Shown here: positions 1 to 64,000 of the stretch, one piece after another | Numbering within the stretch: position 1 is the stretch's first letter | Layout: each line of letters opens with the position of its first letter | Assembly: GCA_039679545.1 (NCBI GenBank) | Contig: JBDKUT010000163.1 | Coordinates: 17,997-81,996 of the forward strand | Direction of reading: 5' to 3' | Length of the DNA stretch: 64,000 nucleotides | Origin: Thermotogota bacterium | GTDB lineage: Bacteria; Bipolaricaulota; Bipolaricaulia; UBA7950; UBA9294 | Notes under the pieces: generated by a model | Seen by the model: only the letters and a program-made list of their open reading frames with translations | Database searches by the model: none | Told to the model about the DNA's origin: nothing | Program-made: the position numbers and the translations under genes

Positions 1-27
1 AGGCGGGAGGGATTGCTTCCGCGATGA

Positions 28-60
28 GCGGCCCCCACAAGTGGGGCCGCTTTCTTCTTT
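28..60 (+). terminator. Rho-independent terminator-like hairpin (gcggcccc / loop / ggggccgc followed by tttcttcttt), presumably terminating a gene upstream of the window
   Basis: 8-bp GC-rich perfect stem with ~7-nt loop followed by T-rich tract, read directly from sequence; coordinates +/-2. Confidence 0.5.
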
Positions 61-146
61 GCGAACCCAGGGCTCGCTCCGCGCCGCGTCCGGTTGCCCG
101 AGCGTACGGAGCTTGTATGATGAGTCCATCGAGGAGGCGATAGCCC

Positions 147-1157
147 ATGAGGCGTTCCATGCCGCGCACGTCGCTGACCGTGGCCATGCTTCTGGCCGTC
201 GCGCGCATCGCCGGGAGCCCTGGAACCACCGAACTCGCAGCTCCTCCGCTCGCCGTCGCCCTCCACCACACCCTTGAAGTCTCGCCCGATTGGGTTCACC
301 TCCTCGCCTTCCTCCCGGGGAATCGGCTCCTTGCCGCAAGCTGGCGCGAGGCCCGAATCTGGGACACGGAGGCGTGGGTCTGCATCGCCCGCCTGGAACG
401 GGACGGCGGACCGGGTGGCGTAATCGGAGTCTCGCCGGACGGATCGATTCTTCTTATCCACACGAGCGCGGGCAAGGTCGAAGTCTGGGATGCGGTCAGC
501 CTCGAACGGCGGTCGACCCTGTGCCCCCTTGAGGGATCCCACCGCCCACGGACTGCCTTCAGCCCTGACGGGCTCCTCGTTGCGATCAAGACGCAGAGCC
601 ACGACGCCGAAATCTGGGACCTTGCCTCCGGCCGATTGGTGTACGCCCTTCCGGGCGACACGTCGAGCCTGTTCAGTCTCGCGTTCTCTCCCGACGGCCG
701 CCTTCTGGCCGCAGGAACGGGACGCATCGAAGGCACGGCCAATGCGTGCGTCGTCCGAATCTGGGACGTAGCGACCGGATCCCTGGTTGTCACAGTCCCC
801 GCACCCGCCATCGCCAACGCCCTGGATCTCGACTTCGCCCCCGACGGATCGACGCTCACCGCGTCCGGGACCTACGGGATCCTCACGTTCAGCACAGCGA
901 CGTGGGCCCAGATCCAGGACATCGCGGGGCACCGGGCGTGGAGCCACGGCACCGCCATCTCCCCCGACGGGGACCTCCTCGCGAGCGCCGGTGACGAGGG
1001 TGGGGTTCGCTTTTGGAGCCCTGAATCCGGCGTCCTGCTCGCCGAGTTCCCGCTCCCGGACAAGGTGAGCGCCGTCGCCTTCTCGGGCGACGGCACGCTT
1101 CTCGCGTGTGCGGCGAGCAACGGGTCGATCTACATCCTTGGTCTGAGGGGCAGGTAG
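147..1157 (+). CDS. WD40 (beta-propeller) repeat protein with N-terminal signal peptide
   Basis: Repeated SPDG / FSPDGxxLA...IWD blade motifs; hydrophobic N-terminus; strong RBS GAGGAGG 8 nt upstream of ATG. Confidence 0.75.
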   Translation: MRRSMPRTSLTVAMLLAVARIAGSPGTTELAAPPLAVALHHTLEVSPDWVHLLAFLPGNRLLAASWREARIWDTEAWVCIARLERDGGPGGVIGVSPDGSILLIHTSAGKVEVWDAVSLERRSTLCPLEGSHRPRTAFSPDGLLVAIKTQSHDAEIWDLASGRLVYALPGDTSSLFSLAFSPDGRLLAAGTGRIEGTANACVVRIWDVATGSLVVTVPAPAIANALDLDFAPDGSTLTASGTYGILTFSTATWAQIQDIAGHRAWSHGTAISPDGDLLASAGDEGGVRFWSPESGVLLAEFPLPDKVSAVAFSGDGTLLACAASNGSIYILGLRGR

Positions 1158-1186
1158 AAACCTCACGCCACGCGTCGGCCTCGACG

Positions 1187-1774
1187 TCACGATGCGGCGC
1201 GGCGCGCTTCGATCGCTGTGCGAATTGCTTCTGCGTTCTTGGCTCGGTAGTGGTAGCATCGCGCGCCGGTGACGACTCGACCGTCGATCACCGGGGGATG
1301 GTCCTGCCCCACAAACAGTCCGCCCGCCTTCTCGATGGCGTCCTTGTCGTTCATGTGTCCCACGATCTGTTTCCCCGCGATCACGTCGGCGGCCGCCAGC
1401 ACGCGCACGCCTCGACACCAGCCGGAGATCACCAGCCCCGCCTCGCTTGCCTGCCGGAGCAGCTGCATCGCCCTCGGGGAGGCGATGAGCCCCGTGTACG
1501 CGGGACCCGGGAGCACGGACACGGCGTCGTAGGTTGCGATGTCGCCGATTTCGTCGATCGTACGGTCGAGAGCGAGAGGCGCCGCACCTCGCTCGGCCGC
1601 GAATCCGCACGGGCGGACGACGCGGTCGACCCCGGCGAGGGTTGCCTCCCACCCGTAGCTCGCGAACTTGTCGAGGATCGAGAGCTTCTTCTCACTGGAC
1701 GTGCAATTCGCACCGTAGAGGTCCCCCACGAGGAGAAGGATGCGCACCGGGCTCTTCTTCGTCTTCTCCGCCAC
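1187..1774 (-). CDS. DJ-1/PfpI (class I glutamine amidotransferase-like) family protein
   Basis: ORF 1187..2026 trimmed to GTG at 1774 preceded by AAAGGAGA; N-terminal VRILLLVGDLYG and overall fold-like pattern of DJ-1/PfpI; family-level call only. Confidence 0.55.
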   Translation of the reverse strand: MAEKTKKSPVRILLLVGDLYGANCTSSEKKLSILDKFASYGWEATLAGVDRVVRPCGFAAERGAAPLALDRTIDEIGDIATYDAVSVLPGPAYTGLIASPRAMQLLRQASEAGLVISGWCRGVRVLAAADVIAGKQIVGHMNDKDAIEKAGGLFVGQDHPPVIDGRVVTGARCYHYRAKNAEAIRTAIEARRAAS

Positions 1775-1976
1775 GCGATCTCCTTTCGCACCGCCTGTGC
1801 GACTCCAATGCCGACATGATCCCTCCTTTTCGTCTCCGTGACGTCTCCGCAACGACGCGGACGACGTGAGCGGAAGCGAGACGGGGTGGGCGCCCAACGC
1901 CACGGGTCTCCCGATCTGCGGCTCGGAATCGCGTACCATGGAGGCAAACGGGAGAACGGGAGAGGAGAGTAGGGCC

Positions 1977-3809
1977 GTGGCGCTTCTGGCTGTGCGGGAT
2001 CTCGGGAAGACGTACGCGTCGCACACGCTGTTCGAGCGCCTCTCCCTGACGTTTCACGCCGGCGAGCGCGTCGGTCTCATCGGGCCGAACGGAGCGGGCA
2101 AGTCGACCCTGCTGCGGATCCTCGTCGGCCTCGAGACGCCCGACTTGGGAGTCGTCGAGCGCGCCCGAGACGCGCGCATCGCCTACCTGCCCCAAGTCGA
2201 CGCCTTCCCGGCCGGTGTCACCGCCGAGGACGCGCTCTACGCGGCGTCTCGCGAGGTCCCCGCCGAGGAGCACGAGCAGACGGTCCGCGCCAAGAAGATG
2301 CTCCGTCGCGTCGGCTTTGAGCGCGGCGACGTCCGCGCTGACTCCCTGTCTGGCGGATGGCGCAAGCGCCTCGCCATCGGATGCCGCCTCGTTCAAGAGC
2401 CGGACCTCCTCCTGATGGACGAGCCCACGAACCACCTTGACCTCGCAGGCATCGATTGGCTCGAGCGCTTCCTCGAGCGCGCAAACCTCGCGTACGTCGT
2501 CACGAGCCACGATCGCTACTTCCTCGAACGGGTCACGGACCGCATCGTGGAGATCAACCGCCGCTATCCGGACGGGTTCCTCAGCGTCTCCGGGCACTAC
2601 AGCGACTTCCTCGAGAAGCGAGAGGCGTTCCTGCACATGGAGGACGCCGAGCGCCAGGCGCTCGCCACCGAGGTTCGCCGCGAGATCGACTGGCTTCGCC
2701 GCGGACCGAGCGCGCGAGAAACGAAGTCCGCGGCTCGGATTGGCTCGGCAAAGGAGAAGATCAGCAAGCTCGCCGAGGTCGGCCGCCGGCAGCGAAGCGA
2801 CGGGCGAATCGAGATCGACTTCGCGGCCAGCGGTCGGCGCACGCACGACCTGGTCACGGCCAAGGGGATCTCGAAGGCGCTCGGCGGCCGAGACCTCTTC
2901 AGGAATCTCGACCTCCACCTCTGCCGCGGAGATCGACTTGGAATCGTAGGGAACAACGCAACCGGGAAGACGACGCTTCTCCGAACGCTCGCTCGTCTCT
3001 CGCCGCCCGACATCGGAACGGTGAGCCACGCGACGGACCTTCGCATCGCGCTCTTCGATCAGCAGCGCGACCAGCTCGACCCGAGCGAGCGCCTCCGCCG
3101 GGCTCTCTCGCCATCGGGCGACACCGTTTCCTACCTCGGCCGGAAGTCGCACATCGTCGCGTGGGCCAAGCGGTTCGGCTTCCGCGCCGATCAGCTCGAC
3201 ACACCCGTCGGCGAGCTGTCGGGAGGCGAGCAGGCGCGGGTCCTGATGGCGCTCATGATCCGCGAGCCGGCCGACGTTCTGATGCTCGACGAGCCCACGA
3301 ACGACCTCGACGTCTCGTCGGTCGAGGTCCTCGAGAGCGCGCTCCTCGAGTTTCCGGGCGCCGTCGTCCTGATCACCCACGACCGGTACATGCTCGATCG
3401 CGCCTGCACCGACCTCGTCGGGCTTCACGGAGACGGCCGCTGGGCCAACTACGGAAGCGTCGCTCAGTGGATGGAGCGGGAGACGGAGATCCGCGCCGAG
3501 CGGCAATCTGCAGGCGAAGCCGACGCGCGGAAGTCCGGCGCAAAGGACAGGCGGTCCGCGACGGACGTCGACCCTTCGCCGAGGCCCGGCCTCACCTACC
3601 TCGAGAAGAAGGAGTGGGAGACGATCGAGGAGCGGATCCTCGCCGCCGAGCAGGACGTCGAACGCCTCCGGGCGGATCTCGACGATCCCGCCCTGGCCTC
3701 CGACCACGAGAAGCTCCACGCGGCCTACGAGGTCCACCAGGCCGCACGTCGCGAGCTCGAGGCTTTGTTCGCACGATGGCAGGAGCTCGAGCGCAAGTTG
3801 CTCGGGTAG
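1977..3809 (+). CDS. ABC-F family ATPase (tandem ABC domains, no TMD; EttA/Uup-like translation factor type)
   Basis: Two Walker A ([18 protein letters not shown]) and two LSGG signature motifs; C-terminal coiled-coil-like region; GTG 1977 with GGAGAGGAGAG RBS (alternative ATG at 1938). Confidence 0.85.
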
Positions 3810-3921
3810 CTTTGCAGGCCGGCACCGTTTTGGCTTCGCCTTCCTTGACAACTACGATCAATGATCTCAGGCGAGCAAAGGGTGCATCCCCTGGGTGGCG
3901 AAGCATCGGCTAGGAGGGAGC

Positions 3922-5238
3922 ATGAATGCAGGTAGGGTGGTGTCGATTGTCGTTGGATCGCTGCTGATTCTCGTCGCGATCGGGCTTCTGCTGGGCGGCG
4001 GATCGTTCCTCTTTCTGGAAAGCATGTACGCGGACGACGACGGCTTCTTGTCGCTCAACTCGATCACCCTTCATCGCGACACGTTCGCCATTGCCGCGCC
4101 CGCGTCCATTGCAGACGACTGGGCATGGATGTGGATGTCCCCGGCCACGCTCCGCGTCGAGGCTAGGGCCGTCTCGCCACACGGCGGGATCTTCGTCGGC
4201 GTGGCACCCCGCGACAAGGTGGAGGCCTACCTGCAAGGCGTCCCGTACGCGGAGATCGATCAGTTCCGGTTCGGGAGAGGCCCAGGAGACGCGATCGAGT
4301 ATCACGACCGAGCCGGCGGTTCCGTTCCCACGGCGCCGACTTCGCAGTCGTTCTGGCGAGCCGCCGTCACGGGCGAAGGGCCGCAGACGCTTCTCTGGGA
4401 CATCGAGGCCGGCGACTGGGTTCTCGTCGCCATGAACTCCGACGGCTCGCGCGTCGTCGACATCTCCGGCTCGATCGGAGTCAAGGCTCCCTGGCTCCAC
4501 GGCGTCGGAATCGGGCTGCTCGTGGCCGGCCTGATTCTCCTCGCCATCGGCCTCGCCCTCGTTCTCTTCGTCGCGCGGCGCGTGCGCGCCGTGCCGTCCG
4601 CCGATCAGGCGGTCTCACCCACGGAACCGTTCCCATCGGGGACCTTCCCGCTCACCTTCCGAGCTGAGAAAGACGACGCCCTCTCCCCGGCGCTCTGGCT
4701 CGTCAAGTGGTTCCTCCTGATCCCGCACTGCGTCGTCCTCGGCTTCCTCTTCGTCGGGTTCGCGGTGTCGTGGCTCGTGTCCCTCTTCGCGATCCTGTTC
4801 ACCGGCCGGTACCCGCGGGGGTTGTTCGACTACAACGTTGGCGTTCTCCGCTGGGCTTGGCGCGTCGGCTACTACGGATACCAGGCACTGGCAACAGACC
4901 GCTACCCGCCGTTCACGCTCCACGCCGGCGGCTATCCCGCAGACCTCGATGTGGTTTACCCCGAGCGGCTCTCGCCGGGCCTCGTCCTCGTCAAGTGGTG
5001 GCTTCTCGCCATCCCGCACTACGTGGTCGTGGCGTTCCTGCAGGGAGGAGCAGGCGTGTGGCGCATCGGCCTAGTCCCCATCCTGTCCGTCTTCGCCGGC
5101 GTGATGCTCCTCTTCACGGGCAGGTACCCCGAGGACCTCAGGCGCCTGATCGTGGGCATGGACCGCTGGACGTACCGAGTCTTCGCCTACGCGGCGCTCT
5201 TGACCGACGCGTACCCGCCGTTCCGGCTCGATGAATAG
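3922..5238 (+). CDS. Membrane protein with extracytoplasmic N-domain and two tandem DUF4389 modules
   Basis: TM helix then ~190 aa, then two repeats each containing FTGRYP...RW..RV..Y...LTDxYPPF; AGGAGGGAG RBS before ATG 3922. Confidence 0.7.
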   Translation: MNAGRVVSIVVGSLLILVAIGLLLGGGSFLFLESMYADDDGFLSLNSITLHRDTFAIAAPASIADDWAWMWMSPATLRVEARAVSPHGGIFVGVAPRDKVEAYLQGVPYAEIDQFRFGRGPGDAIEYHDRAGGSVPTAPTSQSFWRAAVTGEGPQTLLWDIEAGDWVLVAMNSDGSRVVDISGSIGVKAPWLHGVGIGLLVAGLILLAIGLALVLFVARRVRAVPSADQAVSPTEPFPSGTFPLTFRAEKDDALSPALWLVKWFLLIPHCVVLGFLFVGFAVSWLVSLFAILFTGRYPRGLFDYNVGVLRWAWRVGYYGYQALATDRYPPFTLHAGGYPADLDVVYPERLSPGLVLVKWWLLAIPHYVVVAFLQGGAGVWRIGLVPILSVFAGVMLLFTGRYPEDLRRLIVGMDRWTYRVFAYAALLTDAYPPFRLDE

Positions 5239-5250
5239 CGCGGCCTTACG

Positions 5251-5913
5251 CTACGCCGCGCCGCTGTCGTACAGCGTCCGCTCGAGGTCGGCGAAGGTCT
5301 CGTAGACGGGCACGCCGAGGGTGCGGAGGCGATTCCCCGACTGATGTCCCCGTGCAACGAGAACCGCGGAAACTCCAAGGTCGCGGGCGACATCGACGTC
5401 GTGGTCCGTGTCGCCGATCAGGAGGGTTTCGCTCGCGGAGAGGCGGAATCGCCCGAGGAGTTCCCTTCCTCGCACGATCTTCGAATCGGCCATCCGATGG
5501 TCGAGCCCGTAGATCGCCTCAAAGTGTCCGCCGATGTCGAGACGTCGGAGCGCCTCACGCAACGTTGTCTCCTCCATCGCGGAGAGGACGAACTGGCGGA
5601 CCCCAGCCGTCTCCAGTCGCTCAAGGACTGCCCGCACCCCGGCATGAAGGCCGCACGCGGGCGCGCCCGCCAGGTATACGTCGTGGAACTCGTCGGCAAG
5701 CCCCGCCATCGTTTCGACCGAGAGATCGAAGCCAAGCTTGCGATGGTAGTCGGCCAGAGGGAAGCCAAACACCTGCCGGTACTCGTCCAGGCTCAGGGGA
5801 GCGAGTCGACGCCGTGCCAGCTGGACGTTGATCGCCTCGACCGCGAGCGCGCAGTCGTCGACGAGTGTGCCATTAAAGTCCCAGATCACCGACTGCCAAC
5901 GTATCGTACTCAC
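5251..5913 (-). CDS. HAD-superfamily hydrolase (phosphoglycolate phosphatase-like)
   Basis: Motif I region VIWDFNGTLVDD, cap domain, C-terminal GDTDHDVDVARDLG; GTG 5913 with GGAGGTGG RBS. Confidence 0.75.
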   Translation of the reverse strand: MSTIRWQSVIWDFNGTLVDDCALAVEAINVQLARRRLAPLSLDEYRQVFGFPLADYHRKLGFDLSVETMAGLADEFHDVYLAGAPACGLHAGVRAVLERLETAGVRQFVLSAMEETTLREALRRLDIGGHFEAIYGLDHRMADSKIVRGRELLGRFRLSASETLLIGDTDHDVDVARDLGVSAVLVARGHQSGNRLRTLGVPVYETFADLERTLYDSGAA

Positions 5914-6073
5914 GTCGCGGTCCCCACCTCCGTGACGCAATGGTCGCCGAAGCCGCACCGCCGCGCACGCGGCGGTGACGGCCAGTCCAGCCAATACGTA
6001 GAAAGACAGGGCGGCGGCCGTACCGCACCGCCGCCCGCAGTTTCAGACTACCTCGCTCCTTCGCCGTCGCTTT

Positions 6074-7426
6074 CTAGCTGCTCGCCTCAACCCAGATGAA
6101 GCCAGGGCCGTCGATCTGCGACGAGTCCTTTGTCCCCATCAGGGTCGACTGGCACGGGGAGTTGCCGACCACGCAGGCGTGGAACGTGTTGTTCGAGTAG
6201 TTCGCCCAGCCGATCATGTTCCCAAGCACGGCGATGCCGGTCGGGACGTTGACCTTCGACACTTCCGGGCCGGCAAGCTTCTCCGACTTCGCGGGGAACG
6301 ACCCGTTCAAGGAGCAGCGCCGAATCGTGTTGTCGCCTCCATTCGCCCAATAGAGGTAGCCGTCCACAACGCGGATAGCGCCAGGCTGGTCGACTCCGGA
6401 CACGACGGGACCTGCCACCGTGACGGCTTCATCGATCGTGCAGTAGGTCAGAAGGCGGGCACGACGAATCGTGTTGTCCCCGGCGTCCGCCCAGTAGAGG
6501 TAACCGCCCGCGACCTGGATGCCGTAGGGCTTTCCAAGGAGGAGAAGTGCATCGTACTTGCCGGTCTCTCGAGACACCATAGTTGGATCCTTCGCTACCG
6601 AGCCCTCCATCGTAATGACGCCGATCGTGCCGCCCATGTCCCCGCCCTGATTCGCCCAGTACAGAGTCTTCCCGCCGGCAACGCACAACCCGCTTGGCTG
6701 GTTGACGCCGTCATCCTTGTCGGCGATCTTGACGGGCAAATCCCCGCTGCCGACCTCCTTGGCGTAGATCGTGTTGTTGCCGTAGTTTGCCCAGACGACC
6801 CATCCTTCCGAGTACTGGATCCCGGTCGGCTTGTTCACATACGGGGCGCCTTCGGCCATCTTGATCGACTTCCCGTACATCCCGCCGGTCGAGTGTGCCC
6901 TGCGAATCGTGTTGTCGCCAATGTTCCCCCAATAAATCGTGAGCGACACCCCGAGCTGCGCCGGCTGGCCGGACTGGTTCTGCTGGCCGCCCGGCAGCGG
7001 CCATGGCCATAGCCACGGCCACCCTTGCGACTGGCCTTGTCCCTGTTGACTGCCTCCGCCGGACGGCATGACCCAGATGTAGTTCACCCTCGTCTGGGTC
7101 AGTCGGTACATCATTCCCTGCACGTTCAGCGTCAGCACCAGCCGAACGGTGTGCCATCCGACCACGTTGTACGTGTGCGTCGGGTTCTGCTCCGTCGCGT
7201 CGACCGTTCCGTCGTTCGTGAAGTCCCACTCGTACGCCAGAGCCGGCGCGGCGCTGAAGTGGACTTCCAGCGGAGCCGGCCCCGAGATCGGCGAGGCGCT
7301 GAAGTACGGCACATTGGGGGTATACCCACTCGCCAACCCGCAGGTTGCAAGCACCACGACGAACCCACTCAGCGCAGCGAGGCTCAGTCTGACAGTCCGC
7401 GCCCACCTTCGCGTTCTCTGTTCCAC
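6074..7426 (-). CDS. Secreted protein: PKD domain + Q/G/W/P-rich linker + six YWTD/LDL-receptor-class-B-like beta-propeller repeats
   Basis: Signal/lipobox-like N-terminus; PKD signature WDFTNDGTVDATEQNPTHTY; six LYWAN/DxGDNTIRR repeats; GTG 7426 after AAGGAGGA (alternative GTG 7456). Confidence 0.65.
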   Translation of the reverse strand: MEQRTRRWARTVRLSLAALSGFVVVLATCGLASGYTPNVPYFSASPISGPAPLEVHFSAAPALAYEWDFTNDGTVDATEQNPTHTYNVVGWHTVRLVLTLNVQGMMYRLTQTRVNYIWVMPSGGGSQQGQGQSQGWPWLWPWPLPGGQQNQSGQPAQLGVSLTIYWGNIGDNTIRRAHSTGGMYGKSIKMAEGAPYVNKPTGIQYSEGWVVWANYGNNTIYAKEVGSGDLPVKIADKDDGVNQPSGLCVAGGKTLYWANQGGDMGGTIGVITMEGSVAKDPTMVSRETGKYDALLLLGKPYGIQVAGGYLYWADAGDNTIRRARLLTYCTIDEAVTVAGPVVSGVDQPGAIRVVDGYLYWANGGDNTIRRCSLNGSFPAKSEKLAGPEVSKVNVPTGIAVLGNMIGWANYSNNTFHACVVGNSPCQSTLMGTKDSSQIDGPGFIWVEASS

Positions 7427-7862
7427 ACTCTCCTCCTTCGGGCGGCACGAGCGCACCGTGGCGCCGATTCCTCACGCCAGAAGTGCGTCTACTTGCTTCC
7501 GAGCACAACTACGTTCGGCTCGTTCGCAGGGAAAGGCTCGACGCGGACACCTCGCCGCCCTGATGCACCGGTGTCTGTAGTCAGCATTCTATGTCTGCTC
7601 GCAATTGATGGTTGTTTAGCTGCAATGCTATCTGGTACATCGTCTCTTGACAGTGGAACGGCCGATCCCTTAGGGTTCCGATGGGAAGGGCTCGAGCACG
7701 CGCGACGATGATGTTTCTCCAGCCCGCGGAGGCTCACACGCCGCGCACCAAATCCCGACATCCCCTCCTCACGCTGCGCACAGGACTGCCACAGGGCCAC
7801 CGCACTTCCGCCAACTCACGCCGGCACCCTGTCGTCATCCTATGCAGCACGAGGTGCAAGTC

Positions 7863-8231
7863 ATGAACAAACGAAGACTAAGCTGGATCGTCGGAATCGC
7901 CGCCGTGGGCCTGCTCCTTGCGGGCGCTGTCGGTCTCGCCGGCAACGGCTTCGGCCGCGGGGCGAGCAACGGGACACAGACGATGCCGTGCCAGGCGAAT
8001 CTCAATGCCGACACGGCATGTCCGGCGAACCTCGACGCCGACGGCGACGGAACCCCGAACGGCCAGGACCCCGACTGGGGCGCAACGTGCAGTAGAGCGG
8101 GGCTGGGAGCCGCGCTCGGTGGCGCAAACTGTCCCGCATCGTGCCCGAATGCCCAGGCCAGCGCCGGAAGCGGTCAGGGTGGCGCCCGTATGCAGGGCAG
8201 TTCCCGAGGGTGCGGAGGCGGCGGCTCGTAG
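7863..8231 (+). CDS. Small secreted Cys-containing protein with thrombospondin-type-3-like Ca-binding Asp repeat (DADGDGTPNGQDPD)
   Basis: Signal peptide MNKRRLSWIVGIAAVGLLLAGAVGLA; GAGGTG RBS; high GC3. Confidence 0.5.
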   Translation: MNKRRLSWIVGIAAVGLLLAGAVGLAGNGFGRGASNGTQTMPCQANLNADTACPANLDADGDGTPNGQDPDWGATCSRAGLGAALGGANCPASCPNAQASAGSGQGGARMQGSSRGCGGGGS

Positions 8232-8275
8232 CAGGTTCACCCGAGGCGTAGAGACCAGGAAGTGCGACGGGCGGC

Positions 8276-9685
8276 CTAACGGCCGCCCGTTCTTCTCTTG
8301 GGATGAACGCCAAGGCGCCCGTCCCGAGACGGGGCGGACGCAGTCGTCATCCGCCGGAGCTTGCGGACCTCAAGGACAAGCATGGGCATGACGATCAGAG
8401 CCGACACGAAGTCGGCGACCGGGAAGGCAATCCAGACGCCTTTTGTGGAGAAGTGCGACGAGAGGACAAGGACGGCAGGGATGACGAGAATGATGTCGCG
8501 CAGGAACGAAAGCGCGAACGCCCGCCCGGCCCGTCCCATCGCCTGATAAAAGCTGCCGACGATGGGCTGTAGCGCAAGAAGGGGAATCACTACGACGGTA
8601 ATCCGTAGTGCCACCGATCCCTCGGCAATCATCGCCGGATCCGAGCTGAACATGGAGAGGAACACGGTCGGCAGGAAGAGGAGCAGCGCCCAGGAGGCGA
8701 AAGCCAGTCCGATGGCGAGAACGAGGGCATGCTTGAGTGCTGAGATCACCCGCGGGTAGTTGCCCGCACCGTAGTTGTAGGCGTAGATCGGTTGGGAACC
8801 GTCTGCCACACCGAAGACCGGCATCCGGGCGAGGGTGACGATGCGGTTGATGACGCTATAGATCGCGAGCGCCACGCCGCCGCCGTACGCTCCGAGAGTG
8901 CGGTTGATAACGACCGCGGCCGCGCTCGAGGCGAAGATCCCGACAAACGAGGGCACTCCTACGCTCACGATCTCCCACGTCGTCCGCGCCTTGGGGACGA
9001 CGTTGCGCGGAGAGAAGCGAACCGACGTCTTCCTCTGCAGGACGCTGTAGACGTAGTAGGCCACGCCGATGCTCGAGGAAACCACCGTCGCCCAGGCGGC
9101 TCCCGCCGTTCCCATGTGGAGCACGAAGATGAAGATCGGCTCGAGGAAGATGTTGAGAATGCCGCCTACGATCATCGGGAGCGTGGCGCGCGACGCGTCC
9201 CCCTGCGCGCGGAGAACGGACATGAAGATCGATGGGAAGATGAAGGCGAACGAGCCCGTCAGGACCACGGTCGTGAACGAGTCCGCGTACGGGAGGACGT
9301 CCGGCGTCGCCCCAGCGAAGACCAGGAGCGGGCCTCGATAGAGTCGGCCGAGCACCGCCACGAGGATGCTGGCCACTGCTCCAAGCGTTACGGCGTTTCC
9401 GAAGGCCCGCTCTGCAAGCTGAAGGTCTCCCTTCCCCAGCGCGCGCGACAAGACGGAGGCGCATCCAGCGCCGATGAATTGCCCGATACCGATGACGACG
9501 AGGAAGATCGGGAACGCAACGCCGATCCCCGCCATGGCCAGGGTTCCCACCCCGCGTCCAACATAGATCGCATCGACAACGTTGTAGAACGCCAGGACGC
9601 CGAGTGAAACGATGGACGGGGTAGCCAGCCGCACAATCAGCTTCCGAATCGGGTCGATCCCGAGCGCCTTCGTCTTGTCCCGCAT
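8276..9685 (-). CDS. MATE family multidrug/oligosaccharidyl-lipid efflux transporter
   Basis: 12-TM profile, typical MATE N-terminus (LATPSIVSLGVLAFYNVVDAIYVGR), 469 aa. Confidence 0.9.
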   Translation of the reverse strand: MRDKTKALGIDPIRKLIVRLATPSIVSLGVLAFYNVVDAIYVGRGVGTLAMAGIGVAFPIFLVVIGIGQFIGAGCASVLSRALGKGDLQLAERAFGNAVTLGAVASILVAVLGRLYRGPLLVFAGATPDVLPYADSFTTVVLTGSFAFIFPSIFMSVLRAQGDASRATLPMIVGGILNIFLEPIFIFVLHMGTAGAAWATVVSSSIGVAYYVYSVLQRKTSVRFSPRNVVPKARTTWEIVSVGVPSFVGIFASSAAAVVINRTLGAYGGGVALAIYSVINRIVTLARMPVFGVADGSQPIYAYNYGAGNYPRVISALKHALVLAIGLAFASWALLLFLPTVFLSMFSSDPAMIAEGSVALRITVVVIPLLALQPIVGSFYQAMGRAGRAFALSFLRDIILVIPAVLVLSSHFSTKGVWIAFPVADFVSALIVMPMLVLEVRKLRRMTTASAPSRDGRLGVHPKRRTGGR

Positions 9686-9957
9686 CGGCTCGACTCCTTC
9701 TTCCTTGTGCCCCCCTCACCCGCCGGCGCCCGACGCTCTTCCGAGGCCACGTACCTTTCTCACACCGAAGTTAACCCACGTCGGCGCCCCTCGATCCCCG
9801 CTCCCATTGTCGCAGATCAGATCCTGCAACGCGAGCGCGCCCCCCCAAAAAAGCTCCTTTCTTCTCGTTAACACGAATCCCCTCGACAAGCGCCACCCGT
9901 CCTCACGGGCATGGTCCCCAGGCTTTCACGGAATCGACGGCGAAGCCCAATCCTCCG

Positions 9958-11895
9958 CTACGGCCCGAGGCCGATCCGTCGGAGAAGATCGCCGTACCGG
10001 GGATCGGAGCGGCACGAAGCGAGTTTCGGATCCGAGCTCATTTCCGTGAGTTCGTGGTCGTGCGCCGCGTAGGCGCGTTCAAGGAGAGCGAACCCTGCGT
10101 CGTTCCGACCGAGCGCGAAGTAGAAGAGGGCAAGGGCGTAGGGGGCCACGGGGTGGCGCTCGGTGTCCTCGAGAACCTGGCCGAGGCACTTCTCGACCGT
10201 GCCCTTCTCACCCGCAGCTTCGCGGAGTTGCGCCAGAGCGAGGGTGACGTGCGGCTCCGGGAAGCCCGCAAGTTCCTTCGCTTTCTCGAGGTCGGCTCGA
10301 GCAAGATCATGCCGGCCTTGGCTGAGATAGCATTCCCCCCGATACAGACGCAGGATCAGGTTGTCCGCCCCGAGGTTGAGAGCCATGTCGAATTCGGCAA
10401 TGGCCAACCCGAGAGTCCCGGCGCAGTAGTAAACCTGCCCCAACGCGCCGCGCTGCACGGCAGAGAGGGGGTCGAGAGCTTGAGCAGTCTGGAGCGCAGC
10501 GATCGCCTCGTCGAACCGGCACAGCGTGAGAAGGAGCATTCCGAGCCAGTGGTGCGCGCCAGCGTAGCTCGGTGACGACTCGATCGCCGTCCGAAGCTCG
10601 CGTTCGGCGCCGACCCAATCCCATTCCTCCATCAGGCACACAGCGAGGGCGGCGTGCGCCTCCGGCAGGCCTCCGTCAAGAGCGAGGGCCGCGAGCGCGC
10701 TCCGTTTCGCCTTGGCCTGGACATCTTCCGGAACTCGTGCCGTGTAGTTGGGCAGAATCGCGCGAGCCGCACCCAACGCCGCATGCGCCTCGGCGTACGC
10801 CGGGTTGAGCTCGACGGCGCGTTCGAAGCATCCGATGGCGGCTTCGATGTCCGCCGCGGTTCTCTTGGCGAGAAGGGCGCGCCCCTTCAAGTACGCCGCG
10901 TACGCCTCCGGATCAGCGTGCTCGGGCGGTTTCGCACCCCGAGCAGGCTTCGGCGCGAGCTGCACCTCCAGCGCTGACGCCACGCTCCGCGCGACCTCCG
11001 TCTGCACCGCAAACACATCGTCCAGCGTGCGGTCGTACGCCTCCGACCACAGGTGTCCCTCGCCGACCACGTCGATCAGTTGCAGCGTGATCCGCAGGCG
11101 ATTCCCCGCCTTGCGCACACTCCCTTCGAGAACTGCTCCCACCCCGAGTTCATTCCCGATCTCCGCCACCGCCTTCTTCGCCCCGCGGTACTTCATCGCC
11201 GATGTCAGCGCGATCACTTGCAGACCGCTCACCTTCGACAGCGTGAAGATCAACTCCTCCGTCAGCCCGTCGGCGAAATACTCGTCCCCCGCATCGGGGC
11301 TCATGCTCACGAGCGGCAGCACCGCCAGCCGAGACCGATCCGCCGTCCGCCCCACCGGCGCCTCGGTCTGCATCCACGGAAGAAGCATCCCGTAGACCTC
11401 GATCGGCACCTTCACGTTCTTCAGGTCCTTCTTGCCCAGGCTCGCCATCCGCACGTCGATCTTGTTCCACACCTGGTCGTAGACCTGGCGCGATAGGCAG
11501 ATTCCTCCCGGCTCGGCCAGCGGCTCGATCCGCGCCGTGATGTTCACCCCGTCGCCGAAGATGTCCCCGGCTCGGTGCACGACGTCTCCCAGGTGAACGC
11601 CAATCCGCACCTGGATCGCTCGATCGAGCGAGACCGCCGCGTTTCGCTCGTAGAGCGCCCGCTGGATTTCGACGGCGCATCGGACGGCCTGGAGCGCGCT
11701 CGGGAACTCGACGAGAAACCCGTCCCCCGTTCCCTTGACTTCGCGGCCGCTGTGTTCGGCGAACAGCGGCCGAAGGAGCGCCGCGTGCTCCGCGAGCAGG
11801 GCCAGCGTCAGAGCCTCATCCGTTTGCGTCAGTGCCGTGTAGCCGACGACGTCCGTCAGCATGATCGCGGCGAGTTGCCGGATGTCATTCTCCAT
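9958..11895 (-). CDS. Class III adenylate/guanylate cyclase fused to TolB-N-like region and TPR repeats
   Basis: CHD catalytic motifs (MLTDVVGYTAL, GTGDGFLVEF, RIGVHLGDVV, GDGVNITARI) followed by TPR-like helical repeats; ATG 11895 after GAGGG. Confidence 0.85.
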   Translation of the reverse strand: MENDIRQLAAIMLTDVVGYTALTQTDEALTLALLAEHAALLRPLFAEHSGREVKGTGDGFLVEFPSALQAVRCAVEIQRALYERNAAVSLDRAIQVRIGVHLGDVVHRAGDIFGDGVNITARIEPLAEPGGICLSRQVYDQVWNKIDVRMASLGKKDLKNVKVPIEVYGMLLPWMQTEAPVGRTADRSRLAVLPLVSMSPDAGDEYFADGLTEELIFTLSKVSGLQVIALTSAMKYRGAKKAVAEIGNELGVGAVLEGSVRKAGNRLRITLQLIDVVGEGHLWSEAYDRTLDDVFAVQTEVARSVASALEVQLAPKPARGAKPPEHADPEAYAAYLKGRALLAKRTAADIEAAIGCFERAVELNPAYAEAHAALGAARAILPNYTARVPEDVQAKAKRSALAALALDGGLPEAHAALAVCLMEEWDWVGAERELRTAIESSPSYAGAHHWLGMLLLTLCRFDEAIAALQTAQALDPLSAVQRGALGQVYYCAGTLGLAIAEFDMALNLGADNLILRLYRGECYLSQGRHDLARADLEKAKELAGFPEPHVTLALAQLREAAGEKGTVEKCLGQVLEDTERHPVAPYALALFYFALGRNDAGFALLERAYAAHDHELTEMSSDPKLASCRSDPRYGDLLRRIGLGP

Positions 11896-12177
11896 GGTGT
11901 CTTCGACCCTCACTGTCGATGGAGCAGTATGGAATGAGCCTCTGCGCGCGGCAAGTGACGTTGTCCCTTCGACCTCGCAAGCCGACCCAGGACGAGAGCA
12001 CGGCAAAGCGTTCCCGGGCTCGACGCAGGGCGTCCGCATCGACGCGTCCAAGAGGGGTCTCGGTCCGGCAGGTTCGCTCGGAGATCCGCAGCTATGCGGA
12101 GGCGAACCCCTCACGCGGTTTGAACGTCCACGTTCGCCGTAGCGTGTCGGCACCGATCCGATCAAGGTCGGCCGGGG

Positions 12178-13458
12178 TCACCGCGACCCCGAGGGGGCGA
12201 GCGCTTGCGCAACGGCGTCCGGCGCGTAGAGCCCGCGGGAGAAGAAACCGCCCACGAGGTTCGACAAAGCCTGTCTCCATCGCTCCTCCGCGAGGAGGAC
12301 GTCAACCGTTTCGTCGTCCGTTCGTGGCACCCCGCCCCCTGAAGCCTTCGGGGTGAGGCGGTCGCCAGCGCTATCGAGGTGGCTGTGACGAGAACCGGTG
12401 AGGAATCCGAGGGGGCAGGCCGGCCCGGTGTGATACCCGGGCAATCTCGTTTCCATTGAGTGCAAGCGCGAACTCTCTCCCGCCGTAGACGGAGGACGCG
12501 TGCTCGACACCCCGAGTGAGCGGTAGAGGTCCGTGGGCCGACGGACGATTCGGCGGACCGCGGAGGCATACGCCTCCGACTCGCCCCACGCCAAGGGGAC
12601 GCCGCCGAGATCATCCTTGGTGACGAGCCCCTTCTCGTACACCTCGGTGGACCAGGCGAGAATGCCCCCTCACTCAGCGCGTCGAGTCCCTGGTTTTCAA
12701 CCTCGTCGGCAAGGCGCAGGATCCCCTCGGGATCGGCGACGCCGAGCAGACGCCCGAGGGCATAGATCAACTCACAATCGTAGCCTAGCGTGGATGTCTT
12801 GTAGAAAGTACGGCTCTTGGGGATGAGACTCCGGAGCGCGGCGAAGTAGATGCAGGCCACCGGGCAGTTGGCTGCAGGCGAGTCGGCGCCCAAGGAAGCG
12901 TCTGCCATCGCCTCACCGGAGATCGCTTCGGCCCCCTCGAACTGCGCCGCTTTGAGATTCCGCGCGGGAGCGCCCCGGACTCGTTCAAGGGAAAGACGTT
13001 CATCGGGGTCCCGAGGTTGTGGTACTTCTTCATGGCGGGCGACGTCGCCGCGGCGCGGAAGAGGGCGTCGTACTCGCGCCGGCACGCCGCCGGATCGGCT
13101 ACCGAGAGCGTCCGATTCCCGGCAATCACGATCCCTTTACGCCGCTTGCTCCCGAAGACGGCGCCGAACGGGCCAGCATCGCGGCAGTTCCCGCATCCGA
13201 TGCACAGTTCGGGGTGAAGCCGAACCCCGCTGCCTTCGCGGGGCGTCAGAGCATCCGTGGGGCAAACCGCGCGCAGGGAGGCTCGGCGCAGGCACGGCAA
13301 ACCACAACGGCGAACCCCTTTCGCGTCCTGCCCGCTGATCGGACACCGATCCGCGACCCGGCCGTCCCTCCAACGCTCGCCCGCCGCGCACAAGCGAACA
13401 GGCACAACTGGCAACCGACACAGCGGTCGACATCGATAACGTACAAGCGCCTGGCCAT
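12178..13458 (-). pseudogene. Decayed 4Fe-4S dicluster ferredoxin + aldehyde:ferredoxin oxidoreductase (AOR family) remnants, frameshifted and internally deleted
   Basis: Minus-strand ORF fragments in three frames: ferredoxin CVGCQLCLFAC / CPTDAL...CIGCGNC; AOR-like segments (ENQGLDALS, YEKGLVTKDDLGGVPLAWGE, LPGYHTGPACPLGF); total length far short of a ~600-aa AOR. Confidence 0.6.
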
Positions 13459-13480
13459 GGCCTCCTTACCTCGAGCCACT

Positions 13481-15022
13481 CTAGAACGGCGGCGTGGAGG
13501 AAGCAACCGACCGCAGCCGAAGCATGTGCTGTGCCAGGCGATAGCTCACGCCCTTCGGGGTGACCGGGGCGATCTCCCACTCGAGCGTGACGAGCGCCTC
13601 GAGGAAGCGCCGGTCGTGGCTCACAAGGAGGAGCGCGCACTCCGTCTCACGCAGCGCCGATTCGAGGCACTCCACCGACGGCAGATCCATGTGATTGGTC
13701 GGCTCGTCCAGGATGATGAGGTGTGGTTCATCAACCATCCGGACAGCGAGCAAGAGCTTCCGCACCTCGCCGGGACTCGGAGCTCGGCTCTCCAGAACCC
13801 TCCGAGGGTCGGATCCGAGGCGGCTCACCCACTGCATCGCGACGCCGAGGTTTTTCCGGGGAAGGCGCCGTACGTCCTCGAGCAGGCCGGACGAGCTCTC
13901 AAGAGGAAGTTCCTGAGGGACGTAGAGCACTCGCTCGGGCGGAAGCGTCAGTCCCACGACAATGTGGCGGACAAGCGTGCTCTTTCCACTCCCGTTGGGT
14001 CCCGTGAGGGCTATCCGATCCCGGGGCTGAATATTGAGGTCGGGAAACTCCAAACGGCGAGGCGACCCCAGTTCGAGGCTTCCCGCGGCGACTCGCACGA
14101 CCGCGTTGCGGTCCGATGGACGGCTGCGGAGGCCGATCCCGAGATCGCGCACCGGGGTTGGCGAGAGGGCCAACTCGCGTTCCGCCGTCTGGCGGAGCCG
14201 ACCCTTCAGCTGGCGGAAGCCCTGTCCGGAACCGCGGTCGTGATCGCGTGCGGCCCTCGCCTTCTCCCGCGCGTCGTGATCTCGGGGCGCGACGCCACGC
14301 AAAGACTTCTCCTGCTCCGCCTTCCACGCGCGGGTTCGACGCGCCTTGACTTCGCGTTCGAGCCTCGCGCACTCCTTTCGGAGCTTCCTGCGAGCCTCGC
14401 GCGCTGCGCTCTCTTCGTCCCGGATGGCACGCATCGCCGCGGTGTACCCGCCGGCGCGAAGCTCGACACCTGGAGGAGACACGAAGAGCGAGTGAGCGCA
14501 GAGGCCGTCCAACAGGTCGCGGTCATGGCTGACCAGAAGTCCGATGCCGCGATACGTCCGCAGCGCCTGCAGAACTCTCTCCCGACCGGCCGCGTCAAGG
14601 TGGTTCGTCGGCTCGTCGGCGGCGAGCAAGTCCGGCTTGAGCCACAGGCTCGTCGCGATCTGCATGCGCTTGCGCTCGCCGTCGGAGAGGGTGTCCCAGC
14701 GGCGGAGCCAATCGTCGTCGATCCCGAGAATGCCGCGCAGTCGAAAGGCCTCCGCGTCGTTCGAAGCGAGGAAGCTCGCCGATTCCGGCATGGGCGCGTC
14801 GGTTCGCTGGGGACAGTACACGCGCGCCGCGGGCGCATCGATCCTCCCGCGGCGGGGAACGAGTTCTCCGCACGCAAGCCGCAGCAGGGTCGTCTTGCCG
14901 CACCCGTTCACACCGATGAAACCTGTCCATCCGGAGCCGACCCCGACCTCGATCCCCGAGAAGAGCGCGTCCGGCGAACCAACGTACGCGAAGGAAACGC
15001 TGTGGAAGATGAGCGACGACAC
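13481..15022 (-). CDS. ABC-F family ATPase (second paralog)
   Basis: Two NBDs (GVNGCGKTTLL / LSDGERKRM; GPNGSGKSTL / LSPGEVRKL, DEPTNHMD); GTG 15022 after AAGGAGG (short spacer). Confidence 0.85.
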   Translation of the reverse strand: MSSLIFHSVSFAYVGSPDALFSGIEVGVGSGWTGFIGVNGCGKTTLLRLACGELVPRRGRIDAPAARVYCPQRTDAPMPESASFLASNDAEAFRLRGILGIDDDWLRRWDTLSDGERKRMQIATSLWLKPDLLAADEPTNHLDAAGRERVLQALRTYRGIGLLVSHDRDLLDGLCAHSLFVSPPGVELRAGGYTAAMRAIRDEESAAREARRKLRKECARLEREVKARRTRAWKAEQEKSLRGVAPRDHDAREKARAARDHDRGSGQGFRQLKGRLRQTAERELALSPTPVRDLGIGLRSRPSDRNAVVRVAAGSLELGSPRRLEFPDLNIQPRDRIALTGPNGSGKSTLVRHIVVGLTLPPERVLYVPQELPLESSSGLLEDVRRLPRKNLGVAMQWVSRLGSDPRRVLESRAPSPGEVRKLLLAVRMVDEPHLIILDEPTNHMDLPSVECLESALRETECALLLVSHDRRFLEALVTLEWEIAPVTPKGVSYRLAQHMLRLRSVASSTPPF

Positions 15023-15246
15023 GTGCCCTCCTTCGTCTCTAGAGAGACGCACGCGGGCACGCCGTCGAACAAGAGGGAAAAGAGAGACAGGAAAGCAGCC
15101 CACGCGCGTCCATTGCGCGGCTGTACGTCAGCCGCGGATGTTCGCCGCGATCGAGCTACTCCGTCATCGGAATGCCTCCCTGAATCACTGCACTCCAGTA
15201 TAGCGGCCGCATCGGCCGTCGCTCAACGTCCAGGCGAATTCTCGAG

Positions 15247-16230
15247 CTACAGCTTCATTCCCATCGACTTGTTCGACGTGCGGGGGACAAAGCCGAGTGT
15301 CTCGGCTTCGCGAGCGACGGATGGCATCCACGCAGGTACGAAGATCTCAACCCGCAGCGTCGGGCTCTTCGCGAGAACCTCGGAGAGCGCCTTGCGCACA
15401 AGGTACGGAGCGAGGTCCGCGTGCGCTGGGTCGAGACGGGCTCGGATAGAGTTCGTCCCCTTTCCCTTCTTCGACACCGACCACCCGGCGCGAGCGACGA
15501 TGACGTGATCGTGGGTGCGCCGAACGATGACATCGCGATCCCGCGCGGTCTCGAAAAGCGGAGCCACGACGCGAATGGGCCAGGGTGTTCGGTAGCGGCC
15601 GGGGGTGATGGGCTCGAACTCCTGGAGGCCGGCAGGTACGACGCGCTTGTCCATCTCGTAGCGCGTACGCCAGTCGAACTCCGCGAGGGCCTCCTCGACG
15701 TAGCCCGCGGGCAACGGTGGCCGGTCGACGCCTCCGGCCGGCGTGAGCGAGTACCGGGTCGACCCGCCGTACTCGACAAACCCAAGCGAGCGGTAGAGGG
15801 ACTGTGCAGGTGTGTTCCCGTCGATCACGCCGAGTCGGACCCGGGAGCCGCCTCTTGCCCGCATCATGTCGAGCGTCGCGACGAGCAGCTGCCGCGCCAC
15901 GCCGCGCCCGCGCCACGCCGGGAGGACCCCGACAGTTCCGATGTACCACATGGACGTCGTTCCCTCGCGCTGCGCGATCGTCAGTCCGCAGATCGCTCCG
16001 CCGCCCTCCCACACGAAGCCCCGGATCAGGTCGCGCATCCCGGGAGAGACGAGCGCAAGCGCTCGGACGACCGGCCAGATACGGCGGATCCGCTGTATCC
16101 CATCGACAAGCTGTTCCTGTTCGTCCGACCGGACACCCCATTCCGGGTGCTCCGGGTACTGGAACGTCTTGACAAGCATGTCGGCGGCGGGGATCAAGTC
16201 CCGCGGCAGACGCAACGGACGTACGGTCAT
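15247..16230 (-). CDS. GNAT family N-acetyltransferase (two-lobed, ~327 aa)
   Basis: ATG 16230 after AAGGAGA; acetyl-CoA binding-like motif LPAWRGRGVARQLL; the 5' 630 bp of the listed ORF is antisense shadow of bfr. Confidence 0.7.
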   Translation of the reverse strand: MTVRPLRLPRDLIPAADMLVKTFQYPEHPEWGVRSDEQEQLVDGIQRIRRIWPVVRALALVSPGMRDLIRGFVWEGGGAICGLTIAQREGTTSMWYIGTVGVLPAWRGRGVARQLLVATLDMMRARGGSRVRLGVIDGNTPAQSLYRSLGFVEYGGSTRYSLTPAGGVDRPPLPAGYVEEALAEFDWRTRYEMDKRVVPAGLQEFEPITPGRYRTPWPIRVVAPLFETARDRDVIVRRTHDHVIVARAGWSVSKKGKGTNSIRARLDPAHADLAPYLVRKALSEVLAKSPTLRVEIFVPAWMPSVAREAETLGFVPRTSNKSMGMKL

Positions 16231-16470
16231 GATGTCTCCTTCGTGGCGAGGCCCTTCGCCATCTGACGTGGCCGCGACGCCGCACCTGCGGCGCGGGCGG
16301 GCCATCGTACGTCGTCGAAAAGCGACGTAGCGGTTCAGCGGTCGGCGGCCTTCGCGGCGAGCGCTGTGCCCCGTCTCGCAGGGTCTCTCGAGGGGAAGTC
16401 TCCGATTCGTCACGGATCCACGATCCTCGCTATAGTCGCGGGGGAACAACCCGAAGGAAAGGAGCCGCGG

Positions 16471-16938
16471 ATGAAGGGAAATGCCAAGGTCATTGCCAAA
16501 CTGAACGCTCGACTGGCCGAGGAATTGGCGGCCGTGAACCAGTACATCCTGCATTCGGAGATGTGCGCGAATTGGGGGTACGGGAAGCTCCACGAGGTGA
16601 TCGAGAAGCGGGCGATCGACGAGATGAAGCACGCCGAGATGCTCATCGCGCGCATCTTGTTCCTCGAGGGGAAGCCGACGGTGAGCAAGCTCGCCGACAT
16701 CCACGTCGGTGACAAGGTCGAGACGCAGTTCAAGAACGATCTCGCCGCCGAGCACGGCGCCGTCAAGGCGTACAACGACGACATCCGCTCCGCCGACGAG
16801 CTGGAAGACGGCGGAACGCGCGATCTCCTCGAGAAAATCCTGAACGACGAGGAGGACCACGTCGATTGGATTGAGGCCCAGATCGACCAGATCGCGCAGA
16901 TGGGGATTTCGAACTACCTCGCGGAACAGCGCGGCTGA
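16471..16938 (+). CDS. bfr: Bacterioferritin
   Basis: 155 aa; ferroxidase-centre residues and heme Met region (NAKVIAKLNARLAEELAAVNQYILHSEM...EMKHAEMLI); GAAAGGAG RBS. Confidence 0.9.
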   Translation: MKGNAKVIAKLNARLAEELAAVNQYILHSEMCANWGYGKLHEVIEKRAIDEMKHAEMLIARILFLEGKPTVSKLADIHVGDKVETQFKNDLAAEHGAVKAYNDDIRSADELEDGGTRDLLEKILNDEEDHVDWIEAQIDQIAQMGISNYLAEQRG

Positions 16939-16960
16939 CGCCGTACCGCTTGGCCGCGGC

Positions 16961-17524
16961 CTACCCCGCGGAGGCTCGCCTCATCCACTCGGCTCGTGAG
17001 ATCTCGTAGACGTAGTGCGGAACGGGCGTCGTGAAGTCCCGCATCAACGCGGGAAACCCAGCGACGCCCTCTCCGACGCGCTTCATCGCCGCCGACTCCT
17101 GCATCCGGATGGAGGCGATGTTCGCCACGTTCGGCGTACCTCGGACAATGACGCACGTTGTGCGCAAGAACGCCTGATCAACAAGCGCCGCCCACAACTC
17201 GCGGCCGTAGCCGCGGCCCCAGAAGGACGGATGAAGCTTGATGTCCGGCTCGCTGACGCCTGACGGACTCGGCTCCCCAAGCATGCACTGGCCAACCGGT
17301 TCTCCGTTGACGCACAGCTCCGCGATGAGGAGCACGTCATCTCCACGGCCGCGCTCGATGCGGCGCGGGACGTCTGTGGCCGCCGTCGGGATTCCGTGTG
17401 GGAAGCCTACGAACCGCATCACTCGAGGATCGCTCCAGAGCGACGCGATGAACGCGGCATCCTCAGGCACGGCGTCCCGGACAACGAGCCGCCGGGTCTC
17501 GAGCCGGACGCGCGTCTTCCTCAC
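16961..17524 (-). CDS. GNAT family N-acetyltransferase (RimJ/RimL-like)
   Basis: LETRRLVVRD start region typical of RimJ-like GNATs; GTG 17524 overlapping TGA of upstream gene (GTGA). Confidence 0.75.
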   Translation of the reverse strand: MRKTRVRLETRRLVVRDAVPEDAAFIASLWSDPRVMRFVGFPHGIPTAATDVPRRIERGRGDDVLLIAELCVNGEPVGQCMLGEPSPSGVSEPDIKLHPSFWGRGYGRELWAALVDQAFLRTTCVIVRGTPNVANIASIRMQESAAMKRVGEGVAGFPALMRDFTTPVPHYVYEISRAEWMRRASAG

Positions 17525-18351
17525 GTCTGGCACCGCGGGCAGACGTAACAGGACCCGCCGAGGTACTGCGTCTTCGCGATCGGAGTGCCGCAGGTCGGAC
17601 ACGGCCGCCCGGCCGCGCGGCCGTCGAGGAGGGGCACGTAGCGCCCGGGTTCGTCGAAGAGATCCCGTTCGGTGTCACGCCCGCCGAGGTTCGCCGCCTC
17701 TTGGAGCGTCTGGCGAAGCGCGCGGTACAACGCCGCCCTCTCCTCCGGCGAGAGGCTCGACACCTTGCGCTTGGGGCTCAAGCGCGCGCGGAACAGGACG
17801 TCCTGCAGGTACCCATTCCCGATTCCCGCGACGTTCGGCGAGTGCGTCAAGAAGGCCTTGATCGGTTTGTCCTGGCCCGCCGCGTGGCGATCTAGCCGCT
17901 CGAAGAACGCAGCCTCCGTGAACCCGGCGTCGAGCGGCGTAAACGCGAGGGTCCCCGCGTAGGGATGCCGGACGATCTCATCCTGTGTGAGCACGCCGAG
18001 GAAACCCCACATTTGGATCGCGAGCGAGAAGTGCGACCCGTCGTCGAACTCCGCGATCCAGTGTCGCTTGGCGGGAATCGGCGTCCCCGCGGGGTGGAAG
18101 AGAAGGCGCCCGCCGAACTCGCCGAACAGGAGCGTCCGCCCGTCATCCAGGCTACAGAAGATCCACCGCCCGCGGGAAGTTGCCTCCTCGATACGGCGGC
18201 CCGCCAGGGCGCGTTCGAAGGCGGGCGTGTCGGGCGAAAGGAAGAGGAACTTGGGACGTCCGGCTGGCACTTCCACACGCACGATCGTCCTCCCGACAAC
18301 CGTCCCCTCAAGTTGCCGCGCCAGATGGATGACCTCCGGGAGCTCGAACAT
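17521..18351 (-). CDS. Fpg/Nei family DNA glycosylase (formamidopyrimidine-DNA glycosylase-like) with Pro2 replaced by Phe
   Basis: N-terminal MFELPEV, H2TH region, C-terminal zinc finger CPTCG...CYVCPRC; GGAGG RBS 5 nt before ATG 18351. Confidence 0.85.
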   Translation of the reverse strand: MFELPEVIHLARQLEGTVVGRTIVRVEVPAGRPKFLFLSPDTPAFERALAGRRIEEATSRGRWIFCSLDDGRTLLFGEFGGRLLFHPAGTPIPAKRHWIAEFDDGSHFSLAIQMWGFLGVLTQDEIVRHPYAGTLAFTPLDAGFTEAAFFERLDRHAAGQDKPIKAFLTHSPNVAGIGNGYLQDVLFRARLSPKRKVSSLSPEERAALYRALRQTLQEAANLGGRDTERDLFDEPGRYVPLLDGRAAGRPCPTCGTPIAKTQYLGGSCYVCPRCQT

Positions 18352-18360
18352 GCCAACCTC

Positions 18361-18807
18361 CTACTCGATGCGCTGCAGGCCCAAGTATCGTGTCTTGGGA
18401 AACCCGCGCTGCAGGTCGTCCCAAAGGAGTCCCTTCAGGATCGCCGGATGAACGACCCAATCAGCCATTTCGCCGCGGGACGCGAAGCACGCTTCGACGA
18501 CAAAGCCTTCGTCGGGGTCTCGGTGCTCGACGGTCGGCGACCCCTCGGCCGCCCGCGCGAGAATCCAGAACTTGCAGAAGTGGAGGTCCCCCTCGAGAAA
18601 CTCCTCGATGTAGACGACGCGCTCGGGCACGACGTTGAGGCCCGTCTCTTCATACGTCTCGCGCCGGGCGCAGTCGAAGATCGACTCCTCGCCGCGAAGC
18701 CGCCCGCCGGGGGGGACCCAGAAGTCCTGTCGGCTGTCCAGGTGGTGCACGACCAGAAGAGCGCCCTCCCGGGCGACGATCGCGCCGGCACTGATCGCGT
18801 AGCGCAT
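18361..18807 (-). CDS. NUDIX hydrolase
   Basis: Nudix box GGRLRGEESIFDCARRETYEETGL; start chosen at MRYAISAG (weak RBS). Confidence 0.8.
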   Translation of the reverse strand: MRYAISAGAIVAREGALLVVHHLDSRQDFWVPPGGRLRGEESIFDCARRETYEETGLNVVPERVVYIEEFLEGDLHFCKFWILARAAEGSPTVEHRDPDEGFVVEACFASRGEMADWVVHPAILKGLLWDDLQRGFPKTRYLGLQRIE

Positions 18808-18900
18808 GGTCTTGTGAGTGTCTTCCCGAGGCCGTCCGGCTTCAATCCCTCCCCATGGCGCGCCCAACCTCGATCGGCTATGGTAGCCATCGAGGGGACG

Positions 18901-20925
18901 ATGGCTCACGATTCCTGGCTTGACGAACTGAATCCCGCACAGCGCGCCGCCGTCACGCACGGCGCTGGCCCGCTGCTCGTCGTGGCGGGTGCCGGCACCG
19001 GCAAGACGAAGACCCTCGCCTATCGCGTCGCCTACCTGATCTCGCAAGGCGTCGACCCAGGGCGGATTCTCCTCCTCACGTTCACGCGCCGTGCGGCGCA
19101 GGAGATGCTTGAGCGCGCGTCAACCATCGTCGCTCGCGGTGCCTCGTCGGCAGGACGGGTCTGGGGAGGCACGTTCCACTCGATGGCCCACCGCCTGCTC
19201 CGGCTCTACGCTCCGTCTATCGGGATCGCCCGTGACTTCACCGTCCTCGATCAGGGCGATGCAGAGAACCTGATCCACTTCATCCGCCACGAGATGGGCC
19301 TCCACGAGAAGGAAAAGCGATTCCCTCGAAAGGGAACGTGTCTCGCCATTTACTCGCGCTGCGTGAACTCCGGTGACGACCTCAAGGCCGTCCTCGAGCG
19401 CGACTTCCCGTGGTGCGATGAATGGGAAGAGGAGCTCCGGACGCTGTTCAGGAAGTACGTCGTCCGCAAGCAGGATCGAAGCGTCCTCGATTATGACGAC
19501 CTCCTCCTGTACTGGATGGCTCTGCTCGACGTCCCGCAGCTGGCCGACGAGATCGGCGGACGGTTCGATCACGTTCTCGTGGACGAGTACCAGGACACGA
19601 ACATCGTGCAGGCGCGGATTCTCTTCGGGATGCGCAAGACGTGCCGCAACCTCATGGTCGTCGGCGATGACGCCCAGAGCATCTATGCGTTCCGCGGCGC
19701 CACGGTGCGCAACATGCTCGATTTCCCAGCGCAGTTCCCGGGAGCGACGATCGTCAAGCTTGAGCAGAACTACCGATCCGTCCTCCCGATCCTCGACACG
19801 GCGAATCGCCTGATCGCCGGGGCAAGCGAACGATTCGTCAAGGACCTCTGGTCGGAACGTCGGAGCACGACCCGACCGAAGCTCGTCACCTGCAAGGACG
19901 CCGCCGAGCAGGACGAGTACGTCGTCGACGCCGTGCTTCGGCACTACGAGGAAGGCATTCCCCTCCGCCGCCAGGCGATCCTCTTCCGCGCTGCCCACCT
20001 CTCCGACACACTCGAGATCGAGCTCGCGCGGCGGAACATCCCGTACCACAAGTACGGCGGGCTCCGTTTTCTCGAAGCCGCTCACGTGAAGGACCTACTC
20101 GCCTTTCTCCGCGTGCTTGAGAATCCTCGCGACGAGCTGGCGTGGTTCCGCATCCTTGAACTTCTGGAGGGAGTCGGTCCGACAACGGCGTCACACGTCG
20201 TCGAGCACGTCGGACAGAGCGGCAATGACCCGCGTGTTGTTCGCTCGTTCGGCGGCTCTGCCGCCGCGCGTGCCGGTCTCGCCGACCTCGCCGATGTCTT
20301 CGACGACCTCGTCCCGCTCGGACCGAAGAACCCCGAGGCGCAGATTGAGCGGATCCGACGCTTCTATGACCCCGTGTTCGAGAGAACGTATGAGAACCCG
20401 GTTGTTCGGGTCCGCGACCTGATCAGTCTTGAGCAGATTGCCGGGGGATACCGCTCACGACACCAGTTCCTCGCCGACGTTCAACTCGACCCGCCGACCT
20501 CAACGAGCGATCTCGCCGGAGCCCCCCACCTGGACGAGGATTGGCTCGTTTTGTCGACGATCCACTCGGCCAAGGGGTGCGAGTGGGACGTCGTCTACCT
20601 CATCCACGCCGCCGATGGATTCCTCCCGTCCGACCTCTCGACCGGCTCGCAGGATGAGATTGAGGAGGAGCGCCGCCTCGTCTACGTAGCGCTCACCCGA
20701 GCGAAGGATCACCTCTACATCACGTGGCCTCTGCGCTACTACCACAAGTGGTACGCGCTCGGTGACGACCACGGCTACGCCCAGCTCTGTCGCTTCTTCA
20801 CCCCAGACGTGCTCGACACGATCGACAACGTTGCACTCGCGGCACCCAAAGAGAGGGACGACGGAGGATCGTTCTACGACGTCGACGCGGACGTACGGCA
20901 GCGGATGCGTGACATGTGGGAGTAG
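18901..20925 (+). CDS. UvrD/PcrA/Rep family ATP-dependent DNA helicase
   Basis: Helicase motifs AGAGTGKT (Walker A), DEYQDT, VGDDAQSIY, C-terminal VALTRAK; 675 aa from ATG 18901. Confidence 0.9.
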   Translation: MAHDSWLDELNPAQRAAVTHGAGPLLVVAGAGTGKTKTLAYRVAYLISQGVDPGRILLLTFTRRAAQEMLERASTIVARGASSAGRVWGGTFHSMAHRLLRLYAPSIGIARDFTVLDQGDAENLIHFIRHEMGLHEKEKRFPRKGTCLAIYSRCVNSGDDLKAVLERDFPWCDEWEEELRTLFRKYVVRKQDRSVLDYDDLLLYWMALLDVPQLADEIGGRFDHVLVDEYQDTNIVQARILFGMRKTCRNLMVVGDDAQSIYAFRGATVRNMLDFPAQFPGATIVKLEQNYRSVLPILDTANRLIAGASERFVKDLWSERRSTTRPKLVTCKDAAEQDEYVVDAVLRHYEEGIPLRRQAILFRAAHLSDTLEIELARRNIPYHKYGGLRFLEAAHVKDLLAFLRVLENPRDELAWFRILELLEGVGPTTASHVVEHVGQSGNDPRVVRSFGGSAAARAGLADLADVFDDLVPLGPKNPEAQIERIRRFYDPVFERTYENPVVRVRDLISLEQIAGGYRSRHQFLADVQLDPPTSTSDLAGAPHLDEDWLVLSTIHSAKGCEWDVVYLIHAADGFLPSDLSTGSQDEIEEERRLVYVALTRAKDHLYITWPLRYYHKWYALGDDHGYAQLCRFFTPDVLDTIDNVALAAPKERDDGGSFYDVDADVRQRMRDMWE

Positions 20926-21016
20926 CCAGTTCTGTGGGCGACGCCGGCCCTCCGAGGAGTGAGAGCCTCGAGCGCGCCTGTTCCATTCCATTGGGTTGTA
21001 GCGACATGCGGCGGTA

Positions 21017-21105
21017 TTGACGAGGACCGGCCTCGGATTATAATGGCAACGATTTCGGAAAACGATACACCTTAGAACTGAACAGCGCGAAAACGTTTTC
21101 CGAAA
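21017..21105 (+). promoter_or_regulatory. Sigma70-type promoter TTGACG-16-TATAAT plus LacI-family operator (tttcggaaaacg ... palindrome GAAAACGTTTTC), copy 1
   Basis: -35 ~21017-21022, -10 ~21039-21044; 12-mer at 21053-21064 and its reverse complement at 21094-21105; element duplicated at 27073-27161. Confidence 0.6.
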
Positions 21106-21111
21106 CAGCCC

Positions 21112-21402
21112 ATGAACCGACGAGAGCCGAGGAAGCGAGCCACAGTCCGCGACGTCGCACTTCGCGCCAGTGTATCCATCGGCAACGTCTCCCGAGTGAT
21201 CAACTACGGTGTCTCCTCCCAAGTGCACGACACGACGCTCACGCGTCTGACCCAGGGTGCATATCAACTCACGCGATCCACAATTACAGGAGACACCCCG
21301 CAAGCACGAGCGATACGAAAACGCTGCCCGTGCAGCAAGGGAGGTGGTCGCAGAGCCAATGCGCTTGGTGCATTACGTGATGATAATGTCATATACATTT
21401 AA
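21112..21402 (+). pseudogene. LacI-family regulator remnant retaining only the HTH headpiece (first ~47 codons homologous to the intact paralog at 27168)
   Basis: MNRREPRKRATVRDVALRASVSIGNVSRVIN...SSQVHDTT aligns with the 27168 gene; remainder of ORF unrelated, ligand-binding domain absent. Confidence 0.55.
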
Positions 21403-21413
21403 AGGAGGTTGCG

Positions 21414-23000
21414 GTGGTCATTAGGCGTAAGCGCGTGTACGTCGCAGTTCTCGTAGGAGCGCTGTCCTTGTTGCTCTATGGGACGCCTCTGCTCGCTAGT
21501 ACTCCTGCAGACACCTTGGTCGTTGGAACCTTGCAGGAGATCTCTCTTGTGGACCCATCTATCGACTACAGCTTCACCGGCGGGCCCATCTTCCCAGCTG
21601 CGTATGAGCGCCTCGTCACCTTCAATAGCCACACCGGGAAGGTTGAGCCTGAGCTAGCCGTCAGTTGGGACATATCGGAGGACGGCACGGTCTACACCTT
21701 CAACGTGCGGCAGGGAGTGCAGTTTCACGATGGGTCAGCCCTCAACGCGGAATCTGTCAAGATCGCGTTTGACCGAACGATGAAGATCAACAGGGGACCG
21801 GCATGGATGCTGCGCGACTACGTCAAGGAAGTCGCTGTCGTCTCACCCTACGTCGTGCAGATTACTCTGAAGGCTCCGTTCGGCCCCTTCTTGAAGGTGC
21901 TGACCTCCTCTTGGGGTATGTCGATCATGAGCCCGAAAGCCTTGGCCGATCATGAGGAAGCGGGCGATCTCGCGCAAGGCTGGTTCCACGACAATATGTG
22001 CGGCACGGGACCGTACAAACTCGTCAGCTGGACGAAGGGCCAACAGATGGTGTTCGAGAAGTTCGACGCATATTGGCGCGGATGGGACGGGAACCATGTT
22101 GACCGAGTCATCGTGCGGGTGGTCCCTGACCCTACGACCTTGGTCATGATGCTTCGAAACGCTGATATAGACATCGCCTCGTACGGGCTGGTTTCCGAGT
22201 TAGGACCAAGCCTCGAGGGTGCCCCCCACTTGGTCACAGAGTCATACGAGACCTACACAACGGAAGCCGCTTTCATGAACACGACACGCGCCCCTCTTGA
22301 CGACGTCAGAGTGCGCCGAGCCATGTCGTACTCATTCCCCTACGAGGGAGCCTTGCAGGCCTATGGCGGCTACGCGGAGCGCTTGATTGGCCAATTGCCG
22401 CCCTCCTTGCCTGGTTTTGATCCCAACAGTCAGGTCTATCATCAAGACCTGGCCCTGGCCAAGAAACTGCTCACGGAAGCAGGAATCAATGAGGGTAGCC
22501 TGGCCTTGGAGTGCACGTGGGTTACTGAACAGCCAACCGGTGGAAGAATCGCCGAGCTCTGGCAACAGGATCTGGCAACGATCGGAGTGACCCTCAAGCT
22601 GACCGAGGTGAACGCTGCCGGCGGTTGGCTCCGAATATCCAGCCCGGAGACAACGGCTGACTTCACGATCACGAGGTGGGGAGTCGACTACCCTGACGCT
22701 CTGTCCAATCTGCTGCCTCTATACAAGAGCGATCTCACACCTGACAAAGGCGGGTACAACATCGGGCGATACAGCAATCCCTACGTGGATCAGCTCCTCA
22801 TCCAAGCCTCTCAGGAGGCGAATGTAGAAAAGGCAGTGCTCCTGGAGCAAGAAGTTCAACGCTACATCACGGACGATGCCCCGTCCATCTTCATCGTTGC
22901 AGTACCGCAGCTTGTCTGCTATCAGGACACCGTCAAGGGGTTTGTCTACGACCCGGGCTACTTCAGCTCCTTCAACCTCTATAACATGTACAAGGAGTAG
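21414..23000 (+). CDS. ABC transporter substrate-binding protein, family 5 (peptide/nickel/opine type)
   Basis: Signal peptide, SBP_bac_5 pattern; ~60% identical to paralog 28295..29854; AAAGGAGG RBS before GTG. Confidence 0.9.
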   Translation: MVIRRKRVYVAVLVGALSLLLYGTPLLASTPADTLVVGTLQEISLVDPSIDYSFTGGPIFPAAYERLVTFNSHTGKVEPELAVSWDISEDGTVYTFNVRQGVQFHDGSALNAESVKIAFDRTMKINRGPAWMLRDYVKEVAVVSPYVVQITLKAPFGPFLKVLTSSWGMSIMSPKALADHEEAGDLAQGWFHDNMCGTGPYKLVSWTKGQQMVFEKFDAYWRGWDGNHVDRVIVRVVPDPTTLVMMLRNADIDIASYGLVSELGPSLEGAPHLVTESYETYTTEAAFMNTTRAPLDDVRVRRAMSYSFPYEGALQAYGGYAERLIGQLPPSLPGFDPNSQVYHQDLALAKKLLTEAGINEGSLALECTWVTEQPTGGRIAELWQQDLATIGVTLKLTEVNAAGGWLRISSPETTADFTITRWGVDYPDALSNLLPLYKSDLTPDKGGYNIGRYSNPYVDQLLIQASQEANVEKAVLLEQEVQRYITDDAPSIFIVAVPQLVCYQDTVKGFVYDPGYFSSFNLYNMYKE

Positions 23001-23010
23001 TTTCTTCTTT

Positions 23011-23040
23011 CCCCCTGCGGTGCCTGCGCACCGCAGGGGG
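23011..23040 (+). other. Intercistronic perfect 13-bp stem-loop (ccccctgcggtgc-ctgc-gcaccgcaggggg) between SBP and permease genes
   Basis: Read directly from sequence; no T-tract downstream on + strand, so likely mRNA-stabilising/attenuating rather than a full terminator. Confidence 0.6.
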
Positions 23041-23053
23041 CCCATTCGACATC

Positions 23054-24067
23054 ATGGCCTACGTCATCTACGTCCTGAAGAGATGCGCTCTGCTGCTGCT
23101 CGTGATCCTTGGGGTCGTGACACTGACCTTTTTCGTATCTCACGTGCTGCCTGCGGATCCCGCCAGACTCAGCGGCGGGATCCGTGCTAGACCGGAACAG
23201 GTCGAAGCCCTTAGGGCAAAACTGAACCTCGACAAGCCCATACTCACGCAGTATTGGCTGTATCTTAGGGGACTGTCGAGAGGCGACTTGGGTACCTCGG
23301 TTCGCACGGAGCAACCAGTGAGTAGAGATCTTCTCACCTACTTTCCCGCTACTCTTGAGTTGACGTTCTCTGCGGTGATGCTTGCCATGTGCGTCGGTAT
23401 CCCGCTCGGAGTCCTTTCGGCCACCTCAAGAAGACGCTTCTTCGACTTCGGTGTCAGGACCTTCTCTGTTGGCGCTGTCTCTATACCCTCGTTCTGGCTT
23501 GGCCTGATGCTTCAACTGGTGTTCTACATGAACCTCAACCTGCTGCCTTGCCAAGGACGCCTCAGCCCCTTTGTCGCCCCTCCCAGCCACACTACCGGCC
23601 TGTACGTTCTAGATAGTCTCTTGGCTTGGAACGGTGCAGCCCTGGTCAACTCTCTGCAGCACCTCGTTCTGCCCACGCTGGCCTTAGGTGCTGGATCACT
23701 TGCAGTCATGACACGAATGACGCGGTCCAGCGTACTTGAGGTTCTTCGTACTGACTATGTTCAGACAGCGTGGGCGAAGGGGCTCTCGAAACAGGCCGTT
23801 CTCCTCAAGCATGTGCTTCGGAACGCTCTCCTGGCAATATCCACCGTGATAGGCCTTCAAATCGGCGCTCTTCTTGCAGGATCTATCCCCATCGAAGTCG
23901 TGTTCTCCTGGCCTGGTGTTGGCTCCTACGCTGCGAAAGCCATCACGTTTGTGGATTTCAACGCCATTCTCGGGGTCACCATCATCAGCGCGGTGGCATA
24001 TGCAGTGCTGAATCTCATGATCGATCTGCTGTACTTGTCAATTGACCCGCGTATTAGGTATGTCTAG
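23054..24067 (+). CDS. ABC transporter permease (DppB/OppB-like)
   Basis: 6-TM BPD_transp_1 pattern; paralog of 29924..30928. Confidence 0.9.
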   Translation: MAYVIYVLKRCALLLLVILGVVTLTFFVSHVLPADPARLSGGIRARPEQVEALRAKLNLDKPILTQYWLYLRGLSRGDLGTSVRTEQPVSRDLLTYFPATLELTFSAVMLAMCVGIPLGVLSATSRRRFFDFGVRTFSVGAVSIPSFWLGLMLQLVFYMNLNLLPCQGRLSPFVAPPSHTTGLYVLDSLLAWNGAALVNSLQHLVLPTLALGAGSLAVMTRMTRSSVLEVLRTDYVQTAWAKGLSKQAVLLKHVLRNALLAISTVIGLQIGALLAGSIPIEVVFSWPGVGSYAAKAITFVDFNAILGVTIISAVAYAVLNLMIDLLYLSIDPRIRYV

Positions 24068-24457
24068 CGCGCCTGACTCCATGCGAAAAACCGGCAGCCA
24101 ACCAGCCAAACATAGGCCAGCGGTTCTCGGTCGCCTAGGCCTCCGCCCTCTATTGTTGTGTTTTCTGCAACGGGGTTGCGTGGGCCTAGAGGGATCGATG
24201 TGGCTGATCCTCGACTATGACTGGCTCCGACGCTGGGCCGTGGCGTTCGGGTGCGCGAAGCGCCTCATGCGGACTGGGACACAGCGAGTGCTGCCCGGCT
24301 GCGAATCCGACATGTCATGGCGCATCCGGGCGGCGCCTGACCCTGCACGCCGCATCGCCGATAGCCAACCGAGAAGCCCAGTCCCCGCAACGGTCACGCC
24401 GCCACAATGGAGGTCCGCCGAGTGATCAGGAAGAGCTGCTACCTAGCCCGCAAGCTG

Positions 24458-25294
24458 ATGAGCGTCCAGCGGGTCATCTCCAAGGATGCAATCGGCGTAG
24501 TGGGAGCATCGATATGTGTGCTCATGCTGGGCATTGCGCTGCTTGCCCCGCACATTGCGCCCTACAATCCTTTGGCAGCGGACATGAAGATCCGGCTAGT
24601 CGCTCCGTGCGCTGCGCATGTCATGGGAACGGATGAACTGGGCCGAGACGTCCTTTCTCGGGTGATCTACGGCTCTCGGATCTCACTGCTCGTATCGATT
24701 TCGGTTGTCTCTATCGCGTTCCTCGCCGGGGTCCTCTTGGGCGCTGTCAGTGGCTTCTTTGGCGGCTGGGTCGACAACCTCATCATGCGGGTGACAGATG
24801 TCTTCCTTGCGTTCCCCGCATTGATGCTGGCGATGGTTGTTGCGTTCGCCTTCGGTCCCGGAATCCGTTCAACCGTTCTGGCGATGTCGGTTGTCTGGTG
24901 GCCCTGGTATGCACGGCTGGTGCGGGCTTCTGCTCTCTCCATTAGGGAGCACACATTCGTTGAAGCCGCTCGTGCTACTGGTGTTTCGAGGGGGGGCATC
25001 CTCTTCCGCCACATACTCCCAAACTGCCTCGCTTCGTCTCTCGTGCAGGCGACGTTGGATATGGGGTATGCCATCCTTACGACAGCGACTCTGAGTTTTC
25101 TGGGCCTCGGCGCGCAGCCCCCAACCCCCGAATGGGGATCAATGATCAACCAGTCACGATCGTATCTTCTGGTCGCGTGGTGGACAATTACGTTTCCAGG
25201 CATAGGCATCTTCATCACAGTGCTCGGGATCAATCTCCTCGGAGATGCCGTTCGGGATTTCATGGACCCGAAACTGCGCCATGTCAGGAACTGA
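24458..25294 (+). CDS. ABC transporter permease (DppC/OppC-like)
   Basis: Paralog of 30941..31792; start set at MSVQRV (ORF extends to 24407). Confidence 0.85.
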   Translation: MSVQRVISKDAIGVVGASICVLMLGIALLAPHIAPYNPLAADMKIRLVAPCAAHVMGTDELGRDVLSRVIYGSRISLLVSISVVSIAFLAGVLLGAVSGFFGGWVDNLIMRVTDVFLAFPALMLAMVVAFAFGPGIRSTVLAMSVVWWPWYARLVRASALSIREHTFVEAARATGVSRGGILFRHILPNCLASSLVQATLDMGYAILTTATLSFLGLGAQPPTPEWGSMINQSRSYLLVAWWTITFPGIGIFITVLGINLLGDAVRDFMDPKLRHVRN

Positions 25295-25306
25295 GAATGG
25301 AGGACC

Positions 25307-26359
25307 ATGATGGCAGAACCAAGATGGAGTGACTATTCTGGTGTTGTGCACGTCCACTCTACGTGTTCTGATGGCTTGGGTTCGATGGAACAGATCATCG
25401 ATGCGGCGTGTGCGGAGCACCTGGATTACCTGATTACTACGGATCACAACACGCTGGCACCAAGGCACCATGAAGGATGGCACGGCGATACCCTCGTCCT
25501 GGTAGAAGAGGAAGTCACTCAACCCGCCAACCATCTCTTGGCTTTGAACATCCGCGATGAGATCGTTCCGCCAATTAGCCCACAGCAATCGATCGACGCA
25601 GTGCTCGCACAGGGGGGGCTCGCTTTCATGGCCCATCCCTTCTATCAGGGGAGCAAACTTCTCGGCGATCCACCGATCCCCTGGACTGATTGGAAGGCGA
25701 CTGGCTTCACCGGGATGGAGATCTGGAACTTCACGGCGGAATTGTATGAGAGCCTCTCGGAAGAGAAGGAGCTGCGACCGCTCGAGACGTATCGTGCGCT
25801 GATGCGGCCTAAAGCAGAGGTGTTGAGAACATGGGACCGGCTTCAGCAAGAACGCCGCGTTGTAGGCCTTGCTGGGCTTGATGCTCATGCGGAGCAGATC
25901 GTGCAAGGCGGAGAGAGAGTGACTCTATTGCCTTACGCAACGATATTCCGCACTCTCCGCATGCATGTACTCCTTGAGCATCCATTCACCGGTAGCCTGC
26001 CAGATGACAGACGAGCTGTCTATGCGGCTCTACGAGACGGTCATGGTTATATCGCCTTCGAATACGAGTCCCCAGTAGACTCCTTCACCTTTGCGGCCGT
26101 TGACAGAACGGGAGCAATTGCAGGGGTGATGGGCGATGAGTTCGGATGGAAGCCTGGCATGCGTTTGTCCATCGCACTCCCCAGACCAGCAGCAATCAGG
26201 GTCATCCGGAATGGAGAAACGCTCGAAGAGGTCTGCGGCCCTTCACTCCTTCTTTCTGTTGAAGAGGACGGCTGCTATCGCGTAGAGGTCCAGCGGGACG
26301 CTCTCCCGTGGATAGTGTCCAACCCCATATACATTCGAAATGGGCGCTCCTCAACTTGA
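25307..26359 (+). CDS. PHP-domain metal-dependent phosphoesterase
   Basis: N-terminal HVHSTCSDG...TDHN PHP motifs; GGAGGA RBS; present only in copy 1 of the duplicated operon. Confidence 0.8.
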   Translation: MMAEPRWSDYSGVVHVHSTCSDGLGSMEQIIDAACAEHLDYLITTDHNTLAPRHHEGWHGDTLVLVEEEVTQPANHLLALNIRDEIVPPISPQQSIDAVLAQGGLAFMAHPFYQGSKLLGDPPIPWTDWKATGFTGMEIWNFTAELYESLSEEKELRPLETYRALMRPKAEVLRTWDRLQQERRVVGLAGLDAHAEQIVQGGERVTLLPYATIFRTLRMHVLLEHPFTGSLPDDRRAVYAALRDGHGYIAFEYESPVDSFTFAAVDRTGAIAGVMGDEFGWKPGMRLSIALPRPAAIRVIRNGETLEEVCGPSLLLSVEEDGCYRVEVQRDALPWIVSNPIYIRNGRSST

Positions 26360-26374
26360 GAAGAGCAGTACGGC

Positions 26375-26520
26375 GTGTTGGACGGCCGCCTAGCACAGCG
26401 GATGCGGATGCAGGCCATGCGGGCCGAGGTCGGCTGCACAGTTCGCCGGTCGCCGATCGACCGGGCACTCGGGCCTTTGACCGCGCGTTCACCGCAGCGG
26501 GAAAGACGTTCGGCCGCTGA
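26375..26520 (+). pseudogene. Class-III aminotransferase remnant: first ~15 codons fused to last ~30 codons (internal ~1.3 kb deletion)
   Basis: MLDGRLAQRMRMQ ~ MMDGYLAQRKRMQ of 31838 gene; ...IDRALG...RAFTAAGKTFGR* ~ C-terminus IDRALGIFDRAFAAAERKFGR*. Confidence 0.55.
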
Positions 26521-26529
26521 GGTGGGCCA

Positions 26530-26700
26530 CGCCACAAGTCAGCCAGCCAAGGTGCCGTGCTCGGGTCAACCAACGCCGGCCTCGTCGCACGCATGGCCTC
26601 GCTGCCGCAGCCGGGAGAGATGGCCCTCAGTCATGTCGCACTACCCGGGCGGAGAATAGCCCAACCAGGCCGTCGCGGCCGACACGCCGGGAGGTGGACG
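26530..26700 (+). pseudogene. pfkB/ribokinase-like kinase remnant (start codon lost, frameshift and in-frame stop)
   Basis: Nucleotide homology to 33305.. (gccagtcATGagccaaccagcc vs gccacaagtcagccagcc; VLGSTNAGLVARMASLPQPGEMALS vs [25 protein letters not shown]); end approximate. Confidence 0.5.
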
Positions 26701-27072
26701 AGCTCCTCTACGTCCACCCAAACCACGGGCTCCCCTCGTTCACTGCGTTCCGCAGTGGCTGATCGGGGCGCGGACGCTCGATGGGTCCATCTCGGAAGCG
26801 GTCTCGGACTTGGCCGCCTCGAGACGATGCCGTGAGCCGACGCCATCACGACTTTTCCTGTCACGATGAGCAGACGCACGGCCGCGGACTCCACACCGGG
26901 GAACCCAGGCAAACGAACAAGAGCGACGGTTCACCGACACGTCCACAGGAACGAGCACTTTTCTGATAACCGCCTCGCGGAGTTGTCAAGTCACGTGAAG
27001 GATCTCCGGAAAGCCGGACGCTGGAGAGGTCTCCTGCTCGACTTTGGCTAGTCGGAGCGGTTTGCGTCGGCA

Positions 27073-27161
27073 TTGACTGGGGGTGAGTCCTGACTATAAT
27101 GGCAACGATTTCGGAAAACGATACCCCGAAGAACCGAACAGCGCGCAAACGTCTTCCGAAA
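27073..27161 (+). promoter_or_regulatory. Sigma70-type promoter TTGACT-16-TATAAT plus LacI-family operator, copy 2 (upstream of intact LacI gene)
   Basis: -35 ~27073-27078, -10 ~27095-27100; tttcggaaaacg 27109-27120; cgtcttccgaaa 27150-27161 (1 mismatch to inverted copy). Confidence 0.6.
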
Positions 27162-27167
27162 CACTCC

Positions 27168-28232
27168 ATGAATCGACGAGAGCCGAAGAAGCGAGCCACG
27201 ATCCGCGACGTCGCCCTCCGCGCAGGGGTTTCGATCAGCACCGTCTCCCGGGTGATCAATCACAAGGACTCCTCGCAAATGCGCGACACCACGCGGGAGC
27301 GCGTCGTCGACGCGATGGCGGCCCTCGACTACACGCCGGTGAAGGCCGCCCGCGACCTGCGCCGGCGAAGAACTCACGTCGTGGCCCTCCTCGTCCCCGA
27401 CATCTCCAATCCGTTCTTCTCGCTCCTCGCACGCGGGGTCGAGGCCGCCGGATTCAAGGTGGGGTACTCGACGCTGATCTGCGACACCAACAACTCCGGG
27501 GACGAGGAGCGGCAGTACATGAGCGTCCTCCTTCGGCAGAACGTGGACGGGGTGATCCTGGTCCCGGTAGGAAAGCCCGACCGCGCGAGTCTGGAGAGGC
27601 TGGACCGCTCGAACATCCCGGTGGTCACGGCGGATCGCCGGGCGCCGGGCATCCCGCACGTCGAGGCCGACAACGCCGGAGGCAGCCGCAACCTGGCGAA
27701 GAGCCTCGTCAGCCTTGGGTACCGAAGGATCGCGTACCTCGGAGGCCCGCAAGAGGTCAGTACGGCCGAGGACCGGCTCCAAGGCTTTCTGGAAGGCCTC
27801 GCCGAAGGCGGCGCCGCTCCGGCGGCGGTTCGCCGAGGAGATTTCACGTACGACTCCGGGGTGTCCTTGGGCGCCGAGATTCTGGGGGAAAAGCGCCTGG
27901 ACGCCGTCGTCGCCGGCAACGACCTGATGGCGATCGGCGTCCTCCACGCGGCGATGGCTGCGGGGCGAAGAGTGCCCGAGGACCTTGGAGTCGCCGGATT
28001 CGACGACATTCAGTGGGCGGCCCTCGTGCGGCCGCGGCTCACCACGGTCCGGGTCCCCTTTCTGGAGATCGGGCAGTGCGCGGCACGTGCCCTCGTCGCC
28101 CGCATCCTGTCCCACGAGAGCGCAGAGGAGCACACCCGTCTCCCCGTCAGCTTGGTAATCGGCGACTCGACGTGTGCACAAAGGAATACAGGACTGGGTC
28201 GTCCTCGGGGAACGGACCCGAAAGCGAGGTGA
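27168..28232 (+). CDS. LacI family transcriptional regulator
   Basis: N-terminal HTH (ATIRDVALRAGVSISTVSRVIN) and periplasmic-binding-like sugar-binding domain; 354 aa. Confidence 0.9.
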   Translation: MNRREPKKRATIRDVALRAGVSISTVSRVINHKDSSQMRDTTRERVVDAMAALDYTPVKAARDLRRRRTHVVALLVPDISNPFFSLLARGVEAAGFKVGYSTLICDTNNSGDEERQYMSVLLRQNVDGVILVPVGKPDRASLERLDRSNIPVVTADRRAPGIPHVEADNAGGSRNLAKSLVSLGYRRIAYLGGPQEVSTAEDRLQGFLEGLAEGGAAPAAVRRGDFTYDSGVSLGAEILGEKRLDAVVAGNDLMAIGVLHAAMAAGRRVPEDLGVAGFDDIQWAALVRPRLTTVRVPFLEIGQCAARALVARILSHESAEEHTRLPVSLVIGDSTCAQRNTGLGRPRGTDPKAR

Positions 28233-28294
28233 TCGAAGGTCGAAGGGCAGTTCGGGAGCGTAGGCTACGGCAAGTGTGCAGGGAGGCTTGAACC

Positions 28295-29854
28295 ATGAGA
28301 ACCCGTTTTGCTTGTTGCCTTGTGGCGTTGCTCGGCGTCTCGGCGGTCTCCGCGATCGCCTCCACCCCCGCCGACACCTTGGTGGTCGGGGTTGTGGAGG
28401 AAGTCACGACGATGGATCCCGCTATCGACTACACGTTTGGAAGCGGACCGCTCTTCCGGGCCGCTTACGAAAGGCTCGTGACCTTCAACACGGCGTCCGG
28501 GAAGATCGAGCCGCAGCTGGCTCTCTCCTGGGACGTGTCGGACGACGGCCAGTTCTACACGTTCCACCTCCGCAAGGGCGTGACGTTCCACGACGGCGCG
28601 GCGTTCAACGCAGCGGCCGTAAAGACGGCCTACGACCGCGTCATGACGATCAACGAGGGTCCGGCGTGGATGCTGACCTCGTACGTCGCGGCAATCGATG
28701 TCGTGGATGACGCGACCGTCCGATTCACAATGAAGACGTACCCATTCGTCCCATTCCTGCGCGTGCTCAGCTCCTATTGGGGCATGTGCATCGCCAGCCC
28801 CACCGCCATCACCCAGAACGCGGGCGACGACATGGGGAAGACGTTCTTCCGAAATCACATCGTCGGAACCGGCCCGTACAAGCTCGTCGAGTGGGTCGAG
28901 GGCCAGCAGATGGTGTTTGAGCGCTTTGACGGGTACTGGGGCGGCTGGACCGGCAACCACGTGAACCGCATCGTGCTGCGGAAGATCCTCGACACGACGA
29001 CGATGGCCCTGCTCCTCGAGAGCGGCGACCTGGACATCGCGTACGGGATCCCGCTCGATGAGCTGACGAGCCTGAACGGCAAGCCCGGCGTCGTCATCGG
29101 CGTCCACGACACGTTCACGACGAACATGATCGCGATGAACACGACGAAGGGCCCGCTCGCCGACGTTCGCGTGCGCCGAGCGCTCTCCTACTCGTTCGAC
29201 TACGCGAGCGCGATGGAGGTCTTTGCCGGGTACACAACGCCCCTCATTGGCCAGATTCCGGCCGGCATGCCGGGTCACGACGACAGCCTGCCGCACTACG
29301 TCTTCGACCTCGACGTGGCGAAGCAGCTGCTCGCCGAAGCAGGGTACGCGAAGGGGCTTTCGCTCGAGTACACCTGGGTCACGGAAGAGCCGGAGGGACG
29401 CCGGGTCGGCGTTCTGTGGCAGGACACGCTACGGAAGATCGGCGTCGATTTGAAGGTCACCGAAGTCACGGTCGCCGGACACTGGGACCGAGTCTCGAAC
29501 ATCGAGACGATGCCGGATCTCGCCAACTACCGGTGGGGCATCGACTACCCAGACCCGTCGTCCGTCCTGGTGCCGCTCTACCACGGCGACAACGCGCCCC
29601 CGGCGGGCTACAACCTCTCGCGGCTCGCGGATCCGCGGGTCAACGCCATCCTCGACGCATCGGGGAAGGAACCCGATGAGACGAAGAGACTCCAACTCCT
29701 GGCGGAGGCCCAGTCGCTCCTGCTGACCGGTGCTTCCAACATCTGGATCACGGCGGTTCCGGTCACGGTCTGCATGCGCAGCAACGTGCAGGGCTACGTT
29801 TTTGAACCGGCCGCGTTCTCATCGTTCAACTTCTACGACATCTACAAGAAGTAG
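28295..29854 (+). CDS. ABC transporter substrate-binding protein, family 5
   Basis: Signal peptide; SBP_bac_5 pattern; GGGAGG RBS. Confidence 0.9.
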   Translation: MRTRFACCLVALLGVSAVSAIASTPADTLVVGVVEEVTTMDPAIDYTFGSGPLFRAAYERLVTFNTASGKIEPQLALSWDVSDDGQFYTFHLRKGVTFHDGAAFNAAAVKTAYDRVMTINEGPAWMLTSYVAAIDVVDDATVRFTMKTYPFVPFLRVLSSYWGMCIASPTAITQNAGDDMGKTFFRNHIVGTGPYKLVEWVEGQQMVFERFDGYWGGWTGNHVNRIVLRKILDTTTMALLLESGDLDIAYGIPLDELTSLNGKPGVVIGVHDTFTTNMIAMNTTKGPLADVRVRRALSYSFDYASAMEVFAGYTTPLIGQIPAGMPGHDDSLPHYVFDLDVAKQLLAEAGYAKGLSLEYTWVTEEPEGRRVGVLWQDTLRKIGVDLKVTEVTVAGHWDRVSNIETMPDLANYRWGIDYPDPSSVLVPLYHGDNAPPAGYNLSRLADPRVNAILDASGKEPDETKRLQLLAEAQSLLLTGASNIWITAVPVTVCMRSNVQGYVFEPAAFSSFNFYDIYKK

Positions 29855-29923
29855 GATTCGGCTCTCAGATGGGGGAGTTCCTCCGATGAGGAGAGGGCTC
29901 CCCCCTTGCTGGATCGGCAGGTC

Positions 29924-30928
29924 ATGGTTCGCTACATCGTGAAGCGGTTGGCGCTCTTGACCATCACGCTCCTGGGCGTGTTGACGCTGACCTTCTTTGT
30001 CTCGCACGTCGTTCCCGGAGATCCGGCGCGCCTCGCGGCGGGCGTACGCGCCAGGCCCGAACAGGTCGAAGCACTCCGAACAAGGCTCGGCCTCGACCGC
30101 CCGCTGTGGCAGCAGTACGGCCACTACATCGCTGGCGTGGTTCGGGGGGACCTCGGAGAGTCGATCCGGACGCGCCGTCCGGTCTCCGCCGACCTGGCCG
30201 AGTACTTCCCGGCCACGGTCGAACTCACCGCATTCGCCATGATCCTCTGTCTTCTCATCGGGATTCCACTCGGAATCGTCTCGGCCGTCAAGCGAGAGTC
30301 GGTCATCGACCACGTCTCCCGCGTCGCGTCGACGGCGGCCGTGTCCATGCCCACGTTCTGGCTCGGCCTGCTCTTGCAGCTCCTCTTCTTCCGTTGGCTC
30401 CAGATTCTCCCGGCGACGGGGCGCCTCGGCTTCTACCTCTCGCCGCCCGCCCACGCGACGGGGCTGTACGTGCTCGACAGCCTGTTCTCGGGGAACTGGA
30501 CCGCGCTCGGAGACAGCCTCGTCCACCTCATTCTCCCAGCCACGGCGCTCGCGGCGAGTTCCATGGCCGTGATCACGCGCATGACGCGATCGAGCCTCCT
30601 CGAGATCCTCTCCCTTGACTACGTCCGAACGGCTCGTTCGAAGGGACTGGCCGAGAAGGTCGTCATCCTCAAGCACGCACTTCGCAACGCGCTCTTGCCG
30701 AGTCTCACCGTCATCGGCCTGCAGGTTGGCGTGCTCCTGGCCGGAGCCGTGCTGATCGAAGTGGTCTTCAGCTGGCCCGGGATCGGGTTGTACGCCGTCC
30801 AATCCATCACGTTCGTCGACTTCCAGGCAATCCTCGGCGTCACCCTGATCACGGCGATCGTCTACTCCGGGGTCAACCTGATCGTCGACGTCTTGTACGG
30901 GGTCATCGACCCACGAATTCACTACTAG
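29924..30928 (+). CDS. ABC transporter permease (DppB/OppB-like)
   Basis: Start at MVRYIVKRL by analogy to paralog MAYVIYVLKR. Confidence 0.9.
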   Translation: MVRYIVKRLALLTITLLGVLTLTFFVSHVVPGDPARLAAGVRARPEQVEALRTRLGLDRPLWQQYGHYIAGVVRGDLGESIRTRRPVSADLAEYFPATVELTAFAMILCLLIGIPLGIVSAVKRESVIDHVSRVASTAAVSMPTFWLGLLLQLLFFRWLQILPATGRLGFYLSPPAHATGLYVLDSLFSGNWTALGDSLVHLILPATALAASSMAVITRMTRSSLLEILSLDYVRTARSKGLAEKVVILKHALRNALLPSLTVIGLQVGVLLAGAVLIEVVFSWPGIGLYAVQSITFVDFQAILGVTLITAIVYSGVNLIVDVLYGVIDPRIHY

Positions 30929-30940
30929 GAGAACGGGGAC

Positions 30941-31792
30941 ATGAAGGCATTCTGGGAGAAGCTCGGACGATGGATCGCGGTGAGGCCGCTCGCCGCCGCC
31001 GGAGCGGCGACCCTGCTCGCCATCCTGCTTCTCGCGCTCCTCGCACCGGTGCTCCCGCTTCAGGACCCTCAGTCCGTGAACATGCACGACAAGCTCCTTC
31101 CGCCGTCGGCGGCGCACCCGATGGGGACCGACGACCTCGGCCGCGACATCCTCAGTCGCGTCGTGAACGGTGCGCGGACCTCGCTCTTGGTGAGCGTTGT
31201 GGTCGTCGCCTGTGCCTCCGTGTTCGGCATGGGCGTCGGCCTGACGGCGGGCTACTTCGGTGGAATGGCGGACGAACTCATGATGCGGACGACGGACATC
31301 TTTCTCGCGTTCCCCGGACTCATCCTCGCCATGGCCGTCGCCGTCGTCCTCGGCCCCGGCGTCGTTCCGACGATCGTCGCTCTGTCCATCGTCTGGTGGC
31401 CGTGGTACGCCCGGCTGGCTCGATCGGAGGCGCTGATGCACAAGCAGGCGGACTTCGTGGAGGCGGCCCGAGCAACGGGCGTCCCGACGTGGAGGATCCT
31501 CCGTTCCCACATCCTTCCGAACTCGCTGTCGCCGCTCATCGTTCAGGCGACGCTCGACATGGGGTACGCGATCCTGACGACGGCGTCGCTGAGCTTTATC
31601 GGATTGGGCGTGCAGGAGCCGACCGCGGAATGGGGCGCCATGCTCAACATCGGCCGAAAGTACCTTCTCTCCGCATGGTGGTTCATCACGTTCCCGGGTC
31701 TCGCCATCTTCATCACGGTTCTGGCGATCAACCTCGCCGGAGACGGCCTTCGAGACTACCTCGACCCGAGAACGAGGAAACGGGGCGCCTGA
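30941..31792 (+). CDS. ABC transporter permease (DppC/OppC-like)
   Basis: 6-TM permease; AGGAGAACGGGGAC ATG. Confidence 0.9.
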   Translation: MKAFWEKLGRWIAVRPLAAAGAATLLAILLLALLAPVLPLQDPQSVNMHDKLLPPSAAHPMGTDDLGRDILSRVVNGARTSLLVSVVVVACASVFGMGVGLTAGYFGGMADELMMRTTDIFLAFPGLILAMAVAVVLGPGVVPTIVALSIVWWPWYARLARSEALMHKQADFVEAARATGVPTWRILRSHILPNSLSPLIVQATLDMGYAILTTASLSFIGLGVQEPTAEWGAMLNIGRKYLLSAWWFITFPGLAIFITVLAINLAGDGLRDYLDPRTRKRGA

Positions 31793-31837
31793 CCCGCTTC
31801 GGGGCGGGCGCCCCACGTTAAAACAAAGGAGTACGAC

Positions 31838-33292
31838 ATGATGGACGGTTACCTGGCGCAACGTAAGAGGATGCAGATCTCGCAGGTCGAGATCGATCGG
31901 CGCATCGCGGAAGCCCCATTCGGACCTGCCTCGAAGGAGTGGGCGAGCCGCTGGCTCTCCGCCGAATCGTGGGGGCAGGTCGGCCTCGCGCTGTTCGACC
32001 TTCCGCCGATCGTCGAACGCGCGGAGAACGACCTCTTGATCGACGCCGACGGCAAAGAGTACGTTGACCTCTTGGCGGGATTCTCGGTTTCCTCGCTCGG
32101 GCAGTGCAACGAGGAGATCGCCCAGGTCATCCGCAACCAGGTCGGGAAGCTCGTCCACTACTTCGATCTACCCCACCCCGAGCGGATCAAGCTCGCCGAG
32201 CGCCTGAAGGAGATCTCGCCGATCGCCGGGAGTGACTCGCGCGTCTTATTCGGCGTCACCGGAGCGGACGCCATCGAGTTGTCGGTTCGCGCGGCGCGGT
32301 TCTACACCGGGCGACCTCTCATCCTGACCGCCTTCGGCGACTACCACGGCGTCACGTACAGCACGATGGCCCTGACGGGCAAGGGCGGCATGTGGGCGTA
32401 CTTCTACCCGGTGCTTCCGCACTGCGAAGGCATCGGGTACTTCCCGTTCCCGTATCCATACCAGTCGCCGTTTGGACGCCCGCCGGCCGGCGAAGACGAC
32501 CAGGCCTGGTGCCTCGACCGACTGCGCGACTACTTCGAGTACTACTTCAAGAGCAAAGAATCCCCCTACCGTGAAGTGAAGAGCGGAATCACCAACGTCG
32601 CCGCGTTCGTCGTCGAGCCATTTCAGAGTTCCGCCGGGTACATTCTCCCCTCCGCCGGCTACCTGAAACTCCTGCGGCGCTTGGCAGACGAGTACGGAAT
32701 CCTCCTGATCATCGACGAGATCCAGACAGGACTCGGGCGCACCGGGAAGCTCTGGGCCACCGACTGGGAGGACGTAAAACCTGACATGCTCGTCACGTCG
32801 AAGGCTCTCGGAGGTGGCCTGCCGCTCTCGGCCGTCGTGGCGCGCGCCGAGATCCTCGAGGCGTGGGGACCCGGAGCCCACGTCTCAACGCAGGCGGGCA
32901 ATGTCCTCGCTTGTGCTGCCGGGAACAAGGCCCTCGATCTCCTCACAGCGGACGGCTTCCTCGACAAGGTCCGAGCCCACGGTGCGTACTTCGAGGCCGA
33001 ACTCGCGACGCTCGCGAAGAAGCATCCTCTGATTGGCCACATCAATGCCCGCGGCATGTACATCGGACTCGAGCTCGTCCGAAACCGAGACACGCGAGAA
33101 CCCGCGCCGGATGAAGCCAGCTTCATTCTCAAGGAGTGCGTCCGCGAGGGGATGGTGTTCGAGAAGGGCGGGTACTTCCACAACCGATTCCAGCTCATCC
33201 CGCCGCTCACGATTCGTCGATCGACCATCGACCGGGCCCTCGGGATCTTCGACCGTGCGTTCGCGGCGGCAGAAAGGAAGTTCGGCCGCTGA
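31838..33292 (+). CDS. Class-III pyridoxal-phosphate-dependent aminotransferase
   Basis: DEIQTGLGRTGKLWA and TSKALGGG(L) (Schiff-base Lys) motifs; AAAGGAG RBS. Confidence 0.9.
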   Translation: MMDGYLAQRKRMQISQVEIDRRIAEAPFGPASKEWASRWLSAESWGQVGLALFDLPPIVERAENDLLIDADGKEYVDLLAGFSVSSLGQCNEEIAQVIRNQVGKLVHYFDLPHPERIKLAERLKEISPIAGSDSRVLFGVTGADAIELSVRAARFYTGRPLILTAFGDYHGVTYSTMALTGKGGMWAYFYPVLPHCEGIGYFPFPYPYQSPFGRPPAGEDDQAWCLDRLRDYFEYYFKSKESPYREVKSGITNVAAFVVEPFQSSAGYILPSAGYLKLLRRLADEYGILLIIDEIQTGLGRTGKLWATDWEDVKPDMLVTSKALGGGLPLSAVVARAEILEAWGPGAHVSTQAGNVLACAAGNKALDLLTADGFLDKVRAHGAYFEAELATLAKKHPLIGHINARGMYIGLELVRNRDTREPAPDEASFILKECVREGMVFEKGGYFHNRFQLIPPLTIRRSTIDRALGIFDRAFAAAERKFGR

Positions 33293-33304
33293 GGCGGGCC
33301 AGTC

Positions 33305-34255
33305 ATGAGCCAACCAGCCAGAGTGTCCGTGCTCGGGTCGATCAATGCTGACCTCGTTGCGCGTGTGGTTTCGCTGCCGCGGCCGGGAGAGACGGTCCTG
33401 AGCAGCTCGTTGTCGCACTATTCGGGAGGCAAGGGGGCGAACCAGGCGGTCGCCGCTGCGCGGATGTCGGCCCGCGTCACGTTCTACGGGAAGACGGGGG
33501 CCGACTCCGCGGGAGACCAACTTCTCGCCGGGCTCCGCACCGAGGGGATCGGCACAAAGCAGATCCAACGGATGAACGGGGTCGAGACGGGGATGGCACT
33601 CATTCTCGTCAGCGACGCAGGCGAGAACACGATCGTCGTCGTTGCGGGTGCCAACGATCACGTCGACGCGGAATACGTCGACGCGGTCATCACCGACGTC
33701 GGCTTTGCCGACACGCTTCTGCTTCAGTTCGAGGTTCCGCCCGAGGCGATCCGCCGTCTGCTCGATCGCCTCCCGCCGAATCGCCCAAAGGTGATCGTCG
33801 ATCCCGCTCCCGCGCGGGACGTTACCGACCTTCCGCTCGCCCGGATCGACGTCATGACCCCGAACCGAACTGAGTTGGCTGCGCTGACGGGCGTAGACGA
33901 CATCGAGACCGGCGGTCGACGCCTGCTCGATCGAGGCGTCAAGTGCGTCATCTGTACGTGCGGATCAGACGGCAGCTACCTCATCGAGAACAGGGGAACG
34001 ACCCACTTTCCAGCGTTCCCGGTGCACGCCGTCGACACGACGGCGGCGGGCGACGCGTTCGCGGGCGCCTTGGCCGTCTTCCTCTCCAGCGGGGACTCGA
34101 TCGCTGTCGCAATCCGCGCAGCAAACGCCGCGGCGGCGCTTTCGACCACACGCCCTGGCGCTCAACCGTCGTTGCCAACGCGGCGGGAGGTGGACCAATT
34201 CCTACAGGCCCACCCCGGCCACGGCATCCCCTCGTTTGCTCCGTTTCGCGGCTGA
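33305..34255 (+). CDS. pfkB-family carbohydrate kinase (ribokinase-like)
   Basis: [14 protein letters not shown] and [13 protein letters not shown] motifs. Confidence 0.9.
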
Positions 34256-34269
34256 TGCGGCGAGGGCGC

Positions 34270-34881
34270 TCAGTTTCCTGAAGCGGTGATCGATGGTTCG
34301 ATGAGTTCTTGCATGCCGCCGCATCCTCCCTGGCTGATCGGAGTCGAGCAAAGGCTACGATAGCACGAGCCTTCGGTCGTCAGGCCGTAAGCGGCCGGGT
34401 CGATGCCCCGCGCCACCATCTCCGCGGCAACATAGTAGTCCCAGCGAGCGAAGTGGAACCACTGGAGAACGCTTTCACGGACCTGGTCAATCGTGAAGTT
34501 GAGGTCGAGGAGGAGGTGTGCGGCAAGCCCCTTGCCGCTTCGGATGATATTGCACGCCTGGCCCTCTTCCGTCTCGCAGCAGCAATGGAACGTCATATTG
34601 TCGTCACAGCACGGAGCGACAAGCGCCGACAGCGCCTCGACGTATCGCGGGTCCGTTTCCGCGGCCGGAACCAGCGAGTACCACCAGCCGATGAAAAGCG
34701 GGAGGGACTCCCGGGACAGCGGAATCCCGTACTCCGTGGCAGTTCCGAGTGCCGGAACGATCTCCGACTTGATCGCCTCAACAAGATCTCCATCCGCCAG
34801 CACCGCGATTCCTGCGGCGCTCACCAAGAGCAGGCCGACCGCCGTCACACGCCAGCAACGCATTGCCTTCTCGCTTCTCAT
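34270..34881 (-). CDS. Membrane-anchored/secreted hypothetical protein with dense Cys cluster (APCCDDNMTFHCCCETEEGQAC)
   Basis: Hydrophobic N-terminus (start uncertain: 34881 or 34863 or 34923); no family recognised. Confidence 0.5.
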   Translation of the reverse strand: MRSEKAMRCWRVTAVGLLLVSAAGIAVLADGDLVEAIKSEIVPALGTATEYGIPLSRESLPLFIGWWYSLVPAAETDPRYVEALSALVAPCCDDNMTFHCCCETEEGQACNIIRSGKGLAAHLLLDLNFTIDQVRESVLQWFHFARWDYYVAAEMVARGIDPAAYGLTTEGSCYRSLCSTPISQGGCGGMQELIEPSITASGN

Positions 34882-35013
34882 CCTCAAGATCCGTCTCCAT
34901 CTATATTGGACCATGATATCCATATTCGTGGAGGCGACGTGTCGAGAATGTGGACTCTATCTGAAGAGAATCACCGTGCCTTGTGAAACGGGATCAGCCG
35001 ACTCCCGTCAGGG

Positions 35014-35772
35014 TCAGGAAGCGGGCGGATGGAGCACAGCTTCCGACTGCGCCGAGAGCCAGCCGCAGAACCGATCCAGGCGCTCCGCGGCCTCGGAGAG
35101 GATCGTCCTCCCCTTCTCCTCGTCGGCCAGCGATGGGTCTCCGACGTTGCCGAGGTCAGAGAACTCAGCGGCGTCAAACGCGACTTGCACCCCTTCGACG
35201 AACCTTCCCCACGGCGCGCAAGCGCCGCGATCGGCGCTCGCATCGCCCATACGCTCCGTGCGGACGGATTCGGGGTCGATGACAAGCATCGCGCTCGTCT
35301 CGACCGCACCTCCGTGCGCGTCGGTCTTCGGGAAGAGCACGGCAAGCGTCTCTGGGACGGCCAGCCACCAGTTGAACGTGAACGCGTAGACGGACTCCTC
35401 GCGCAGACGGAGGACGGCCTCGGCCAGGGGTGCTGCATTCGAGCCGTGGCCGTTCACGAAGACCAGCCGGCGAATCCCGTGTGCACCGAGCGACCGGCCG
35501 CAGGAGATCGCGAGGTCGCGAAGTTGGTCCGGAGACACGGAGAGGGTGCCGGGGAACTGCCGGTGTTCGTGGGAGACGCCCACAGTCAGAGCCGGAAGAA
35601 GGAGGCGATCGCCTCGGCCCGCCACAGCGCGCCCGAGGTACGAGGCAATTGCGGCATCGGTACCGAGCGGCAGGGCGGGGCCGTGCTGTTCAACGGCGCC
35701 GACCGGAAGGAGAGCCACGCAATCAGCGGGAAGATCAGCGATCTCCTCCCACGTCATCCTGACGAGTTCCAT
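35014..35772 (-). CDS. Creatininase-family amidohydrolase (creatinine amidohydrolase / MftE-like fold)
   Basis: LPVGAVEQHGPALPLGTD and VNGHGSN motifs; AGGAGG RBS 6 nt before ATG. Confidence 0.85.
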   Translation of the reverse strand: MELVRMTWEEIADLPADCVALLPVGAVEQHGPALPLGTDAAIASYLGRAVAGRGDRLLLPALTVGVSHEHRQFPGTLSVSPDQLRDLAISCGRSLGAHGIRRLVFVNGHGSNAAPLAEAVLRLREESVYAFTFNWWLAVPETLAVLFPKTDAHGGAVETSAMLVIDPESVRTERMGDASADRGACAPWGRFVEGVQVAFDAAEFSDLGNVGDPSLADEEKGRTILSEAAERLDRFCGWLSAQSEAVLHPPAS

Positions 35773-35917
35773 TGGATTCCTCCTGAGCAGCCGTCGGCCA
35801 TGATAGCTTTCCCACGACCGCGTGGAAAGCGGTGCCACGGTCCGTGACCGCGGGTTCGCAACCCGGTAGTATCGACCGGTTCGTTGCCGCGCAGAGTCAT
35901 CGAGTGAGGGGGCTGGG

Positions 35918-36790
35918 ATGTCGACGTGGGCGATTCCCCTGGCCGTGGGTGCCGCCGCGGCGTGGGCGTTGGGGATGACGACGGCGAAGCCGGCCCTGCG
36001 GTCGTGGGACGGGCTGTCGTACCTTCTTGGACGCTGGGTTCTGGTTGCGCTGCTCGCACTCCTCTACGCCGGGATCAGCGGACGACTCGCATTCCCGGGG
36101 TGGAAACCCGCGGCCATGGCATCTCTCGCCGGCATTCTCGACGCCGCCGCCGGCGGGATCCTCTATGTCACGGCCCTCGAGCGAACGTCGGCGTACCGGG
36201 CGACGACCCTCTCCAACACAGCGCCCTTCTGGGGTGTCCTTGCCTCCGTCTTGTTCCTTGGCGAGCCGCTGCGGTGGGGCGTCGTCGTGGCAGCGGGGTT
36301 GGTGGTTATCGGCGCGTGGTTCCTGACGGAGCGGGACATCGTGAGCGGGAGGCCGTCGGATCCGTTCGGAACCTTCCTGGCCCTCTCGGCGGGGATCCTC
36401 TGGGGATTCGCCGAAACCGTCCCGTCGAAGCTCGCCCTGGAAGGAGGCCTTTCCCCGTCGGCGCTGCTCTTCGTCTTCGCCGTCGCCGGCGTCCTCGGCC
36501 TGCTCGCGCTCATGCCGCTCCTGCGGCGTCGTGTCCCACGCCGGGCTGATCGCCGCGGGCTCCGCTTCGTACTGCTTTCCGCCGTCGGCGGCGCGTTCCT
36601 CGGATGGATTCTCTGGCTCGTCGCTCTCACCCAGGCGCCGGCCAGCGTCCTCTCCCCGGTGCGCGGCGCGACGATGATCTTCGCGTTCGCGTACTCCGTT
36701 GTGTTCCTGCGCGAGCGGCCGACACGCCGAGCGATGGCCGGGCTCGCGTTCGCCGTGGCCGGCGTGTTCCTCGTCGTGTTCGCCGTCTAG
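35918..36790 (+). CDS. EamA/DMT-superfamily transporter
   Basis: 10 predicted TM helices, two EamA-like halves. Confidence 0.85.
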   Translation: MSTWAIPLAVGAAAAWALGMTTAKPALRSWDGLSYLLGRWVLVALLALLYAGISGRLAFPGWKPAAMASLAGILDAAAGGILYVTALERTSAYRATTLSNTAPFWGVLASVLFLGEPLRWGVVVAAGLVVIGAWFLTERDIVSGRPSDPFGTFLALSAGILWGFAETVPSKLALEGGLSPSALLFVFAVAGVLGLLALMPLLRRRVPRRADRRGLRFVLLSAVGGAFLGWILWLVALTQAPASVLSPVRGATMIFAFAYSVVFLRERPTRRAMAGLAFAVAGVFLVVFAV

Positions 36791-37356
36791 GACGAGCGGC
36801 CCGCGGCGATCTGCCGCCCCAGCAAGAACGCCTCCTCGAGCCGCTCGGGAGTCTCGAGGATCGGGATGTCGCGGTCGGCCTCAGGATCGTAGGTCTGGCA
36901 GACGATCGAATGGCATCGACTCCCAAAGGCACGGGTGATCCGGTTCAGCCACTCGACCATCGACCCGTAGTAGTGGCGGTACCCGATGAGGAGAACGAAA
37001 TCCTTCCCTCCGAAGTATGTCGGAGACACGACCGACTCCAGCCGGTCGAAGAGCGTCTTCAGCTGCGACGTCATGTACCCCCAGAACATCGGCGTAGCGA
37101 CGACGACGACGTTGGCCTCCCGCAACGCGGGATACACGGCCTGCATGTCGTCCTGCACGATGCACCCCGCCGTACCGCCGTCGCCGCCGCACGCCATGCA
37201 TGCGGCTCCCCGGCAATGAGCGATGTTCATGTCAATCGCATGGAAGTGGCAGACCTCGTGGCAACCTTCTTCGGCCATCCCCGCCAGAAAGCGTTCGGCC
37301 AGAGTGTCCGTATCCCCACCCTTGCGGGCGCTGCCATACAGAACCAGAACCTTCAC
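36787..37356 (-). CDS. Flavodoxin-like NAD(P)H-dependent FMN reductase with compact Cys motif (iron-sulfur flavoprotein-like)
   Basis: MKVLVLYGSARKGGDT flavodoxin-like start; HCRGAACMACGGDGGTAGC cysteine cluster. Confidence 0.75.
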   Translation of the reverse strand: MKVLVLYGSARKGGDTDTLAERFLAGMAEEGCHEVCHFHAIDMNIAHCRGAACMACGGDGGTAGCIVQDDMQAVYPALREANVVVVATPMFWGYMTSQLKTLFDRLESVVSPTYFGGKDFVLLIGYRHYYGSMVEWLNRITRAFGSRCHSIVCQTYDPEADRDIPILETPERLEEAFLLGRQIAAGRSS

Positions 37357-37511
37357 GCGTCCTCCTTCTCGACGGCGCCTCTGCCCAAAGTGGCGGCTTG
37401 ACGTCTCGACAGCGTCCCTCCGCCCCGCGGCCCTGGTGCCGCTTGGCGATCCTTCGAGAGCGCGATATCGTACGCGATGGGAGCATACGGGAGTCCAACA
37501 AGGAGGGGCAC

Positions 37512-37763
37512 ATGCATGGGTTCCTGTCGTTTCGGAAGTTCTTCACGCCCGAGCTGATCCACGTTCTTTTCTGGATCGGCATCGGGGTTTGCGTCCTCAG
37601 GGGGATCACAATGATGGCGACGGCCAGCGTCTACCACCAGGCGATGGGAATCGTGGACGGCCTCATCATCCTCTTCGTCGGCCCCGTCATCGTCCGCGTC
37701 GTCTGCGAGATCCTGATGGCTGTGTTTCAGATGCACGAGTCGATCACCCGAGACCGCGTGTAG
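37512..37763 (+). CDS. DUF4282-like small membrane protein (83 aa)
   Basis: MHGFLSFRKFFTPELIHVLFWIGIG...; AGGAGGGG RBS. Confidence 0.6.
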   Translation: MHGFLSFRKFFTPELIHVLFWIGIGVCVLRGITMMATASVYHQAMGIVDGLIILFVGPVIVRVVCEILMAVFQMHESITRDRV

Positions 37764-37771
37764 GAGAGCCG

Positions 37772-38374
37772 ATGTCGAAGAAGAACTACGACGCCCTTCG
37801 CCAGGTCATTGAAGCGCGAAGGACCGTGCGCCGGTATACGGACGCTCCGGTTCCGGAGGAGGACGTGCGACGAATCCTCGATGCGGCCCGCTACGCGCCC
37901 AGTTCGGGGAACGAGCAGCCGTGGAAGTTCCTCGTCGTGCGCGATCGAAAACGGATGGACGAGCTGCGCGACGTCGCGGTGCGGATCACGCTCGACTACT
38001 GCCACACAAAGCTCGGGATGAACGCGGAGCAGATCGAGGAACAACGGAAGACGCAGACGGAGTACGTCGCCGGTTGCCTCTCCGCCCCCGTGCTCGTCAC
38101 GATTCTCGTCGACAAGGAAGCGAAGTGGGCCAGCTACAGCCGGCATGACGGAGCGCTGGCGGCGGCCAACCTGATGCTCGCGGCCCGCGCGCTGGGTTAC
38201 GGCACGATTTACGGAACCGACGGCGTGCCCGAGGCTGCCGTCCGTGAGGTATTCTCGATCCCCGAGCGGTACGAGTTCGTGATCCTCACGCCGATCGGTG
38301 TTCCCGAAAGCTGGCCCAAGGCGCCGGAGCGGAAGGACCTCGAGTCGTTCCTCGTCTACGAGCGTTTCGAGTAA
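37772..38374 (+). CDS. Nitroreductase family protein
   Basis: RRTVRRYTD...PSSGNEQPWKF signature; GGAGAG RBS. Confidence 0.85.
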   Translation: MSKKNYDALRQVIEARRTVRRYTDAPVPEEDVRRILDAARYAPSSGNEQPWKFLVVRDRKRMDELRDVAVRITLDYCHTKLGMNAEQIEEQRKTQTEYVAGCLSAPVLVTILVDKEAKWASYSRHDGALAAANLMLAARALGYGTIYGTDGVPEAAVREVFSIPERYEFVILTPIGVPESWPKAPERKDLESFLVYERFE

Positions 38375-38413
38375 TGGCCCCATGGCCCATACGTCGAACG
38401 AAGGGGGGACTGG

Positions 38414-38839
38414 ATGAGCAAGAAAACCCAAGCGTGGATTGCCGATGTCGTTCGCGAGATGGAGAAGAACACCGACGCGTCGACGTGCGCGCACATCCTG
38501 GAATCGTGCGGCCGCCACTGCGCCCCGGCGAGCTTGATCCAGAAGGCCAAGAACATCTACAAGAGCTCAGGGGGGATTCCCGAGTTCCTCGCTCGACTCG
38601 GCGAAGTGTTCGAAGCGCTCCAAATCGAGGACGGCGCCGTGTACGTAGTCTACCCTCGCTGCTATTGCGGCCAGATCAAGGGCATGCCGCCGGCCGACAT
38701 CCCAGACGCCTACTGCAACTGCTCCGTGGGGTGGATCCGCGAGGTTTTCGAGCAGGCGATCGGGCGTCCGGTGAAGGTCGAGCGCGTCACGACGGTCGTC
38801 TCCGGCGGCGACGAGTGCCGCTTCAAGGTCGTCCTCTAG
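38414..38839 (+). CDS. Cys-rich hypothetical protein (putative metal-binding; CxxxxC...CxxxC, CYC, CNC, C-terminal C)
   Basis: 141 aa, 8 Cys in conserved-looking spacing; high GC3; family not recognised. Confidence 0.55.
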   Translation: MSKKTQAWIADVVREMEKNTDASTCAHILESCGRHCAPASLIQKAKNIYKSSGGIPEFLARLGEVFEALQIEDGAVYVVYPRCYCGQIKGMPPADIPDAYCNCSVGWIREVFEQAIGRPVKVERVTTVVSGGDECRFKVVL

Positions 38840-38859
38840 CCGCGGCGGCTTCCATGCTG

Positions 38860-39612
38860 CTACGGGTTCGCGTCCCTTTCGAGGGATGACAGCGCTGCGA
38901 CGAACGTCGCAAACTGCAGTTCGTGCCGGCGAGCGATGGACTGGCGGATGAAGCGAAACTGGTAGTACCCGTAGCGATACGGGTCGCCGGCAAGGCTCGG
39001 GTAGAAGGTGTTGAAGTACGTAGCCGCATTGAGTGACGCGGGGGTCGGATCGGAGAGCCGCTCGAGGGCGGCGGCGAGAAGCGCGTCCAAACGGAGGAAG
39101 CGGTCTTCGCTCTCCGAGAACAGGTTGTAGAATGCAACCGCGCCGTCGTTGGCCAAGATCTCGGCGTCGTAGTAGTCCAGCTCGGCGCCCTGCACGGTCT
39201 GCAGCCAGTGCGTCAGCTCATGGGCAACGAGAAACCACTGGAACAGCTCCGCAAACAGCTCCCTCGCAACGGCTTCATCTCCGCCTGTCAGGGTCAGGAA
39301 GAAGCTCACCGTGGATTCCTGCGGAGGCCAGTACGGGATCACGATCCGCTGGGCCTTCGGGCTGAAGTGCGCCAAGTACGGGGTGTTTCGAACGACAACC
39401 TCGGGAAGCGAACCGACGTCTCCCCCAACGTCAGACACGGCCAGCGCGTAGGCCTCTACCGTACGCTCGATGTCTGCCTGGATCGCCGCAACGTCGGCGG
39501 GAGGGCACGGGGTCTGTGCCCGTCCGAGGACGCCGATCCCGCACACGGCGAACCCCACCAGGCACAACGCCCCCGCCCGCTTCCAGCACTCGTCGATGTC
39601 CACGGCCTCCAT
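38860..39612 (-). CDS. Putative secreted zinc metallopeptidase-like protein (HExxH: VAHELTHW)
   Basis: Signal-like N-terminus with Cys (possible lipoprotein), single HELTH motif; start ambiguous (ATG 39612 abuts GGGAGG; GTG 3 codons later). Confidence 0.55.
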   Translation of the reverse strand: MEAVDIDECWKRAGALCLVGFAVCGIGVLGRAQTPCPPADVAAIQADIERTVEAYALAVSDVGGDVGSLPEVVVRNTPYLAHFSPKAQRIVIPYWPPQESTVSFFLTLTGGDEAVARELFAELFQWFLVAHELTHWLQTVQGAELDYYDAEILANDGAVAFYNLFSESEDRFLRLDALLAAALERLSDPTPASLNAATYFNTFYPSLAGDPYRYGYYQFRFIRQSIARRHELQFATFVAALSSLERDANP

Positions 39613-39747
39613 CCTCCCGAGAGTCGCGAAGAGGATGCTCGAATCCGCACACCCCTCCGCCATCCTACGCCCCTTGACAGATCCCCGAGGACAGGATATC
39701 GTTCGCTACTTAACAATTAGCCGGTTGATGATTGAGGAGCAAACCGA

Positions 39748-40257
39748 ATGATCCACCACCCACGACAGCCAGAAGAGATGACGCTCGGGCAGCTGCTGAC
39801 CGAGGTCGCTCGGCTGACCGGCGACCGACTCCGCATCCAGATGAAGCAGATCGGCCTTCACCGCGCTCAGGCCTTCGCCCTGTTCTGCCTGTGGCACCAC
39901 GACGGGCTGGCACAGAACGAACTCGCGAGAAGAGTCCACGTTACGCCGGCGGCGGTCACGCCGATGCTCCAACGCATGGAGCGCGACGGCTGGGTGGAGC
40001 GCCGAACCGACCCGGACGATCAACGCATCTCGAGGGTCTACATGACGGACAAGGCACGAGCGCTCCGCCGGCAGGCATCGAGCGTGTTCCGTGATCTCGA
40101 CGCGGAGGTTGCAGGGGCGCTCTCGGCCGACGAGCGCGATGCTCTGCGGAAGCTCCTGATGAAAGTCCATGCGGAGTTCCGACGGCACATGGCACCGCTC
40201 CACCAGCACCGGTTCGGTTGGCTCCCCGGCGATGACGACCAGGAGGAAGGTTCGTGA
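39748..40257 (+). CDS. MarR family transcriptional regulator
   Basis: Winged-HTH MarR pattern (QAFALFCLWHHDGLAQNELARRVHVTPAAVTPMLQRMERDGWV); GAGGAG RBS. Confidence 0.9.
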   Translation: MIHHPRQPEEMTLGQLLTEVARLTGDRLRIQMKQIGLHRAQAFALFCLWHHDGLAQNELARRVHVTPAAVTPMLQRMERDGWVERRTDPDDQRISRVYMTDKARALRRQASSVFRDLDAEVAGALSADERDALRKLLMKVHAEFRRHMAPLHQHRFGWLPGDDDQEEGS

Positions 40258-42056
40258 AGTCCCTCATGCGGCTGTACCGGTTCGTGGGGCCGTACAAGTG
40301 GAAGGCGCTCGGCGCGCTTGCCCTCCTGCTGGGCATGGTGGCGGCCGATCTCGCCATCCCGCGGTTGTCGCAGCGGATCATCGATCAGGGCATCGGACAC
40401 CAGAACCTCCACGTCGTCTGGACCACGGCACTCATCATGCTCGGCACGGCGCTCGCGAGCGCCCTGTTCGCCATCGTCAACAACGCGCTCTCCGTCCAGG
40501 TTGGACAGAGCTTCGCGGCCGATGTCCGCAGCGCGCTGCTGCGGAGGGTTCAGCAGTTCTCGTTCGGGAACCTCGACCGGCTCCAGACGGGGCAACTCGT
40601 CGTTCGCTCGACGAGCGACGTCAACTTCGTTCAGATGATCGTCCAGATGTCGCTCCGCATCCTCACCCGCGCGCCGGTCTGGATGCTCGGCGCCATCGGA
40701 TTCCTGTTCGCCACAAGCATCGAACTCGGGTGGATTGTGCTTGCCTTCTTCCCCGTCATCATCCTGTTCATGGTCGTTTTCACCGGCCCGGCGACGAAGA
40801 TGTTCCTCGCCGTGCAGAAGCGGCTCGACCGCTTGAACACGGTCCTTCAGGAGAACCTGGCCGGCGTCCGCGTCGTCAAGGCGTTTGTCCGGGAGGATCA
40901 GGAAATCGAGCGTTTCGGGTCGGCGAACGAGGCGCTGACGGCGCAGTCGATCCGCGTGTTCCGCGTGCTCGCGCTCCTCATGCCGCTCATGATGGTGGTC
41001 ATGAACGCGGCCGTGATCGTGGCCCTGTGGTTCGGCGGGTCGATGACGCTCGAGGGCCGCATGACGGTTGGACAGGTCGTCGCCTCCGTTAACTACCTGT
41101 CGATGGCCCTCTTCCCGCTCCTCATGCTCGCCGGAATGGTGGCCCCGCTGGCCGCCGCCGACGCCTCGGCCAGCCGGATCCTCGAGGTCCTCGACGGCGA
41201 GCCCGAGGTCAAGGAGCGGCCCGGAGCGAAGACTCTCACAGCTCCGCGCGGCCGGATCGCCTTCGAGAACGTGTCGTTCGCCTACGGCGGCAACGGCGCT
41301 GATTCCGTCCTCCGCGACGTCAGCTTCGTCGCCGAGCCGGGCGAGACCGTGGCGATTCTCGGCGCCACCGGGTCAGGCAAGTCGACGCTCATCCACCTCA
41401 TCCCCCGGTTCTACGACGTGACCGCCGGACGGGTAACGTTCGACGGAGTCGACGTCCGCGACCTGACGATCACGTCGCTGCGGTCGCACATCGGCATCGC
41501 ACTGCAGGAAGCCGTCCTGTTCAGCGGTACCATCCGAGACAACATCTGCTACGGGCGCCCCGACGCATCGCAGATGGAGATCGAGGCCGCCGCCGCCGCC
41601 GCCCAGGCAGCGGAGTTCATCGCCTCCTTGCCGAACGGCTACGACACCGTCATCGGAGAGCGGGGGACGACGCTCTCCGGCGGGCAGCGGCAACGCCTGG
41701 CCATCGCCCGCGCGCTCGTCGTGCGCCCTAAGGTCCTCATCCTCGACGACTCGACGAGCGCGGTGGACATCGAAACCGAGGTGAAGCTCCAGGATGCCCT
41801 CGATCGCCTCGTCTCGGAGTCGGAGCACGCGACGACTCGATTCATCGTCGCACAGCGAATTTCCACCGTGCTCCTGGCTGACAAGATCCTTGTTCTCGAC
41901 GGCGGGAGAATCACCGCCGCGGGCACCCACCGCGAGTTGATGGAGACAAGCCCCGTGTACCGTGAGATCTACAACTCGCAGTTGGGGGAAGGCCGGCGAT
42001 CGCCGGCGGTCGACGCTGATCGGTCGACATCGGCGGGGGAGGTGCGGCATGGCTGA
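40254..42056 (+). CDS. ABC exporter, fused TMD-NBD (type I, heterodimer half 1)
   Basis: 6 TM + Walker A GATGSGKST, LSGGQRQRLAIARAL; GTG overlaps MarR stop (GTGA). Confidence 0.9.
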   Translation: MKSLMRLYRFVGPYKWKALGALALLLGMVAADLAIPRLSQRIIDQGIGHQNLHVVWTTALIMLGTALASALFAIVNNALSVQVGQSFAADVRSALLRRVQQFSFGNLDRLQTGQLVVRSTSDVNFVQMIVQMSLRILTRAPVWMLGAIGFLFATSIELGWIVLAFFPVIILFMVVFTGPATKMFLAVQKRLDRLNTVLQENLAGVRVVKAFVREDQEIERFGSANEALTAQSIRVFRVLALLMPLMMVVMNAAVIVALWFGGSMTLEGRMTVGQVVASVNYLSMALFPLLMLAGMVAPLAAADASASRILEVLDGEPEVKERPGAKTLTAPRGRIAFENVSFAYGGNGADSVLRDVSFVAEPGETVAILGATGSGKSTLIHLIPRFYDVTAGRVTFDGVDVRDLTITSLRSHIGIALQEAVLFSGTIRDNICYGRPDASQMEIEAAAAAAQAAEFIASLPNGYDTVIGERGTTLSGGQRQRLAIARALVVRPKVLILDDSTSAVDIETEVKLQDALDRLVSESEHATTRFIVAQRISTVLLADKILVLDGGRITAAGTHRELMETSPVYREIYNSQLGEGRRSPAVDADRSTSAGEVRHG

Positions 42057-43905
42057 CGCTCGCACCCAGCAAATCTCCAGACCCCACATGCCGGGCCCCG
42101 GCCCCGGACCTCGCGGCCACGGAATGATGGCCGTCGAGCGCGCGAAGAACGTGCGTGGAACCCTGAGCAGGCTGGTGCGGTACGCCGCGCCCTACCGAGC
42201 GGCTCTCGTCGTCGTCATCGTCCTCGCCGCGGTGAGCACCGGCATGGGACTCGCCGGCCCGTACCTCTTGGGGAAAGGCGTCGACGCCATCATCAAGATC
42301 GCCATGGGCCAAGCCGGGATCGACGTCCTGTTCCGGATCATCCTCACCATGATCGGCGTCTACGTCGTGTCGTGGGTCGCGAGCGCCGCCCAAGGGTGGA
42401 TCGTCGCAGGCGTGGCGCAGAAGATGATGCGCGCGCTCCGCGCGGAGCTGTTCGACCACATGCAGACCCTGTCGCTCCGCTTCTTCGACTCACGGACGTC
42501 GGGCGAGTTGATGAGCCGCCTTACGAACGACATGGATGCCGTGAGTCGAGTCCTGTCGCAGAACGTCACACAGCTCTTCTCTGGAATCCTGACCCTGGTC
42601 GGAGTGCTCGTCATCATGTTCGTCCTGAACCCGCTCCTCGCGCTCGGAACCCTCGTGGCGTTCCCGTTGATGGTGGGACTCGTCGGACTGGTCGGGTCGA
42701 AGACCCGCAAGGCGTTCCGCGGCTACCAGGCGAACCTGGGGGCGCTGAACGGCATCCTCGAGGAGGCGTACAGCGGCCAACGGGTCGTCATGGCCTACGG
42801 GCAGCAGGACGCGGTGCTCCAGAAGTTCGACACAGCCAACGAGGCCGTGCGCAAGGTGGGAACCCACGCGATGACGTACTCCCTCCTCGTCATGCCGCTG
42901 ATGGGCATTCTCTCCAACGCCAACATCGCGATCGTCGCCGGACTCGGAGGGTGGATGACGATCGTCGGCATGGCCACCATCGGCACGATTGCGTCGTTCA
43001 TCGGGTACTCGAACCGATTTGCCGAGCCGCTTCGCATGCTCGGCGATCTCTACAACCAAGTTCAGGCGGCCGTGGCCGGCGCGGAGCGCATCTTCGGCAT
43101 CATCGACACCGCTCCCGACCAAACCGATCCCGAGAACGCGACGGAATTGGGGCGCATCGAGGGCGATGTGCTCTTCGACCACGTGACGTTCTCGTACGTC
43201 CCGGGCGTGCCCGTCCTGAAGGATGTCTCCCTGCACGCGCGACCCGGAGAGCGGATTGCCCTCGTCGGCCCCACCGGTGCCGGCAAGACGACGATGGTGA
43301 ACCTTCTGTCGCGGTTCTACGACTTGGACTCCGGCTCCATCAAGATCGACGGAATCGACGTGCGCCAGGCGTCGCGCGCCAGCCTGCGCCGCAACCTCGG
43401 AATCGTCCTGCAGCAGTCGTTCCTGTTTGCGGAGAGCGTGATGGAGAACATCCGCTACGGGCGGCCGGATGCGACGGACGAGGAAGTCATCGCCGCCGCC
43501 ACCCTCGCGCGGGCCGACGGGTTCATCCACCGACTGCCCAAGGGCTACTCGACGATCCTGTCGGAGCGGGGCGCGAACCTCTCCGAGGGGCAGCGTCAGC
43601 TGATTGCGATCGCGCGGGCGATTCTCGCGGATCCGCGCATTCTCATTCTGGACGAGGCGACGTCAAGTGTGGACACGCGCACCGAAGTACGCATCCAGGA
43701 AGCGCTGCTCGCGCTGATGAAGGGGCGGACGAGTTTCGTGATTGCTCACCGCCTCTCGACGATCCGCGGCGCCGACCAAGTGATCATGATCGACCAAGGA
43801 GAGCTCGTGGAGCGTGGATCACACGAGGAGCTCATGCAGGCTCAAGGCGCCTACTACCGCCTCTACATGAGCCAGTTCCGCGGCCAAGCCGCGGCCTCCG
43901 CATGA
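42049..43905 (+). CDS. ABC exporter, fused TMD-NBD (heterodimer half 2)
   Basis: GPTGAGKTT, LSEGQRQLIAIARAI; 8-bp overlap with upstream gene. Confidence 0.9.
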   Translation: MADARTQQISRPHMPGPGPGPRGHGMMAVERAKNVRGTLSRLVRYAAPYRAALVVVIVLAAVSTGMGLAGPYLLGKGVDAIIKIAMGQAGIDVLFRIILTMIGVYVVSWVASAAQGWIVAGVAQKMMRALRAELFDHMQTLSLRFFDSRTSGELMSRLTNDMDAVSRVLSQNVTQLFSGILTLVGVLVIMFVLNPLLALGTLVAFPLMVGLVGLVGSKTRKAFRGYQANLGALNGILEEAYSGQRVVMAYGQQDAVLQKFDTANEAVRKVGTHAMTYSLLVMPLMGILSNANIAIVAGLGGWMTIVGMATIGTIASFIGYSNRFAEPLRMLGDLYNQVQAAVAGAERIFGIIDTAPDQTDPENATELGRIEGDVLFDHVTFSYVPGVPVLKDVSLHARPGERIALVGPTGAGKTTMVNLLSRFYDLDSGSIKIDGIDVRQASRASLRRNLGIVLQQSFLFAESVMENIRYGRPDATDEEVIAAATLARADGFIHRLPKGYSTILSERGANLSEGQRQLIAIARAILADPRILILDEATSSVDTRTEVRIQEALLALMKGRTSFVIAHRLSTIRGADQVIMIDQGELVERGSHEELMQAQGAYYRLYMSQFRGQAAASA

Positions 43906-43985
43906 AGGGCACCGAGGGGCTTCACAAATTGCACAAGGGACTTACGTAGCATCGGTTCTGGAAGTCAGGAAACGAGAGGAGTGAC

Positions 43986-44576
43986 ATGAAAAGGATAGCA
44001 GGCTTGCTTTGCGTAGCGGTGGTTCTTGCGGTGGCGGGCACGGCGCTCGCCCAGACCGACCTCAGCGTGTTCCCGAGCGGAACAACGAAGATGGTCTACA
44101 AGATGCGAACGGAGGACATGACCCAGCCGATGCCGCTCGAGCTCAGCGTAACCGTGCACGGAGACGGCACGTATACCGTCCGGATGGTGACGGAGGGGAC
44201 CGGCACGGAAGACGAGCTTGGGTCGTTCGGATTCATCGGCGGCATGACCTCCGTCAGCGCCAGCGGTCACGACGTGAGCTACACGTCGCTCCAGGCGCTC
44301 ATGGACCAGCGCAACCGCCTTCAGGAGGGTCAGGAGTATCTCCTCCCCGGCGGCGGCGCGTTCACCAACATCGTGGGCGCGACCATCGCCGGAGTGTGGT
44401 GCCTGCAGGGGACCCTCGTCGATCCGGATAACGCAGACGTGCGGACGACGGTGGCATTCGCCCTGTCCAAACCGGTCTACATCTCGCCCCTCATTCGCGT
44501 CGAGGAGCTGCGCAACGGTCAATGGGTTGAAGTCTTCTCGCTTGAGCTCGTTGAGTACACGGTGACCGGGAGCTAG
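43986..44576 (+). CDS. Secreted hypothetical protein (signal peptide), first gene of MacB-type ABC module
   Basis: MKRIAGLLCVAVVLAVAGTALA signal; GAGAGGAG RBS. Confidence 0.7.
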   Translation: MKRIAGLLCVAVVLAVAGTALAQTDLSVFPSGTTKMVYKMRTEDMTQPMPLELSVTVHGDGTYTVRMVTEGTGTEDELGSFGFIGGMTSVSASGHDVSYTSLQALMDQRNRLQEGQEYLLPGGGAFTNIVGATIAGVWCLQGTLVDPDNADVRTTVAFALSKPVYISPLIRVEELRNGQWVEVFSLELVEYTVTGS

Positions 44577-44578
44577 GC

Positions 44579-45265
44579 ATGGCACTGCTCGATCTTCAGG
44601 GTGTCACCAAGGACTACCCGCTTGGCAGCACGATCGTGAACGCGCTCCGCGGCCTCAACCTCTCCATCGAGAAGGGAGAGATCGTGGCGATCATGGGCCC
44701 GTCGGGATCGGGAAAATCCACGCTGATGCACATCCTCGGCGCGCTCGATGCCCCGACCGACGGGGAGGCACGGCTGGAGGGACAGGACCTCCGCAGCCTC
44801 TCCGAGAACGAGCTGGTGACGCTTCGGGGGAGGAAGGTCGGCTTCGTCTTCCAGACGTTCAACCTGATCCAAACTCTGACGGCGCAGCAGAACGTCGAGC
44901 TCCCGATGACGTTCCTCGGCGCGCGGCGAAGCGCTCGCGCGGAGCGAGCGCGGGCGCTGCTCGCCAAGGTCGGGCTCGCCGAGCGCGTGGGACATCGGCC
45001 GAACGAGCTCTCGGGGGGCGAGCGCCAACGAGTCGCCATCGCCCGCGCGCTGGCCAACGACCCGGAAATCCTCCTCGCCGACGAGCCCACGGGGAACCTC
45101 GACTCGGAGACCGGTGCAACGATCCTACAACTCCTGAAGCAGCTATGCGAGGACGAGGGGAAGACGATGATCCTCATCACCCACGACCCCGACGCCGCCG
45201 CGATCGCGGACCGCATCGTCCGGCTGCGCGACGGTCGCGTCGTCGAGGAGGCGCGCCATGTTTAG
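44579..45265 (+). CDS. ABC transporter ATP-binding protein (MacB/LolD-like)
   Basis: GPSGSGKSTL, LSGGERQRVAIARAL. Confidence 0.9.
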   Translation: MALLDLQGVTKDYPLGSTIVNALRGLNLSIEKGEIVAIMGPSGSGKSTLMHILGALDAPTDGEARLEGQDLRSLSENELVTLRGRKVGFVFQTFNLIQTLTAQQNVELPMTFLGARRSARAERARALLAKVGLAERVGHRPNELSGGERQRVAIARALANDPEILLADEPTGNLDSETGATILQLLKQLCEDEGKTMILITHDPDAAAIADRIVRLRDGRVVEEARHV

Positions 45266-46508
45266 GGATTTTCTCCTGCTCGCCGTGCAGAGCATCACGC
45301 ATCGGAAGCTGCGAAGCGCCCTCTCCGTGGTTGGCGTCTTCATCGGCATCATGGCGGTCGTAGCCTTGCTCACCTTTAGTCTCGGCGTTGAAAAAGCGAT
45401 CAACGATCAGGTCTCGAAGGTGTTTGGTGTTGACACCTTTATGTTGATCCATGAGGATCTCATGACGTCCAGGAATCACTCTAGCGACCTGAAGGGGTTC
45501 GCGCTCGATATCGAGGAGTTGCGGCGCGTAGACGGAGTGAAGACCGTCGCCGCCATCCGACAACGGACCGGGTTCCTCCAAGGGCCGCCCGGCGAGAGCG
45601 GCCAGAGCCAGCAGGGATTCCTGCCTGTGATGGGATTGACGCCTGAGATGTCGACGGAGTTCAAGTCCTTCCTCGGAGATATCGTCATCGAAGAAGGCGG
45701 CCGAGGGATTGAGCCAGGCGACACTCACACCGCGTTGCTCGGGAAGGAGATTGCGGAGCGCCTGAAGGCGAAGGTCGGCGACCAGATCATCATTGCGGGC
45801 GACAAGAGCGCAGAGATCACGGTCACAGTGGTCGGGGTTCTGACCGAGCAGAAGGAAGAGCAAGGGAGCGGATTCGGGTTTAGCACTGGTCCGAGTCTCG
45901 ATACGGTCTACGTCCCCTACGACTCCATGGACATGCTGTGGCCCGAGTCGAACGACGTTGTCTTCACGCTCGTTCGCACCGAACCGGAGCGGGATGTCGA
46001 CGAGGTTGCGGACCGCGTGGAGGCAGCGATGAAGGCGCGCGGATCGAAGGTGTCCGCAATGACCTTCACCGACATTTCGAAGACCATCGGCATGGTCACG
46101 GCAGTCATCAGTGGCTTGTTCGCTGGAATCGCTGGCATCTCCCTCCTCGTCGGCGGCATCGGGGTTATGAACACGATGTTCACCTCTGTGCTCGAGCGGA
46201 CGAAGGAAATCGGAATCATGAAGGCCGTCGGCGCGAAGAATCGCCACGTCCTGGCAGTCTTTCTCATTGAGTCAGGCCTGATGGGCCTAGCCGGCGGAAT
46301 CATCGGGGCGCTGGCGGGCATCGGGCTCGGCGCTGCTGCGACGTGGATTGTCCGCGCGATGTTCGACGTCAGCGTACCGCTCGTCATCAGCCCTATCGTC
46401 GTCGCCATGACGCTTCTAGGGGCCTTCGCACTTGGCGTCGTGGCCGGTTGGTGGCCGGCACGGCGCGGCGCTCGGATGCCGGTGGTGGACGCACTTCGGT
46501 ACGAGTAG
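45258..46508 (+). CDS. ABC transporter permease, FtsX/MacB family
   Basis: N-terminal TM, large periplasmic domain, C-terminal FtsX 3-TM bundle. Confidence 0.9.
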   Translation: MFRDFLLLAVQSITHRKLRSALSVVGVFIGIMAVVALLTFSLGVEKAINDQVSKVFGVDTFMLIHEDLMTSRNHSSDLKGFALDIEELRRVDGVKTVAAIRQRTGFLQGPPGESGQSQQGFLPVMGLTPEMSTEFKSFLGDIVIEEGGRGIEPGDTHTALLGKEIAERLKAKVGDQIIIAGDKSAEITVTVVGVLTEQKEEQGSGFGFSTGPSLDTVYVPYDSMDMLWPESNDVVFTLVRTEPERDVDEVADRVEAAMKARGSKVSAMTFTDISKTIGMVTAVISGLFAGIAGISLLVGGIGVMNTMFTSVLERTKEIGIMKAVGAKNRHVLAVFLIESGLMGLAGGIIGALAGIGLGAAATWIVRAMFDVSVPLVISPIVVAMTLLGAFALGVVAGWWPARRGARMPVVDALRYE

Positions 46509-46622
46509 CCGATTGCGGAAGGACGATCTTCGAGCCGTTGCGATATACGGGCGGCGCGGGAGCCGGATCCGCCGGCGCGGGTCCGGATCCCGCGCGACGT
46601 CCTCGTCGCGTCGCCGGACGAT
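46509..46622 (+). repeat. Imperfect direct repeat A (~80% identical to 47386-47500, which is the 5' end of gene 47393..48394)
   Basis: gacgatcttcgagccgttgcg...gggagccggatccgccggcgcgggtccggatcccgcgcgacgtcctcg vs gacgatctccgagccattgcg...gggagccggacccgccggtgcgggtccggctcctgcgcgacgtcctcg. Confidence 0.6.
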
Positions 46623-46708
46623 CCTCGTCCGTGCGCCTCGTGCGTCAAGCCGTGACTTCTGGACCCGCTACCCGAAGTCAACTACGCTGCGGTGCCCATC
46701 GGCAGGGT

Positions 46709-47269
46709 CTACTTCCCCCTTGCTCCGCCGATGCACCAGAGGTCATCCTGCCCCCACTGCGGATCGAAGCCATCTCCGTACCGATGAAGTGGCTGATAGC
46801 TGCCCTTCAACGGCGGTTCCAGCTTGCTCCCCAACGAGTCCACGTAGTCGAGCAGCTGTAGTGCACCGAGTATGCTTTTCAGTTTGTTCGCGGTTCGGGT
46901 CATAGGCGGCTGATACTGCAGAGCCTTCGCCACGTCGAGCGTCCCGTCGGGCGTCATCACAAGCTGCAGCTCGGCACTCAGCGCTGGCCCTATCACGTAG
47001 TACACAGCGAACGATAGCCCGATCTCGGCCCCCGTGACTACAAGGCCTGCTACCCCGGACGTCAGGGCCGCCGCGCCAAGTGCCGTCAACCCTGTTGTCG
47101 CCCCCTCGGCAATGGCAAAGCCGACGGAGATTGCCGACAGTGCAGTGCTGGCCGCCGCTCCTGGTGTAACGCGAGGTGGTTCCGGCTCAGCTGGTCTTCC
47201 CACACAGCTGACGCTGACAACCAGGGTGCTGCAGAGCACTATGCACCACACGATAGCCTTTCTGTACAT
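46709..47269 (-). CDS. Hypothetical lipoprotein in a lower-GC islet
   Basis: Signal + lipobox-like VSVSC; strong AAGGAGGTG RBS; local GC ~58% vs ~67% flanks. Confidence 0.65.
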   Translation of the reverse strand: MYRKAIVWCIVLCSTLVVSVSCVGRPAEPEPPRVTPGAAASTALSAISVGFAIAEGATTGLTALGAAALTSGVAGLVVTGAEIGLSFAVYYVIGPALSAELQLVMTPDGTLDVAKALQYQPPMTRTANKLKSILGALQLLDYVDSLGSKLEPPLKGSYQPLHRYGDGFDPQWGQDDLWCIGGARGK

Positions 47270-47385
47270 GACTGCACCTCCTTGGTCATCACTATACGTC
47301 TACTTCATGTCATATACTACCACTGAGTGACAACACCGTAGCGCGAGCCTGGCGCATCTACCATTCCACTGGATCCGTAGTACGA

Positions 47386-47500
47386 TTGCGCCATGTTAGC
47401 GCGGGACGATCTCCGAGCCATTGCGGTGCAGGTGCTGCGCCGGGAGCCGGACCCGCCGGTGCGGGTCCGGCTCCTGCGCGACGTCCTCGACGCGCCGATC
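47386..47500 (+). repeat. Imperfect direct repeat B (partner of 46509-46622)
   Basis: See repeat A. Confidence 0.6.
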
Positions 47501-48394
47501 GACGACTCGCGACTCCGAAGTGCCCGCGAGGGGCTCGACGATTCACCTCACGTTCTACTCTTGGTCTCGGAGCAACGCGACGACGGAAGCTGGGGCCGAC
47601 TTCACTCTCGCGACACCCACGCCGCCGCTGCCGTTCCGACGACCGAGTGGGCCGTCGAGCGGGCGGTCGCGCTCGGCGTCGACAGAGACCATCCGATGCT
47701 TCGGAGCGCCGCTGACCATCTCGCCGCTGTCGTCACGGGGCTCGCGGCACCGAGCGACCCTCCGGAACGAAACGACCGCTGGCCGACCGGCGTGGCCCTC
47801 TTCGCGGCGTCCACGCTTGCCCTCGTCGACTCCGAGCACCCGGCGCTCGACCCGGTCTGGGCTCTGTGGCACGAGATCGCCCGGCGCACCTTGGCAGGCG
47901 GAATCTACAATCCGGACGCCGAGGCAGCCGCGCATCGCGACCTCACCGGCGCCTCAGTTCGCGGAACCTACCTGACACTCGAGAATCGCTACGCCGTAAC
48001 CCTGCTCGCCTCCCGCGGCGACCGGATGGATCCCCACGTGCGCGCGGCCCTCTACCGCTGGCTGTGGAACCACCCGAAGGGGCTTGGCTACTTCGAGACT
48101 CCTCCTGCTGTTCCTCCGTCCGGCCGCGCGACAAGCGGTTTCATCGAGCGGTGGATCTGGACGCACGAGATCCTGGCGAGCCTCTCGACGCACGCCGCCG
48201 TGGGGCCGATCCTCGACGCACTTGAAGCCAACCGGCGCAGCGACGGGTTGTGGGACCTTGGCCCTCGCGCGTCGTTCGCATCGGCTCTTCCCCTTTCGGC
48301 GACATGGCGGGCCAAGGACGCACGCGCCGTCGACTGGACGACACGCATCCTCACGCTCGCGTCCCGCTGGCTGGGGAACCTCGCTTCCGCGTAG
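47393..48394 (+). CDS. Hypothetical protein (possible alpha/alpha-toroid, QxxDGSWG-type repeat)
   Basis: High GC3 333-aa ORF; single QRDDGSWG and SDGLWD motifs; no RBS. Confidence 0.6.
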   Translation: MLARDDLRAIAVQVLRREPDPPVRVRLLRDVLDAPIDDSRLRSAREGLDDSPHVLLLVSEQRDDGSWGRLHSRDTHAAAAVPTTEWAVERAVALGVDRDHPMLRSAADHLAAVVTGLAAPSDPPERNDRWPTGVALFAASTLALVDSEHPALDPVWALWHEIARRTLAGGIYNPDAEAAAHRDLTGASVRGTYLTLENRYAVTLLASRGDRMDPHVRAALYRWLWNHPKGLGYFETPPAVPPSGRATSGFIERWIWTHEILASLSTHAAVGPILDALEANRRSDGLWDLGPRASFASALPLSATWRAKDARAVDWTTRILTLASRWLGNLASA

Positions 48395-48432
48395 AGCAAG
48401 AACCTTCTTCCCAACTCCCATGGCGCGACCTC

Positions 48433-48477
48433 TTGACAGAGCGCCGATCGCCTGTAGAATGACTGACCAGTCAGTCA
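48433..48477 (+). promoter_or_regulatory. Consensus sigma70 promoter TTGACA-16-TAGAAT followed by perfect inverted repeat TGACTGAC-CA-GTCAGTCA (candidate TetR operator)
   Basis: Read directly; IR overlaps -10/+1, 20 nt upstream of AAGGAG RBS of TetR gene. Confidence 0.65.
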
Positions 48478-48496
48478 GTAGCAGCTAAGGAGCCAC

Positions 48497-49087
48497 GTGG
48501 ACGACGGCAAGAAGGATCAGATCCGCAAAGCGGCGCTCGCCGTGTTCGCACGGCGCGGCTTTCACGGAACGACGGTGGCCGAGATCGCACAGGAGGCGGG
48601 GATCGCCAAGGGGACGATCTACCTCTACTACGCGAGCAAGGAGGAAATCCTGATCGCCGTCTTCCGCCGCTACATCGATGGGATGCTCGACTTCGTCGAC
48701 GGCCTCCTCGATTCGGCCCTTTCCGTGCCCGACATCCTGAGCGCGTTCGTCAAGAAGCAGATCGACCTGTTCCGCGAGGAGCCCGATCTGATGCGTGTCC
48801 TCAGCCGTCGCTCGCTCCTCGCACTGAGCGACGGCGACGAGCGAATGCTCGAGTTCCAGCGCTACCTGCTCGACCGCATCGCCACCCTGCTCAAGCGCGG
48901 GAAGGTCCTCGGCGAGATGCGCGTGCTCGACGTCCGGATTGCGGCGTGTGCGATGCTCGCGCTGCAAGAGGCCCTGCCGCTCTACCTCACGGTGTACGCG
49001 GAGGACCTGCCGAAGGATGCGCTGGGCCGTGTGACCCGAGAGCTCGCTCAGTTCATGTGGGCGAGCGTTCGAAAGGAGCCCGCATGA
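48497..49087 (+). CDS. TetR/AcrR family transcriptional regulator
   Basis: N-terminal HTH (IRKAALAVFARRGFHGTTVAEIAQEAGIAKGTIYLYY). Confidence 0.9.
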   Translation: MDDGKKDQIRKAALAVFARRGFHGTTVAEIAQEAGIAKGTIYLYYASKEEILIAVFRRYIDGMLDFVDGLLDSALSVPDILSAFVKKQIDLFREEPDLMRVLSRRSLLALSDGDERMLEFQRYLLDRIATLLKRGKVLGEMRVLDVRIAACAMLALQEALPLYLTVYAEDLPKDALGRVTRELAQFMWASVRKEPA

Positions 49088-49584
49088 AGATGAAGCGCTC
49101 GATCCTCGTTGCGCTCTTCCTTGGCCTCGTCGTCGGGGGGAGCTTCGCCGCGGTCGCCGATTCCTCGTCCGCGTCGCCGTACCGCGTTCTCGTGGTCGAC
49201 GGGACGAAGACGCTTGCGTCGACGCTGCGCGTGGTGGGATTAGCCGGTGGCATCCGACAAAGCGGCGTCGCGGACGTCGCCATCATCCTCGCCGACGATC
49301 TGGGCCCGTTCGTCGACCCGCTGCGAGACCGATCTCGCCCGGAGACGCCGTACGACCTGATCTTGATCGTACCACGCGGCATCGACGACGGGTCGGCATC
49401 CCGGATCTGGATCCTCGTGGCGGGGAACCCCCGCGAGACCCCGCTCACCGCGCAGGCGATCGAGCTTCTGCGCGCGGGAATCGACCGCGCGTTCGCCGGG
49501 ATCGCGTCCGGCGTCGATCCGCTCGACGACCTCTGGGCGGCCCTCATGGCGTCCTGCTACGTTCGGGAGGGGTGGCTTCGGTGA
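49084..49584 (+). CDS. Secreted hypothetical protein (signal peptide) preceding MMPL transporter
   Basis: MKMKRSILVALFLGLVVGGSFAAVA; ATGA overlap with TetR stop; AAAGGAG RBS. Confidence 0.65.
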   Translation: MKMKRSILVALFLGLVVGGSFAAVADSSSASPYRVLVVDGTKTLASTLRVVGLAGGIRQSGVADVAIILADDLGPFVDPLRDRSRPETPYDLILIVPRGIDDGSASRIWILVAGNPRETPLTAQAIELLRAGIDRAFAGIASGVDPLDDLWAALMASCYVREGWLR

Positions 49585-51911
49585 TACGTCGCATCTTTGC
49601 TTGGATCGTCGACCACGCGTGGTGGATCATTGGGGCCGTCGGACTGCTGACGATCGCGCTCGTCATCCCCCTCTTCTCACTCCAGACGAACGTCGATTTC
49701 GCCAGCTACATGGACCCCAAGGACCCGGCGTACATCCTGATGAAGAACGCCGAGGACCGCTACGGCTCGCAGACCCTGTTGATGGTTGCCGTCATCGCGC
49801 CGGACGGCATCTTCAACGCAGCGACCCTCGCGAAAATGGAGCAGTTGGAGGCACGCTTTGCCGAGATCCCCGGCGTCGAGGAGGTCCAAGGGCCGCTCAG
49901 CCAAGACGTGATCACGAGCTCGGAGACCGCGCTCGACGTGGGTCCGGCGGCGCCCGACGGCCGAGCTCCCGCGACGCCGGAAGGCATCGCGGAGTACCGC
50001 GAGCGGATCATGTCGATGGAGTCGATCCGAGGACTCCTCATCGCCGAGGATGGATCGGCGGCCGCGATCCTCATCCGCATGGAGCGGGACGCCTCCGAGT
50101 TCGAGGTCACCAGAGCGGTTCGAGAGGTCATGAACGAAGTCGGCACGCCGCCGGAGCGGTTCTCGATCTCCGGCGAGCCGTACATGATGCTGTCGCTCAC
50201 GGAATCGATTCAGCGCGACCTCGTGGTCCTCATCCCGATCATCCTCGCCGTGATGTGCGGTGTTCTCTTCCTGACGTCGCGGACCGTTCGCGGGGTCTGG
50301 ATCCCGCTCCTCGTCGTCGGGCTCTCCGTCGTGTGGCTTTTCGGACCGCTGGGAATCCTCGGGATCAAGGTCTCGATCATGACCTTCATCTTGCCGGTCC
50401 TCCTGCTCGCGATCGGGATTGCGTACGGAATCCACGTCATGCACCGATACGACGAGGAGATCGCCCTCGGGAAGCCCCGCCGCGAAGCGGTCATCGAATC
50501 GGCAACCGCGATCAGCGGCGCCGTCGTCATGGCCGGTTTGACCACGGTCGGCGGCTTCCTGTCTCTCCTCACCTGCTATATGCCCCTGTTCAAGGAGTTC
50601 GGGGGCATCGCCGCCATCGGGGTCGCGCTCGCCCTCGTCCTCGCCCTCCTCGTGGTCCCGGCTCTCCTCGCGGTCCTGCCTGCGCCGAAGCTCCGGCTGA
50701 AGACGGCAGCGGACCACGGCACGAACGGACGACTGGCGCGGACGCTCGGCACCGTGGTGGGCGGGGTCGCGCGACGCCCTCGCTGGTTCCTCCTCGTCAT
50801 CGCGATTGTTATCGCGGGGCTTGCGATCGCGGTCCCCCTCTTGAAGACGGATTCGTCGATGGCCGCATTCCTCGGCAAAGAGCATCCGGCGATCCTCGGC
50901 ATGACCGACTTCGACCAGCACTTCTCGGGGAGCGAGCAGCTCATGATTGAGATCGACACCGGACAGAGGGACGGGCTCAAGGACCCGGAGCTCCTTGGAA
51001 AGATGCTCGATCTTGAGGCGTACCTCCGCACGCTCGGCGTCCGGAAGACGTCGTCGATCACCGACCTCGTGCGGGAGTTGGACCTCCGCTTCCACGCCGA
51101 CGACCCCGCGTTCTACGCCATCCCGTCGGAACGAAAGCAGGTCTCGCAGCTTCTCGCCCTGTTCTCGTTCCAGGGTGGCGACTTTGGGACGGTCGCCCTC
51201 CCCGACTTCTCGGCCGGGGAGATCGCCGGCTACTACCCCCGCGCCGACGGCGAGACGAAGGCGAAGCTTGTCCGCGACATTCGTACCTACCTCGGCGAGC
51301 ACTTCACCGGCGATGCAAAAGCAGAGATGGTTGGACCGACGCAGCTCTTCGACTCGATGTCGCGGCAGCTCATCCGAAGCCTGATCTCGAACATCTACTC
51401 GTCGGCGATCGTCGTCTACCTGATCGTCGCCGTCATCATGGGGTCGCTCGTCGCTGGCCTCGTCTGCCTGATCCCGCTTGCCTTCACGCTGCTGGCCATT
51501 TTCGCCGTCATGGCCCTGGGGACCACCCTCAATATCGCCTCGGCGGCGATCGCGAGCATCACGATGGGAACGGGCATCGACTATGCGATCCACTTCGTCA
51601 GTCGCTATCGAACTGAGATGGCCGTCGACGGCGACTGCGTCCGTTCCGCGGAGCGGACGGCCCGTTCGGCTGGGCGCGCGATCCTGTTCAACGCCGCCGC
51701 CGTCGGGGCGGGGTTCCTCGTCCTCTGTGTCTCGAAGTTCATGGCGTTCCGCAGCCTCGGAGGACTGCTCGGCCTCGCCATGGCGGCAAGCGGCACGGCC
51801 GCGCTGACGATTGTCCCCGCCGTCCTCGTGACGCTGCGGCCGCGGTTCGTGACGACTCCCCCGTGGAGCCGACTGCGTCGTTTCTGGGAATCAAGAACCA
51901 AAAAGACATAA
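49581..51911 (+). CDS. MMPL/RND-superfamily membrane transporter (lipid/hopanoid exporter-like)
   Basis: 12 TM in two 6-TM bundles with two periplasmic loops, ~777 aa; GTG 49581 overlaps upstream stop (GTGA), GGGAGGGG RBS. Confidence 0.9.
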   Translation: MIRRIFAWIVDHAWWIIGAVGLLTIALVIPLFSLQTNVDFASYMDPKDPAYILMKNAEDRYGSQTLLMVAVIAPDGIFNAATLAKMEQLEARFAEIPGVEEVQGPLSQDVITSSETALDVGPAAPDGRAPATPEGIAEYRERIMSMESIRGLLIAEDGSAAAILIRMERDASEFEVTRAVREVMNEVGTPPERFSISGEPYMMLSLTESIQRDLVVLIPIILAVMCGVLFLTSRTVRGVWIPLLVVGLSVVWLFGPLGILGIKVSIMTFILPVLLLAIGIAYGIHVMHRYDEEIALGKPRREAVIESATAISGAVVMAGLTTVGGFLSLLTCYMPLFKEFGGIAAIGVALALVLALLVVPALLAVLPAPKLRLKTAADHGTNGRLARTLGTVVGGVARRPRWFLLVIAIVIAGLAIAVPLLKTDSSMAAFLGKEHPAILGMTDFDQHFSGSEQLMIEIDTGQRDGLKDPELLGKMLDLEAYLRTLGVRKTSSITDLVRELDLRFHADDPAFYAIPSERKQVSQLLALFSFQGGDFGTVALPDFSAGEIAGYYPRADGETKAKLVRDIRTYLGEHFTGDAKAEMVGPTQLFDSMSRQLIRSLISNIYSSAIVVYLIVAVIMGSLVAGLVCLIPLAFTLLAIFAVMALGTTLNIASAAIASITMGTGIDYAIHFVSRYRTEMAVDGDCVRSAERTARSAGRAILFNAAAVGAGFLVLCVSKFMAFRSLGGLLGLAMAASGTAALTIVPAVLVTLRPRFVTTPPWSRLRRFWESRTKKT

Positions 51912-51921
51912 GGAGACTTGC

Positions 51922-52794
51922 ATGAATAGCATTCGCCATACCCTCAAGGCGGCCGCAGCGATCGCGATCGTCGTCTGTGCCGCGACGGCGGCGTTCGCCG
52001 TCACCGGAGACGACGTCCTCAACCGCATGCAGGACACGTTCAGCATCGGAGGCGCCGACAGCGGAGAAGGGATCCTGCTCTCGATCGCCGTCCTCAACCA
52101 ATACGCGTCGGGCATCACGACCGACTACAACCTCGCCGTCGTGGCGGAGACGATCATCGACTCGAGCAAGCCTTCGGACGCCGATGAGATAAGCCGCGCC
52201 CTGATGTACTTCGTGGGCGGCGACGACGAGGGAATGATCTTCCTCCTCTCGACGCCCGAGGCGAAGGGCGAGAAGAGCCAGATGTGGCTCTACATCTCAT
52301 CGTTTGGCCTGACCAAGCAGCTCGTCTCGGACGAAGACCAGTCGGGGAACTTTGCCGGGAGCACGCTCACGTACGCCGACATCGCCGGGGCGAGCGACCT
52401 GCGCGACGACTATACCGCCGCGATCCTACGCGAGGAGACGCTCACTGTTGGAAGCGAGGAGCGCGCCGTGTGGGTTCTCGAACTGACTCCGAGACCCGGC
52501 GTTGACACCGACTACGCACGCATGCTCCTCTGGGTCGACAAAGAAGAGGACATGTTCCTGCGACTCGAGGGGTACGGCGCCTCGGGCGCCGAGACGAAGG
52601 AGATCGTGGTGGCGAGCCTCGGCACGTTCGAGGACCGACGGATCCCTGACGTGATGGTCGGACGCGACCTCGAGACCGGGGACGTCTCGACGATCACCCT
52701 GTCCGGAATGCGCCGGCCCGCGGACGGCCTGCCGGAAAGCACGTTCGATCCCGCGAACCTTGGGAGCTTCGATCCAAGCGCGTACGGCTTCTAG
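51922..52794 (+). CDS. LolA-like outer-membrane lipoprotein-sorting family protein
   Basis: Signal peptide; family commonly encoded downstream of MMPL/RND exporters; AAGGAGA RBS. Confidence 0.75.
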   Translation: MNSIRHTLKAAAAIAIVVCAATAAFAVTGDDVLNRMQDTFSIGGADSGEGILLSIAVLNQYASGITTDYNLAVVAETIIDSSKPSDADEISRALMYFVGGDDEGMIFLLSTPEAKGEKSQMWLYISSFGLTKQLVSDEDQSGNFAGSTLTYADIAGASDLRDDYTAAILREETLTVGSEERAVWVLELTPRPGVDTDYARMLLWVDKEEDMFLRLEGYGASGAETKEIVVASLGTFEDRRIPDVMVGRDLETGDVSTITLSGMRRPADGLPESTFDPANLGSFDPSAYGF

Positions 52795-52938
52795 AAGTTC
52801 GGTCCGCCGAGGGCCGCTGCACTTTGCTCCCGCGGCCGGAGCGAGTAAGGTGTCGCGAGGTGGTTCACGCTGAGCAGAAGGGAGAGCCGCTCGTCTCCTG
52901 AAGACGGCCCTGGTCGACGCCATGCGTCTCGCCGCCAC

Positions 52939-53928
52939 ATGTCCTCGCGACGCGCCCTGAGGCGGGTCCGCAAGGCCTACGTGCGCGGCGGCGAGGGTGC
53001 CCTGGAAATGGCGTTTGCCGACGTGCGCTGGCGAACGAGGGGATTCCGCGCCCTCCTCGCGGCGGTCGAGCGGTTCTACCCGATGTCCGGGATCGTCCGG
53101 TTTGCCGGAGAGGTAGACCGCGGAATCCGCGGGTGGGGACTCTCAACCGGATGCCGCGCCGCGGCCGAACGCCTGGGCCTGCCCTACGAGTTCGAAATGC
53201 CGGAGGCCACGCGGGAGGTTCTCGCTCGATCGCCCGCCATCGTCTACGGGAATCACCCGACGCTGTTCACGCCGTTCCTCCTCGGAGCGGCCATCGACCG
53301 ACCGGACCTACGATTCTTCATGTTAAGCTATGTGGGCCGACTGATCCCCGCACTTCGGACCTACATGTTGCCGCTCGAGTCGTCGGCGCCGCGCCGCCTC
53401 ACGGAGTGGCGACGCGGTGGCACGCGGCGGATGATCGCCTACTGGCTGACCGGCCTGTTGGAGCGAGGACGGACTCGCGAGGAGCCGAAGTCGGCGAACC
53501 AACGCAGGCTCATGCAGGGCGTCGACCACGTGCGTGGAGGTGGGTGCGTCGTCATCTTCCCAAACGGAGGAGGACGCCGAGACACGCCGTGGTACCCGGG
53601 CATCGGCGTCGTCGCGGCCGCCTTGGCCCGGGGCGGCGGCGACCGAGTCGCCCTGGTCCCAATGCGCGAGGAAGGAAGCACGAACCACCACGTCTACGCC
53701 TCCTTCCGCTACGCGGGAAGACCGCACTCCCCAGCAGAGAAGCCGGACCTCACCCCCATCCGAATCCGCTTCGGGAAACCCGTCCCATTGAGCGAGCTGG
53801 CGGGCCCGGAGAGCACCCCGGCGGAGATCGTCGCCCGACTCCGCGCCCACTACGGGACCGTCTTCCCCACGCCGAAGCGCCGCCAGATCTTCCGAGCTTC
53901 GTCCAACCGAGGAGCAACCAAAGAATGA
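52939..53928 (+). CDS. Putative lysophospholipid acyltransferase-like protein (PlsC-like)
   Basis: GNHPTLFTPFLL and VIFPNGG motifs resemble acyltransferase blocks I/III but canonical HX4D Asp is absent; start uncertain. Confidence 0.5.
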   Translation: MSSRRALRRVRKAYVRGGEGALEMAFADVRWRTRGFRALLAAVERFYPMSGIVRFAGEVDRGIRGWGLSTGCRAAAERLGLPYEFEMPEATREVLARSPAIVYGNHPTLFTPFLLGAAIDRPDLRFFMLSYVGRLIPALRTYMLPLESSAPRRLTEWRRGGTRRMIAYWLTGLLERGRTREEPKSANQRRLMQGVDHVRGGGCVVIFPNGGGRRDTPWYPGIGVVAAALARGGGDRVALVPMREEGSTNHHVYASFRYAGRPHSPAEKPDLTPIRIRFGKPVPLSELAGPESTPAEIVARLRAHYGTVFPTPKRRQIFRASSNRGATKE

Positions 53929-54725
53929 CCACCCCTGCCACCGTCTTCTGGTTTTCCGGGACCGGCAACTCCCTCGCCGTCGCTCGGCGGGTCGCCGCGT
54001 CCTTCGACGGGGCATGTCTCGTCCCCATCGCCTCGTTCGACAACGTCGCACGGCCAGAGGGTGTCGTCGGCGTCGTCTGTCCGGTCTACTTCGAGGGACT
54101 GCCGCTGATCGTGCAGGAGTTCCTCGCACGCCTTGACGCCCGGGCCGCGACGTACAGCTTTCTCGTTCTCACCGCCGGCGGGTTCGCTGGCTGGGCGCCA
54201 GTTCAGGCAAGGTGGCTCGTCCGAAAAGCAGGACGTCCTCTCGATGCCGCCTTCTCGGTCAAGATGCCGGACAGCTACAGCGCGATCCTCGACCTACCCC
54301 CACCCGCAAAACAGAAGGAGATCCTCTCACGGGCGGACCGCGTCATCGACGAGATTGCCGGTGCCGTGGCGCGGCGTGAGAAGCGTCTCGGCGTCGGGGT
54401 CACTGCGTCCCTTGGCGCGCTCGCTCACCTCATCATGGGGCGGCAGTTCGCCCGCACGTGCCGCCGCCAGGACGAGCGGTTCACGGTCTCCGACGCATGC
54501 ACCGCGTGCGGCCTGTGCGTGCGCGCCTGCCCAAAGGGAAACATCGTGCTCTCCGACGGCCGTCCCGAGTGGAGTCACCGCTGCGAGCAGTGCTTCGCCT
54601 GCATCAACCTCTGCCCTGTCGCGGCGATTCAAGTCCGGAACCGCCCCACGGCACGCCGACGGCGCTATCGCCACCCGGACGTGAGCGTCGCCGACATCGG
54701 CTCCCAGCAGCCGCGCCCGGCGTAG
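53925..54725 (+). CDS. EFR1-family ferredoxin (flavodoxin-like domain + 2x[4Fe-4S])
   Basis: VFWFSGTGNS N-terminus; CTACGLCVRACP and CEQCFACINLCP clusters; ATGA overlap with upstream gene. Confidence 0.75.
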   Translation: MTTPATVFWFSGTGNSLAVARRVAASFDGACLVPIASFDNVARPEGVVGVVCPVYFEGLPLIVQEFLARLDARAATYSFLVLTAGGFAGWAPVQARWLVRKAGRPLDAAFSVKMPDSYSAILDLPPPAKQKEILSRADRVIDEIAGAVARREKRLGVGVTASLGALAHLIMGRQFARTCRRQDERFTVSDACTACGLCVRACPKGNIVLSDGRPEWSHRCEQCFACINLCPVAAIQVRNRPTARRRRYRHPDVSVADIGSQQPRPA

Positions 54726-54735
54726 TCTCCTCGGC

Positions 54736-54808
54736 GCGCACCCAGCTTTCTAGGTGCGCACACCCAGTCTCCCGGGTGTCCATGTGCACGCCCAGCTCCC
54801 CAGGCGCG
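54736..54808 (+). repeat. Three imperfect tandem ~22-bp repeats (gcgcacccagctttctaggt / gcgcacacccagtctcccgggt / gtgcacgcccagctccccaggc)
   Basis: Read directly from sequence; contain palindromes GTGCGCAC and GTGCAC. Confidence 0.5.
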
Positions 54809-54957
54809 CCGCGGCGACAAGAGCCGCCCGCTCTGCCGATTCTCGCAGGACGAGACAAGCAACTCGGACAGAGAGCGGCCCAGCTTCCCCGATGGAGGAA
54901 TTGCCGGACTGTTCGACAATCCCTACGCTGAATGGGCTTCGCGGAGGTAGCAGAATC

Positions 54958-55224
54958 ATGAATTGGGATCCGGTAACAACGTTCAACCTTGTCCTCAGCG
55001 CGGCGATCTGTGCCGTGGGAATCGTCGGCTGGGTCCGCGTCAGGAATGCCCTCGCGCTGTACATCGGCCTCGCGTTCGGGCTGTTCGCCTTGTCTCACCT
55101 GGCGACCGTTCTGGGGAAGGCCGAATCGCTCGAGGCGCTCCTAATCCTGCTGCACGGGGTGGGCTACATCTTGGTTGCCATCGCGATCTACAAGGTCGCG
55201 TTCCCGCGAAAGCCCCAGAACTAG
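54958..55224 (+). CDS. Small membrane protein (88 aa, 3 TM)
   Basis: MNWDPVTTFNLVLSAAICAVGIVGW...; GGAGG 11 nt upstream. Confidence 0.5.
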   Translation: MNWDPVTTFNLVLSAAICAVGIVGWVRVRNALALYIGLAFGLFALSHLATVLGKAESLEALLILLHGVGYILVAIAIYKVAFPRKPQN

Positions 55225-55269
55225 GCGTACATCGCCAACCCGTTCCCTTCAGGGAAACGCCCGGTCTCT

Positions 55270-55743
55270 CTACGATCCGCGGACGAAGAGGAGAACCAGG
55301 GCGATGATGCCGACGACCACGAGGCCGAGGATCATCGTGGACCCGTGGTCCTGCAGCCAGCCGGAGACGCCGGGGCGGCGCGCCTTCTTGCCGGGAGGCC
55401 GCAGCGCCATGCGCTGCGCGTCCTTGTAGGTCCTCACGAACTCGTGATATTTGCCTTGCCGTTTGTAGACCACGGCGAGGTTGTTTTTCGCGCGGTCGTG
55501 CTCCGGATCGAGCTCAAGGACGCGACGGTAGGCACGCTCGGCACGGTCGAGGTCGCCCTTGTCGATGTAGAGGTTCCCGAGTCGGAAGTAGATCGCCGCG
55601 TGGTCGATTTCCCGTGCCAAAGCCTCGTTCAGGATTCGGATCCCCTCGTCGTACGCCTTCGCCTGGCGCAGCTCTTCCGAGCGCTCAAGCGCCGAAGCTA
55701 CGAAAGTACAGTCTTCGGGGGTCTTCTCCTTCTGCGGTTCCAT
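55270..55743 (-). CDS. TPR-repeat protein with C-terminal TM anchor
   Basis: Three TPR-like helical pairs (AIYFRLGNLYIDKGDLDRAERAYRRVLELDP...) and hydrophobic C-terminus; GGAGAGGA RBS. Confidence 0.75.
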   Translation of the reverse strand: MEPQKEKTPEDCTFVASALERSEELRQAKAYDEGIRILNEALAREIDHAAIYFRLGNLYIDKGDLDRAERAYRRVLELDPEHDRAKNNLAVVYKRQGKYHEFVRTYKDAQRMALRPPGKKARRPGVSGWLQDHGSTMILGLVVVGIIALVLLFVRGS

Positions 55744-55826
55744 CGTTCCCCGTCCTCTCCCTCGGCTCCTCGCGGCGGAGTATCCCCGGCGGACGTCACG
55801 TCGTCAACGGCGCGATTGCGTGTCCG

Positions 55827-56342
55827 CTAGAAGACGACGATCTCCGCCGACCGCGTCCGCGTGTCAAACAGAACGGCCGTCGAACGTCCTGTCAGCCAGC
55901 CGCACGCCTCGCCGGGGTTCACGACGGCGGCCGCTGGTTGGCCGCCTGTGGCCAGCGAGCCGGGGCTTCCCGGACGCACGTCGACCTTGTGCGTGTGACC
56001 GTAGACAACGAGGTCGTAGGCTCCGCTCGCGGCCAAGGCATCGATCGACCTCGGCTCGTGCATGAGAGCGACACGCACACCGTCGACATCGAACGTATGG
56101 TACCCCTCGTGGATCGTTCCGAACCCTTCGAACCGGCGAACCAGGTAGAGGCGGTCGCCATCGTTGTTGCCGAAGACACCAACGAGCGGCGCGACCAGTT
56201 TGCCGAGCGGACCTGCAGTGAACGGTGACACGAAGTCGCCGGCGTGGACCACCAGATCAACCTTCTCCGCGTTGAACCGCTCGACCATCCGCTCGATCGC
56301 CGGAAGGTTGTCGTGGGTGTCCGACAGAATCCCGATCTTCAT
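55827..56342 (-). CDS. Metallophosphoesterase, YfcE/MJ0936 family
   Basis: MKIGILSDTHDN...VHAGD...GNND...GHTH motifs. Confidence 0.85.
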   Translation of the reverse strand: MKIGILSDTHDNLPAIERMVERFNAEKVDLVVHAGDFVSPFTAGPLGKLVAPLVGVFGNNDGDRLYLVRRFEGFGTIHEGYHTFDVDGVRVALMHEPRSIDALAASGAYDLVVYGHTHKVDVRPGSPGSLATGGQPAAAVVNPGEACGWLTGRSTAVLFDTRTRSAEIVVF

Positions 56343-57010
56343 CCATCCTCCCTTCGCGGTCCGAAAAGGGCCGTTCCGAGGCGAACCATCGACGCGCCTT
56401 CGTCGATCGCCTCGCGGTAGGAGTCGCTCATCCCCATCGAGAGAATCGTCATCCGCGCGTTCGGAAGCTCGAGCCGCGTCAGCTCATCAAACCTCCGTTT
56501 CGTCTCCGCAAAGAACAACCGGAGCGCGCCGGGCGCGCAGAGCGCCGGTCCCAGGGTCATCAGGCCGCGCACCTCGATCGACGAGAACCCTGCGATCTCG
56601 CGTGCGAACGCCTCGACGTCCTCCGGAAGGACTCCCGCCTTCTGCGGCTCACGACCGCTGTTGACCTCGATCAGGATCGAAACAACCCGGCCGATCTTCC
56701 GGCCTTCGGCGTCGAGCTTCTCGGCCAGCCGGACCGAATCGACGGTCTGGATCAGGTCAAAGAGGCGGACCGCGTCTTTCGCCTTGTTCCGCTGAAGCGC
56801 GCCGATCAGGTGCCACTCCGCGGCGGATCGGCCGAGGGCATTCTGCGCGACCTCGGCTTCCTGGACATAGTTCTCCCCAACCGCGCGAATCCCGCCCGCG
56901 AGCGCTTTGCGGATCTCGTCGGGCGTGCGGGTCTTCGCGGCGGCCACCACCGCCACGCGAGCGGGAATCCTCCCAAGGACCTCACGCACACGCTCTTCGA
57001 TCCCCGCCAT
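56339..57010 (-). CDS. yggS: YggS-family pyridoxal-phosphate homeostasis protein
   Basis: VAAAKTRTPDEIR...GENYVQE...ALQRNK (PLP-Lys) pattern; ATGA overlap with downstream gene. Confidence 0.9.
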   Translation of the reverse strand: MAGIEERVREVLGRIPARVAVVAAAKTRTPDEIRKALAGGIRAVGENYVQEAEVAQNALGRSAAEWHLIGALQRNKAKDAVRLFDLIQTVDSVRLAEKLDAEGRKIGRVVSILIEVNSGREPQKAGVLPEDVEAFAREIAGFSSIEVRGLMTLGPALCAPGALRLFFAETKRRFDELTRLELPNARMTILSMGMSDSYREAIDEGASMVRLGTALFGPRREDG

Positions 57011-57028
57011 TCGCCCTTCCCTCCGTCG

Positions 57029-58957
57029 CTACTCGGCCTTCGTTGCGAGCGCCTCCCACTCGCGGTAGTTGGCCTCGAGATCGGCCGTCACGGCCTTGTG
57101 CTCCACGCCAAGCGATGCGATTCGTTGGCCGTTCCCCGCTTCGCTTTCCGTCACAAGGTCCCGCTCGATCTCGCCGAGCCGCCTCTCAAGCTCCTCGATC
57201 GAACGCTCGATCGCGGTTCGCGCATCGTCGAGCCGCTTCTGCTCGTACTTGTCGAGCTTCCTCGGGCGTACATCCGACGCCTCGTTCGACCGATCCGGCT
57301 TCTCGCCTCGCCGTTCCGACGCACCGGACGAAGCCGCCGGACGGCCTTTCCCGGCGACGGCGTGTCGCGACTCTTCACTGCGCCGTCGGTACTCGGCATA
57401 TCCGTACGACGAAACCGACAGCCGGCCGTCCTCGACCCGCCAAAGCTGCGTCGTGACGGCCTCCAGAAGGGCGCGGTCGTGCGAGACGAGGAGAACCGTG
57501 CCGTCGTACTCTTGAAGCGCCTGCTCGAGGATCTCCTGGCTCGCGAGGTCGAGGTGATTCGTCGGCTCGTCAAGCAAGAGAAGGTTCCCCTCCATCAGCG
57601 AGAGGAGGGCGAGGGCGATCCGACTTCGCTCGCCGCCCGAGAGGGCCTTCGCCTTCTTCTCGACCTCGTCGCCCGAGAAGAGGAAGGCTCCGAGCAGGCC
57701 GCGGGCTTCACTGATCGTGAGCGAACTCCTGCCGAGGATCGTCTCGAGGACGGTTCGGTCGCCGTGGAGCCCTTCTTGCGTCTGCGAGTACACGGCGACC
57801 CGCACGCCGTGGCCAAGCTCCGCCGCCCCTCGAAGGGGCACCAACTCGCCGGTGATCGTGCGCAGAAGCGACGTCTTTCCGCACCCGTTCGGCCCTACGA
57901 CGGCAACCTTCTCCCCGCGGTAGAGCTCGACGTCGCCGCACTCGATGAGCGGCCGGTCGAAACCGACCGCGAGGTCGGACAATGACAGGACGCGCTTCCC
58001 ACTCGCCGTCCCCGCACGGATTCGGAGCGAGATCCGCTTGGCCTCGCGCGGCCGCTCGATCCGCGCCTCTTCGATCCGCTCGAGCTTCTTCTCGCGGTCC
58101 TTTGCCTGGCGGTGTTTCTGCCCCATTTTGTGGCGGCGGATGAAGTCCTTGTACTTCTCGATCGTCTCTTCCTGCGTCACGAAGGCTTCGAGGAGCTTCT
58201 CCCGTTCCGCGTCGCGCGCCCCGCGCGACGCCTCGTACCCAAGCCGGTAGATCGTGACCTGGCCGAAGGCCACCTCCCACGTCCGGTTCGCGACGCGCTC
58301 GAGGAGGTGCCGGTCGTGGGAGACGAGGACCAGAGCGCCCGAGAAGCTGAGGAGCTGTTCTTCGAACCAGTCGAGGGCCGCGAAGTCGAGGTGGTTCGTC
58401 GGCTCGTCCAGGAGGAGGACGTCGGGATTCTCGAGAAGGACGCGGGCGAGGGCCGCTCGCGCCTCCTCCCCTCCGGACAGAATCTCGACCGGCTTGTCGA
58501 GCTCGTCCTCGCCGAATCCGACGCCGGCCAACGCCGCGCGCACGGCGGCGTCGATCTCATAGCCCCCCTCGGCGTCAAACCGGTGGAGCAGGTCGTCGTA
58601 GCGATGGACGGCGTCCGGCGACGCGCCGGAGCCCAGCTCGACCTCAAGGGTGCGCAGCTCTGCCTCCATCGCCCGCAGCGGCGCGAACGCTTCCTCCATC
58701 GCCTGCCGAAGCGTTCCCGATCCGCGCAGCCGTGCCGTCTGCGGCAGGTAGCCGACGCGGACCGGCCCGATCCGTCGGACGACGCCGCCAGATGGGCGTT
58801 CCTCCTCCGCGAGGAGCTTGAGGAGGGTCGATTTCCCGACGCCGTTGTCGCCGATCAACGCAATCCTGTCCCCGCTGGCGATCTGCCCCGAGAACGGCGC
58901 GAACAGGGTATCGACCCCATACGCCTTCGTGAGCTGCTCGACTTGGATGAGGGACAT
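57029..58957 (-). CDS. ABC-F family ATPase (third paralog, 642 aa)
   Basis: GDNGVGKSTLL / LSGGEEARAAL and GPNGCGKTSLL / LSGGERSRIAL; C-terminal Arg/Lys-rich coiled coil. Confidence 0.9.
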   Translation of the reverse strand: MSLIQVEQLTKAYGVDTLFAPFSGQIASGDRIALIGDNGVGKSTLLKLLAEEERPSGGVVRRIGPVRVGYLPQTARLRGSGTLRQAMEEAFAPLRAMEAELRTLEVELGSGASPDAVHRYDDLLHRFDAEGGYEIDAAVRAALAGVGFGEDELDKPVEILSGGEEARAALARVLLENPDVLLLDEPTNHLDFAALDWFEEQLLSFSGALVLVSHDRHLLERVANRTWEVAFGQVTIYRLGYEASRGARDAEREKLLEAFVTQEETIEKYKDFIRRHKMGQKHRQAKDREKKLERIEEARIERPREAKRISLRIRAGTASGKRVLSLSDLAVGFDRPLIECGDVELYRGEKVAVVGPNGCGKTSLLRTITGELVPLRGAAELGHGVRVAVYSQTQEGLHGDRTVLETILGRSSLTISEARGLLGAFLFSGDEVEKKAKALSGGERSRIALALLSLMEGNLLLLDEPTNHLDLASQEILEQALQEYDGTVLLVSHDRALLEAVTTQLWRVEDGRLSVSSYGYAEYRRRSEESRHAVAGKGRPAASSGASERRGEKPDRSNEASDVRPRKLDKYEQKRLDDARTAIERSIEELERRLGEIERDLVTESEAGNGQRIASLGVEHKAVTADLEANYREWEALATKAE

Positions 58958-59047
58958 GGCTCCGGATGGTACGACAACCCCGGAACTCCGGGTAGCCTCG
59001 CTTCCTCACGCACCCCCCCTGTGCTAGCATGCGGAGGTGACAGGGAG

Positions 59048-60064
59048 ATGAAGGAAGCGACGCTCTACGATCACGGTCGAGACAACGCGGTGCACTGCCG
59101 CCTGTGCGCTCACGGGTGCACGATCGCCCCCGGATCCCGAGGGCTGTGCGGCGTTCGCGAGAACGACGACGGAACGCTCTACGCGCTCAGCTACGGGCGA
59201 CTGGTCGCCCGCGACGTCGACCCGATCGAGAAGAAGCCGATGTTTCACTTCTACCCGGGGTCGCGCGCCTACTCGATCGCCACCGTCGGCTGCAACTTCA
59301 CGTGCCAAAACTGCCAGAATCACTTCATCTCGCAGTACCCGCGCCAGCACGACGGCCGCCTCGTCGGCGACGCGGCCGAGCCCGACGAGATCATCGAGGA
59401 GGCGGTCCGGACCGGTTGCCGATCCATCGCCTACACCTACACGGAGCCCACGATCGCGCTCGAGTTCTACCTCGAAGTCATGCGGCACGCGAGGACCGCC
59501 GACCTCGCCAACGTCTGGGTGTCGAACGGCTACTTCTCGCACGACGCCGCCGACCTCCTCCTCCCCTGGCTGGATGGGATCAACATCGACCTCAAGGGCA
59601 TCTCGGACGAGTTCTACCACCGCGTGATCGGCGGCAACGTGCGCCCCGTCCTCGACTCCATCGAGCGCGTTCACGAAGAGGGCGTGTGGGTTGAGGTCAC
59701 GACCCTCGTGATTGCGGGGCTCAACGACTCGGACGACGCGCTCCGCTGGACGGCCGAAGCCATCGCGGGGATCTCGCCGTCGATTCCGTGGCACGTTAGC
59801 CGGTTCTTCCCAGCGTTTCGGATGATCCAGCACGCTCCGACGCCGCTGGAGACGCTTGAGCGAGCGCGCCGCATCGGCCTCGATGTCGGGCTTCACTACG
59901 TTTACATCGGCAACGTCCCCGGCGAGGGAGAAGAAACCCACTGCCCGTCGTGTGGCGCCGTCGTCGTCCGACGCAGGGGGTACTTCGTGTGGGAGAACCG
60001 CCTCGCCGGCGGCACGTGCCCGTCATGCGGCGCGCCCGTCGATGGGGTCTGGGACACAACCTAG
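59048..60064 (+). CDS. AmmeMemoRadiSam-system radical SAM enzyme (PflA-like)
   Basis: N-terminal Cys cluster (CRLCAHGC...C) and CNFTCQNCQN radical-SAM motif; C-terminal CPSCG...CPSCG. Confidence 0.8.
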   Translation: MKEATLYDHGRDNAVHCRLCAHGCTIAPGSRGLCGVRENDDGTLYALSYGRLVARDVDPIEKKPMFHFYPGSRAYSIATVGCNFTCQNCQNHFISQYPRQHDGRLVGDAAEPDEIIEEAVRTGCRSIAYTYTEPTIALEFYLEVMRHARTADLANVWVSNGYFSHDAADLLLPWLDGINIDLKGISDEFYHRVIGGNVRPVLDSIERVHEEGVWVEVTTLVIAGLNDSDDALRWTAEAIAGISPSIPWHVSRFFPAFRMIQHAPTPLETLERARRIGLDVGLHYVYIGNVPGEGEETHCPSCGAVVVRRRGYFVWENRLAGGTCPSCGAPVDGVWDTT

Positions 60065-60391
60065 CGCCCCCGAGCCGTGACGATCCGACACTGCAGAGTG
60101 CCCCCCAAGGGAAGGCCGAAACAACGGGTTTCCGGGGTTGCGAAGACTCCACGCCCGGCCTGATGCGCTGTCTGTCGACCCTCCGCGGACGGGAAGCGGG
60201 CCGATCTCACCGCAGAGCGCGCGGAGCTACGCACAGGAAAAGACTGGCAAGAGACGGAATCGCGGCTGTTGGACAGGGCAAGCAACGCTTGAACCTCCGC
60301 GCAGATCCTTGGGATGCTGGTCGACGATCTGGCTTTCCTCCGCGCTCTTAGCGGCCTCTGCGGTGATCGGCTTCTGACAGAAAAGGACGGC

Positions 60392-60814
60392 CTACCGCAT
60401 GCGGAGCTGGACGCGGCGGGAGCCGTCGTCGAGGAGCTCGATCTCCACGAGCGCGTCGCTCGCTTCGACCAGGCCATCAATTCGCTCCGGCCACTCCACG
60501 ACCGTGACGCCGCGATCCGGCGGGAGATAGGCGTCGAGGCCCACCTCGGCCAGTTCCGCAAGCGACCCCACGCGGTAGGCGTCCACGTGGTGCAGAGCCA
60601 GGCGCCCCTTGTACTCGCGAGCGAGCACGTAGCTCGGCGAGACGACAACGTCGGTGATCAAAAGCCCCTTGGCGATTCCCTTCACGAACGTCGTCTTCCC
60701 CGACCCGAGCGGGCCGACGAGAGACACCAGCTGACCGTCGCGAAGTCGGGAAGCCAGCTCCTCTCCGACGGCCTCCATTTCCGACGCGTCGTGGGCGATG
60801 ATCGTCTTGTTCAT
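60392..60814 (-). CDS. tsaE: tRNA threonylcarbamoyladenosine biosynthesis protein TsaE
   Basis: GPLGSGKTTFVKG P-loop, ~140 aa. Confidence 0.85.
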   Translation of the reverse strand: MNKTIIAHDASEMEAVGEELASRLRDGQLVSLVGPLGSGKTTFVKGIAKGLLITDVVVSPSYVLAREYKGRLALHHVDAYRVGSLAELAEVGLDAYLPPDRGVTVVEWPERIDGLVEASDALVEIELLDDGSRRVQLRMR

Positions 60815-63186
60815 GCCGAGCGCACGTGCACGTCGATCTCGCCGAGCCGTCTCGCGAGACGTTCGACGATCTCGGCGACCTCGGCGTCGGTGAGGGTGCG
60901 ATCCGAGACGCGCAATGAAAGCTCGTATGTTAGGCTCTTTCGCCCTTCGCCAACCTGCTCGCCTGCGTAGAGGTCGTAGAGAAGAATCGACTCAACCGCG
61001 GACTCCGAGGCGAGGACGGCGCGTACGCGCGCTTCTTCAACCTCGACGGGGACGGTGAGGGAGAGGTCTCTCTTCGCCGCCGGCAGCTGAGGAATCGGCG
61101 CGTAGCGCGCCGGACGATCGACTGTCAGAAGTGCAGCGAGTCCAAACTCGAAGGTGTAGACCGTCGTCGAGATGGCAAACCGATCCGCGAGGTCCGGGTG
61201 GAGCTCCCCGAAGGTTCCGACCGACCGGCCGCCGTGGGTCCAAACGCCGCTGCGTCCCGGGTGGAGGTACGGAGGCGTGCCGTCGGCGACAACGCCCATC
61301 CCGTCGAGGCCGAGGCACTCAAACAGACGATCGAGGAGGCCCTTCGCGGCGGAGAAGGAGACGCGTTCCTTGCCCGACAAGGGAAGTCCCGTTCGCCCGA
61401 ACAAGGCTCCTCCGAGCGCGTTCGTCTCGCCTCGGGCCACCGAGAAGATCCGCCCCAACTCGAAGATCATTCCTCCGTCCACGCCGCGACGGAGGTTCGT
61501 CTCGACCGTCGCAAGGAGCCCCGGGAGGAGGCTCCCACGCAGCGCGTCCTGGCCAGCCGCCATTGGGTTCCGCACCTTGACCAGGTCCTCTTCGGGGATC
61601 GAAAGCACCTCTCTCCAAGAGCGCTCGTCGAACCCGGGGTTCACGACCTCGTCCATCCCGAGGCCCACGAGCGCGCGGCGAACCCGGTCCTTGCCGACCT
61701 CAACCTCGTCCTTCCGCCCTACCCGCACGGCCCCGCGCGGCGCTGCCGACTCGAGCCGGTCGTAGCCGTAGATGCGGCCGACCTCCTCGATCAGGTCAAC
61801 CTCGCGCTCCAGATCGGGCCGGAACGACGGGATCTCGGCAGTCACGTCAGCCGAGGCTCCCCGCCCCTTCTTCGCCGGGATCTGGAGTCGCCGAAGAAGG
61901 TCGACAACCTCCTCGGCTCCGATCTTCATCCCGAGGAGGGCGCGCGCCCGTTCGGGCCGAAGCGCCACGGTCCGTGGGGCCACGGGAGCGGGGTACGCGT
62001 CTTCCAGCCCCGCGACCACGCGACACCCGGTCAGCATCTGCATCCAGTGCGCCGTGCGCGCCGCGACGAGAGGGATTCCCTCCGGGCCGACGCCGCGCTC
62101 GAACCGGTGTGACGCCTCGGTTTGAAGTCCCACGGAACGCGACGACTGTCGGATCGTCTGGTGGTTGAACGTGGCGACCTCAAGGAGAATGCGCTGGGTC
62201 TCGCTGCGGATCTCGCTCTCCTCCCCTCCCATGACCCCGGCGAGGGCGATCGGCCGTCCGCCGTCGGTGATGAGAAGCGCCCTCGGGTCGAGCGCTCGCT
62301 TGACCCCATCGAGGGTTCGGAACGACTCGCCTTGCCGCGCCCGGCGAACGAGGATCGTCTTCCCGAGGAGGTCAGCGTCAAACGGGTGGATCGGGTGCCC
62401 AAGTTCGAGCATCACGTAGTTCGTCACGTCGACGGCGTTCGACACCGGGCGCATTCCGGCTTTGATGAGCCGATGCTGGATCCGGAGCGGCGACGGCCCG
62501 ACGGTCACCCCGTCCATGCAGCGCAGGGCATAACGCGGCGTGTCGTGGGGATCCTCGATCTGGATCTCGATCCGATCGGAGGCCCGCGTCTCTTCGCAGG
62601 ACACATCCAGCGGACGTAGCGGCCGGTCGAGCACGGCGGCCACCTCGCGCGCCACACCGTAGACCCCGAAGCAATCCGTCCGGTTCGACTTCACCTTGAT
62701 GTCGAGGACGTAGTCGTCGTATTCGAGCAGCTCCGAAAGGTCCGCGCCGATCGTGAGGCCGAGGCGCTCGTCGAAGATCCAGATCCCGTCGGACTTCTCC
62801 TCGAGGCCCAGCTCGGTCTTCGAACAGATCATCCCGTTCGAGACTTCGCCGCGTACCTTCCGTTTCGCAATCCGGAAGCCGGAGGGAAGCTCCGCGCCGA
62901 TGCGGGCGAGCGGGACCATCGCGTCAACGCGTACGTTGGCTGCGCCGCAGACGACGTCGAGTGCCTCCGCGCCGACGTCCACGCGGCACAGCGACAGATG
63001 GTCGGAGTCCGGGTGAGGGCGGCACGCCACGACGCGTCCCACCACGACACCGGAAAGCGTCCCCGTGGGCCGGATCTCTTCGACCTCAAGCCCCGCCAGG
63101 GTCAGCCGCTCCGCGAGCCGGTCGATCTCCGGTCCGCTCACCTCAAGGTCGACGTAGTCGCTCAGCCATCGACTCGGAATCCCCAT
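60811..63186 (-). CDS. pheT: Phenylalanine--tRNA ligase beta subunit
   Basis: tRNA-binding N-domain, B3/4 and B5 regions, C-terminal FDX-ACB-like domain; 791 aa; ATGA overlap with tsaE. Confidence 0.9.
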   Translation of the reverse strand: MGIPSRWLSDYVDLEVSGPEIDRLAERLTLAGLEVEEIRPTGTLSGVVVGRVVACRPHPDSDHLSLCRVDVGAEALDVVCGAANVRVDAMVPLARIGAELPSGFRIAKRKVRGEVSNGMICSKTELGLEEKSDGIWIFDERLGLTIGADLSELLEYDDYVLDIKVKSNRTDCFGVYGVAREVAAVLDRPLRPLDVSCEETRASDRIEIQIEDPHDTPRYALRCMDGVTVGPSPLRIQHRLIKAGMRPVSNAVDVTNYVMLELGHPIHPFDADLLGKTILVRRARQGESFRTLDGVKRALDPRALLITDGGRPIALAGVMGGEESEIRSETQRILLEVATFNHQTIRQSSRSVGLQTEASHRFERGVGPEGIPLVAARTAHWMQMLTGCRVVAGLEDAYPAPVAPRTVALRPERARALLGMKIGAEEVVDLLRRLQIPAKKGRGASADVTAEIPSFRPDLEREVDLIEEVGRIYGYDRLESAAPRGAVRVGRKDEVEVGKDRVRRALVGLGMDEVVNPGFDERSWREVLSIPEEDLVKVRNPMAAGQDALRGSLLPGLLATVETNLRRGVDGGMIFELGRIFSVARGETNALGGALFGRTGLPLSGKERVSFSAAKGLLDRLFECLGLDGMGVVADGTPPYLHPGRSGVWTHGGRSVGTFGELHPDLADRFAISTTVYTFEFGLAALLTVDRPARYAPIPQLPAAKRDLSLTVPVEVEEARVRAVLASESAVESILLYDLYAGEQVGEGRKSLTYELSLRVSDRTLTDAEVAEIVERLARRLGEIDVHVRSA

Positions 63187-63210
63187 CGCCCGACTCCTTC
63201 GCGTCCCTTC

Positions 63211-63999
63211 CTACAGCGAGAACCCTACGTAGACGGCGGGAACCGGCTCACCGGTGACCGGCACGGCAACTCCGACGCGAACAGAGAGGGAGACGAGCCC
63301 GCCCAACGTAGAGAGGTCGAACGCCTCTTCGATCCCGGCCTCTACGCTGGGGGACGTTGTACCGAATCGATCGACGCTTGTCCAACCCACGCCGCCGGCA
63401 ACGTAGACGCGCAGGCTTTGTCCGTCAATCATCGCCAGGTTGAATACGTTGTACGGAAGCCCTTCTGCCGATGGGAACTCGAGTTGGAGGCTTGCCGAGA
63501 GCTTGTTCGGCGCCGGCGCCGGCGCCATGGACACGAGCTCGTTGAAGTCAAAGAGGAGGCTCTGCGGGACGTCTCCCGAACTGAAGCCGAGGAACCCGGT
63601 CCCCTGAAGGTACATCCCCGGGAAGACTCGCAGCTCATCAAACGCCGTGAGGGAGAGGCGCGCGGACCCTCCCGAAACGAGGTCCACGGCCGCCGCGGCG
63701 ATCCGGCTCGTCGTCACGGACGGCAACCGGACGGCCGCCAACCGCGCGACGTAGAACGGTTCGCCCTGGGAAACGAGCCGATACGCCGAGCCGGTGATCG
63801 TGAGCGCGGCGTCCCACGTGGTCCCGGGCGCGCCAGTTTCGATCGGCTCGTAGCGCGTGACGGCGTAGGCGAAACTTCCAACAAGCCCCGCCGACGAGAG
63901 CGCCGCGGCGGCGGAGATTTCAACGTCGCGCCCTTGCCGCACGACGACGGCCGCCGAGGTTTCCTCGAGGTCGAGCTCGAACCGATCGAGACGAGACAA
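63211..63999 (-). CDS. Hypothetical protein, C-terminal part (ORF runs off window end)
   Basis: High-GC3 ORF without recognisable motifs; occupies the position where pheS would be expected but lacks PheS motifs. Confidence 0.4.
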   Translation of the reverse strand: MSRLDRFELDLEETSAAVVVRQGRDVEISAAAALSSAGLVGSFAYAVTRYEPIETGAPGTTWDAALTITGSAYRLVSQGEPFYVARLAAVRLPSVTTSRIAAAAVDLVSGGSARLSLTAFDELRVFPGMYLQGTGFLGFSSGDVPQSLLFDFNELVSMAPAPAPNKLSASLQLEFPSAEGLPYNVFNLAMIDGQSLRVYVAGGVGWTSVDRFGTTSPSVEAGIEEAFDLSTLGGLVSLSVRVGVAVPVTGEPVPAVYVGFSL

Positions 64000-64000
64000 G

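Follow-up and report, generated by a model that had tools for sequence, protein, structure and literature searches.

A decayed ferredoxin and aldehyde:ferredoxin oxidoreductase operon in a Candidatus Bipolaricaulis-like lineage

The minus strand of the window, that is, of the whole stretch of 64,000 nucleotides analysed here, contains a region (13458..11987, 1,472 bp) which almost certainly is what remains, as a non-functional pseudogene, of a two-gene operon for a heterodimeric aldehyde:ferredoxin oxidoreductase (AOR), one that suffered a deletion between repeats and then drifted neutrally. The enzyme family is known and the pseudogene an ordinary one, not new in kind; it is neither an artefact nor functional. 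An earlier note on this DNA had described a decayed ferredoxin and AOR gene pair here. The description was correct: a 462-aa hand-stitched translation of the remnant matched the Pfam family AFOR_C with 142 bits (E=3.8e-41, profile positions 9-328 of 385), and the lesions are common to two independent assemblies. The stitched translation also matched several 4Fe-4S families in Pfam, and two lone single-frame fragments reached E=1.1e-11 and E=2.9e-08 by themselves. A search of 5.8 billion proteins returned 2,098 matches to the stitched translation. The best of them were 585-586-aa AFOR_N+AFOR_C proteins with 73-74% identity (E down to 8e-167), encoded by Candidatus Bipolaricaulis/Bipolaricaulota metagenome-assembled genomes (MAGs). 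Comparison of intact AOR proteins with the whole 64-kb window by tblastn, a check proposed along with the original description, gave matches only at 13458..11990, in frames -1, -2 and -3, and detected no second AOR-like sequence in the window. Since the similarity is far above chance, the observation is real. Diagnostic peptides of intact AOR relatives, which matched at least 80 intact relatives, were all mutated in the remnant.

The motifs CVGCQLCLFAC, CPTDAL...CIGCGNC, ENQGLDALS, YEKGLVTKDDLGGVPLAWGESEAYA and LPGYHTGPACPLGF, all quoted in the earlier note, were verified on the minus strand in three frames at the coordinates given for them, while the size of ~1.3 kb assigned there to the remnant was too small and the ~2.3 kb expected for the intact pair was too large, the actual intact operon being 2,170 bp. 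A missing AOR N-terminus had also been noticed rightly, but the loss is larger than the ~150 residues estimated, as one 691-bp deletion removed AOR residues 1-194 together with ferredoxin residues 102-141.

An intact counterpart of the locus was found in Ca. Bipolaricaulis sp. STA_74 (GCA_028713635.1, on the contig encoding P0002; hereafter L001). Its gene order is an ABC-F ATPase, a 141-aa Fer4 protein, a 585-aa AOR whose gene overlaps the preceding one by 14 nt, and a Guanylate_cyc/TPR protein. On the minus strand of the window, neighbours, order and spacing match those of L001, and the remnant therefore occupies the orthologous position. Upstream lies an intact ABC-F ATPase gene (13481..15025, minus strand, ~514 aa), which has 85% amino acid identity to that of L001 without gaps or stops and ends 22 nt from the ferredoxin start, the same distance as in L001. 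Downstream lies an intact gene for a 645-aa adenylate/guanylate cyclase-TPR protein (MEN6370316.1; 9958..11895, minus strand), whose start at 11895 adjoins position 11896; like the ABC-F gene, it aligns to L001 without frameshifts or stops. A MATE transporter gene follows (8276..9685, minus strand). In a more distant pair of relatives, L002 and L005, MatE stands directly after the ferredoxin and AOR genes, and such variation of operon context suggests that this is an accessory gene. Almost all cluster mates of eight window proteins (contig proteins MEN6370315-MEN6370364, locus tag ABFD77_) come from Ca. Bipolaricaulis or Bipolaricaulota. The GC content of the window is 64-67%, and long uninterrupted ORFs occur throughout. 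Plus-strand ORFs over the locus (e.g. 13019..15508, 829 aa) failed the GC3/GC2 coding filter and were set aside as the antisense shadows common in DNA of 66% GC. No Rfam RNA family was found in the 64-kb window, and a promoter and terminator scan of 11600-13700 gave chance-level matches only.

Lesions were called by DNA alignment to L001 and L002, then to four intact operons, and finally by frame mapping. Because the four intact operons agree at every lesion site, the lesions belong to the window lineage. Ten small indels were found, seven deletions and three 1-bp insertions; together with a deletion junction that keeps the frame, they divide the remnant into 12 in-frame segments over three frames. 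The longest ORF of the region (307 aa) is largely out of frame.

The start of the ferredoxin gene is still recognizable. A Shine-Dalgarno-like AAGGAGG (13461..13467, minus strand), read from the sequence, is retained 2 nt 5' of the ATG (13458..13456, its A being position 13458), in an arrangement identical to that of the intact locus L001. Behind it, the remnant of a WorS/AorA-like polyferredoxin extends over ortholog codons 1-64 (13269..13458, minus strand, with Fer4_2/Fer4 matches) and continues one frame off over ortholog codons 64-101 (13157..13268, minus strand, Fer4 28.7 bits). The four motifs of intact ferredoxin orthologs contain 16 Cys in all. The window preserves motif 1 (CVGCQLCLFAC) whole, and its motif 2 is broken after CRACAEPPCA by a frameshifting 1-bp deletion at about 13269/13268. 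Motif 3 (CIGCGNCRDAGP) lacks its fourth Cys, TGC having become GGC (Gly) at 13174..13172, and motif 4 is deleted.

The AOR remnant (11987..13156, minus strand) corresponds to ortholog codons 195-586, as shown by the AFOR_C match, tblastn and DNA alignment, and comprises domains 2 and 3, preceded by ~17 residues from the end of the N-terminal domain. There was no Pfam match to AFOR_N in the remnant, AOR codons 1-194 being gone with the 691-bp deletion, and AFOR_N is present in nearly all protein matches listed. Nine small indels cut what is left into ten frame segments: 1-bp deletions at about 12965, 12904, 12830, 12667 and 12197, 1-bp insertions at about 12869, 12807 and 12444, and a 4-bp deletion at about 12523. 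An in-frame TAG (12092..12094, minus strand) stands at ortholog codon 551, where L001 has CGG (arginine) and L002 has GCG. A single uninterrupted AOR frame of ~580-620 codons is absent. The stop codon itself is lost, the TGA of the orthologs being TGG (11987..11989, minus strand) in the DNA alignment.

Functional residues were located by alignment to the Pyrococcus furiosus enzyme (1aor), in which Cys494 is the fourth ligand of the [4Fe-4S] cluster and Tyr312 lies beside the catalytic Glu313 (PMC12096430). The codons equivalent to the other cluster residues, Cys288, Cys291 and Cys295, are present and are split by the insertion at about 12869 (LACS before it, CPVAC after it). The fourth ligand is lost, GGT (Gly) standing at the Cys494 equivalent (12247..12249, minus strand; LVVCFF to LVGGFF; 499 C>G). 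The codons for Thr243, Glu313, Tyr427 and His448 are recognizable (LGTPM, DCE, PGYH and SRHSH) in different frames, and TGT (Cys) occupies the Tyr312 equivalent (12774..12776, minus strand; 322 Y>C).

The 691-bp deletion took ferredoxin motif 4 and essentially all of AFOR_N, and by arithmetic on L001 coordinates it places AOR codon 195 directly behind ferredoxin codon 101 in the same frame. The junction reads ...CCCGTTCGGCGCCGTCTTCGGGAGCAAG... and contains one copy of the 14-mer TCGGCGCCGTCTTC (13154..13167, minus strand), as determined by alignment and by junction comparison with intact relatives. In both L002 and L005 the same 14-mer occurs twice, in the ferredoxin gene (PFGAVF) and in aor (LGAVFGSK); the shared repeat string is 8 nt long in L001, and L004 has no shared string of 6 nt or more. 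The window junction has exactly one repeat copy, with ferredoxin sequence on its left and aor sequence on its right, and this single-copy junction is the footprint of a deletion between short direct repeats. The clean 691-bp gap comes from a three-sequence alignment and the junction analysis; a five-sequence MAFFT alignment gave 693-8+6. One exact and one degenerate scan of JGI metagenome contigs gave no match to the deletion junction.

An independent assembly of the locus (L083: GCA_040960625.1, JBFOMW010009516.1) was found via a close relative of the cyclase protein. It aligns to window positions 8299..17743 with 98.6% identity (118 substitutions over 9.4 kb) and repeats the window's 691-bp deletion, its TAG and each of its ten small indels. 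The two sequences differ by four indels, all of them intergenic (about 15155 and 9851-9877) and none in the remnant. In this second strain the ferredoxin ATG has become GTG.

Comparison of the two strains shows that the remnant is under relaxed selection. They differ at 44 of 1,563 sites in the remnant (2.82%), close to the 2.99% of the intergenic stretch 9686-9957, while divergence is 0.65% in the MATE gene, 0.52% in the cyclase gene and 0.40% over 15026-17743, all lower than in the remnant (Fisher p=5e-8). Differences in the remnant fall on ancestral codon positions 1, 2 and 3 as 13/8/13, against 2/0/8 in the cyclase gene and 0/0/9 in the MATE gene. The dN/dS ratio of the remnant between strains is 0.50, short of 1 but drawn from 34 differences only, compared with 0.12-0.13 among intact orthologs of different species. 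In Tajima relative-rate comparisons with L005 as outgroup, the window lineage had more unique amino acid changes than L001 (48 to 15, p=4e-5) and L004 (50 to 18), and the control comparison of L001 with L004 gave 11 against 12. The excess of the window lineage falls on codon positions 1 and 2 and is absent from position 3. Among 301 columns that are invariant in the intact orthologs, 43 are altered in the window, including the equivalents of Cys494 and Tyr312. Local recombination could have contributed to the raised divergence of the remnant, because divergence of the upstream ABC-F gene (2.33%), an outlier among the genes, is raised as well. The ABC-F differences are biased toward third positions (7/7/22) and the gene is intact, which counts against this caveat.

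These data point strongly to the following history. In the ancestor of the Bipolaricaulis-like lineage, 691 bp were lost between two TCGGCGCCGTCTTC repeats, which encode GAVF in both genes, presumably through replication slippage or microhomology-mediated recombination. With that DNA went the last ferredoxin cluster motif and the entire tungstopterin-binding N-terminal domain of the AOR. Neutral drift, in whatever order the lesions arose, brought the seven small deletions, the three 1-bp insertions and the nonsense codon, and removed the stop codon and the Fe-S ligand Cys residues. No enzyme is made from the remnant, which survives as a spacer that erodes slowly, with an intact gene of the same direction on either side; since it is wedged between them, it may still be transcribed by read-through from its flanks.

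By three-point hand arithmetic, dN is ~0.094 and dS ~0.48 on the window branch, against ~0.028 and 0.385 on the L001 branch. Assuming a functional omega of 0.07-0.13, this suggests ~0.04-0.06 neutral substitutions per site since inactivation, or about 10% of the branch accrued since divergence from the closest species that still has an intact pair; the estimate is rough because dS values against other species (0.6-1.05) approach saturation. It is several times the ~0.014 per lineage that has accumulated since the two strains split. The inactivation had been called recent in the earlier note, which is true only when measured against species divergence, since every lesion is older than the split of the two strains, now 1.4% diverged. 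By a rough estimate, the ten small indels accompany 70-80 neutral substitutions. In total, the eight deletions removed 701 bp and the three insertions added 3 bp, which fits the usual deletional bias of bacterial pseudogenes, an established pattern.

Could the gene pair be intact, with frameshifts that are sequencing or assembly errors of a MAG? Several of the 1-bp indels do lie in or beside short homopolymers, which are error-prone spots (TTT at ~12807, GGGGG at ~12667). This explanation has practically no chance of being right, because L083, a distinct strain from another sample, has every lesion in identical form and differs from the window by indels in intergenic DNA only. No interruption is present in the flanking genes or in some 50 further ORFs, which reach 1,000 aa, and read errors do not typically take the form of a 691-bp or a 4-bp deletion, a nonsense substitution or changes of Cys to Gly. 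It is also very improbable that the locus encodes a functional in-frame fusion of the ferredoxin to the C-terminal part of the AOR, or useful small proteins, possibly through programmed frameshifting. The in-frame joint of the 691-bp deletion, the retained Shine-Dalgarno sequence and ATG, and a surviving 70-aa ORF with seven Cys would agree with such a product. However, ten more frame-breaking indels and the TAG interrupt the fusion, which would lack the tungstopterin-binding domain and a cluster ligand Cys, and the remnant evolves at the intergenic rate without codon-position bias. The N-terminal 70-aa ORF itself has 5 inter-strain differences in 213 bp, among them the change of its ATG to GTG. 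No database protein has the fusion architecture, the matches listed being AFOR_N+AFOR_C proteins except one. That exception is a 394-aa entry with AFOR_C only, on a 1.3-kb contig.

The loss of the AOR had been read, further, as a hint of a lifestyle shift, which would be one away from an anaerobic, tungsten-dependent way of life. The only AOR-like sequence of the 64-kb window is indeed dead, and no genes for Mo/W-cofactor biosynthesis (moa/moe/mob) or tungstate transport (tupABC) were recognized within the window. Still, the window covers only a small part of a genome in which this contig alone measures 90.5 kb. Its genes include those for an AmmeMemoRadiSam radical-SAM enzyme, an EFR1 ferredoxin and a nitroreductase, which are consistent with an anaerobe without proving one. 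Enzymes of the AOR/WOR type are accessory, which agrees with the varying operon context among relatives, and paralogs of them are common. The closest relatives belong to Ca. Bipolaricaulis, a genus whose closed model genome, that of Ca. Bipolaricaulis anaerobius, was reconstructed as an anaerobic fermenter in a paper that makes no mention of an aldehyde oxidoreductase (PMC6092417). Nor is an AOR, called typical of anaerobes in the earlier note, exclusive to them, since at least one obligate aerobe produces a WOR (PMC9424855). The shift is thus unsupported and improbable. It is doubtful, if somewhat less so, that this was the last AOR/WOR of the genome, in which case its loss would mean that tungsten-dependent aldehyde/carboxylate redox chemistry was abandoned, or even that the operon has been lost recurrently across Bipolaricaulia. 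A more distant second copy (L084) has multiple frame disruptions, which are possibly long-read assembly errors.

The remnant matters little and says nothing firm on lifestyle. For annotation, the region is best given a pseudogene label and left out of the metabolic potential of the MAG. It also offers a clean, well-polarised case, from an uncultured high-GC lineage, in which neutral erosion came after a repeat-mediated deletion, and one data point on the mutational spectrum and deletional bias of Bipolaricaulota (7 small deletions, 3 insertions, ~0.05 substitutions/site).

Judged from its intact orthologs, the ancestor is a predicted heterodimeric tungsten-type AOR of the 'WorLS' type as defined in PMC12318220, with a 141-aa small subunit and a 585-aa catalytic subunit (AFOR_N+AFOR_C). 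It is assigned to this type because the small partner aligns with WorS/AorA and the large subunit with AOR/WorL. Among structures, the intact ~585-aa catalytic ortholog matched 1aor first (E=6e-70, residues 13-567) and Haloferax WOR83 next, and it also matched WorL of Acetomicrobium mobile (9mqx_D, E=6e-59) and AorB of Aromatoleum aromaticum (8c0z_A, E=2e-57). The intact 141-aa subunit aligned nearly end to end with A. mobile WorS (9mqx_E, E=7e-13) and A. aromaticum AorA (8c0z_C, E=3e-11), and it matched the small subunit of P. furiosus WOR5 (6x6u_B). The layout of the intact orthologs is WorLS/AorAB-like as well, with the gene for the four-Cys-motif protein directly upstream and overlapping. 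No partner gene for AorC (FAD) or BfuABC was found beside the intact orthologs, and no NCBIfam equivalog was found for the ancestral system. In contrast to WorLS and AorAB, the intact small subunit has no long C-terminal extension; in the window, moreover, the system is dead, with one of the four motifs complete in the small subunit and a large subunit without its N-terminal domain.

The AOR of P. furiosus forms a homodimer and lacks the polyferredoxin partner that the intact orthologs have. Its Thr243, Glu313, Tyr427 and His448 and three of the four cluster Cys codons are recognizable in the remnant, whereas the window has Gly for Cys494 and Cys for Tyr312 and holds these codons in different frames. 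The second pterin motif is SSLVVC in the whole clade, compared with DSAGLC in P. furiosus. The remnant also resembles other pseudogenes of its kind. As in those formed by repeat deletion, its junction keeps one copy of the 8-14 bp repeat, and like other eroding pseudogenes it shows a substitution rate equal to the intergenic rate and more deletion than insertion.

At window position 13458, the old start codon of the ferredoxin reads ATG; L083, a second strain from an independent assembly (GCA_040960625.1), has GTG there. Over the 213 bp with which the remnant of the ferredoxin and AOR operon begins, window and L083 show five differences, this one among them. Just upstream of the remnant lies an intact ABC-F ATPase gene (13481-15025, minus strand), which diverges by 2.33% between window and L083, 4-5 times the divergence of the remaining genes of the same 9.4 kb (0.40-0.65%). 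Codon positions 1 and 2 take 14 of the 36 differences in this gene. Its raised divergence could stem from local recombination, from diversifying selection or from relaxed constraint. Three ABC-F family ATPases are encoded within 64 kb, the others at 1866-3809 (plus strand) and 57029-58957 (minus strand).

L084, the ferredoxin-AOR locus of a more distant relative (ENA ERZ25039459, contig_35535), showed 69% nucleotide identity to L001, the Ca. Bipolaricaulis locus with an intact syntenic operon. A single 713-amino-acid protein covering both ferredoxin and AOR was called at L084:996-3137, because this locus differs from three intact operons by several ±1 indels and by insertions of 18 and 10 bp. 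Either L084 is a second copy that is decaying independently, or these differences are errors of long-read assembly.

The MAG is labelled 'Thermotogota bacterium' at NCBI. The nearest relatives of both its proteins and the remnant locus are Ca. Bipolaricaulis/Bipolaricaulota, with which several 'uncultured Thermotogae' MAGs also cluster, and the label is probably misleading.

Elsewhere in the window, a WD40 beta-propeller protein of 336 amino acids is encoded at 147-1157 (plus strand). The radical SAM enzyme at 58112-60064 (plus strand) matched the AmmeMemoRadiSam-system model TIGR04337 (320 bits, ORF residues 321-649), and is not MoaA. An EFR1-family ferredoxin is located at 53133-54725 (plus strand; NF038196, 210 bits, ORF residues 271-513). 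Both ORFs as listed far exceed the matched part, indicating that the true starts lie downstream. The region of about 20000-26400 has a GC content of 0.57-0.60 versus about 0.65 elsewhere and contains an Opp/Dpp-type ABC transporter set. This low-GC set, which includes SBP_bac_5 (21414-23000) and two permeases (23054-24067, 24407-25294), may have been acquired horizontally. A second Opp/Dpp-type set of higher GC is located at 28295-31792.

Window positions 12264-12247 are orthologous to residues ~494-499 of P0001, an intact AOR ortholog. As shown by the alignment, the second pterin-binding motif is SSLVVC throughout the Bipolaricaulis/Anaerolineae AOR clade. Judged from these residues, cofactor binding in this clade may differ from that of canonical AORs: the motif is DSAGLC in P. 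furiosus AOR, the Asp489 of which is replaced by Ser in the clade.

Follow-up and report, generated by a model that had tools for sequence, protein, structure and literature searches.

The window analysed here, 64,000 nucleotides of contig JBDKUT010000163.1, raises the question of why a promoter, a leader and the start of a lacI gene are found twice, each time ahead of genes for related transporters, and of which regulator would act at the two copies.

Extent and content of the repeat

By BLASTN, 21007-21238 and 27063-27294 were 81.2% identical over 234 nt, and this pair was the longest direct repeat within 17-36 kb. The position of the ~230-bp duplicate given by the original prediction was thus borne out, and the identity of ~85-90% given for it was reached (89%) only from the -10 to the ATG. 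Segment identities were taken from an ungapped alignment in the register +6056. The copies agreed at 15/27 positions upstream of the -35, at 7/16 in the -35/-10 spacer, at 64/72 from the -10 to the ATG and at 103/129 (80%) in the N-terminal lacI codons; beyond 21240 the identity was 30%, i.e. random, and the longest exact match was 30 nt. The homology to lacI spans 43 codons, not ~47, and with 67 nt separating the last base of the -10 from the ATG, the leader has ~60 nt rather than 75.

As the background for the leader comparison, the remaining DNA of unit 1 (behind the first copy) and unit 2 (behind the second) was 65.6-76% identical, against which 64/72 has a binomial P of 6e-6 to 5e-3. The transporter genes of the two units share 65-74% DNA identity and 50-60% protein identity (50% for the SBP paralogues, previously put at ~60%). 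Regulatory DNA is therefore kept above the coding level as had been claimed, but part of the contrast is due to an unusual divergence of the unit 1 transporter genes.

Table 1. Features of the repeat and of the two units, in window coordinates
Feature	Position	Strand	Description
Promoter P1	21017-21044	+	TTGACG-16 nt-TATAAT; 11/12 consensus match; native copy, directly downstream of uvrD as in relatives
Operator O1 of P1 (predicted)	21048-21066	+	AACGATTTC-G-GAAAACGAT; 19-bp dyad
Operator O2 of P1 (predicted)	21087-21107	+	GCGAAAAC / GTTTTCCGAAAC; ends 5 nt 5' of ATG
lacI' remnant	21112-21402	+	96-codon ORF; codons 1-43 alone homologous to lacI, remainder unrelated sequence
Unit 1 transporter	21414-25294	+	SBP' 21414-23000; permeases 23054-24067, 24407-25294; Pfam SBP_bac_5, BPD_transp_1
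PHP / CehA-McbA-type metallohydrolase gene	25307-26359	+	unit 1 only
Aminotransferase and ribokinase gene remnants	26364-26779	+	5' and 3' ends of each, internal deletions; BLASTN pieces
Promoter P2	27073-27100	+	TTGACT-16 nt-TATAAT; 11/12 consensus match; precedes intact lacI
Operator O1 of P2 (predicted)	27104-27122	+	same sequence as O1 of P1; 37.2 bits
Operator O2 of P2 (predicted)	27143-27163	+	GCGCAAAC / GTCTTCCGAAAC; two substitutions found in no relative
LacI-family repressor	27168-28232	+	intact, 354 aa; Pfam LacI HTH + Peripla_BP_1/3/4; presumed O1/O2 binder at both promoters
Unit 2 native operon	28295-34255	+	SBP 28295-29854; permeases 29906-30928, 30941-31792
Unit 2 enzymes		+	class-III aminotransferase 31838-33292; ribokinase 33305-34255; profile matches

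Judged by its sequence, the conserved core consists of a sigma-70-like promoter (TTGAC-N16-TATAAT) with LacI-family operator DNA behind it. As foreseen, each copy has a TTGAC(G/T)-16-TATAAT promoter, and P1 and P2 were the only 11-of-12 matches in 20800-28400. The 12-mer TTTCGGAAAACG follows the -10 at 21053 and 27109, and its reverse complement was found downstream at 21094 (exact) and 27150 (1 mismatch), also in agreement with the original prediction. The predicted CG-centred palindrome GAAAACGTTTTC is indeed perfect at 21089-21100, and carries 2 mismatches at 27145.

Two sites were distinguished in each copy, 31 bp apart when measured between CG centres. O1 of P1 overlaps the predicted transcription start and scored 37.2 bits with the position weight matrix (PWM), against a shuffle maximum of 14.3. 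It had been described as a lone half-site at +1; it is instead a conserved 19-bp dyad, AACGnTTTC-(G/C)-GAAAnCG(A/T)T, in which 13 bp separate the CG steps at 21050/51 and 21063/64, and the dyad is perfect in loci L008, L009 and L113. O2 of P1 contains the 12-bp palindrome together with an inverted O1 core at 21094-21105, and its minus-strand score of 16.0 bits exceeds the shuffle maximum. The 14-22 bp palindrome with central CG that marks LacI/GalR operators was found in O2 as GAAAAC-GTTTTC, perfect over 21089-21100. O2 of P2 scored 10.4 bits, which is chance level, and a two-site mechanism may accordingly be absent at the lacI promoter itself. The register of O1 may be that of one odd-centred 19-bp dyad or of two abutting even, CG-centred boxes 13 bp apart; if the latter, the outer halves are degenerate in the present clade.

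Enrichment of the 12-mers alone was not seen in the window, the counts being reached by 13-17 of 100 shuffles, and a PWM search of the window for further O1-type 19-mers found none besides those at P1 and P2. The significance of the putative operators comes from their position and their orthologues, not from their copy number.

Conservation of the predicted operators

Among the orthologues the promoter hexamers are invariant and the spacer drifts; TTGAC, TATAATG, AACGATTTCGGAAAACG and GCGAAAACGTTTtCCGAAACA are unchanged in L001, L002 and L005-L007, while the flanks vary. O1 stands at an equal distance from the -10, beginning 3-6 nt past it, ahead of 33 distinct LacI homologues, both genomic and metagenomic, and the recognition helix STVSRV is present in all 33 operator-LacI pairs. 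When the regular expression CG.TTTC.GA.A.CG was run over 86 loci, every match lay 6 nt past the -10 of an orthologous lacI gene, and in a metagenome scan with the 19-mer, 23 of the 120 matches had a TTGACA-17-TATAAT promoter on one side and a LacI gene on the other. The O1 motif was also found ahead of RbsB-like binding-protein genes in L166 and L205. O2 is conserved in L001, L002, L007 and L118, with one change in L005 and a variable O1-O2 interval; it is not present in orthologues at <=68% LacI identity, where O1 is perfectly kept. On this comparison the ancestral operator, conserved universally, is the AACGATTTCGGAAAACGAT site directly behind the -10, and the GAAAACGTTTTC box at about +40, which had been called the full palindrome, is a second, later and clade-specific addition, degraded in copy 2.

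The inverted repeat TTTCGGAAAACG ... CGTTTTCCGAAA could alternatively act in the mRNA, as a 12-bp hairpin between the 5' end of the leader and the region before the AUG that controls stability or translation of the SD-less lacI message. A 12-14-bp stem is predicted for copy 1 (-13.2 kcal/mol, z = -2.05) and L001 (-15.8, z = -2.58), with its 3' arm ending 5 nt before the start codon, and an SD is not visible in the lacI leader. For copy 2, however, the fold is no more stable than in shuffled sequence (z = +0.41), L005 takes another fold, both 3'-arm changes (copy 2 and L005) give uncompensated A-C mismatches, and orthologues at <=68% LacI identity keep O1 without the partner arm. Two inverted operator copies yield such a hairpin as an automatic by-product, and no Rfam family reached even half its gathering score. 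In L009 the 19-bp dyad is perfect and its two arms have changed symmetrically (G/C); since a hairpin there would have a 1-nt loop, the dyad symmetry is a property of the DNA. A function of the repeat in mRNA is thus considered improbable. A cis-regulatory leader RNA of the riboswitch or attenuator kind was likewise rejected, with no near Rfam match, a stability that is not conserved, and two uncompensated and zero compensated changes.

The predicted sites are assigned to the LacI encoded at 27168-28232 by their co-occurrence. Binding by a different regulator, e.g. a global CcpA-like LacI-family protein, would agree with the AAACGTTT-type cores common to many LacI-family motifs and with the TGAAAACGTTTTCA boxes of more distant LacI genes among the fetched loci. 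It is judged very unlikely, as the 19-mer tracks the LacI lineage of 27168-28232 across taxonomic bins and differing downstream operons (mostly SBP_5/aminotransferase/ribokinase, and SBP_1/amidohydrolase/DHO-dehydrogenase in L089), and the window holds no other copy of it. Autoregulation by this LacI, as originally proposed, appears to be the most economical reading of sites that are held in orthologues while spacer and flanks drift.

Unit 1 as a probable accessory insertion

The closest relatives (98.9% DNA identity) have a single unit directly after uvrD, and unit 1 is absent from the four nearest. The alignment with L001 is 96% identical up to 21238 and 98.9% identical from 27051 on. Unit 2 has the same gene order in relatives, its proteins are 99-100% identical to their L001 counterparts, and the LacI itself is 97% identical. 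The unit 1 transporter proteins are 50-60% identical to unit 2 and to every orthologue alike; their genes branch outside all sampled orthologues in NJ trees, and the sole 100% database match was the source contig itself. No counterpart of the metallohydrolase gene was found in unit 2 or relatives. The gene remnants of unit 1 are 71-76% identical to 31827-31895, 33213-33456 and 34166-34271 by BLASTN, and a Pfam search of their residual ORFs gave no match. Homology of lacI' to lacI stops at 21238-21240, and the stop of its ORF coincides with the ribosome-binding site of the next gene. Its LacI HTH score is 24.3, below the Pfam cut-off of 27, it has GNVSRV where all 33 homologues have STVSRV, and its codons 11-43 carry 24 unique differences. 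By sequence, unit 1 (truncated lacI', divergent transporter, metallohydrolase gene and gene remnants) is a foreign-looking accessory insertion. The description as two tandem paralogous operons is too simple, given the 43-codon stub, the absence in relatives and the mosaic promoter copies.

P1 and P2 are reciprocal native/foreign mosaics that switch within GAAGCGAGCCAC, a zone of 12 nt. The promoter segment has 82-89% identity to L001/L007/L118 in copy 1 and 60-71% in copy 2, the spacer and upstream DNA of P2 resembling no relative. Differences from L001 numbered 11 in copy 2 (27104-27199) and 24 in copy 1 (21144-21240). A single crossover within the promoter/lacI 5' segment would leave such reciprocal mosaics. 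An accessory unit with a homologous segment would have undergone one exchange with the native promoter/lacI 5' DNA, so that native upstream DNA would be joined to foreign lacI' codons 11-43 at P1, and foreign upstream DNA and leader to the native lacI at P2. This route resembles a Campbell-type integration, with the homologous segment duplicated on both sides of the insert and the copies being resident/incoming mosaics. It differs in that integrase, replication and mobilisation genes are absent from the inserted 6 kb, that the donor of unit 1 is unsampled, and that the crossover would lie in 75-89%-identical DNA, a poor RecA substrate. A single donor does not neatly account for 50-60% protein identity in the transporter vs 75-89% DNA identity in the promoter/lacI', and alternatively the units may stem from an old duplication with later loss in the relatives, or gene conversion may have acted.

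The ~230-bp segment might also be merely younger than its surroundings, by recent gene conversion or local duplication, so that selection would be unneeded. It is a discrete block with sharp ends, its directly oriented copies are separated by only 6 kb, and the mosaic attests to recombination at this place. Nevertheless the identity is patchy like a footprint (spacer 7/16, TATAAT 6/6, TTGAC 5/5, O1 19/19), the same bases are conserved in distant orthologues, and the 11 and 24 differences from L001 mean that neither copy was recently overwritten by the other. A recent origin as the sole cause of the similarity is therefore distinctly unlikely.

An assembly chimera, in which the assembler joined a second strain or plasmid bearing unit 1 to the chromosome at the common promoter, would fit a contig from a metagenome bin, closest genomes without unit 1, and a source of SBP' labelled Thermotogota by NCBI among neighbours that are all Bipolaricaulota. 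It is regarded as extremely unlikely. An independent Logan contig (run SRR15035647), covering the uvrD 3' end, P1, lacI' and SBP', is 100% identical to 20628-26043, which confirms the left junction only, and neither the 30-nt longest exact match nor the 12-nt switch zone is long enough for joining in a k-mer graph. The preferred reading, held with good confidence from sequence comparison, is that both copies are strong sigma-70-type promoters whose start region lies under operator DNA for the LacI at 27168-28232, and that a recombined accessory unit produced the duplication.

The LacI and its predicted regulation

In the LacI, PF00356 was matched over residues 11-57 with 64 bits (cut-off 27), and the effector domain gave 117.7, 102.9 and 80.8 bits with Peripla_BP_3, Peripla_BP_1 and Peripla_BP_4, respectively. 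Its best NCBIfam matches were RbsR and CytR, each below its own cut-off; for the RbsR equivalogs NF047341 and NF007743 the scores were 240.4 vs 382 and 197.7 vs 531 bits. By sequence it is RbsR-like and is not filed as RbsR. With regard to a genomic tie to ribose uptake, the unit 2 operon has a ribokinase above its cut-off (TIGR02152, 317.6 vs 299.65), but it also has an SBP_bac_5-type transporter and an aminotransferase gene. No ATPase gene was found in unit 1, unit 2 or any relative's operon, and neither unit was classed as a complete Opp/Dpp-type ABC importer operon (SBP, two permeases, 1-2 ATPase genes). Within the window, Walker A/LSGGQ signatures were confined to the vicinity of 41.7, 45.0, 57.6 and 58.5 kb.

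The RbsR motif is AAACGTTT (PMC5601083), equal to the O2 core, and the unit 2 operon ends in the ribokinase gene. The system is like RbsR in its best NCBIfam match, in a LacI-family repressor sharing one operon with an ABC transporter and ribokinase, in the operator core with central CG (PMC5601083) and in an operator predicted to overlap the promoter and start region. It differs in a score of 240 bits, well below the equivalog cut-off of 382, in an Opp/Dpp-type (SBP_bac_5) rather than RbsB-type transporter that lacks an ATPase gene, in the class-III aminotransferase, in lacI being first and not last in the operon, and in a main operator that is a 19-bp composite dyad and not a single even palindrome.

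LacI-family intersite distances peak at 13, 22 and 32 bp (PMC4052901), and the spacings of 13 and 31 bp here match the 13- and 32-bp peaks, as for double sites such as E. coli GntR at gntKU and RafR/ScrR (Ravcheev et al. 2014). Unlike those sites, only the inner everted pair of O1 is conserved; since its outer half-sites are degenerate, O1 could equally be an odd-centred palindrome, a form found in only ~4% of LacI-family motifs (PMC4052901). Autoregulation is typical of local regulators of the family, being predicted for 72% (PMC4052901), and is proposed here also.

The spacing of 31 bp between CG centres would suit short-range cooperative binding better than looping, which had been suggested; nothing in the present data argues for looping, nor do they refute it. 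At the transcription start of E. coli lac, O1 is a pseudo-palindrome whose centre is an odd base pair, and auxiliary operators strengthen repression. The predicted O1 is similar in form and place and has an auxiliary site, but its half-site sequence differs, and the auxiliary site is tens, not hundreds, of bp away.

In the proposed regulation, O1 would be the ancestral autoregulatory operator of the LacI lineage, and O2, 31 bp on, a second box that would let two dimers bind the same helix face. The LacI is predicted to contact TTTCGGAAA / AAACGTTT within 21045-21110 and 27101-27166, with transcription starts predicted near 21050 and 27106. In the absence of the inducer, probably a ribose-containing compound, the repressor would block the transcription start and leader at P1 and P2. 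Its own operon (lacI, SBP, permeases, aminotransferase and ribokinase) would thereby be silenced, together with the unit 1 transporter operon, which is without a regulator of its own. The regulation would be of an ordinary kind, with a neat evolutionary history.

Identity pattern of the two promoter copies

Alignment by BLASTN of 21007-21238 (copy 1, with promoter P1 in front of the truncated lacI' of unit 1, a 6-kb accessory operon downstream of uvrD) with 27063-27294 (copy 2, with promoter P2 in front of the intact lacI of unit 2, the native lacI-to-ribokinase operon) gave 81.2% identity over 234 nt, so that the repeat of the original prediction is real, and is the longest direct repeat of the neighbourhood. 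Identical positions between the copies were 15/27 upstream of the -35 hexamer, 7/16 in the 16-nt spacer between the hexamers, 64/72 (89%) from TATAAT to ATG, with a perfect 30-nt run (TATAATGGCAACGATTTCGGAAAACGATAC) inside, and 103/129 (80%) in lacI codons 1-43, and beyond 21240 the DNA was unrelated (~30%). Elsewhere in the two units, DNA identity was 65.6% for the binding protein (SBP) genes, 68-74% for the permease genes and 71-76% for the gene remnants, all of which were exceeded by the leader (binomial P = 6e-6 to 5e-3), and the predicted stronger conservation of the leader than of coding DNA was thus confirmed. The two TTGAC(G/T)-16-TATAAT promoters were the sole 11/12 matches within 7.6 kb. 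Some figures were revised: the homology extends over 43 instead of 47 lacI codons, the SBP paralogues are 50% instead of ~60% identical at the protein level, and the leader is about 60 nt long instead of 75 nt. Counting of the operator 12-mers, proposed as a check, was replaced by a position weight matrix (PWM) scan and orthologue footprinting, since their occurrences in 64 kb were not above chance.

Features of the two promoter copies and the two operons
Feature	Unit	Coordinates	Remark
O1, copy 1	1	21048-21066	directly after the -10
O2, copy 1	1	21087-21107	second box
lacI' stub ORF	1	21112-21402	96 codons, lacI-like only in the first 43
SBP' gene	1	21414-23000	followed by two permease genes
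PHP/CehA-McbA-type metallohydrolase gene	1	25307-26359	between second permease gene and aminotransferase remnant
Aminotransferase and ribokinase remnants	1	26364-26779	internally deleted
O1, copy 2	2	27104-27122	directly after the -10
O2, copy 2	2	27143-27163	second box
lacI (native)	2	27168-28232	intact
SBP_bac_5 gene	2	28295-29854	followed by two permease genes
Class-III aminotransferase gene	2	31838-33292	
Ribokinase gene	2	33305-34255	TIGR02152 score above cut-off

Operator sites in the orthologues

In close relatives (L001, L002, L007 and L005/L006, with LacI proteins 97%, 91%, 90% and 85% identical to that of the window, respectively), TTGAC, TATAATG, AACGATTTCGGAAAACG and GCGAAAACGTTT(T/C)CCGAAACA were invariant, with variable DNA upstream, in the spacer and between the two sites. 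The more distant L008, L009, L011, L014, L064, L089 and L090 (51-58% LacI identity) each have one copy of the O1 element, located 3-6 nt downstream of a consensus -10 and shortly ahead of the lacI start. It reads aaCGTTTTC-G-GAAAACGat in L008/L089, AACGGTTTC-G-GAAACCGTT in L009 (a 19-bp dyad without mismatch, in which both arms carry a symmetric G/C change) and CGATTTCGGAGAACG in L011/L064, and a variant, ACCGGTTCCGGAAAACGAT, occupies the equivalent position in L087 (65-68% LacI identity). A regular expression for the element had no match outside the lacI-promoter position over 86 fetched loci. Scanning of metagenomes with AACGNTTTCGGARAMCGWT gave 120 loci. Of these, 23 have the site, with its central base in either orientation, flanked by a TTGACA-17-TATAAT-like promoter on one side and a LacI-family gene on the other. 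An RbsB-like binding-protein gene follows the motif in L166 and L205.

The distinct operator-LacI pairs numbered 33, and the positional conservation across them and the orthologues argues for the +1 element as the ancestral operator through which this LacI lineage regulates itself, kept as a single copy in distant orthologues, rather than the lone half-site it had been taken for. The conserved segment is most probably a LacI-type autoregulated promoter-operator under purifying selection. Co-variation of regulator and operator was discarded as a line of evidence, because the recognition helix was STVSRV in 33/33 pairs, which fits the invariant core and discriminates nothing.

The second site, O2 (perfect GAAAACGTTTTC), was found only in the close clade with LacI identity of at least 81% and was missing in L087. 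With a PWM built from 11 orthologous sites and scanned over the window, O1 scored 37.2 bits at both 21048 and 27104, O2 of copy 1 scored 16.0 bits (shuffled sequences reached at most 14.3), O2 of copy 2 was at chance level (10.4 bits), and nothing else in the 64 kb was above chance. The earlier interpretation was partly supported: its autoregulated LacI-type promoter-operator was retained, the hierarchy of the operators was reversed, and simple paralogy of the operons gave way to a probable accessory insertion by recombination.

The same 19-bp dyad, here AACGGTTTCCGAAA(A/C)CGTT, was also seen after TTTACA-type promoters in five low-G+C metagenome contigs (L093, L125, L138, L146 and L178), upstream of LacI genes with ~26% identity over full-length matches and the helix STVSKV, so the operator type extends past the Bipolaricaulota lineage. 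In L109 (4448-4500) the motif is followed by more tandem copies of its half (AACGGTTTCGGAAACCGTTtcggaaaccgtttcggaac), giving an iterated dyad.

Register of the sites and folding of the leader

O1 can be read either as an odd-centred 19-bp palindrome or as two abutting CG-centred 14-bp boxes, GGAAAAC-GnTTTC(C/G) and (C/G)GAAAAC-GnTTTCC, with centres 13 bp apart. The box-completing flanks GGAA and TTCC are present in many homologues, and the outer halves are degenerate in the window (ATGGCAAC and GATACAC). From the second CG of O1 (21063/64) to the centre of O2 (21094/95) the distance is 31 bp. Intersite distances in the LacI family peak at 13, 22 and 32 bp, ~20% of the regulated operons have two or more sites upstream, and 72% of the regulators are autoregulated (Ravcheev et al. 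2014, PMC4052901). The core of O2, AAACGTTT, is the motif of RbsR (PMC5601083), and by the spacing and this RbsR-like core the site architecture is typical of the LacI family. Alternatively, O1 may serve as an odd-centred, everted dyad, a binding geometry that, if true, would be unusual for a LacI-family dimer; odd palindromes are known for only ~4% of LacI-family regulators (PMC4052901).

As O1 and O2 are mutually inverted, a 12-bp leader hairpin is possible, and an RNA element or riboswitch was considered. The hairpin folded at -13.2 kcal/mol in copy 1 (z = -2.05) and was also stable against shuffling in L001 (z = -2.58), but was no better than shuffled sequences in copy 2 (z = +0.41), and the L005 leader took a different fold. 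Just two substitutions occur in the 3' arm, neither of them compensated, and O1 is retained in distant orthologues, which have no partner arm for it. An E-value scan of the leader against Rfam gave no match near the gathering score. With no conserved structure among the six leaders folded and in the Rfam scan, the RNA reading was rejected, and the hairpin was put down to the presence of two operator copies in inverted orientation.

Origin, regulation and meaning of the accessory operon

In the nearest relatives (L001, L002/3/4, L005/6 and L007), uvrD is directly followed by one promoter-lacI-SBP-permease-permease-aminotransferase-ribokinase unit. L001 DNA was 96% identical to 18915-21238 (uvrD, P1 and lacI') and 98.9% identical to 27051-36232, and the ~6 kb between these blocks are extra in the window; the difference between the two flanks suggests recombination between strains. 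The longest uvrD-like ORF here (17965-20925) has 986 codons, against 674-677 aa for the called UvrD of relatives (cf. L001 2123-4156), owing either to an upstream run-on past the true start or to an N-terminal extension. Unit 2 proteins were 99-100% identical to those of L001, whereas unit 1 proteins were 50-60% identical to unit 2 and every orthologue and branched outside all orthologues, including L090 (LacI only 52% identical). Simple tandem duplication was rejected on this branching and on the single unit in the four nearest relatives. In a protein search with SBP' (the unit 1 binding protein), matches outside its own contig reached no more than 54% identity, which points to an unsampled donor.

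As far as 21143, copy 1 follows L001 (3 differences/96 nt); from there to 21238 it carries 24 changes of its own. In copy 2 the order is the opposite: private differences extend to 27187 (11 in 27104-27199, in addition to divergence of the spacer and of the DNA upstream), after which the sequence agrees with L001. The switch point lies within GAAGCGAGCCAC. As aligned, the promoter copies are reciprocal mosaics, in the pattern of one crossover between the resident and an incoming homologous promoter/lacI 5' segment. Independent assembly support covers the left junction, where Logan contig L092 was 100% identical to 20628-26043. The lacI' stub reads GNVSRV in place of the STVSRV of 33/33 homologues and is thus decaying. 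The foreign promoter/lacI' segment looks moderately close (O2 present, same leader length, 75-89% DNA identity), in contrast to the very distant foreign transporter genes, a discrepancy that a single donor does not neatly account for; an old duplication followed by loss from relatives, or later gene conversion, is a possible alternative to the crossover reading.

Both aminotransferase and ribokinase remnants keep their 5' and 3' ends around a large internal deletion and are 71-76% identical to the intact genes (31838-34255). The metallohydrolase gene had no counterpart in unit 2 or in the relatives. A 175-nt filler of lower G+C (21239-21413) separates the stub from SBP' and contains, exactly at the lacI' stop codon, the ribosome-binding site of SBP' (AAAGGAGG); it had no similarity to the lacI 3' end, the relatives' intergenic regions or the fetched loci except the source's Logan contig. 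The SBP_bac_5 and two-permease (Opp/Dpp-type) operons lack an ATPase gene, both here (21414-25294 and 28295-31792, units 1 and 2) and in L001, L002, L005, L087 and L090. A screen of the window for Walker A/LSGGQ signatures found them only near 41.7, 45.0, 57.6 and 58.5 kb, so the ATPases must be shared or encoded elsewhere.

We propose that the single intact LacI would bind O1, with O2 assisting, at both promoters and would block initiation or early elongation until released by an inducer. The inducer is probably a ribose-containing compound, since the operon includes a ribokinase, its L090 counterpart has a nucleoside hydrolase, and targets of the RbsB type occur elsewhere. In L090 this hydrolase is added to the aminotransferase/ribokinase set. 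In L089 (217-7329) a LacI with the same operator heads a different operon, with a transporter of the SBP_bac_1 type, two amidohydrolases and a DHO-dehydrogenase/Fe-S protein, a set reminiscent of reductive pyrimidine catabolism; the LacI proteins of L089 and L008 are 55-58% identical to that of the window. These contents hint that the lineage senses nucleoside- or ribose-derived compounds. P1, with the native perfect O2, would now drive the regulator-less unit 1, and no plus-strand terminator-like site was found in the 363 nt from the predicted transcription start to the SBP' start codon. The lacI promoter, P2, carries two private substitutions in its O2, and its repression may be weaker.

No other DNA of these operons is as well conserved between lineages as the promoter-operator-HTH segment, so that an operon with its own copy could recombine into it. 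We tentatively raise, as a rather unlikely generalization, that the segment acts as a landing pad, at which an incoming operon, foreign or paralogous, gives up its repressor and is at once wired to the resident one via the resident operator. If so, regulons would grow by homologous capture at the operator, and an early stage would be seen here, with lacI intact in one unit and reduced to a stub of 43 codons in the other, and with promoters that are reciprocal mosaics.

Judged from the best LacI matches, the window belongs to a Candidatus Bipolaricaulota (Acetothermia)-like genome. The 90.5-kb contig with SBP' is labelled at NCBI as a Thermotogota MAG, close relatives of the window genes are all Candidatus Bipolaricaulota/Bipolaricaulis, and the bin may be mislabelled. 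To our knowledge, there are essentially no experimental data on regulation in Bipolaricaulota. No new mechanism is revealed. The added operon would be a clean natural example of genes placed under an existing repressor without a new site evolving. The occurrence of the motif before 33 distinct LacI homologues, including more distant ones on other metagenome contigs, makes regulon prediction possible there, and the main value lies in the clear definition, for one LacI lineage of this uncultured phylum, of an operator motif and a promoter architecture, together with the vignette of operon capture.

Follow-up and report, generated by a model that had tools for sequence, protein, structure and literature searches.

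A patchwork second copy of an uptake-and-breakdown operon, apparently remodelled beside its intact counterpart in an uncultured bacterium

How does an operon that lies beside an intact counterpart come to keep its transport genes and to lose its regulator and its enzymes? The question is raised by a locus in a stretch of 64,000 nucleotides from a Thermotogota bacterium (GCA_039679545.1 JBDKUT010000163.1:17997-81996), referred to in the following as the window. By blastn, window positions 21000-26779 (copy 1) are colinear with the intact operon at 27056-34271 (copy 2), with the same gene order, the aligned segments being the promoter/HTH, the binding protein, both permeases, and the ends of the aminotransferase and of the kinase. 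An earlier note on this DNA read copy 1 as a duplicate undergoing asymmetric loss; the asymmetry is borne out, transport being intact and the regulator and two enzymes lost, but copy 1 is apparently not a single copy-2 duplicate decaying in place. It appears instead to be a patchwork second operon beside the intact uptake-and-breakdown operon of an uncultured bacterium, and its features seem to fall into three layers, namely the promoter and leader, the LacI stub with the enzyme relics, and a core composed of the binding protein, the permeases and a PHP gene:

21000..21111, + strand: copy-1 promoter and 5' leader (sigma-70-like site, conservation with single-copy relatives)
21112..21402, + strand: stub ORF, 42 LacI codons (21112-21237) and 54 unrelated codons (blastn, Pfam)
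21239..21413, no strand: left junction sequence, 53% GC (no similarity found)
21414..23000, + strand: family-5 (Dpp/Opp-type) substrate-binding protein, intact, 528 aa (SBP_bac_5, 279 bits)
23054..24067, + strand: permease 1 (DppB-like), intact, 337 aa (BPD_transp_1 and BPD_transp_1_N)
24068..24406, no strand: GC-rich (65%) 339-bp spacer between the permease genes (composition)
24407..25294, + strand: permease 2 (DppC-like), intact (BPD_transp_1 and OppC_N)
25307..26359, + strand: putative PHP-domain metal-dependent hydrolase, CehA/McbA-like, intact, 350 aa (NF038032, Pfam PHP)
26364..26520, + strand: aminotransferase relic, ribosome-binding site and codons 1-19 (26364-26432), then the last ~26 codons (26442-26520) (blastn, alignments, tblastn)
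26534..26779, + strand: kinase relic, ~50 5' codons, the last 30 codons and 16 nt downstream (blastn, alignments)
26780..27055, no strand: spacer between the relics and the copy-2 promoter (similarity comparison)

The neighbouring copy 2 is organized as follows:

27056..27294, + strand: second copy of a 232-bp repeat, with the copy-2 promoter, leader and LacI codons 1-42 (blastn, promoter comparison)
27168..34255, + strand: intact copy-2 operon (Pfam and NCBIfam, as for each gene below)
27168-28232, + strand: LacI
28295-29854, + strand: family-5 binding protein
29906-30928 and 30941-31792, + strand: permeases
31838-33292, + strand: class-III aminotransferase
33305-34255, + strand: ribokinase

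With a Ca. Bipolaricaulis sp. MAG, copy 2 shares 94-96% protein identity and the order of the downstream genes; the copy-2 GC3 is 0.86, and its LacI matches Peripla_BP_1, 3 and 4 in Pfam. The -35 and -10 elements of the copy-2 promoter are at 27073 and 27095, and an operator-like palindrome at 27144-27157 has two changes with respect to the copy-1 site. ABC ATPase genes (DppD/DppF-like) are found neither in copy 1 and copy 2 nor in the corresponding operons of the genomes L026, L027 and L030, so that an ATPase encoded elsewhere would have to serve them; among 10 flanking window ORFs scanned (of about 36), the only ABC ATPase is a two-domain protein at 13481-15103.

The comparison with related genomes, proposed at the outset as a means of dating the duplication, was informative on the arrangement of the locus. 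L026 aligns to window positions 17987-21238 and, apart, 27063-39887, and L035 to 18914-21203 and, apart, 27094-30625; therefore, a single operon is present in both, and the window carries 5.8 kb extra between 232-bp direct repeats. The core is absent from L026 and L035 and partly present in L001, which shares the deletion junctions described below. No single divergence age holds along copy 1.

The remnants are homologous to the copy-2 genes, as the earlier note expected, with 71-81% identity by blastn. Positions 21007-21238 align to 27063-27294 (81%; promoter, leader and LacI codons 1-42), 26364-26432 to 31827-31895 (71%; aminotransferase ribosome-binding site and codons 1-19), 26442-26679 to 33213-33456 (76%; last 26 aminotransferase codons and first ~50 kinase codons) and 26670-26779 to 34166-34271 (74.5%; last 30 kinase codons and 16 nt downstream). 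The internal deletion of ~1.3 kb claimed for the aminotransferase is confirmed and amounts to 1317 bp (31896-33212 in copy-2 coordinates), codons 1-19 being joined to the last ~26. The kinase has indeed lost its start, with AGT in place of ATG at 26537-26539, and has a TAG in that frame at 26657-26659, in addition to small indels and to a 709-bp internal deletion (33457-34165), located between short imperfect direct repeats, that had been missed. What is left, about 45 codons of the aminotransferase (484 in the intact gene) and about 80 of the kinase (316), carries frameshifts and a stop, and the catalytic cores are gone.

Could these lesions have arisen in assembly, either from a chimeric MAG contig joining two organisms or from mis-called indels? 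The window derives from a metagenome-assembled genome and a 5-kb block in it differs in composition; moreover, identity to L001, a different MAG, is uneven along the locus, between 99-100% and about 72%, and falls abruptly from 99-100% to 86% at about 25490, which could be due to strain switching in one assembly. An artefact is nevertheless hardly credible. A Logan contig (SRR15035647), made by another assembler, matches positions 20628-26043, and with them the left junction and the core, at 100% identity. L001, in which the second-genome comparison of copy 1 covers permease 2 and onward, is colinear from permease 2 through the PHP gene, the relics and the spacer into copy 2, and its aminotransferase and kinase deletion junctions are identical, the TAG being window-specific. 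Finally, both flanks are ordered as in L026 and L035, and deletions of 1317 and 709 bp cannot be base-calling errors.

Between the window and L001 the relics are 72/69/74% identical by codon position, a neutral pattern, while the values against copy 2 are 80/82/63% and the relic GC3 is 0.83; the comparison of flank and core ages is based on 126 nt of HTH and on relic alignments of about 370 positions. The relics of the window are closer to copy 2 than those of L001 are. The spacer at 26780-27055 matches only L001 (75%) and does not resemble the sequence that follows the copy-2 kinase. Judging from the shared junctions and the neutral pattern, the stubs are to be regarded as genuine relics, dead and old.

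At the left end of the locus, the copy-1 promoter consists of a -35 TTGACG (21017-21022) and a -10 TATAAT (21039-21044), followed by a 30-nt invariant block; it scores 11/12, among the two best sigma-70-like sites of the region, and an operator-like palindrome with 1 mismatch, CGAAAACGTTTTCC, is found at 21088-21101. Promoter and leader are 94.7% identical to those of L035, vs 81% for the neighbouring non-coding DNA of that genome, and 92.6% to those of L026, the copy-2 promoter, at 80%, being less similar and the more diverged of the two in its -35 and spacer. The copy-1 promoter/leader thus appears to be the positional equivalent of the promoter of the single-copy relatives.

The ORF that follows had been described as a LacI reduced to its DNA-binding headpiece. 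Only the LacI 5' end is kept, but the nucleotide homology ends abruptly at 21238, and therefore the 96-codon ORF is made of 42 LacI and 54 unrelated codons; the HTH itself is incomplete, its Pfam LacI match scoring 24.3 bits, below the cut-off of 27, over profile positions 1-34 of 46. No Pfam match to a Peripla_BP effector/dimerisation domain is present in the ORF and no LacI remnant in 21239-21413, a sequence that resembles neither LacI nor the other sequences compared, at the nucleotide or the protein level. The HTH stub is 75-79% identical to the window/L026/L035 group, to which L027 is 68-70% and L030 61% identical. It is highly improbable that this ORF has been kept for a role of its own, as a small DNA-binding decoy or as a leader whose translation is coupled to that of the binding-protein gene, a possibility compatible with the explanation preferred below. 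Although its promoter, start codon and first 42 codons are kept and it stays open until a TAA that adjoins the ribosome-binding site AAGGAGG, 12 nt ahead of the binding-protein start, its dN (0.14-0.17 vs 0.01-0.04 among intact orthologs) is 5-10 times theirs, near-invariant HTH residues are changed (AGVS to ASVS, STVSR to GNVSR), and the third helix, hinge and dimerisation domain are all gone. In addition, its GC is flat by codon position (0.59/0.55/0.56), 21112-21402 is called as a gene by neither gene caller and in no record, and 54 open codons in 53% GC DNA are not improbable by chance.

Between stub and relics lie the transport genes, which had been noted as intact and of high GC3. The former description holds, since the Pfam matches are full-length (SBP_bac_5 positions 1-363 of 368 in the binding protein, BPD_transp_1 positions 1-183 of 184 in both permeases); the latter does not, their GC3 of 0.64-0.71 (0.71 in the binding protein, 0.64 in permease 1) being well below that of copy 2 and most other called window genes having 0.73-0.90. 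The whole cassette has a GC content of 55-58% (GC3 0.59-0.71) vs about 65% for the window outside it and 69% in the relics, and its low GC is not due to local mutation pressure because neutral relics at the same locus have the GC3 of 0.83 given above. At the amino-acid level the binding protein and permeases are 50-60% identical to copy 2 (binding protein 51%, permease 1 60%, permease 2 55% by global alignment), and third-codon-position identity is saturated (36-47%; 36% in permease 1). Permease 2, 99% identical to that of L001, more likely starts at the GTG at 24422, after GGAGG, as also in the Logan gene call. In copy-2-type operons the permease genes are separated by 12-15 bp, vs 339 bp here, and the spacer at 24068-24406 contains no significant repeats, fold or Rfam match.

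The core is equidistant from four copy-2-type orthologs, 73-96% identical among themselves, and branches outside all of them, L030 included. Its nearest family is still the copy-2 type: in an exhaustive search the best match of the binding protein is a copy-2-type protein (50%, 571 bits), the next one reaching 38% and 370 bits. No core homolog closer than 54% is present among 5.8 billion proteins or 1.84 billion cluster representatives, and no donor was found in any collection searched. Neither integrase or transposase ORFs in 21000-27100 nor an attachment site flanking the core were detected, and the only repeat that bounds the extra DNA is the 232-bp promoter/HTH repeat. On composition and phylogenetic position, which conflict with those of the neighbours, and on its patchy presence among close relatives, the core appears to be old or foreign.

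One tandem duplication in this lineage that covered the entire operon, with in-place decay of LacI, aminotransferase and kinase and fast divergence of the transport genes, would account for the equal gene order of the copies, for the direct repeat of promoter and LacI 5' end that bounds the extra DNA, as expected, and for copy-2 type as the closest family of the copy-1 binding protein. It is however very unlikely, as the saturated silent sites of the transport genes (36-47% identity) are to be compared with 63% at former silent sites of the dead relics, and the core GC3 with the higher value of the neutral relics; unconstrained relics are more similar to copy 2 than the constrained core is, which is impossible for parts of equal age, and therefore core and flanks differ in history, the flanks appearing younger and native-like. 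Moreover, the core branches outside L030 and the flanks inside L027, and L035, the closest single-copy relative, is without copy 1 although the two copies are further apart than the window and L035 are. Ancient tandem paralogs, both once complete, are an unlikely but more serious alternative; copy 1 would also have carried the PHP gene, its ends would later have been homogenised in part by gene conversion from copy 2, and several relatives would have lost it. Loss by recombination between the 232-bp direct repeats would be easy, conversion might explain why the window relics are nearer to copy 2 than the L001 relics, and operons joining transporter, PHP and aminotransferase genes exist, as linkage in L033 and L034 indicates. 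Against this, a long stay in a 65% GC genome should have lifted the core GC3 towards 0.85 from the 0.64-0.71 observed, independent losses would be needed in at least the L026 and L035 lineages, and the LacI homology stops sharply at 21238, with no fading.

The PHP gene has no counterpart elsewhere in the window, copy 2 included, as had been pointed out, nor in the single-copy relatives. Its product scores 77.9 bits against NF038032 (cut-off 80) over nearly the full length and 22.8 against Pfam PHP (cut-off 26.4), has HxH and DH motifs in the N-terminal part, and finds among solved structures a sole, weak match, the PHP phosphoesterase 9etk (E=3e-4). PHP homologs (45%) in the other lineages L033 and L034 sit between ABC permeases and the orthologous aminotransferase (77% identical); since the PHP-aminotransferase pairing recurs, a stray insertion was rejected, and the gene appears to belong to the pathway. 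An omega of 0.09-0.24 vs L001 indicates purifying selection and, together with the full-length Pfam matches and the conservation of the promoter, suggests that the retained copy-1 genes and promoter are constrained. The losses concern the redundant genes, and the genes kept appear never to have been close duplicates.

The explanation that we consider probable is that a distant cassette took over the interior of an operon copy that was redundant, after which the redundant genes decayed while transporter and PHP gene were kept. The copy-1 promoter/leader would be the ancestral promoter of the locus, still adjoining the upstream UvrD gene. The source of the LacI stub and the enzyme relics would be a similar operon from within the genus-level group, whether an allele received from a related lineage or an old tandem duplicate, and this operon would have remained functional for a while after splitting from copy 2. 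The core, a presumed distant member of the same narrow transporter subfamily recently arrived from a lower-GC genome, would have taken the place of the stretch that began at LacI codon 43 and ran through both permease genes; this mechanism of replacement we infer, because no donor, mobility gene or attachment site was found. With two operons present, the second repressor, aminotransferase and kinase would have been redundant and killed by deletions between short repeats before the window and L001 lineages parted, the non-redundant transporter and PHP hydrolase being retained under the shared LacI-controlled promoter. The core may be transcribed from this promoter through the stub ORF, be repressed in trans by the copy-2 LacI via the conserved operator, rely, like copy 2, on ABC ATPases encoded elsewhere, and supply the copy-2 aminotransferase and ribokinase. 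This history has been blurred by recombination or gene conversion, as is seen from the greater divergence of the copy-2 promoter and from the window relics, which resemble copy 2 more than those of L001 do.

A slim chance may be given to the further idea that promoter, operator and LacI stub are selected as a regulatory adaptor plugging a horizontally exchanged transporter-PHP cassette into the resident LacI regulon. If so, one repressor and one enzyme set would serve two uptake systems of different specificity, and the cassette would circulate among Bipolaricaulis lineages as a swappable specificity module; part of the core is 99-100% identical in two genomes, although a divergence of about 6% separates their native genes.

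Under the preferred cassette replacement, the locus would represent operon remodelling of an ordinary, well-documented sort. Mosaic operons arise by xenologous gene displacement in situ, a concept reportedly due to Omelchenko et al. (2003, Genome Biology 4:R55). Here as there, distant homologs of other phylogeny and composition fill part of an operon, gene order and regulatory context being unchanged; the difference is that an intact copy stands next to the operon that was displaced, and that the steps can still be read from what remains at either end, namely promoter and stub on one side and enzyme relics on the other. In bacterial genome reduction, redundant paralogs decay to pseudogenes after duplication or acquisition. 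Short-repeat internal deletions, a lost start, stops and neutral drift common to related genomes are shared with such decay, whereas the selective loss is here at operon scale and is confined to genes for which a near-identical counterpart exists 6 kb away. Orphan ABC ATPases, such as MsiK in Streptomyces and MsmX in Bacillus subtilis, serve several importers; both copies and the L026/L027/L030 operons similarly have no ATPase genes, but the known cases concern CUT1-type sugar importers and the operons here are Dpp/Opp-type. The terms mosaic operon and in situ xenologous displacement are in use in passages of PMC1779527 and PMC4481853. In Thermotoga maritima, LacI-controlled carbohydrate importers have Opp/Dpp-type (family 5) binding proteins, such as the cellobiose-binding tmCBP treated in PMC3850815. 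With these importers the operons described here share a family-5 binding protein and DppB/C-like permeases accompanied by LacI and a sugar kinase and not by genes of peptide metabolism; they differ from them in the enzymes, here a class-III aminotransferase and a ribokinase (to which L030 adds a nucleoside hydrolase), and in having no ATPases in the operon.

In the earlier note, copy 1 was read as a duplicated operon decaying in place by selective gene loss. The losses are real and selective, but the retained genes have never been close duplicates of those of copy 2, and on sequence grounds copy 1 appears to be not one duplicate but three layers: a promoter and leader, a LacI stub with enzyme relics, and a core composed of a transporter and a PHP hydrolase. 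The elements of the locus, in window positions, are:

21000-26779: copy 1, from the promoter and leader to the aminotransferase and kinase relics
21112-21402: ORF of the LacI stub
21414-23000: core, family-5 binding protein
23054-24067 and 24407-25294: core, two permeases
25307-26359: core, PHP hydrolase
27056-34271: copy 2, the intact operon, with a strong sigma-70-like promoter, then LacI, a family-5 binding protein, DppB-like and DppC-like permeases, a class-III aminotransferase and a ribokinase

The two copies are colinear, and the features listed earlier for copy 1 (LacI stub, aminotransferase and kinase relics, PHP gene) are all present in the sequence. The LacI gene is truncated as described: homology runs from the promoter through the leader to codon 42 and ends abruptly at 21238, the remainder of the 96-codon ORF being unrelated. 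The internal deletion of the aminotransferase removed 1317 bp and joined the ribosome-binding site and codons 1-19 to the last ~26 codons, and the decayed kinase has lost its start and carries a TAG (26657-26659) and small indels; a further 709-bp internal deletion in the kinase relic, with end points in short imperfect direct repeats, had been overlooked. The high GC3 claimed for the retained transport genes was not recovered, as they measure 0.64-0.71 vs 0.73-0.90 in most other called genes of the window.

Both deletion junctions of the relics are also found in L001, an independent MAG contig, and the TAG of the kinase stub is found only in the window. Between window and L001 the relics are ~72% identical overall, where the copy-2 genes of this genome pair reach 94-95%, and the differences fall evenly on the three former codon positions (72/69/74% identity), which is a neutral pattern. 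These comparisons show that the relics are dead and were inactivated before the two lineages split. Against copy 2, the identity by codon position is 80/82/63%, indicating that the relics stayed functional for some of the period after their split from copy 2. The LacI stub evolves rapidly: its dN is 0.14-0.17 vs 0.01-0.04 in intact orthologs, nearly invariant residues of the HTH are lost, and the ORF is reported by no gene caller. Two ORFs of 92-94 codons span the relics (26375-26659 and 26557-26835), the first beginning at a GTG where the aminotransferase had its ATG; both result from the high GC and are unsuited to gene annotation. For annotators, neither the 96-codon "LacI" ORF nor the 90-codon ORFs over 26375-26835 should be called genes.

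The layers differ in composition and in distance from copy 2. The stub and the enzyme relics have a GC content of 69% and a GC3 of 0.83 in the copy-2 reading frame, and the stub is 75-79% identical to the group formed by the window, L001 and the single-copy close relatives L026 and L035, nearer to this group than the orthologs of L027 (68-70%) or L030 (61%) come to it. The core has a GC content of 55-58%, and its proteins are 50-60% identical to those of copy 2 and equidistant from all four copy-2-type orthologs, which are 73-96% identical among themselves; identity between core and copy 2 at third positions is saturated (36-47%). Since unconstrained sequence cannot exceed constrained genes of the same age in similarity to copy 2, the core must be of older or separate origin, and its low GC3 beside high-GC neutral relics argues that it has not been long in the genome. 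In an exhaustive search the copy-1 binding protein found its best match in a copy-2-type protein (50%, 571 bits), the next reaching 38% and 370 bits, and the core still belongs to the same narrow subfamily as copy 2. No closer donor was found among the sampled proteins, and a search for mobility genes found none. The idea that the core had brought its own LacI remnant was dropped, because tblastn of 21239-21413 gave only chance-level matches to a LacI C-terminus.

The single operon of L026 aligns with window positions 17987-21238 and 27063-39887, and that of L035 with 18914-21203 and 27094-30625, so that the window carries about 5.8 kb that these relatives lack; a 232-bp direct repeat, made up of promoter, leader and LacI codons 1-42, bounds this extra DNA. 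The promoter and leader of copy 1 directly adjoin the upstream UvrD gene and have identities of 94.7% to L035, 92.6% to L026 and 80% to the copy-2 promoter. The repeat could have arisen by a Campbell-type single crossover within the invariant leader, which would account for the resident-like promoter and diverged HTH of copy 1 and for the diverged -35 region and resident-like HTH of copy 2; alternatively, an old tandem duplication followed by recombination could have produced it. A scan of species-representative genomes with the PHP protein gave distant homologs only (≤39% identity) and turned up no further genome that carries the locus, a metagenome scan with the invariant leader motif returned only single-copy relatives and one unrelated contig (L036), and look-ups by exact protein gave no record for the copy-2 LacI, the stub ORF, PHP or its NCBI-truncated form.

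Right after the -10 there is a 30-nt block, TATAATGGCAACGATTTCGGAAAACGATAC (21045-21074 and 27101-27130), which reads the same in both promoter/leader copies of the window, L001, L035 and the compared locus L037; of the six aligned sequences only L026 differs, by one mismatch, the non-coding DNA around the block being about 75-85% identical. The block contains TTTCGGAAA, the reverse complement of which recurs at 21097-21105, and may be a second operator. An operator-like palindrome, CGAAAACGTTTTCC (21088-21101), is the same in copy 1, L001, L026 and L035, and the copy-2 site (27144-27157) differs by two changes and reads CGCAAACGTCTTCC; from these changes at a candidate operator, the intact operon may be less tightly repressed than the patchwork one. 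Conservation of the copy-1 promoter, the block and the palindrome is well above the non-coding background. A riboswitch was rejected, as the 12-bp hairpin of the copy-1 leader is marginal (z = -2.2) and missing in copy 2 (z = +0.4), and the leader elements are read as putative DNA operators instead.

All three transport proteins of copy 1 give full-length family matches. The PHP gene is, as the earlier note had it, without a counterpart in copy 2, and likewise in the single-copy relatives; it is under purifying selection (omega 0.09-0.24, window vs L001). In two further lineages, L033 and L034, ABC permease genes are directly followed by a PHP homolog of 45% identity that adjoins an aminotransferase 77% identical to the copy-2 enzyme, an arrangement that marks PHP as a recurrent pathway partner and not a stray gene, and the hydrolase probably belongs to the same pathway as this aminotransferase family. 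The copy-1 permease genes, of low GC, are separated by a 339-bp spacer of 65% GC (24068-24406), the gap in copy-2-type operons being 12-15 bp; it showed no repeats (24000-24480 scanned), no significant RNA fold and no homolog in the window or the compared loci. The spacer at 26780-27055 has, among the same sequences, a single match, in L001 (75%), and an Rfam scan of 20900-27400 gave no match in the spacers.

The structure of the locus is not an assembly error, as judged from a Logan contig (run SRR15035647) with 100% identity over 20628-26043 and from L001, where permease 2, PHP, the relics, the spacer and copy 2 follow one another in the same order; for annotators, the low-GC block is not a contaminant. 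Identity between window 24876-25490 and L001 23-640, i.e., permease 2 and the initial ~190 bp of PHP, is 99-100%, then falls to 86% and 73% in the remainder of PHP, native copy-2 genes being at ~94%. The step in identity points either to a cassette that was recently exchanged among lineages and has its breakpoint near 25490, or to strain switching within one of the assemblies. Silent-site distances are 0.02-0.05 across permease 2 and PHP codons 1-63, 0.6 in later PHP and 0.15-0.25 in copy-2 genes; this unevenness along the locus shows that recombination, or strain mixing in an assembly, has overwritten part of the record.

The contig, from a metagenome-assembled genome, has a GC content of 65%. 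The copy-2 proteins share 94-96% identity with their counterparts in a Candidatus Bipolaricaulis sp. MAG, whose gene order is kept over an extended region on both sides of the locus. The PHP protein has an identical NCBI entry under the label "Thermotogota bacterium"; this label is probably wrong for the source MAG, as identities, gene order and GC fit Candidatus Bipolaricaulis. The upstream UvrD ORF (986 codons, 17965-20925) is over-extended, with helicase domains from residue 322 on, and the L026 stretch matching its upstream part holds NUDIX and Fapy-glycosylase genes on the opposite strand.

The copy-2 ribokinase scores above the TIGR02152 cut-off. The enzyme set of this operon family differs between lineages: L030 has an inosine-uridine nucleoside hydrolase (6688-7611) between aminotransferase and kinase, L027 (6578-7503) has an operon without kinase, and in L033 a truncated aminotransferase (8927-9685, 252 aa) adjoins the PHP gene. 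Together with a ribokinase, these enzymes hint at a ribosyl-amine-type or nucleoside-type substrate. No ABC ATPase gene was found in copy 1, copy 2 or the orthologous operons of L026, L027 and L030, and the copy-1 transporter, like that of copy 2, presumably relies on ATPases encoded elsewhere.

In the history that we consider most likely, the resident operon would have had a neighbour of its own type, which was either a tandem duplicate of old date or an allele of some related lineage. A distant cassette, also with PHP, would have replaced the interior of this second operon, beginning at LacI codon 43 and reaching as far as the last permease codons. Its repressor, aminotransferase and kinase, now redundant, would then have been lost via deletions between short repeats, and the non-redundant transporter and PHP kept. 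These genes are probably read from the promoter that was kept, under repression in trans by the LacI of copy 2. The locus offers a clean, dated case of operon remodelling in an uncultivated phylum, Bipolaricaulota, in which a distant transporter cassette came to lie downstream of a resident promoter controlled by LacI, and a redundant regulator and redundant enzymes were erased. It leaves the current understanding of operon evolution unchanged and is a well-resolved case of known processes, namely the formation of mosaic operons and the decay of redundant genes.

Follow-up and report, generated by a model that had tools for sequence, protein, structure and literature searches.

The operon described here raises the question of why a peptide-type ABC importer without ATPase genes should be encoded together with an aminotransferase and a sugar kinase under a sugar-type repressor. 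It occupies positions 27168-34255 of a 64,000-nucleotide stretch of Thermotogota bacterium DNA (hereafter, the window), here regarded as that of an uncultured, Bipolaricaulota-like organism, and a preliminary description had proposed that it serves the uptake and catabolism of an aminated sugar-like compound. Pfam searches confirmed the coordinates of six co-directional genes, separated by intergenic gaps of 12-62 bp, for a LacI-family repressor, a family-5 SBP, two permeases, a class-III aminotransferase, and a pfkB kinase (Table 1). These genes are intact and under purifying selection, which argues that the operon is genuine rather than a chance pattern of ORFs. By combining an ATPase-less peptide-type importer with a transaminase of unusual sequence and a ribokinase of the textbook kind, the operon points to an undescribed route from an amine compound to ribose-5-phosphate.

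Table 1. Features of the downstream operon and the upstream cassette, in window coordinates
Feature	Position	Strand	Remarks
Downstream operon
Sigma-70-like promoter	27073..27100	+	TTGACT-16-TATAAT, 11/12 matches
Predicted operator CGATTTCGGAAAACG, core of a 21-bp pseudo-palindrome	27106..27120	+	Directly 3' of the -10 box
Weaker operator-like site CGTCTTCCGAAACAC	27150-27164
LacI-family repressor	27168..28232	+	Pfam HTH + Peripla_BP
Family-5 (Dpp-type) SBP with signal peptide	28295..29854	+	Pfam SBP_bac_5, 298 bits
DppB-like permease	29906..30928	+	Pfam BPD_transp_1; dN/dS 0.06-0.09
DppC-like permease	30941..31792	+	Pfam BPD_transp_1; dN/dS 0.08-0.09
Class-III PLP aminotransferase, distinct subfamily	31838..33292	+	Pfam Aminotran_3, 292.6 bits
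Predicted ribokinase (RbsK)	33305..34255	+	Pfam PfkB, 218 bits
Upstream cassette
Sigma-70-like promoter	21017..21044	+	TTGACG-16-TATAAT, 11/12 matches; aligns with the lacI promoter
Predicted operator copy CGATTTCGGAAAACG	21050..21064	+	Identical to 27106-27120
Weaker operator-like site CGTTTTCCGAAACAG	21094-21108
LacI paralogue stub, N-terminal 67 residues (HTH only)	21112..21324	+	Inside a 96-aa ORF running to 21402
Family-5 SBP	21414..23000	+	51% identical to downstream SBP; 100% to P0133/L065
DppB-like permease	23054..24067	+	60% identical to downstream DppB-like permease
DppC-like permease	24407..25294	+	57% identical to downstream DppC-like permease
CehA/McbA-like PHP-family metallohydrolase	25307..26359	+	PHP barrel + C-terminal beta-sandwich
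Aminotransferase remnants (residues 1-28 and ~457-484 only)	26375..26517	+	tblastn E = 9e-4 to 8e-3
Ribokinase remnants	26554..26750	+	Residues 8-33 (69% identity) and 287-314 (64%); E = 1e-7, 8e-10; middle deleted

The repressor combines an N-terminal LacI HTH with a periplasmic-binding-protein-like effector domain; its best model matches, all under cutoff, were RbsR and CytR, with UriR also among the best. The first proposal, an intact locus controlled by LacI, was borne out: directly 5' of lacI lie a promoter of the sigma-70-like type and an operator that is both pseudo-palindromic and conserved. The operator sequence has three matches in the window, against 0.57 expected, and is conserved in five loci, including upstream of lacI in L005, L006, and L066; it persists in loci whose aminotransferases share only 75% identity. 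The best reading of this arrangement is that the operon is autorepressed through the candidate operator, which overlaps the promoter.

The kinase passed the NCBIfam ribokinase equivalog model TIGR02152 (317.6 bits; cutoff 299.65) and scored below cutoff on PRK11142 (296.5 vs 341). HMMER alignment to 1GQT/1RKD and 4X8F showed that it keeps every residue by which E. coli RbsK contacts ribose or acts in catalysis (N14, D16, G42/K43, N46, E143, and GAGD with D255). Kinases adjoining orthologous aminotransferases score 288-343 bits on TIGR02152. The suggestion that this is an FrlD-type enzyme did not hold up, the fructoselysine 6-kinase model (NF007321) giving 45.7 bits against a cutoff of 247. As judged from its sequence, the kinase is a canonical ribokinase and is not FrlD-like.

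The aminotransferase has the PLP lysine (K322) and PLP-N1 aspartate (D293) of class III (PF00202), both invariant in the family alignment. It belongs to a conserved subfamily, with members 55-95% identical across Bipolaricaulota, Thermotogota-labelled MAGs, Caldisericota, Spirochaetota, and Bacillota, that is without the carboxylate-binding Arg/Glu/Arg set of GABA-type enzymes, including the Glu/Arg switch; in E. coli GabT this set is R141/E211/R398. V172 stands in place of the HG-R-T arginine (HG-V-T; 4FFC, 6WJ8, and 7VNO have HG-R-T), SSAG in place of GEGG (QSSAG vs QGEGG), and Q452, aligned to the Arg of 9WQZ, in place of the canonical C-terminal Arg, with R450 present; GABA, ornithine, and acetylornithine transaminases have a distal-carboxylate Arg that is missing here. 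All NCBIfam GABA-AT models were below cutoff, and the missing HG-R-T Arg, QGEGG Glu, and C-terminal Arg speak against membership in the GABA/beta-alanine:2-oxoglutarate subgroup (GabT/PuuE). The nearest solved relatives are archaeal amino-acid racemases, the closest homologues of known structure comprising Ala/Ser and broad-specificity racemases and Ile 2-epimerase, so that the enzyme might instead catalyze a non-transaminase PLP reaction.

The importer matches the Dpp/Opp group (PepT, TC 3.A.1.5) in its family-5 SBP and two DppB/DppC-type permeases. The SBP, whose orthologue family is narrow, matched GsiB/YliB and DppA best and retains the ligand-ammonium-binding Asp of DppA (D417 in RWGIDYPD, equivalent to DppA D408; invariant in 11 sequences). 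The position of the carboxylate-binding Arg of DppA (R355) falls in an alignment gap, and the predicted SBP model is too poor for ligand inference. The opine-binding family-5 SBPs AgaA and AccA were among the PDB matches.

No Walker-A/LSGGQ ABC ATPase is encoded within or adjoining the operon or the upstream unit at 21414-26359, and tblastn with a DppD/F-like pair as query found no DppD/F-like genes in the 64-kb window or in any orthologous locus. The sole ABC ATPases in the window are ABC-F-like proteins and exporters at ~2-3.8 kb, 14-15 kb, 40-45 kb, and 57-59 kb; the two cognate ATPases (ABC_tran + oligo_HPY) that lie beside the permeases in a typical relative, P0139, are absent. The preliminary observation that neither of the tandem operons encodes an ATPase was thus upheld, and both units would require trans-encoded ATPases. 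The objection that ATPase genes might lie just outside the window does not hold because the operon boundaries fall inside it. The same ATPase-less layout recurs in at least eight genomes.

The upstream unit encodes an SBP_bac_5 protein, two permeases, and a PHP-domain hydrolase, and its GC content is lower than that of the downstream operon. It is flanked by a LacI stub (54% identical by tblastn to the downstream LacI over residues 1-67; Pfam LacI HTH sub-threshold at 24.3 bits) and by aminotransferase and ribokinase remnants. The aminotransferase matches, weak alone, are backed by their order directly after the PHP gene and by PHP-aminotransferase adjacency in L010, L011, and L013; the ribokinase stub is also present in L070, which has the same cassette arrangement. 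These remnants indicate that the upstream cassette is paralogous to the downstream operon and has decayed, with its transporter and PHP hydrolase intact. The idea of two tandem operons therefore stands as regards their shared lack of ATPase genes, but not their independence, given the LacI, aminotransferase, and RbsK stubs and the common operator. The PHP hydrolase scored 77.9 bits on the CehA/McbA model NF038032 (cutoff 80; the L013 homologue scored 113), its metal ligands (H15, H17, D22, H47, E69, H76, H110, D192, and H194) are invariant, and its gene has a dN/dS of 0.16 vs L070. The folds nearest to its AF2 model (pLDDT 92) are the PHP phosphoesterases 3E38, 2ANU, RNase AM, and 2YB1. An unexplained 340-bp spacer precedes the upstream DppC-like permease.

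Among relatives, the aminotransferase is nearly always beside a ribokinase, and the pair is conserved in four transporter/enzyme contexts in several phyla, which fits the broad proposal that the substrate is sugar-like and aminated. Partner SBPs in other loci are of the sugar/polyol (CUT1) or 2-aminoethylphosphonate/polyamine type. Because in some loci (the downstream operon, L005, L007, L009, L022, L014, and L023) the regulator and transporter are accompanied by no enzymes other than the aminotransferase and RbsK, transamination and phosphorylation appear sufficient. Others have an extra enzyme, either an ArgE/DapE-type M20 deacylase (L006 and L066) or a PHP hydrolase (L010, L011, L013, and the upstream cassette), which would expose an amine and is counted in favor of the best reading below; type-C loci (PHP-aminotransferase) have no adjacent ribokinase. 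More distant aminotransferase relatives adjoin dihydroxyacetone kinase (Dak1/Dak2) and often alanine dehydrogenase, with which amine transaminases that depend on pyruvate are usually partnered. In L001, L012, L015, L016, L017, and L019 the aminotransferase, usually with RbsK, lies directly 3' of a cluster comprising a dihydropyrimidinase (TIGR02033, 454 vs cutoff 393), a PreA-like DHOdh/Fer4 reductase, a Se-XDH-like enzyme, and deaminase-like TRZ/ATZ-type amidohydrolases. This cluster fits nucleoside or heterocycle degradation, so that the aminotransferase there could use a beta-amino acid instead.

The reading that we favor, tentatively and at somewhat less than an even chance, is that the LacI-autorepressed operon catabolizes an amine-bearing ribose precursor and that the upstream cassette feeds the same intermediate. 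The Dpp-type SBP and permeases would import the amine-bearing compound, with energy from DppD/F-type ATPases whose genes would lie in another part of the genome; the class-III PLP transaminase, probably with pyruvate, would take off the amino group to give free D-ribose; and ribokinase would then convert the D-ribose to ribose-5-phosphate. The simplest substrate needing only these two enzymes would be a 1-amino-1-deoxy-pentitol (a ribitylamine-type amino-polyol), e.g., 1-amino-1-deoxy-ribitol. Omega-transaminases interconvert D-ribose and its amino-polyol (PMC6492202); free ribitylamine-type amino-polyols, however, are not established as nutrients in the environment, and a literature search for them gave only synthetic uses. 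Besides the kinase identity, the aminotransferase-RbsK pairing, and the minimal loci, we count in favor of this reading the aminotransferase signature, the ammonium-binding Asp of the SBP with the gap at DppA Arg355, the types of partner SBP, the selection on the transporter genes, and the promoter-operator pair. The dihydropyrimidinase clusters, the racemases among the aminotransferase relatives, and the type-C loci count against it. For the upstream cassette, the most likely import is a masked derivative, probably a phosphorylated one, which the PHP hydrolase would convert to the same intermediate. It would rely on the downstream LacI, transaminase, and kinase, with repression via the identical operator, a dependence suggested by its LacI, aminotransferase, and RbsK stubs, by selection on the PHP gene, and by the arrangement common to L070.

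Alternatively, the two enzymes might act in parallel on an imported ribose-amine conjugate, split so that the ribokinase receives free ribose and the aminotransferase an omega-amino acid (e.g., beta-alanine); the conjugate could be a (dihydro)pyrimidine riboside, either nucleoside-derived or ring-opened, or else some other N- or O-ribosyl compound. The dihydropyrimidinase clusters of some relatives are in keeping with this, as are the presence of CytR, UriR, and RbsR among the best LacI matches and the nucleotide phosphates on which the nearest structural neighbors of the PHP hydrolase act. However, the downstream operon and at least six other loci have no hydrolase to split a conjugate, neither a nucleoside hydrolase nor a phosphorylase turned up among the aminotransferase neighbors, the M20 amidase would free an amine but no free sugar, and the carboxylate-binding Arg of GABA/beta-alanine:2-oxoglutarate transaminases is missing; we consider this explanation unlikely, though by no means negligible. 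An Amadori/fructosamine-type or opine-like substrate, handled by an FrlD-like kinase, seems very improbable. Such a substrate would suit a locus in which a sugar-type regulator accompanies an amine-handling enzyme and a pfkB kinase, and some family-5 SBPs, AgaA and AccA included, bind opines. But these routes would be without their defining enzymes, since no FrlB/SIS deglycase (no SIS domain) occurs in the six operon genes or the 59 downstream neighbors of the aminotransferase, and no amadoriase or opine oxidase/dehydrogenase in the operon or among the aminotransferase neighbors; the kinase, moreover, passed the ribokinase rather than the fructoselysine model and retains every ribose-binding residue.

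The best SBP matches and the conserved ammonium-binding Asp, together with the racemases and epimerase that are the nearest solved homologues of the PLP enzyme, would also be expected of an ordinary di-/oligopeptide or amino-acid importer, with the PLP enzyme racemizing or transaminating amino acids and the ribokinase a passenger. What leaves this explanation with little probability is that aminotransferase-RbsK adjacency is kept across phyla and with CUT1 and PhnS/PotA-like non-peptide transporters, that the regulator is of the LacI/RbsR type, that the canonical alpha-carboxylate Arg is Gln in the aminotransferase, and that DppA Arg355 has a gap opposite it in the SBP alignment. Finally, the transporter genes could be inactive relics of an importer unable to work without ATPase genes, there being none for it in 64 kb and the upstream cassette proving gene decay at the locus. 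This is most improbable: compared with three relatives, the SBP and both permeases have a dN/dS of 0.06-0.09, below the values for LacI or RbsK, their ORFs are intact in at least eight genomes, and coding genes keep 86-99% nucleotide identity while the pseudogene region near the upstream cassette has drifted to 72.6%. Such strong purifying selection suggests that the importer genes are kept functional despite unlinked ATPases.

Carrying the amine-bearing ribose precursor reading further, the aminotransferase-ribokinase module might constitute an undescribed 1-amino-1-deoxy-pentitol salvage pathway in which a new class-III transaminase subfamily makes D-ribose, its distant relatives doing the same for C3 amino-polyols via dihydroxyacetone kinase, and the importers might be driven by the first multitask DppD/F-type ATPases, serving several PepT-family importers in Bipolaricaulota; we hold this extended proposal to be decidedly unlikely. 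Its substrates could come from the aminopentanetetrol head groups of Aquificales or methanogen phospholipids, or as ribitylamine from broken-down flavin-, lumazine-, or F420-type heterocycles, with phosphorylated imports unmasked by the PHP hydrolase and N-acylated ones by the M20 deacylase.

Several known systems resemble parts of the locus. The rbsDACBK-rbsR operons of E. coli and Bacillus likewise have a LacI-family repressor (RbsR being the best match here), an orthologous ribokinase, and an ABC importer in an operon leading to ribose-5-phosphate, whereas here a Dpp/PepT-type transporter without an ATPase replaces RbsABC, RbsD is absent, and the class-III aminotransferase sits between transporter and kinase. 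DppABCDF and GsiABCD share the SBP_bac_5 protein with its ligand-ammonium Asp and the order of the DppB- and DppC-like permeases, but the present operon has no DppD/DppF, shows an alignment gap at DppA Arg355, and couples a sugar-type regulator and a sugar kinase to the importer. The frl operons (B. subtilis frlBONMD-frlP, E. coli frlABCD) also combine uptake of an aminated sugar derivative with a pfkB kinase, and the B. subtilis importer has no in-operon ATPase; here, by contrast, FrlB is absent, the kinase is of the RbsK and not the FrlD type, a PLP transaminase is present, and the regulator is LacI-type, not GntR-type. In pathways such as that of taurine (Tpa-Ald), an amine:pyruvate omega-transaminase, a class-III PLP enzyme without the GABA-type arginine, converts an amine to a carbonyl compound for further metabolism alongside alanine dehydrogenase, which adjoins distant members of the present family too; here, however, the C-terminal Arg is Gln, with an Arg two residues earlier, and the partner is RbsK or DhaK/L, not Xsc or a reductase. 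HpnO of aminobacteriohopanetriol synthesis is likewise a class-III aminotransferase and interconverts a 1-amino-polyol and the corresponding aldehyde, the open-chain form of a side chain that derives from ribose; its step is biosynthetic and its substrate hopanoid-bound, unlike the catabolic role proposed here.

If correct, these proposals would give a widespread, uncharacterized class-III aminotransferase subfamily its first physiological role, and uncultured subsurface and hot-spring bacteria a two-step route from an amino-polyol to a pentose phosphate. ATPase sharing is documented only for CUT1 sugar importers (PMC7658222). The 'multitask' ATPases MsmX, MsiK, and MsmK similarly serve SBP-permease operons that have no nucleotide-binding protein and need an unlinked ATPase, but they are MalK-type homodimers (PMC7658222), whereas the permeases here are PepT-type, normally paired with a DppD/DppF heterodimer, and sharing would be a prediction from the absence of linked ATPase genes. 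Its extension to peptide-type (PepT) importers would matter for genome-based transport prediction. The tandem paralogue, for its part, would be a clean natural case of redundancy loss after cassette acquisition, its regulator, transaminase, and kinase having been deleted and its transporter, hydrolase, and operator kept.

Pfam and NCBIfam searches recovered all six genes that the preliminary description had placed at 27168-34255, namely those for a LacI regulator, a family-5 solute-binding protein (SBP), two permeases, a class-III aminotransferase (AT) and a pfkB-family kinase (RbsK), and so bore out its account of the gene content. The kinase itself is not of the fructoselysine-kinase (FrlD) type that had been suggested: it scored only 45.7 bits on the fructoselysine-kinase model (cutoff 247) and passed the ribokinase equivalog model TIGR02152 (317.6 bits versus a cutoff of 299.65). 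Aligned with the ribokinase structures from Vibrio and E. coli, the kinase keeps every ribose-contacting residue and the catalytic Asp, and kinases adjoining orthologous AT genes in other genomes scored 288-343 bits on TIGR02152. A canonical ribokinase implies that the pathway must supply D-ribose in free form, or a compound very like it.

Features of the operon at 27168-34255, of the paralogous upstream cassette and of their flanks
Feature	Coordinates	Basis	Remark
Sigma-70-like promoter, upstream cassette	21017-21044		11/12 matches
LacI stub	21112-21324		67 residues; precedes upstream cassette
SBP_bac_5, upstream cassette	21414-23000		51% identical to downstream SBP
Permease 1, upstream cassette	23054-24067		60% identical to downstream counterpart
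Permease 2, upstream cassette	24407-25294		57% identical to downstream counterpart
PHP-domain hydrolase, upstream cassette	25307-26359		
AT remnants	26375-26517		first 28 and last about 28 residues; after PHP gene
Ribokinase remnants	26554-26750		residues 8-33 and 287-314
Sigma-70-like promoter, downstream operon	27073-27100		11/12 matches
LacI	27168-28232	Pfam/NCBIfam	
SBP_bac_5	28295-29854	Pfam/NCBIfam	
DppB-like permease	29906-30928	Pfam/NCBIfam	
DppC-like permease	30941-31792	Pfam/NCBIfam	
Aminotran_3	31838-33292	Pfam/NCBIfam	
PfkB	33305-34255	Pfam/NCBIfam	
Creatininase-family amidohydrolase	35014-35838 (-)		216 bits; same position kept in L005, a 94% relative

Members of the AT family that are 55-95% identical occur in Bipolaricaulota, Thermotogae-labelled MAGs, Caldisericota, Spirochaetota, Virgibacillus and others, and none carries an informative name. 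Every sequence in the family alignment has the PLP lysine and aspartate. Three hallmarks of the GABA/ornithine/acetylornithine group are missing, with invariant substitutes in their place: HG-V-T stands for HG-R-T, QSSAG for QGEGG, and Gln452 aligns with the conserved C-terminal Arg, with an Arg two residues earlier. Among solved structures, archaeal amino-acid racemases and Ile 2-epimerase come nearest, at modest similarity. Alanine dehydrogenase, the usual partner of pyruvate-dependent amine transaminases, is encoded next to AT in distant family members.

Gene neighborhoods were compared by mapping labelled reference proteins with tblastn onto 64 fetched loci, with added Pfam and NCBIfam checks; because a simple gene caller erred on several high-GC loci, the neighbor counts are lower bounds and the tblastn map is the main evidence. 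Four AT contexts (A-D) were found. Context A (LacI, SBP5, PermB, PermC, AT, RbsK) never includes an ATPase gene; it comprises the window, four relatives at 93-95% identity, L006/L066 (~75% identity), in which an additional ArgE/DapE-type M20 deacylase gene lies ahead of AT, and L014, which has a divergent layout. Context B consists of a CUT1 transporter, two TRZ/ATZ-like amidohydrolases, a PreA-like reductase, a Se-XDH-like enzyme, dihydropyrimidinase, AT and RbsK, joined in some loci only by a MalK-like ATPase. Context C has LacI, a PhnT2/PotA-like ATPase, a PhnS-like SBP, permeases, a PHP hydrolase and AT; context D, from Bacillota, has LacI-RbsK-AT plus a CUT1 SBP of sugar/polyol type. AT family members at 50-60% identity adjoin Dak1/Dak2 (dihydroxyacetone kinase), M20, SDR, Fe-ADH and alanine dehydrogenase genes. 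Among 59 ORFs 3' of AT, the dominant families were PfkB (at least 8), M20 (at least 6), Dak1 and Dak2 (at least 4 each); no nucleoside hydrolase or SIS deglycase was among them.

In L001, L012, L015, L016, L017 and L019, from Bipolaricaulota and Thermotogae-labelled MAGs, context B is a conserved ten-gene cluster at ~2000-12400 of each locus, whose PreA-like protein is DHOdh+Fer4 and whose Se-XDH-like enzyme is a molybdoenzyme; the cluster has the look of a so far undescribed anaerobic route by which a nucleoside or an N-ribityl/ribosyl heterocycle would be degraded. Relatives of AT at 50-60% identity in Spirochaetota and Bacillota (L004/L028, L029, L032, L037, L041, L042, L047-L049) neighbor genes for Dak1/Dak2, Fe-ADH, an RraA-like protein, alanine dehydrogenase, transketolase, and NMT1-type or CUT1 transporters, and may represent a C3/C4 amino-polyol or sulfonate pathway.

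A six-frame scan of the window for Walker-A and LSGGQ motifs located ABC ATPases only far from the locus, and these are ABC-F proteins or exporters as judged by motifs and partners. Likewise, when the DppD/F-like pair of a spirochaete relative was used as a tblastn query, neither the window nor any orthologous locus yielded a DppD/F-type gene, in keeping with the earlier claim that both tandem units lack ATPase genes. Nor do such genes lie just outside the operon, since a UvrD-like helicase gene flanks it upstream and convergent genes, a Creatininase-family gene among them, flank it downstream. Farther along, at 39748-45265, a MarR-like regulator gene precedes two fused ABC exporter genes (40254-42056 and 41962-43905) and a separate FtsE/LolD-like ATPase gene at about 44555-45265; all are exporter-type and unlikely partners of Dpp-type permeases. 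The SBP and permeases gave dN/dS values of 0.06-0.09 against three relatives, indicating stronger purifying selection than on LacI or RbsK. Such selection argues against a dead transporter, a reading we rejected, and suggests a working importer that must draw on ATPases encoded elsewhere. A third ATPase-less Dpp-type SBP/permease set occurs on an Acetothermia MAG contig (L013, 19667-21448, minus strand), and another without an adjacent ATPase gene on an unrelated metagenome contig (L068, 8001-11636); the classic five-gene arrangement is seen in a Clostridia homologue. ATPase-less PepT-type operons may be commoner than documented; according to a 2020 study, CUT1 sugar importers are the only ones for which sharing of ATPases has been reported (PMC7658222).

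Most economical is a serial reading, in which a Dpp-type importer borrowing its ATPases would take up an amine-bearing polyol, transamination would convert this to an aldose, and ribokinase would phosphorylate the aldose. Given the canonical ribokinase, the inferred substrate is a 1-amino-1-deoxy-pentitol. Supporting this reading, minimal loci hold transporter, regulator, AT and RbsK alone, AT is without the residues for binding a distal carboxylate, and the predicted roles of the M20 deacylase and the PHP hydrolase would be to expose an amine or strip a phosphate, not to free a sugar. Dihydroxyacetone kinase beside AT in distant relatives would follow the same logic for a C3 compound. In the SBP, the Asp that binds ammonium in DppA is retained (D417, invariant), and DppA Arg355 falls in an alignment gap; the AlphaFold model of the SBP (pLDDT 55) was too poor for a fold or ligand search. 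Interconversion of D-ribose and its amino-polyol by transaminases is known (PMC6492202); literature searches on ribitylamine, on serinol with dihydroxyacetone kinase, and on Bipolaricaulota with ribokinase found no described pathway.

The main rival would have AT and RbsK acting in parallel on the two products of a ribosyl conjugate, a β-amino acid and ribose respectively. Context B makes this attractive, but loci without a hydrolase are left unexplained. We rejected a plain peptide importer, and also FrlD/Amadori and opine catabolism: their defining enzymes were looked for and not found in the operon or among the AT neighbors, and the kinase is not of the Frl type. Nor is the locus a complete Dpp system, since it has no ATPase genes. 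On the serial reading, the locus would function much as a ribose operon does, with an amine-transaminase step fused on and a Dpp-type importer that borrows ATPases.

The upstream cassette is, as judged from its sequence, a decayed paralogue of the downstream operon. In L005 lacI directly follows the helicase gene, which marks the cassette as an insertion; the tandem arrangement and ribokinase stub recur in a second genome, L070, against which the stub region falls to 72.6% nucleotide identity and the PHP gene has a dN/dS of 0.16. Together, the stubs and paralogous genes imply an ancestral LacI-SBP5-PermBC-PHP-AT-RbsK cassette, of which only transporter and hydrolase are maintained upstream, the downstream operon presumably standing in for what was lost. 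The hydrolase has a complete, invariant metal-ligand set and a predicted structure (pLDDT 92) with a PHP barrel and β-sandwich, nearest in fold to uncharacterised PHP phosphoesterases, RNase AM and nucleoside bisphosphate phosphatase. PDB sequence searches with it and with the M20 enzyme returned uncharacterised or generic relatives only, and the gene neighbors of a distant PHP homologue gave no clue.

Directly after each promoter, at 21050-21064 and 27106-27120, lies an identical 15-mer, CGATTTCGGAAAACG, which forms the core of a 21-bp pseudo-palindrome; this larger element is unchanged ahead of lacI even where ATs are only 75% identical. The operator was spotted by eye, then confirmed by alignment and a pattern search (three matches in the window versus 0.57 expected); an inverted-repeat tool missed it, the palindrome having an odd center and mismatches. 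Sharing of the operator means that the intact LacI can plausibly repress both units. Since the SBP gene has no promoter-like site of its own, lacI probably shares a transcript with the operon. Rfam detected no RNA elements in 20800-34600.

A 340-bp spacer (24068-24406) separates the cassette permease genes, whose downstream paralogues are 12 bp apart; its GC is above that of the cassette, its ORFs have no Pfam match, and a 75-aa ORF was called there in L065. The window averages ~65% GC, with a stretch of 57-60% at about 20-26 kb. NCBI proteins identical to those of the window, one of them a 100% match to the PHP hydrolase, are labelled 'Thermotogota bacterium', in conflict with the close locus relatives, all Bipolaricaulota or Ca. 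Bipolaricaulis, including the closest AT and SBP relatives (93-96% identity), on MAG contigs so labelled. A GC of 65% is atypical for Thermotogota, and GC content and relatives favor a Bipolaricaulota-like host. A PADLOC scan of the helicase gene gave generic helicase matches only. The helicase ORF (17965-20925, 986 aa) is probably over-extended at its 5' end; its L005 counterpart has 674 aa and is preceded by minus-strand NUDIX and Fapy-glycosylase genes, and high-GC3 minus-strand ORFs lie at 17521-19119 in the window.
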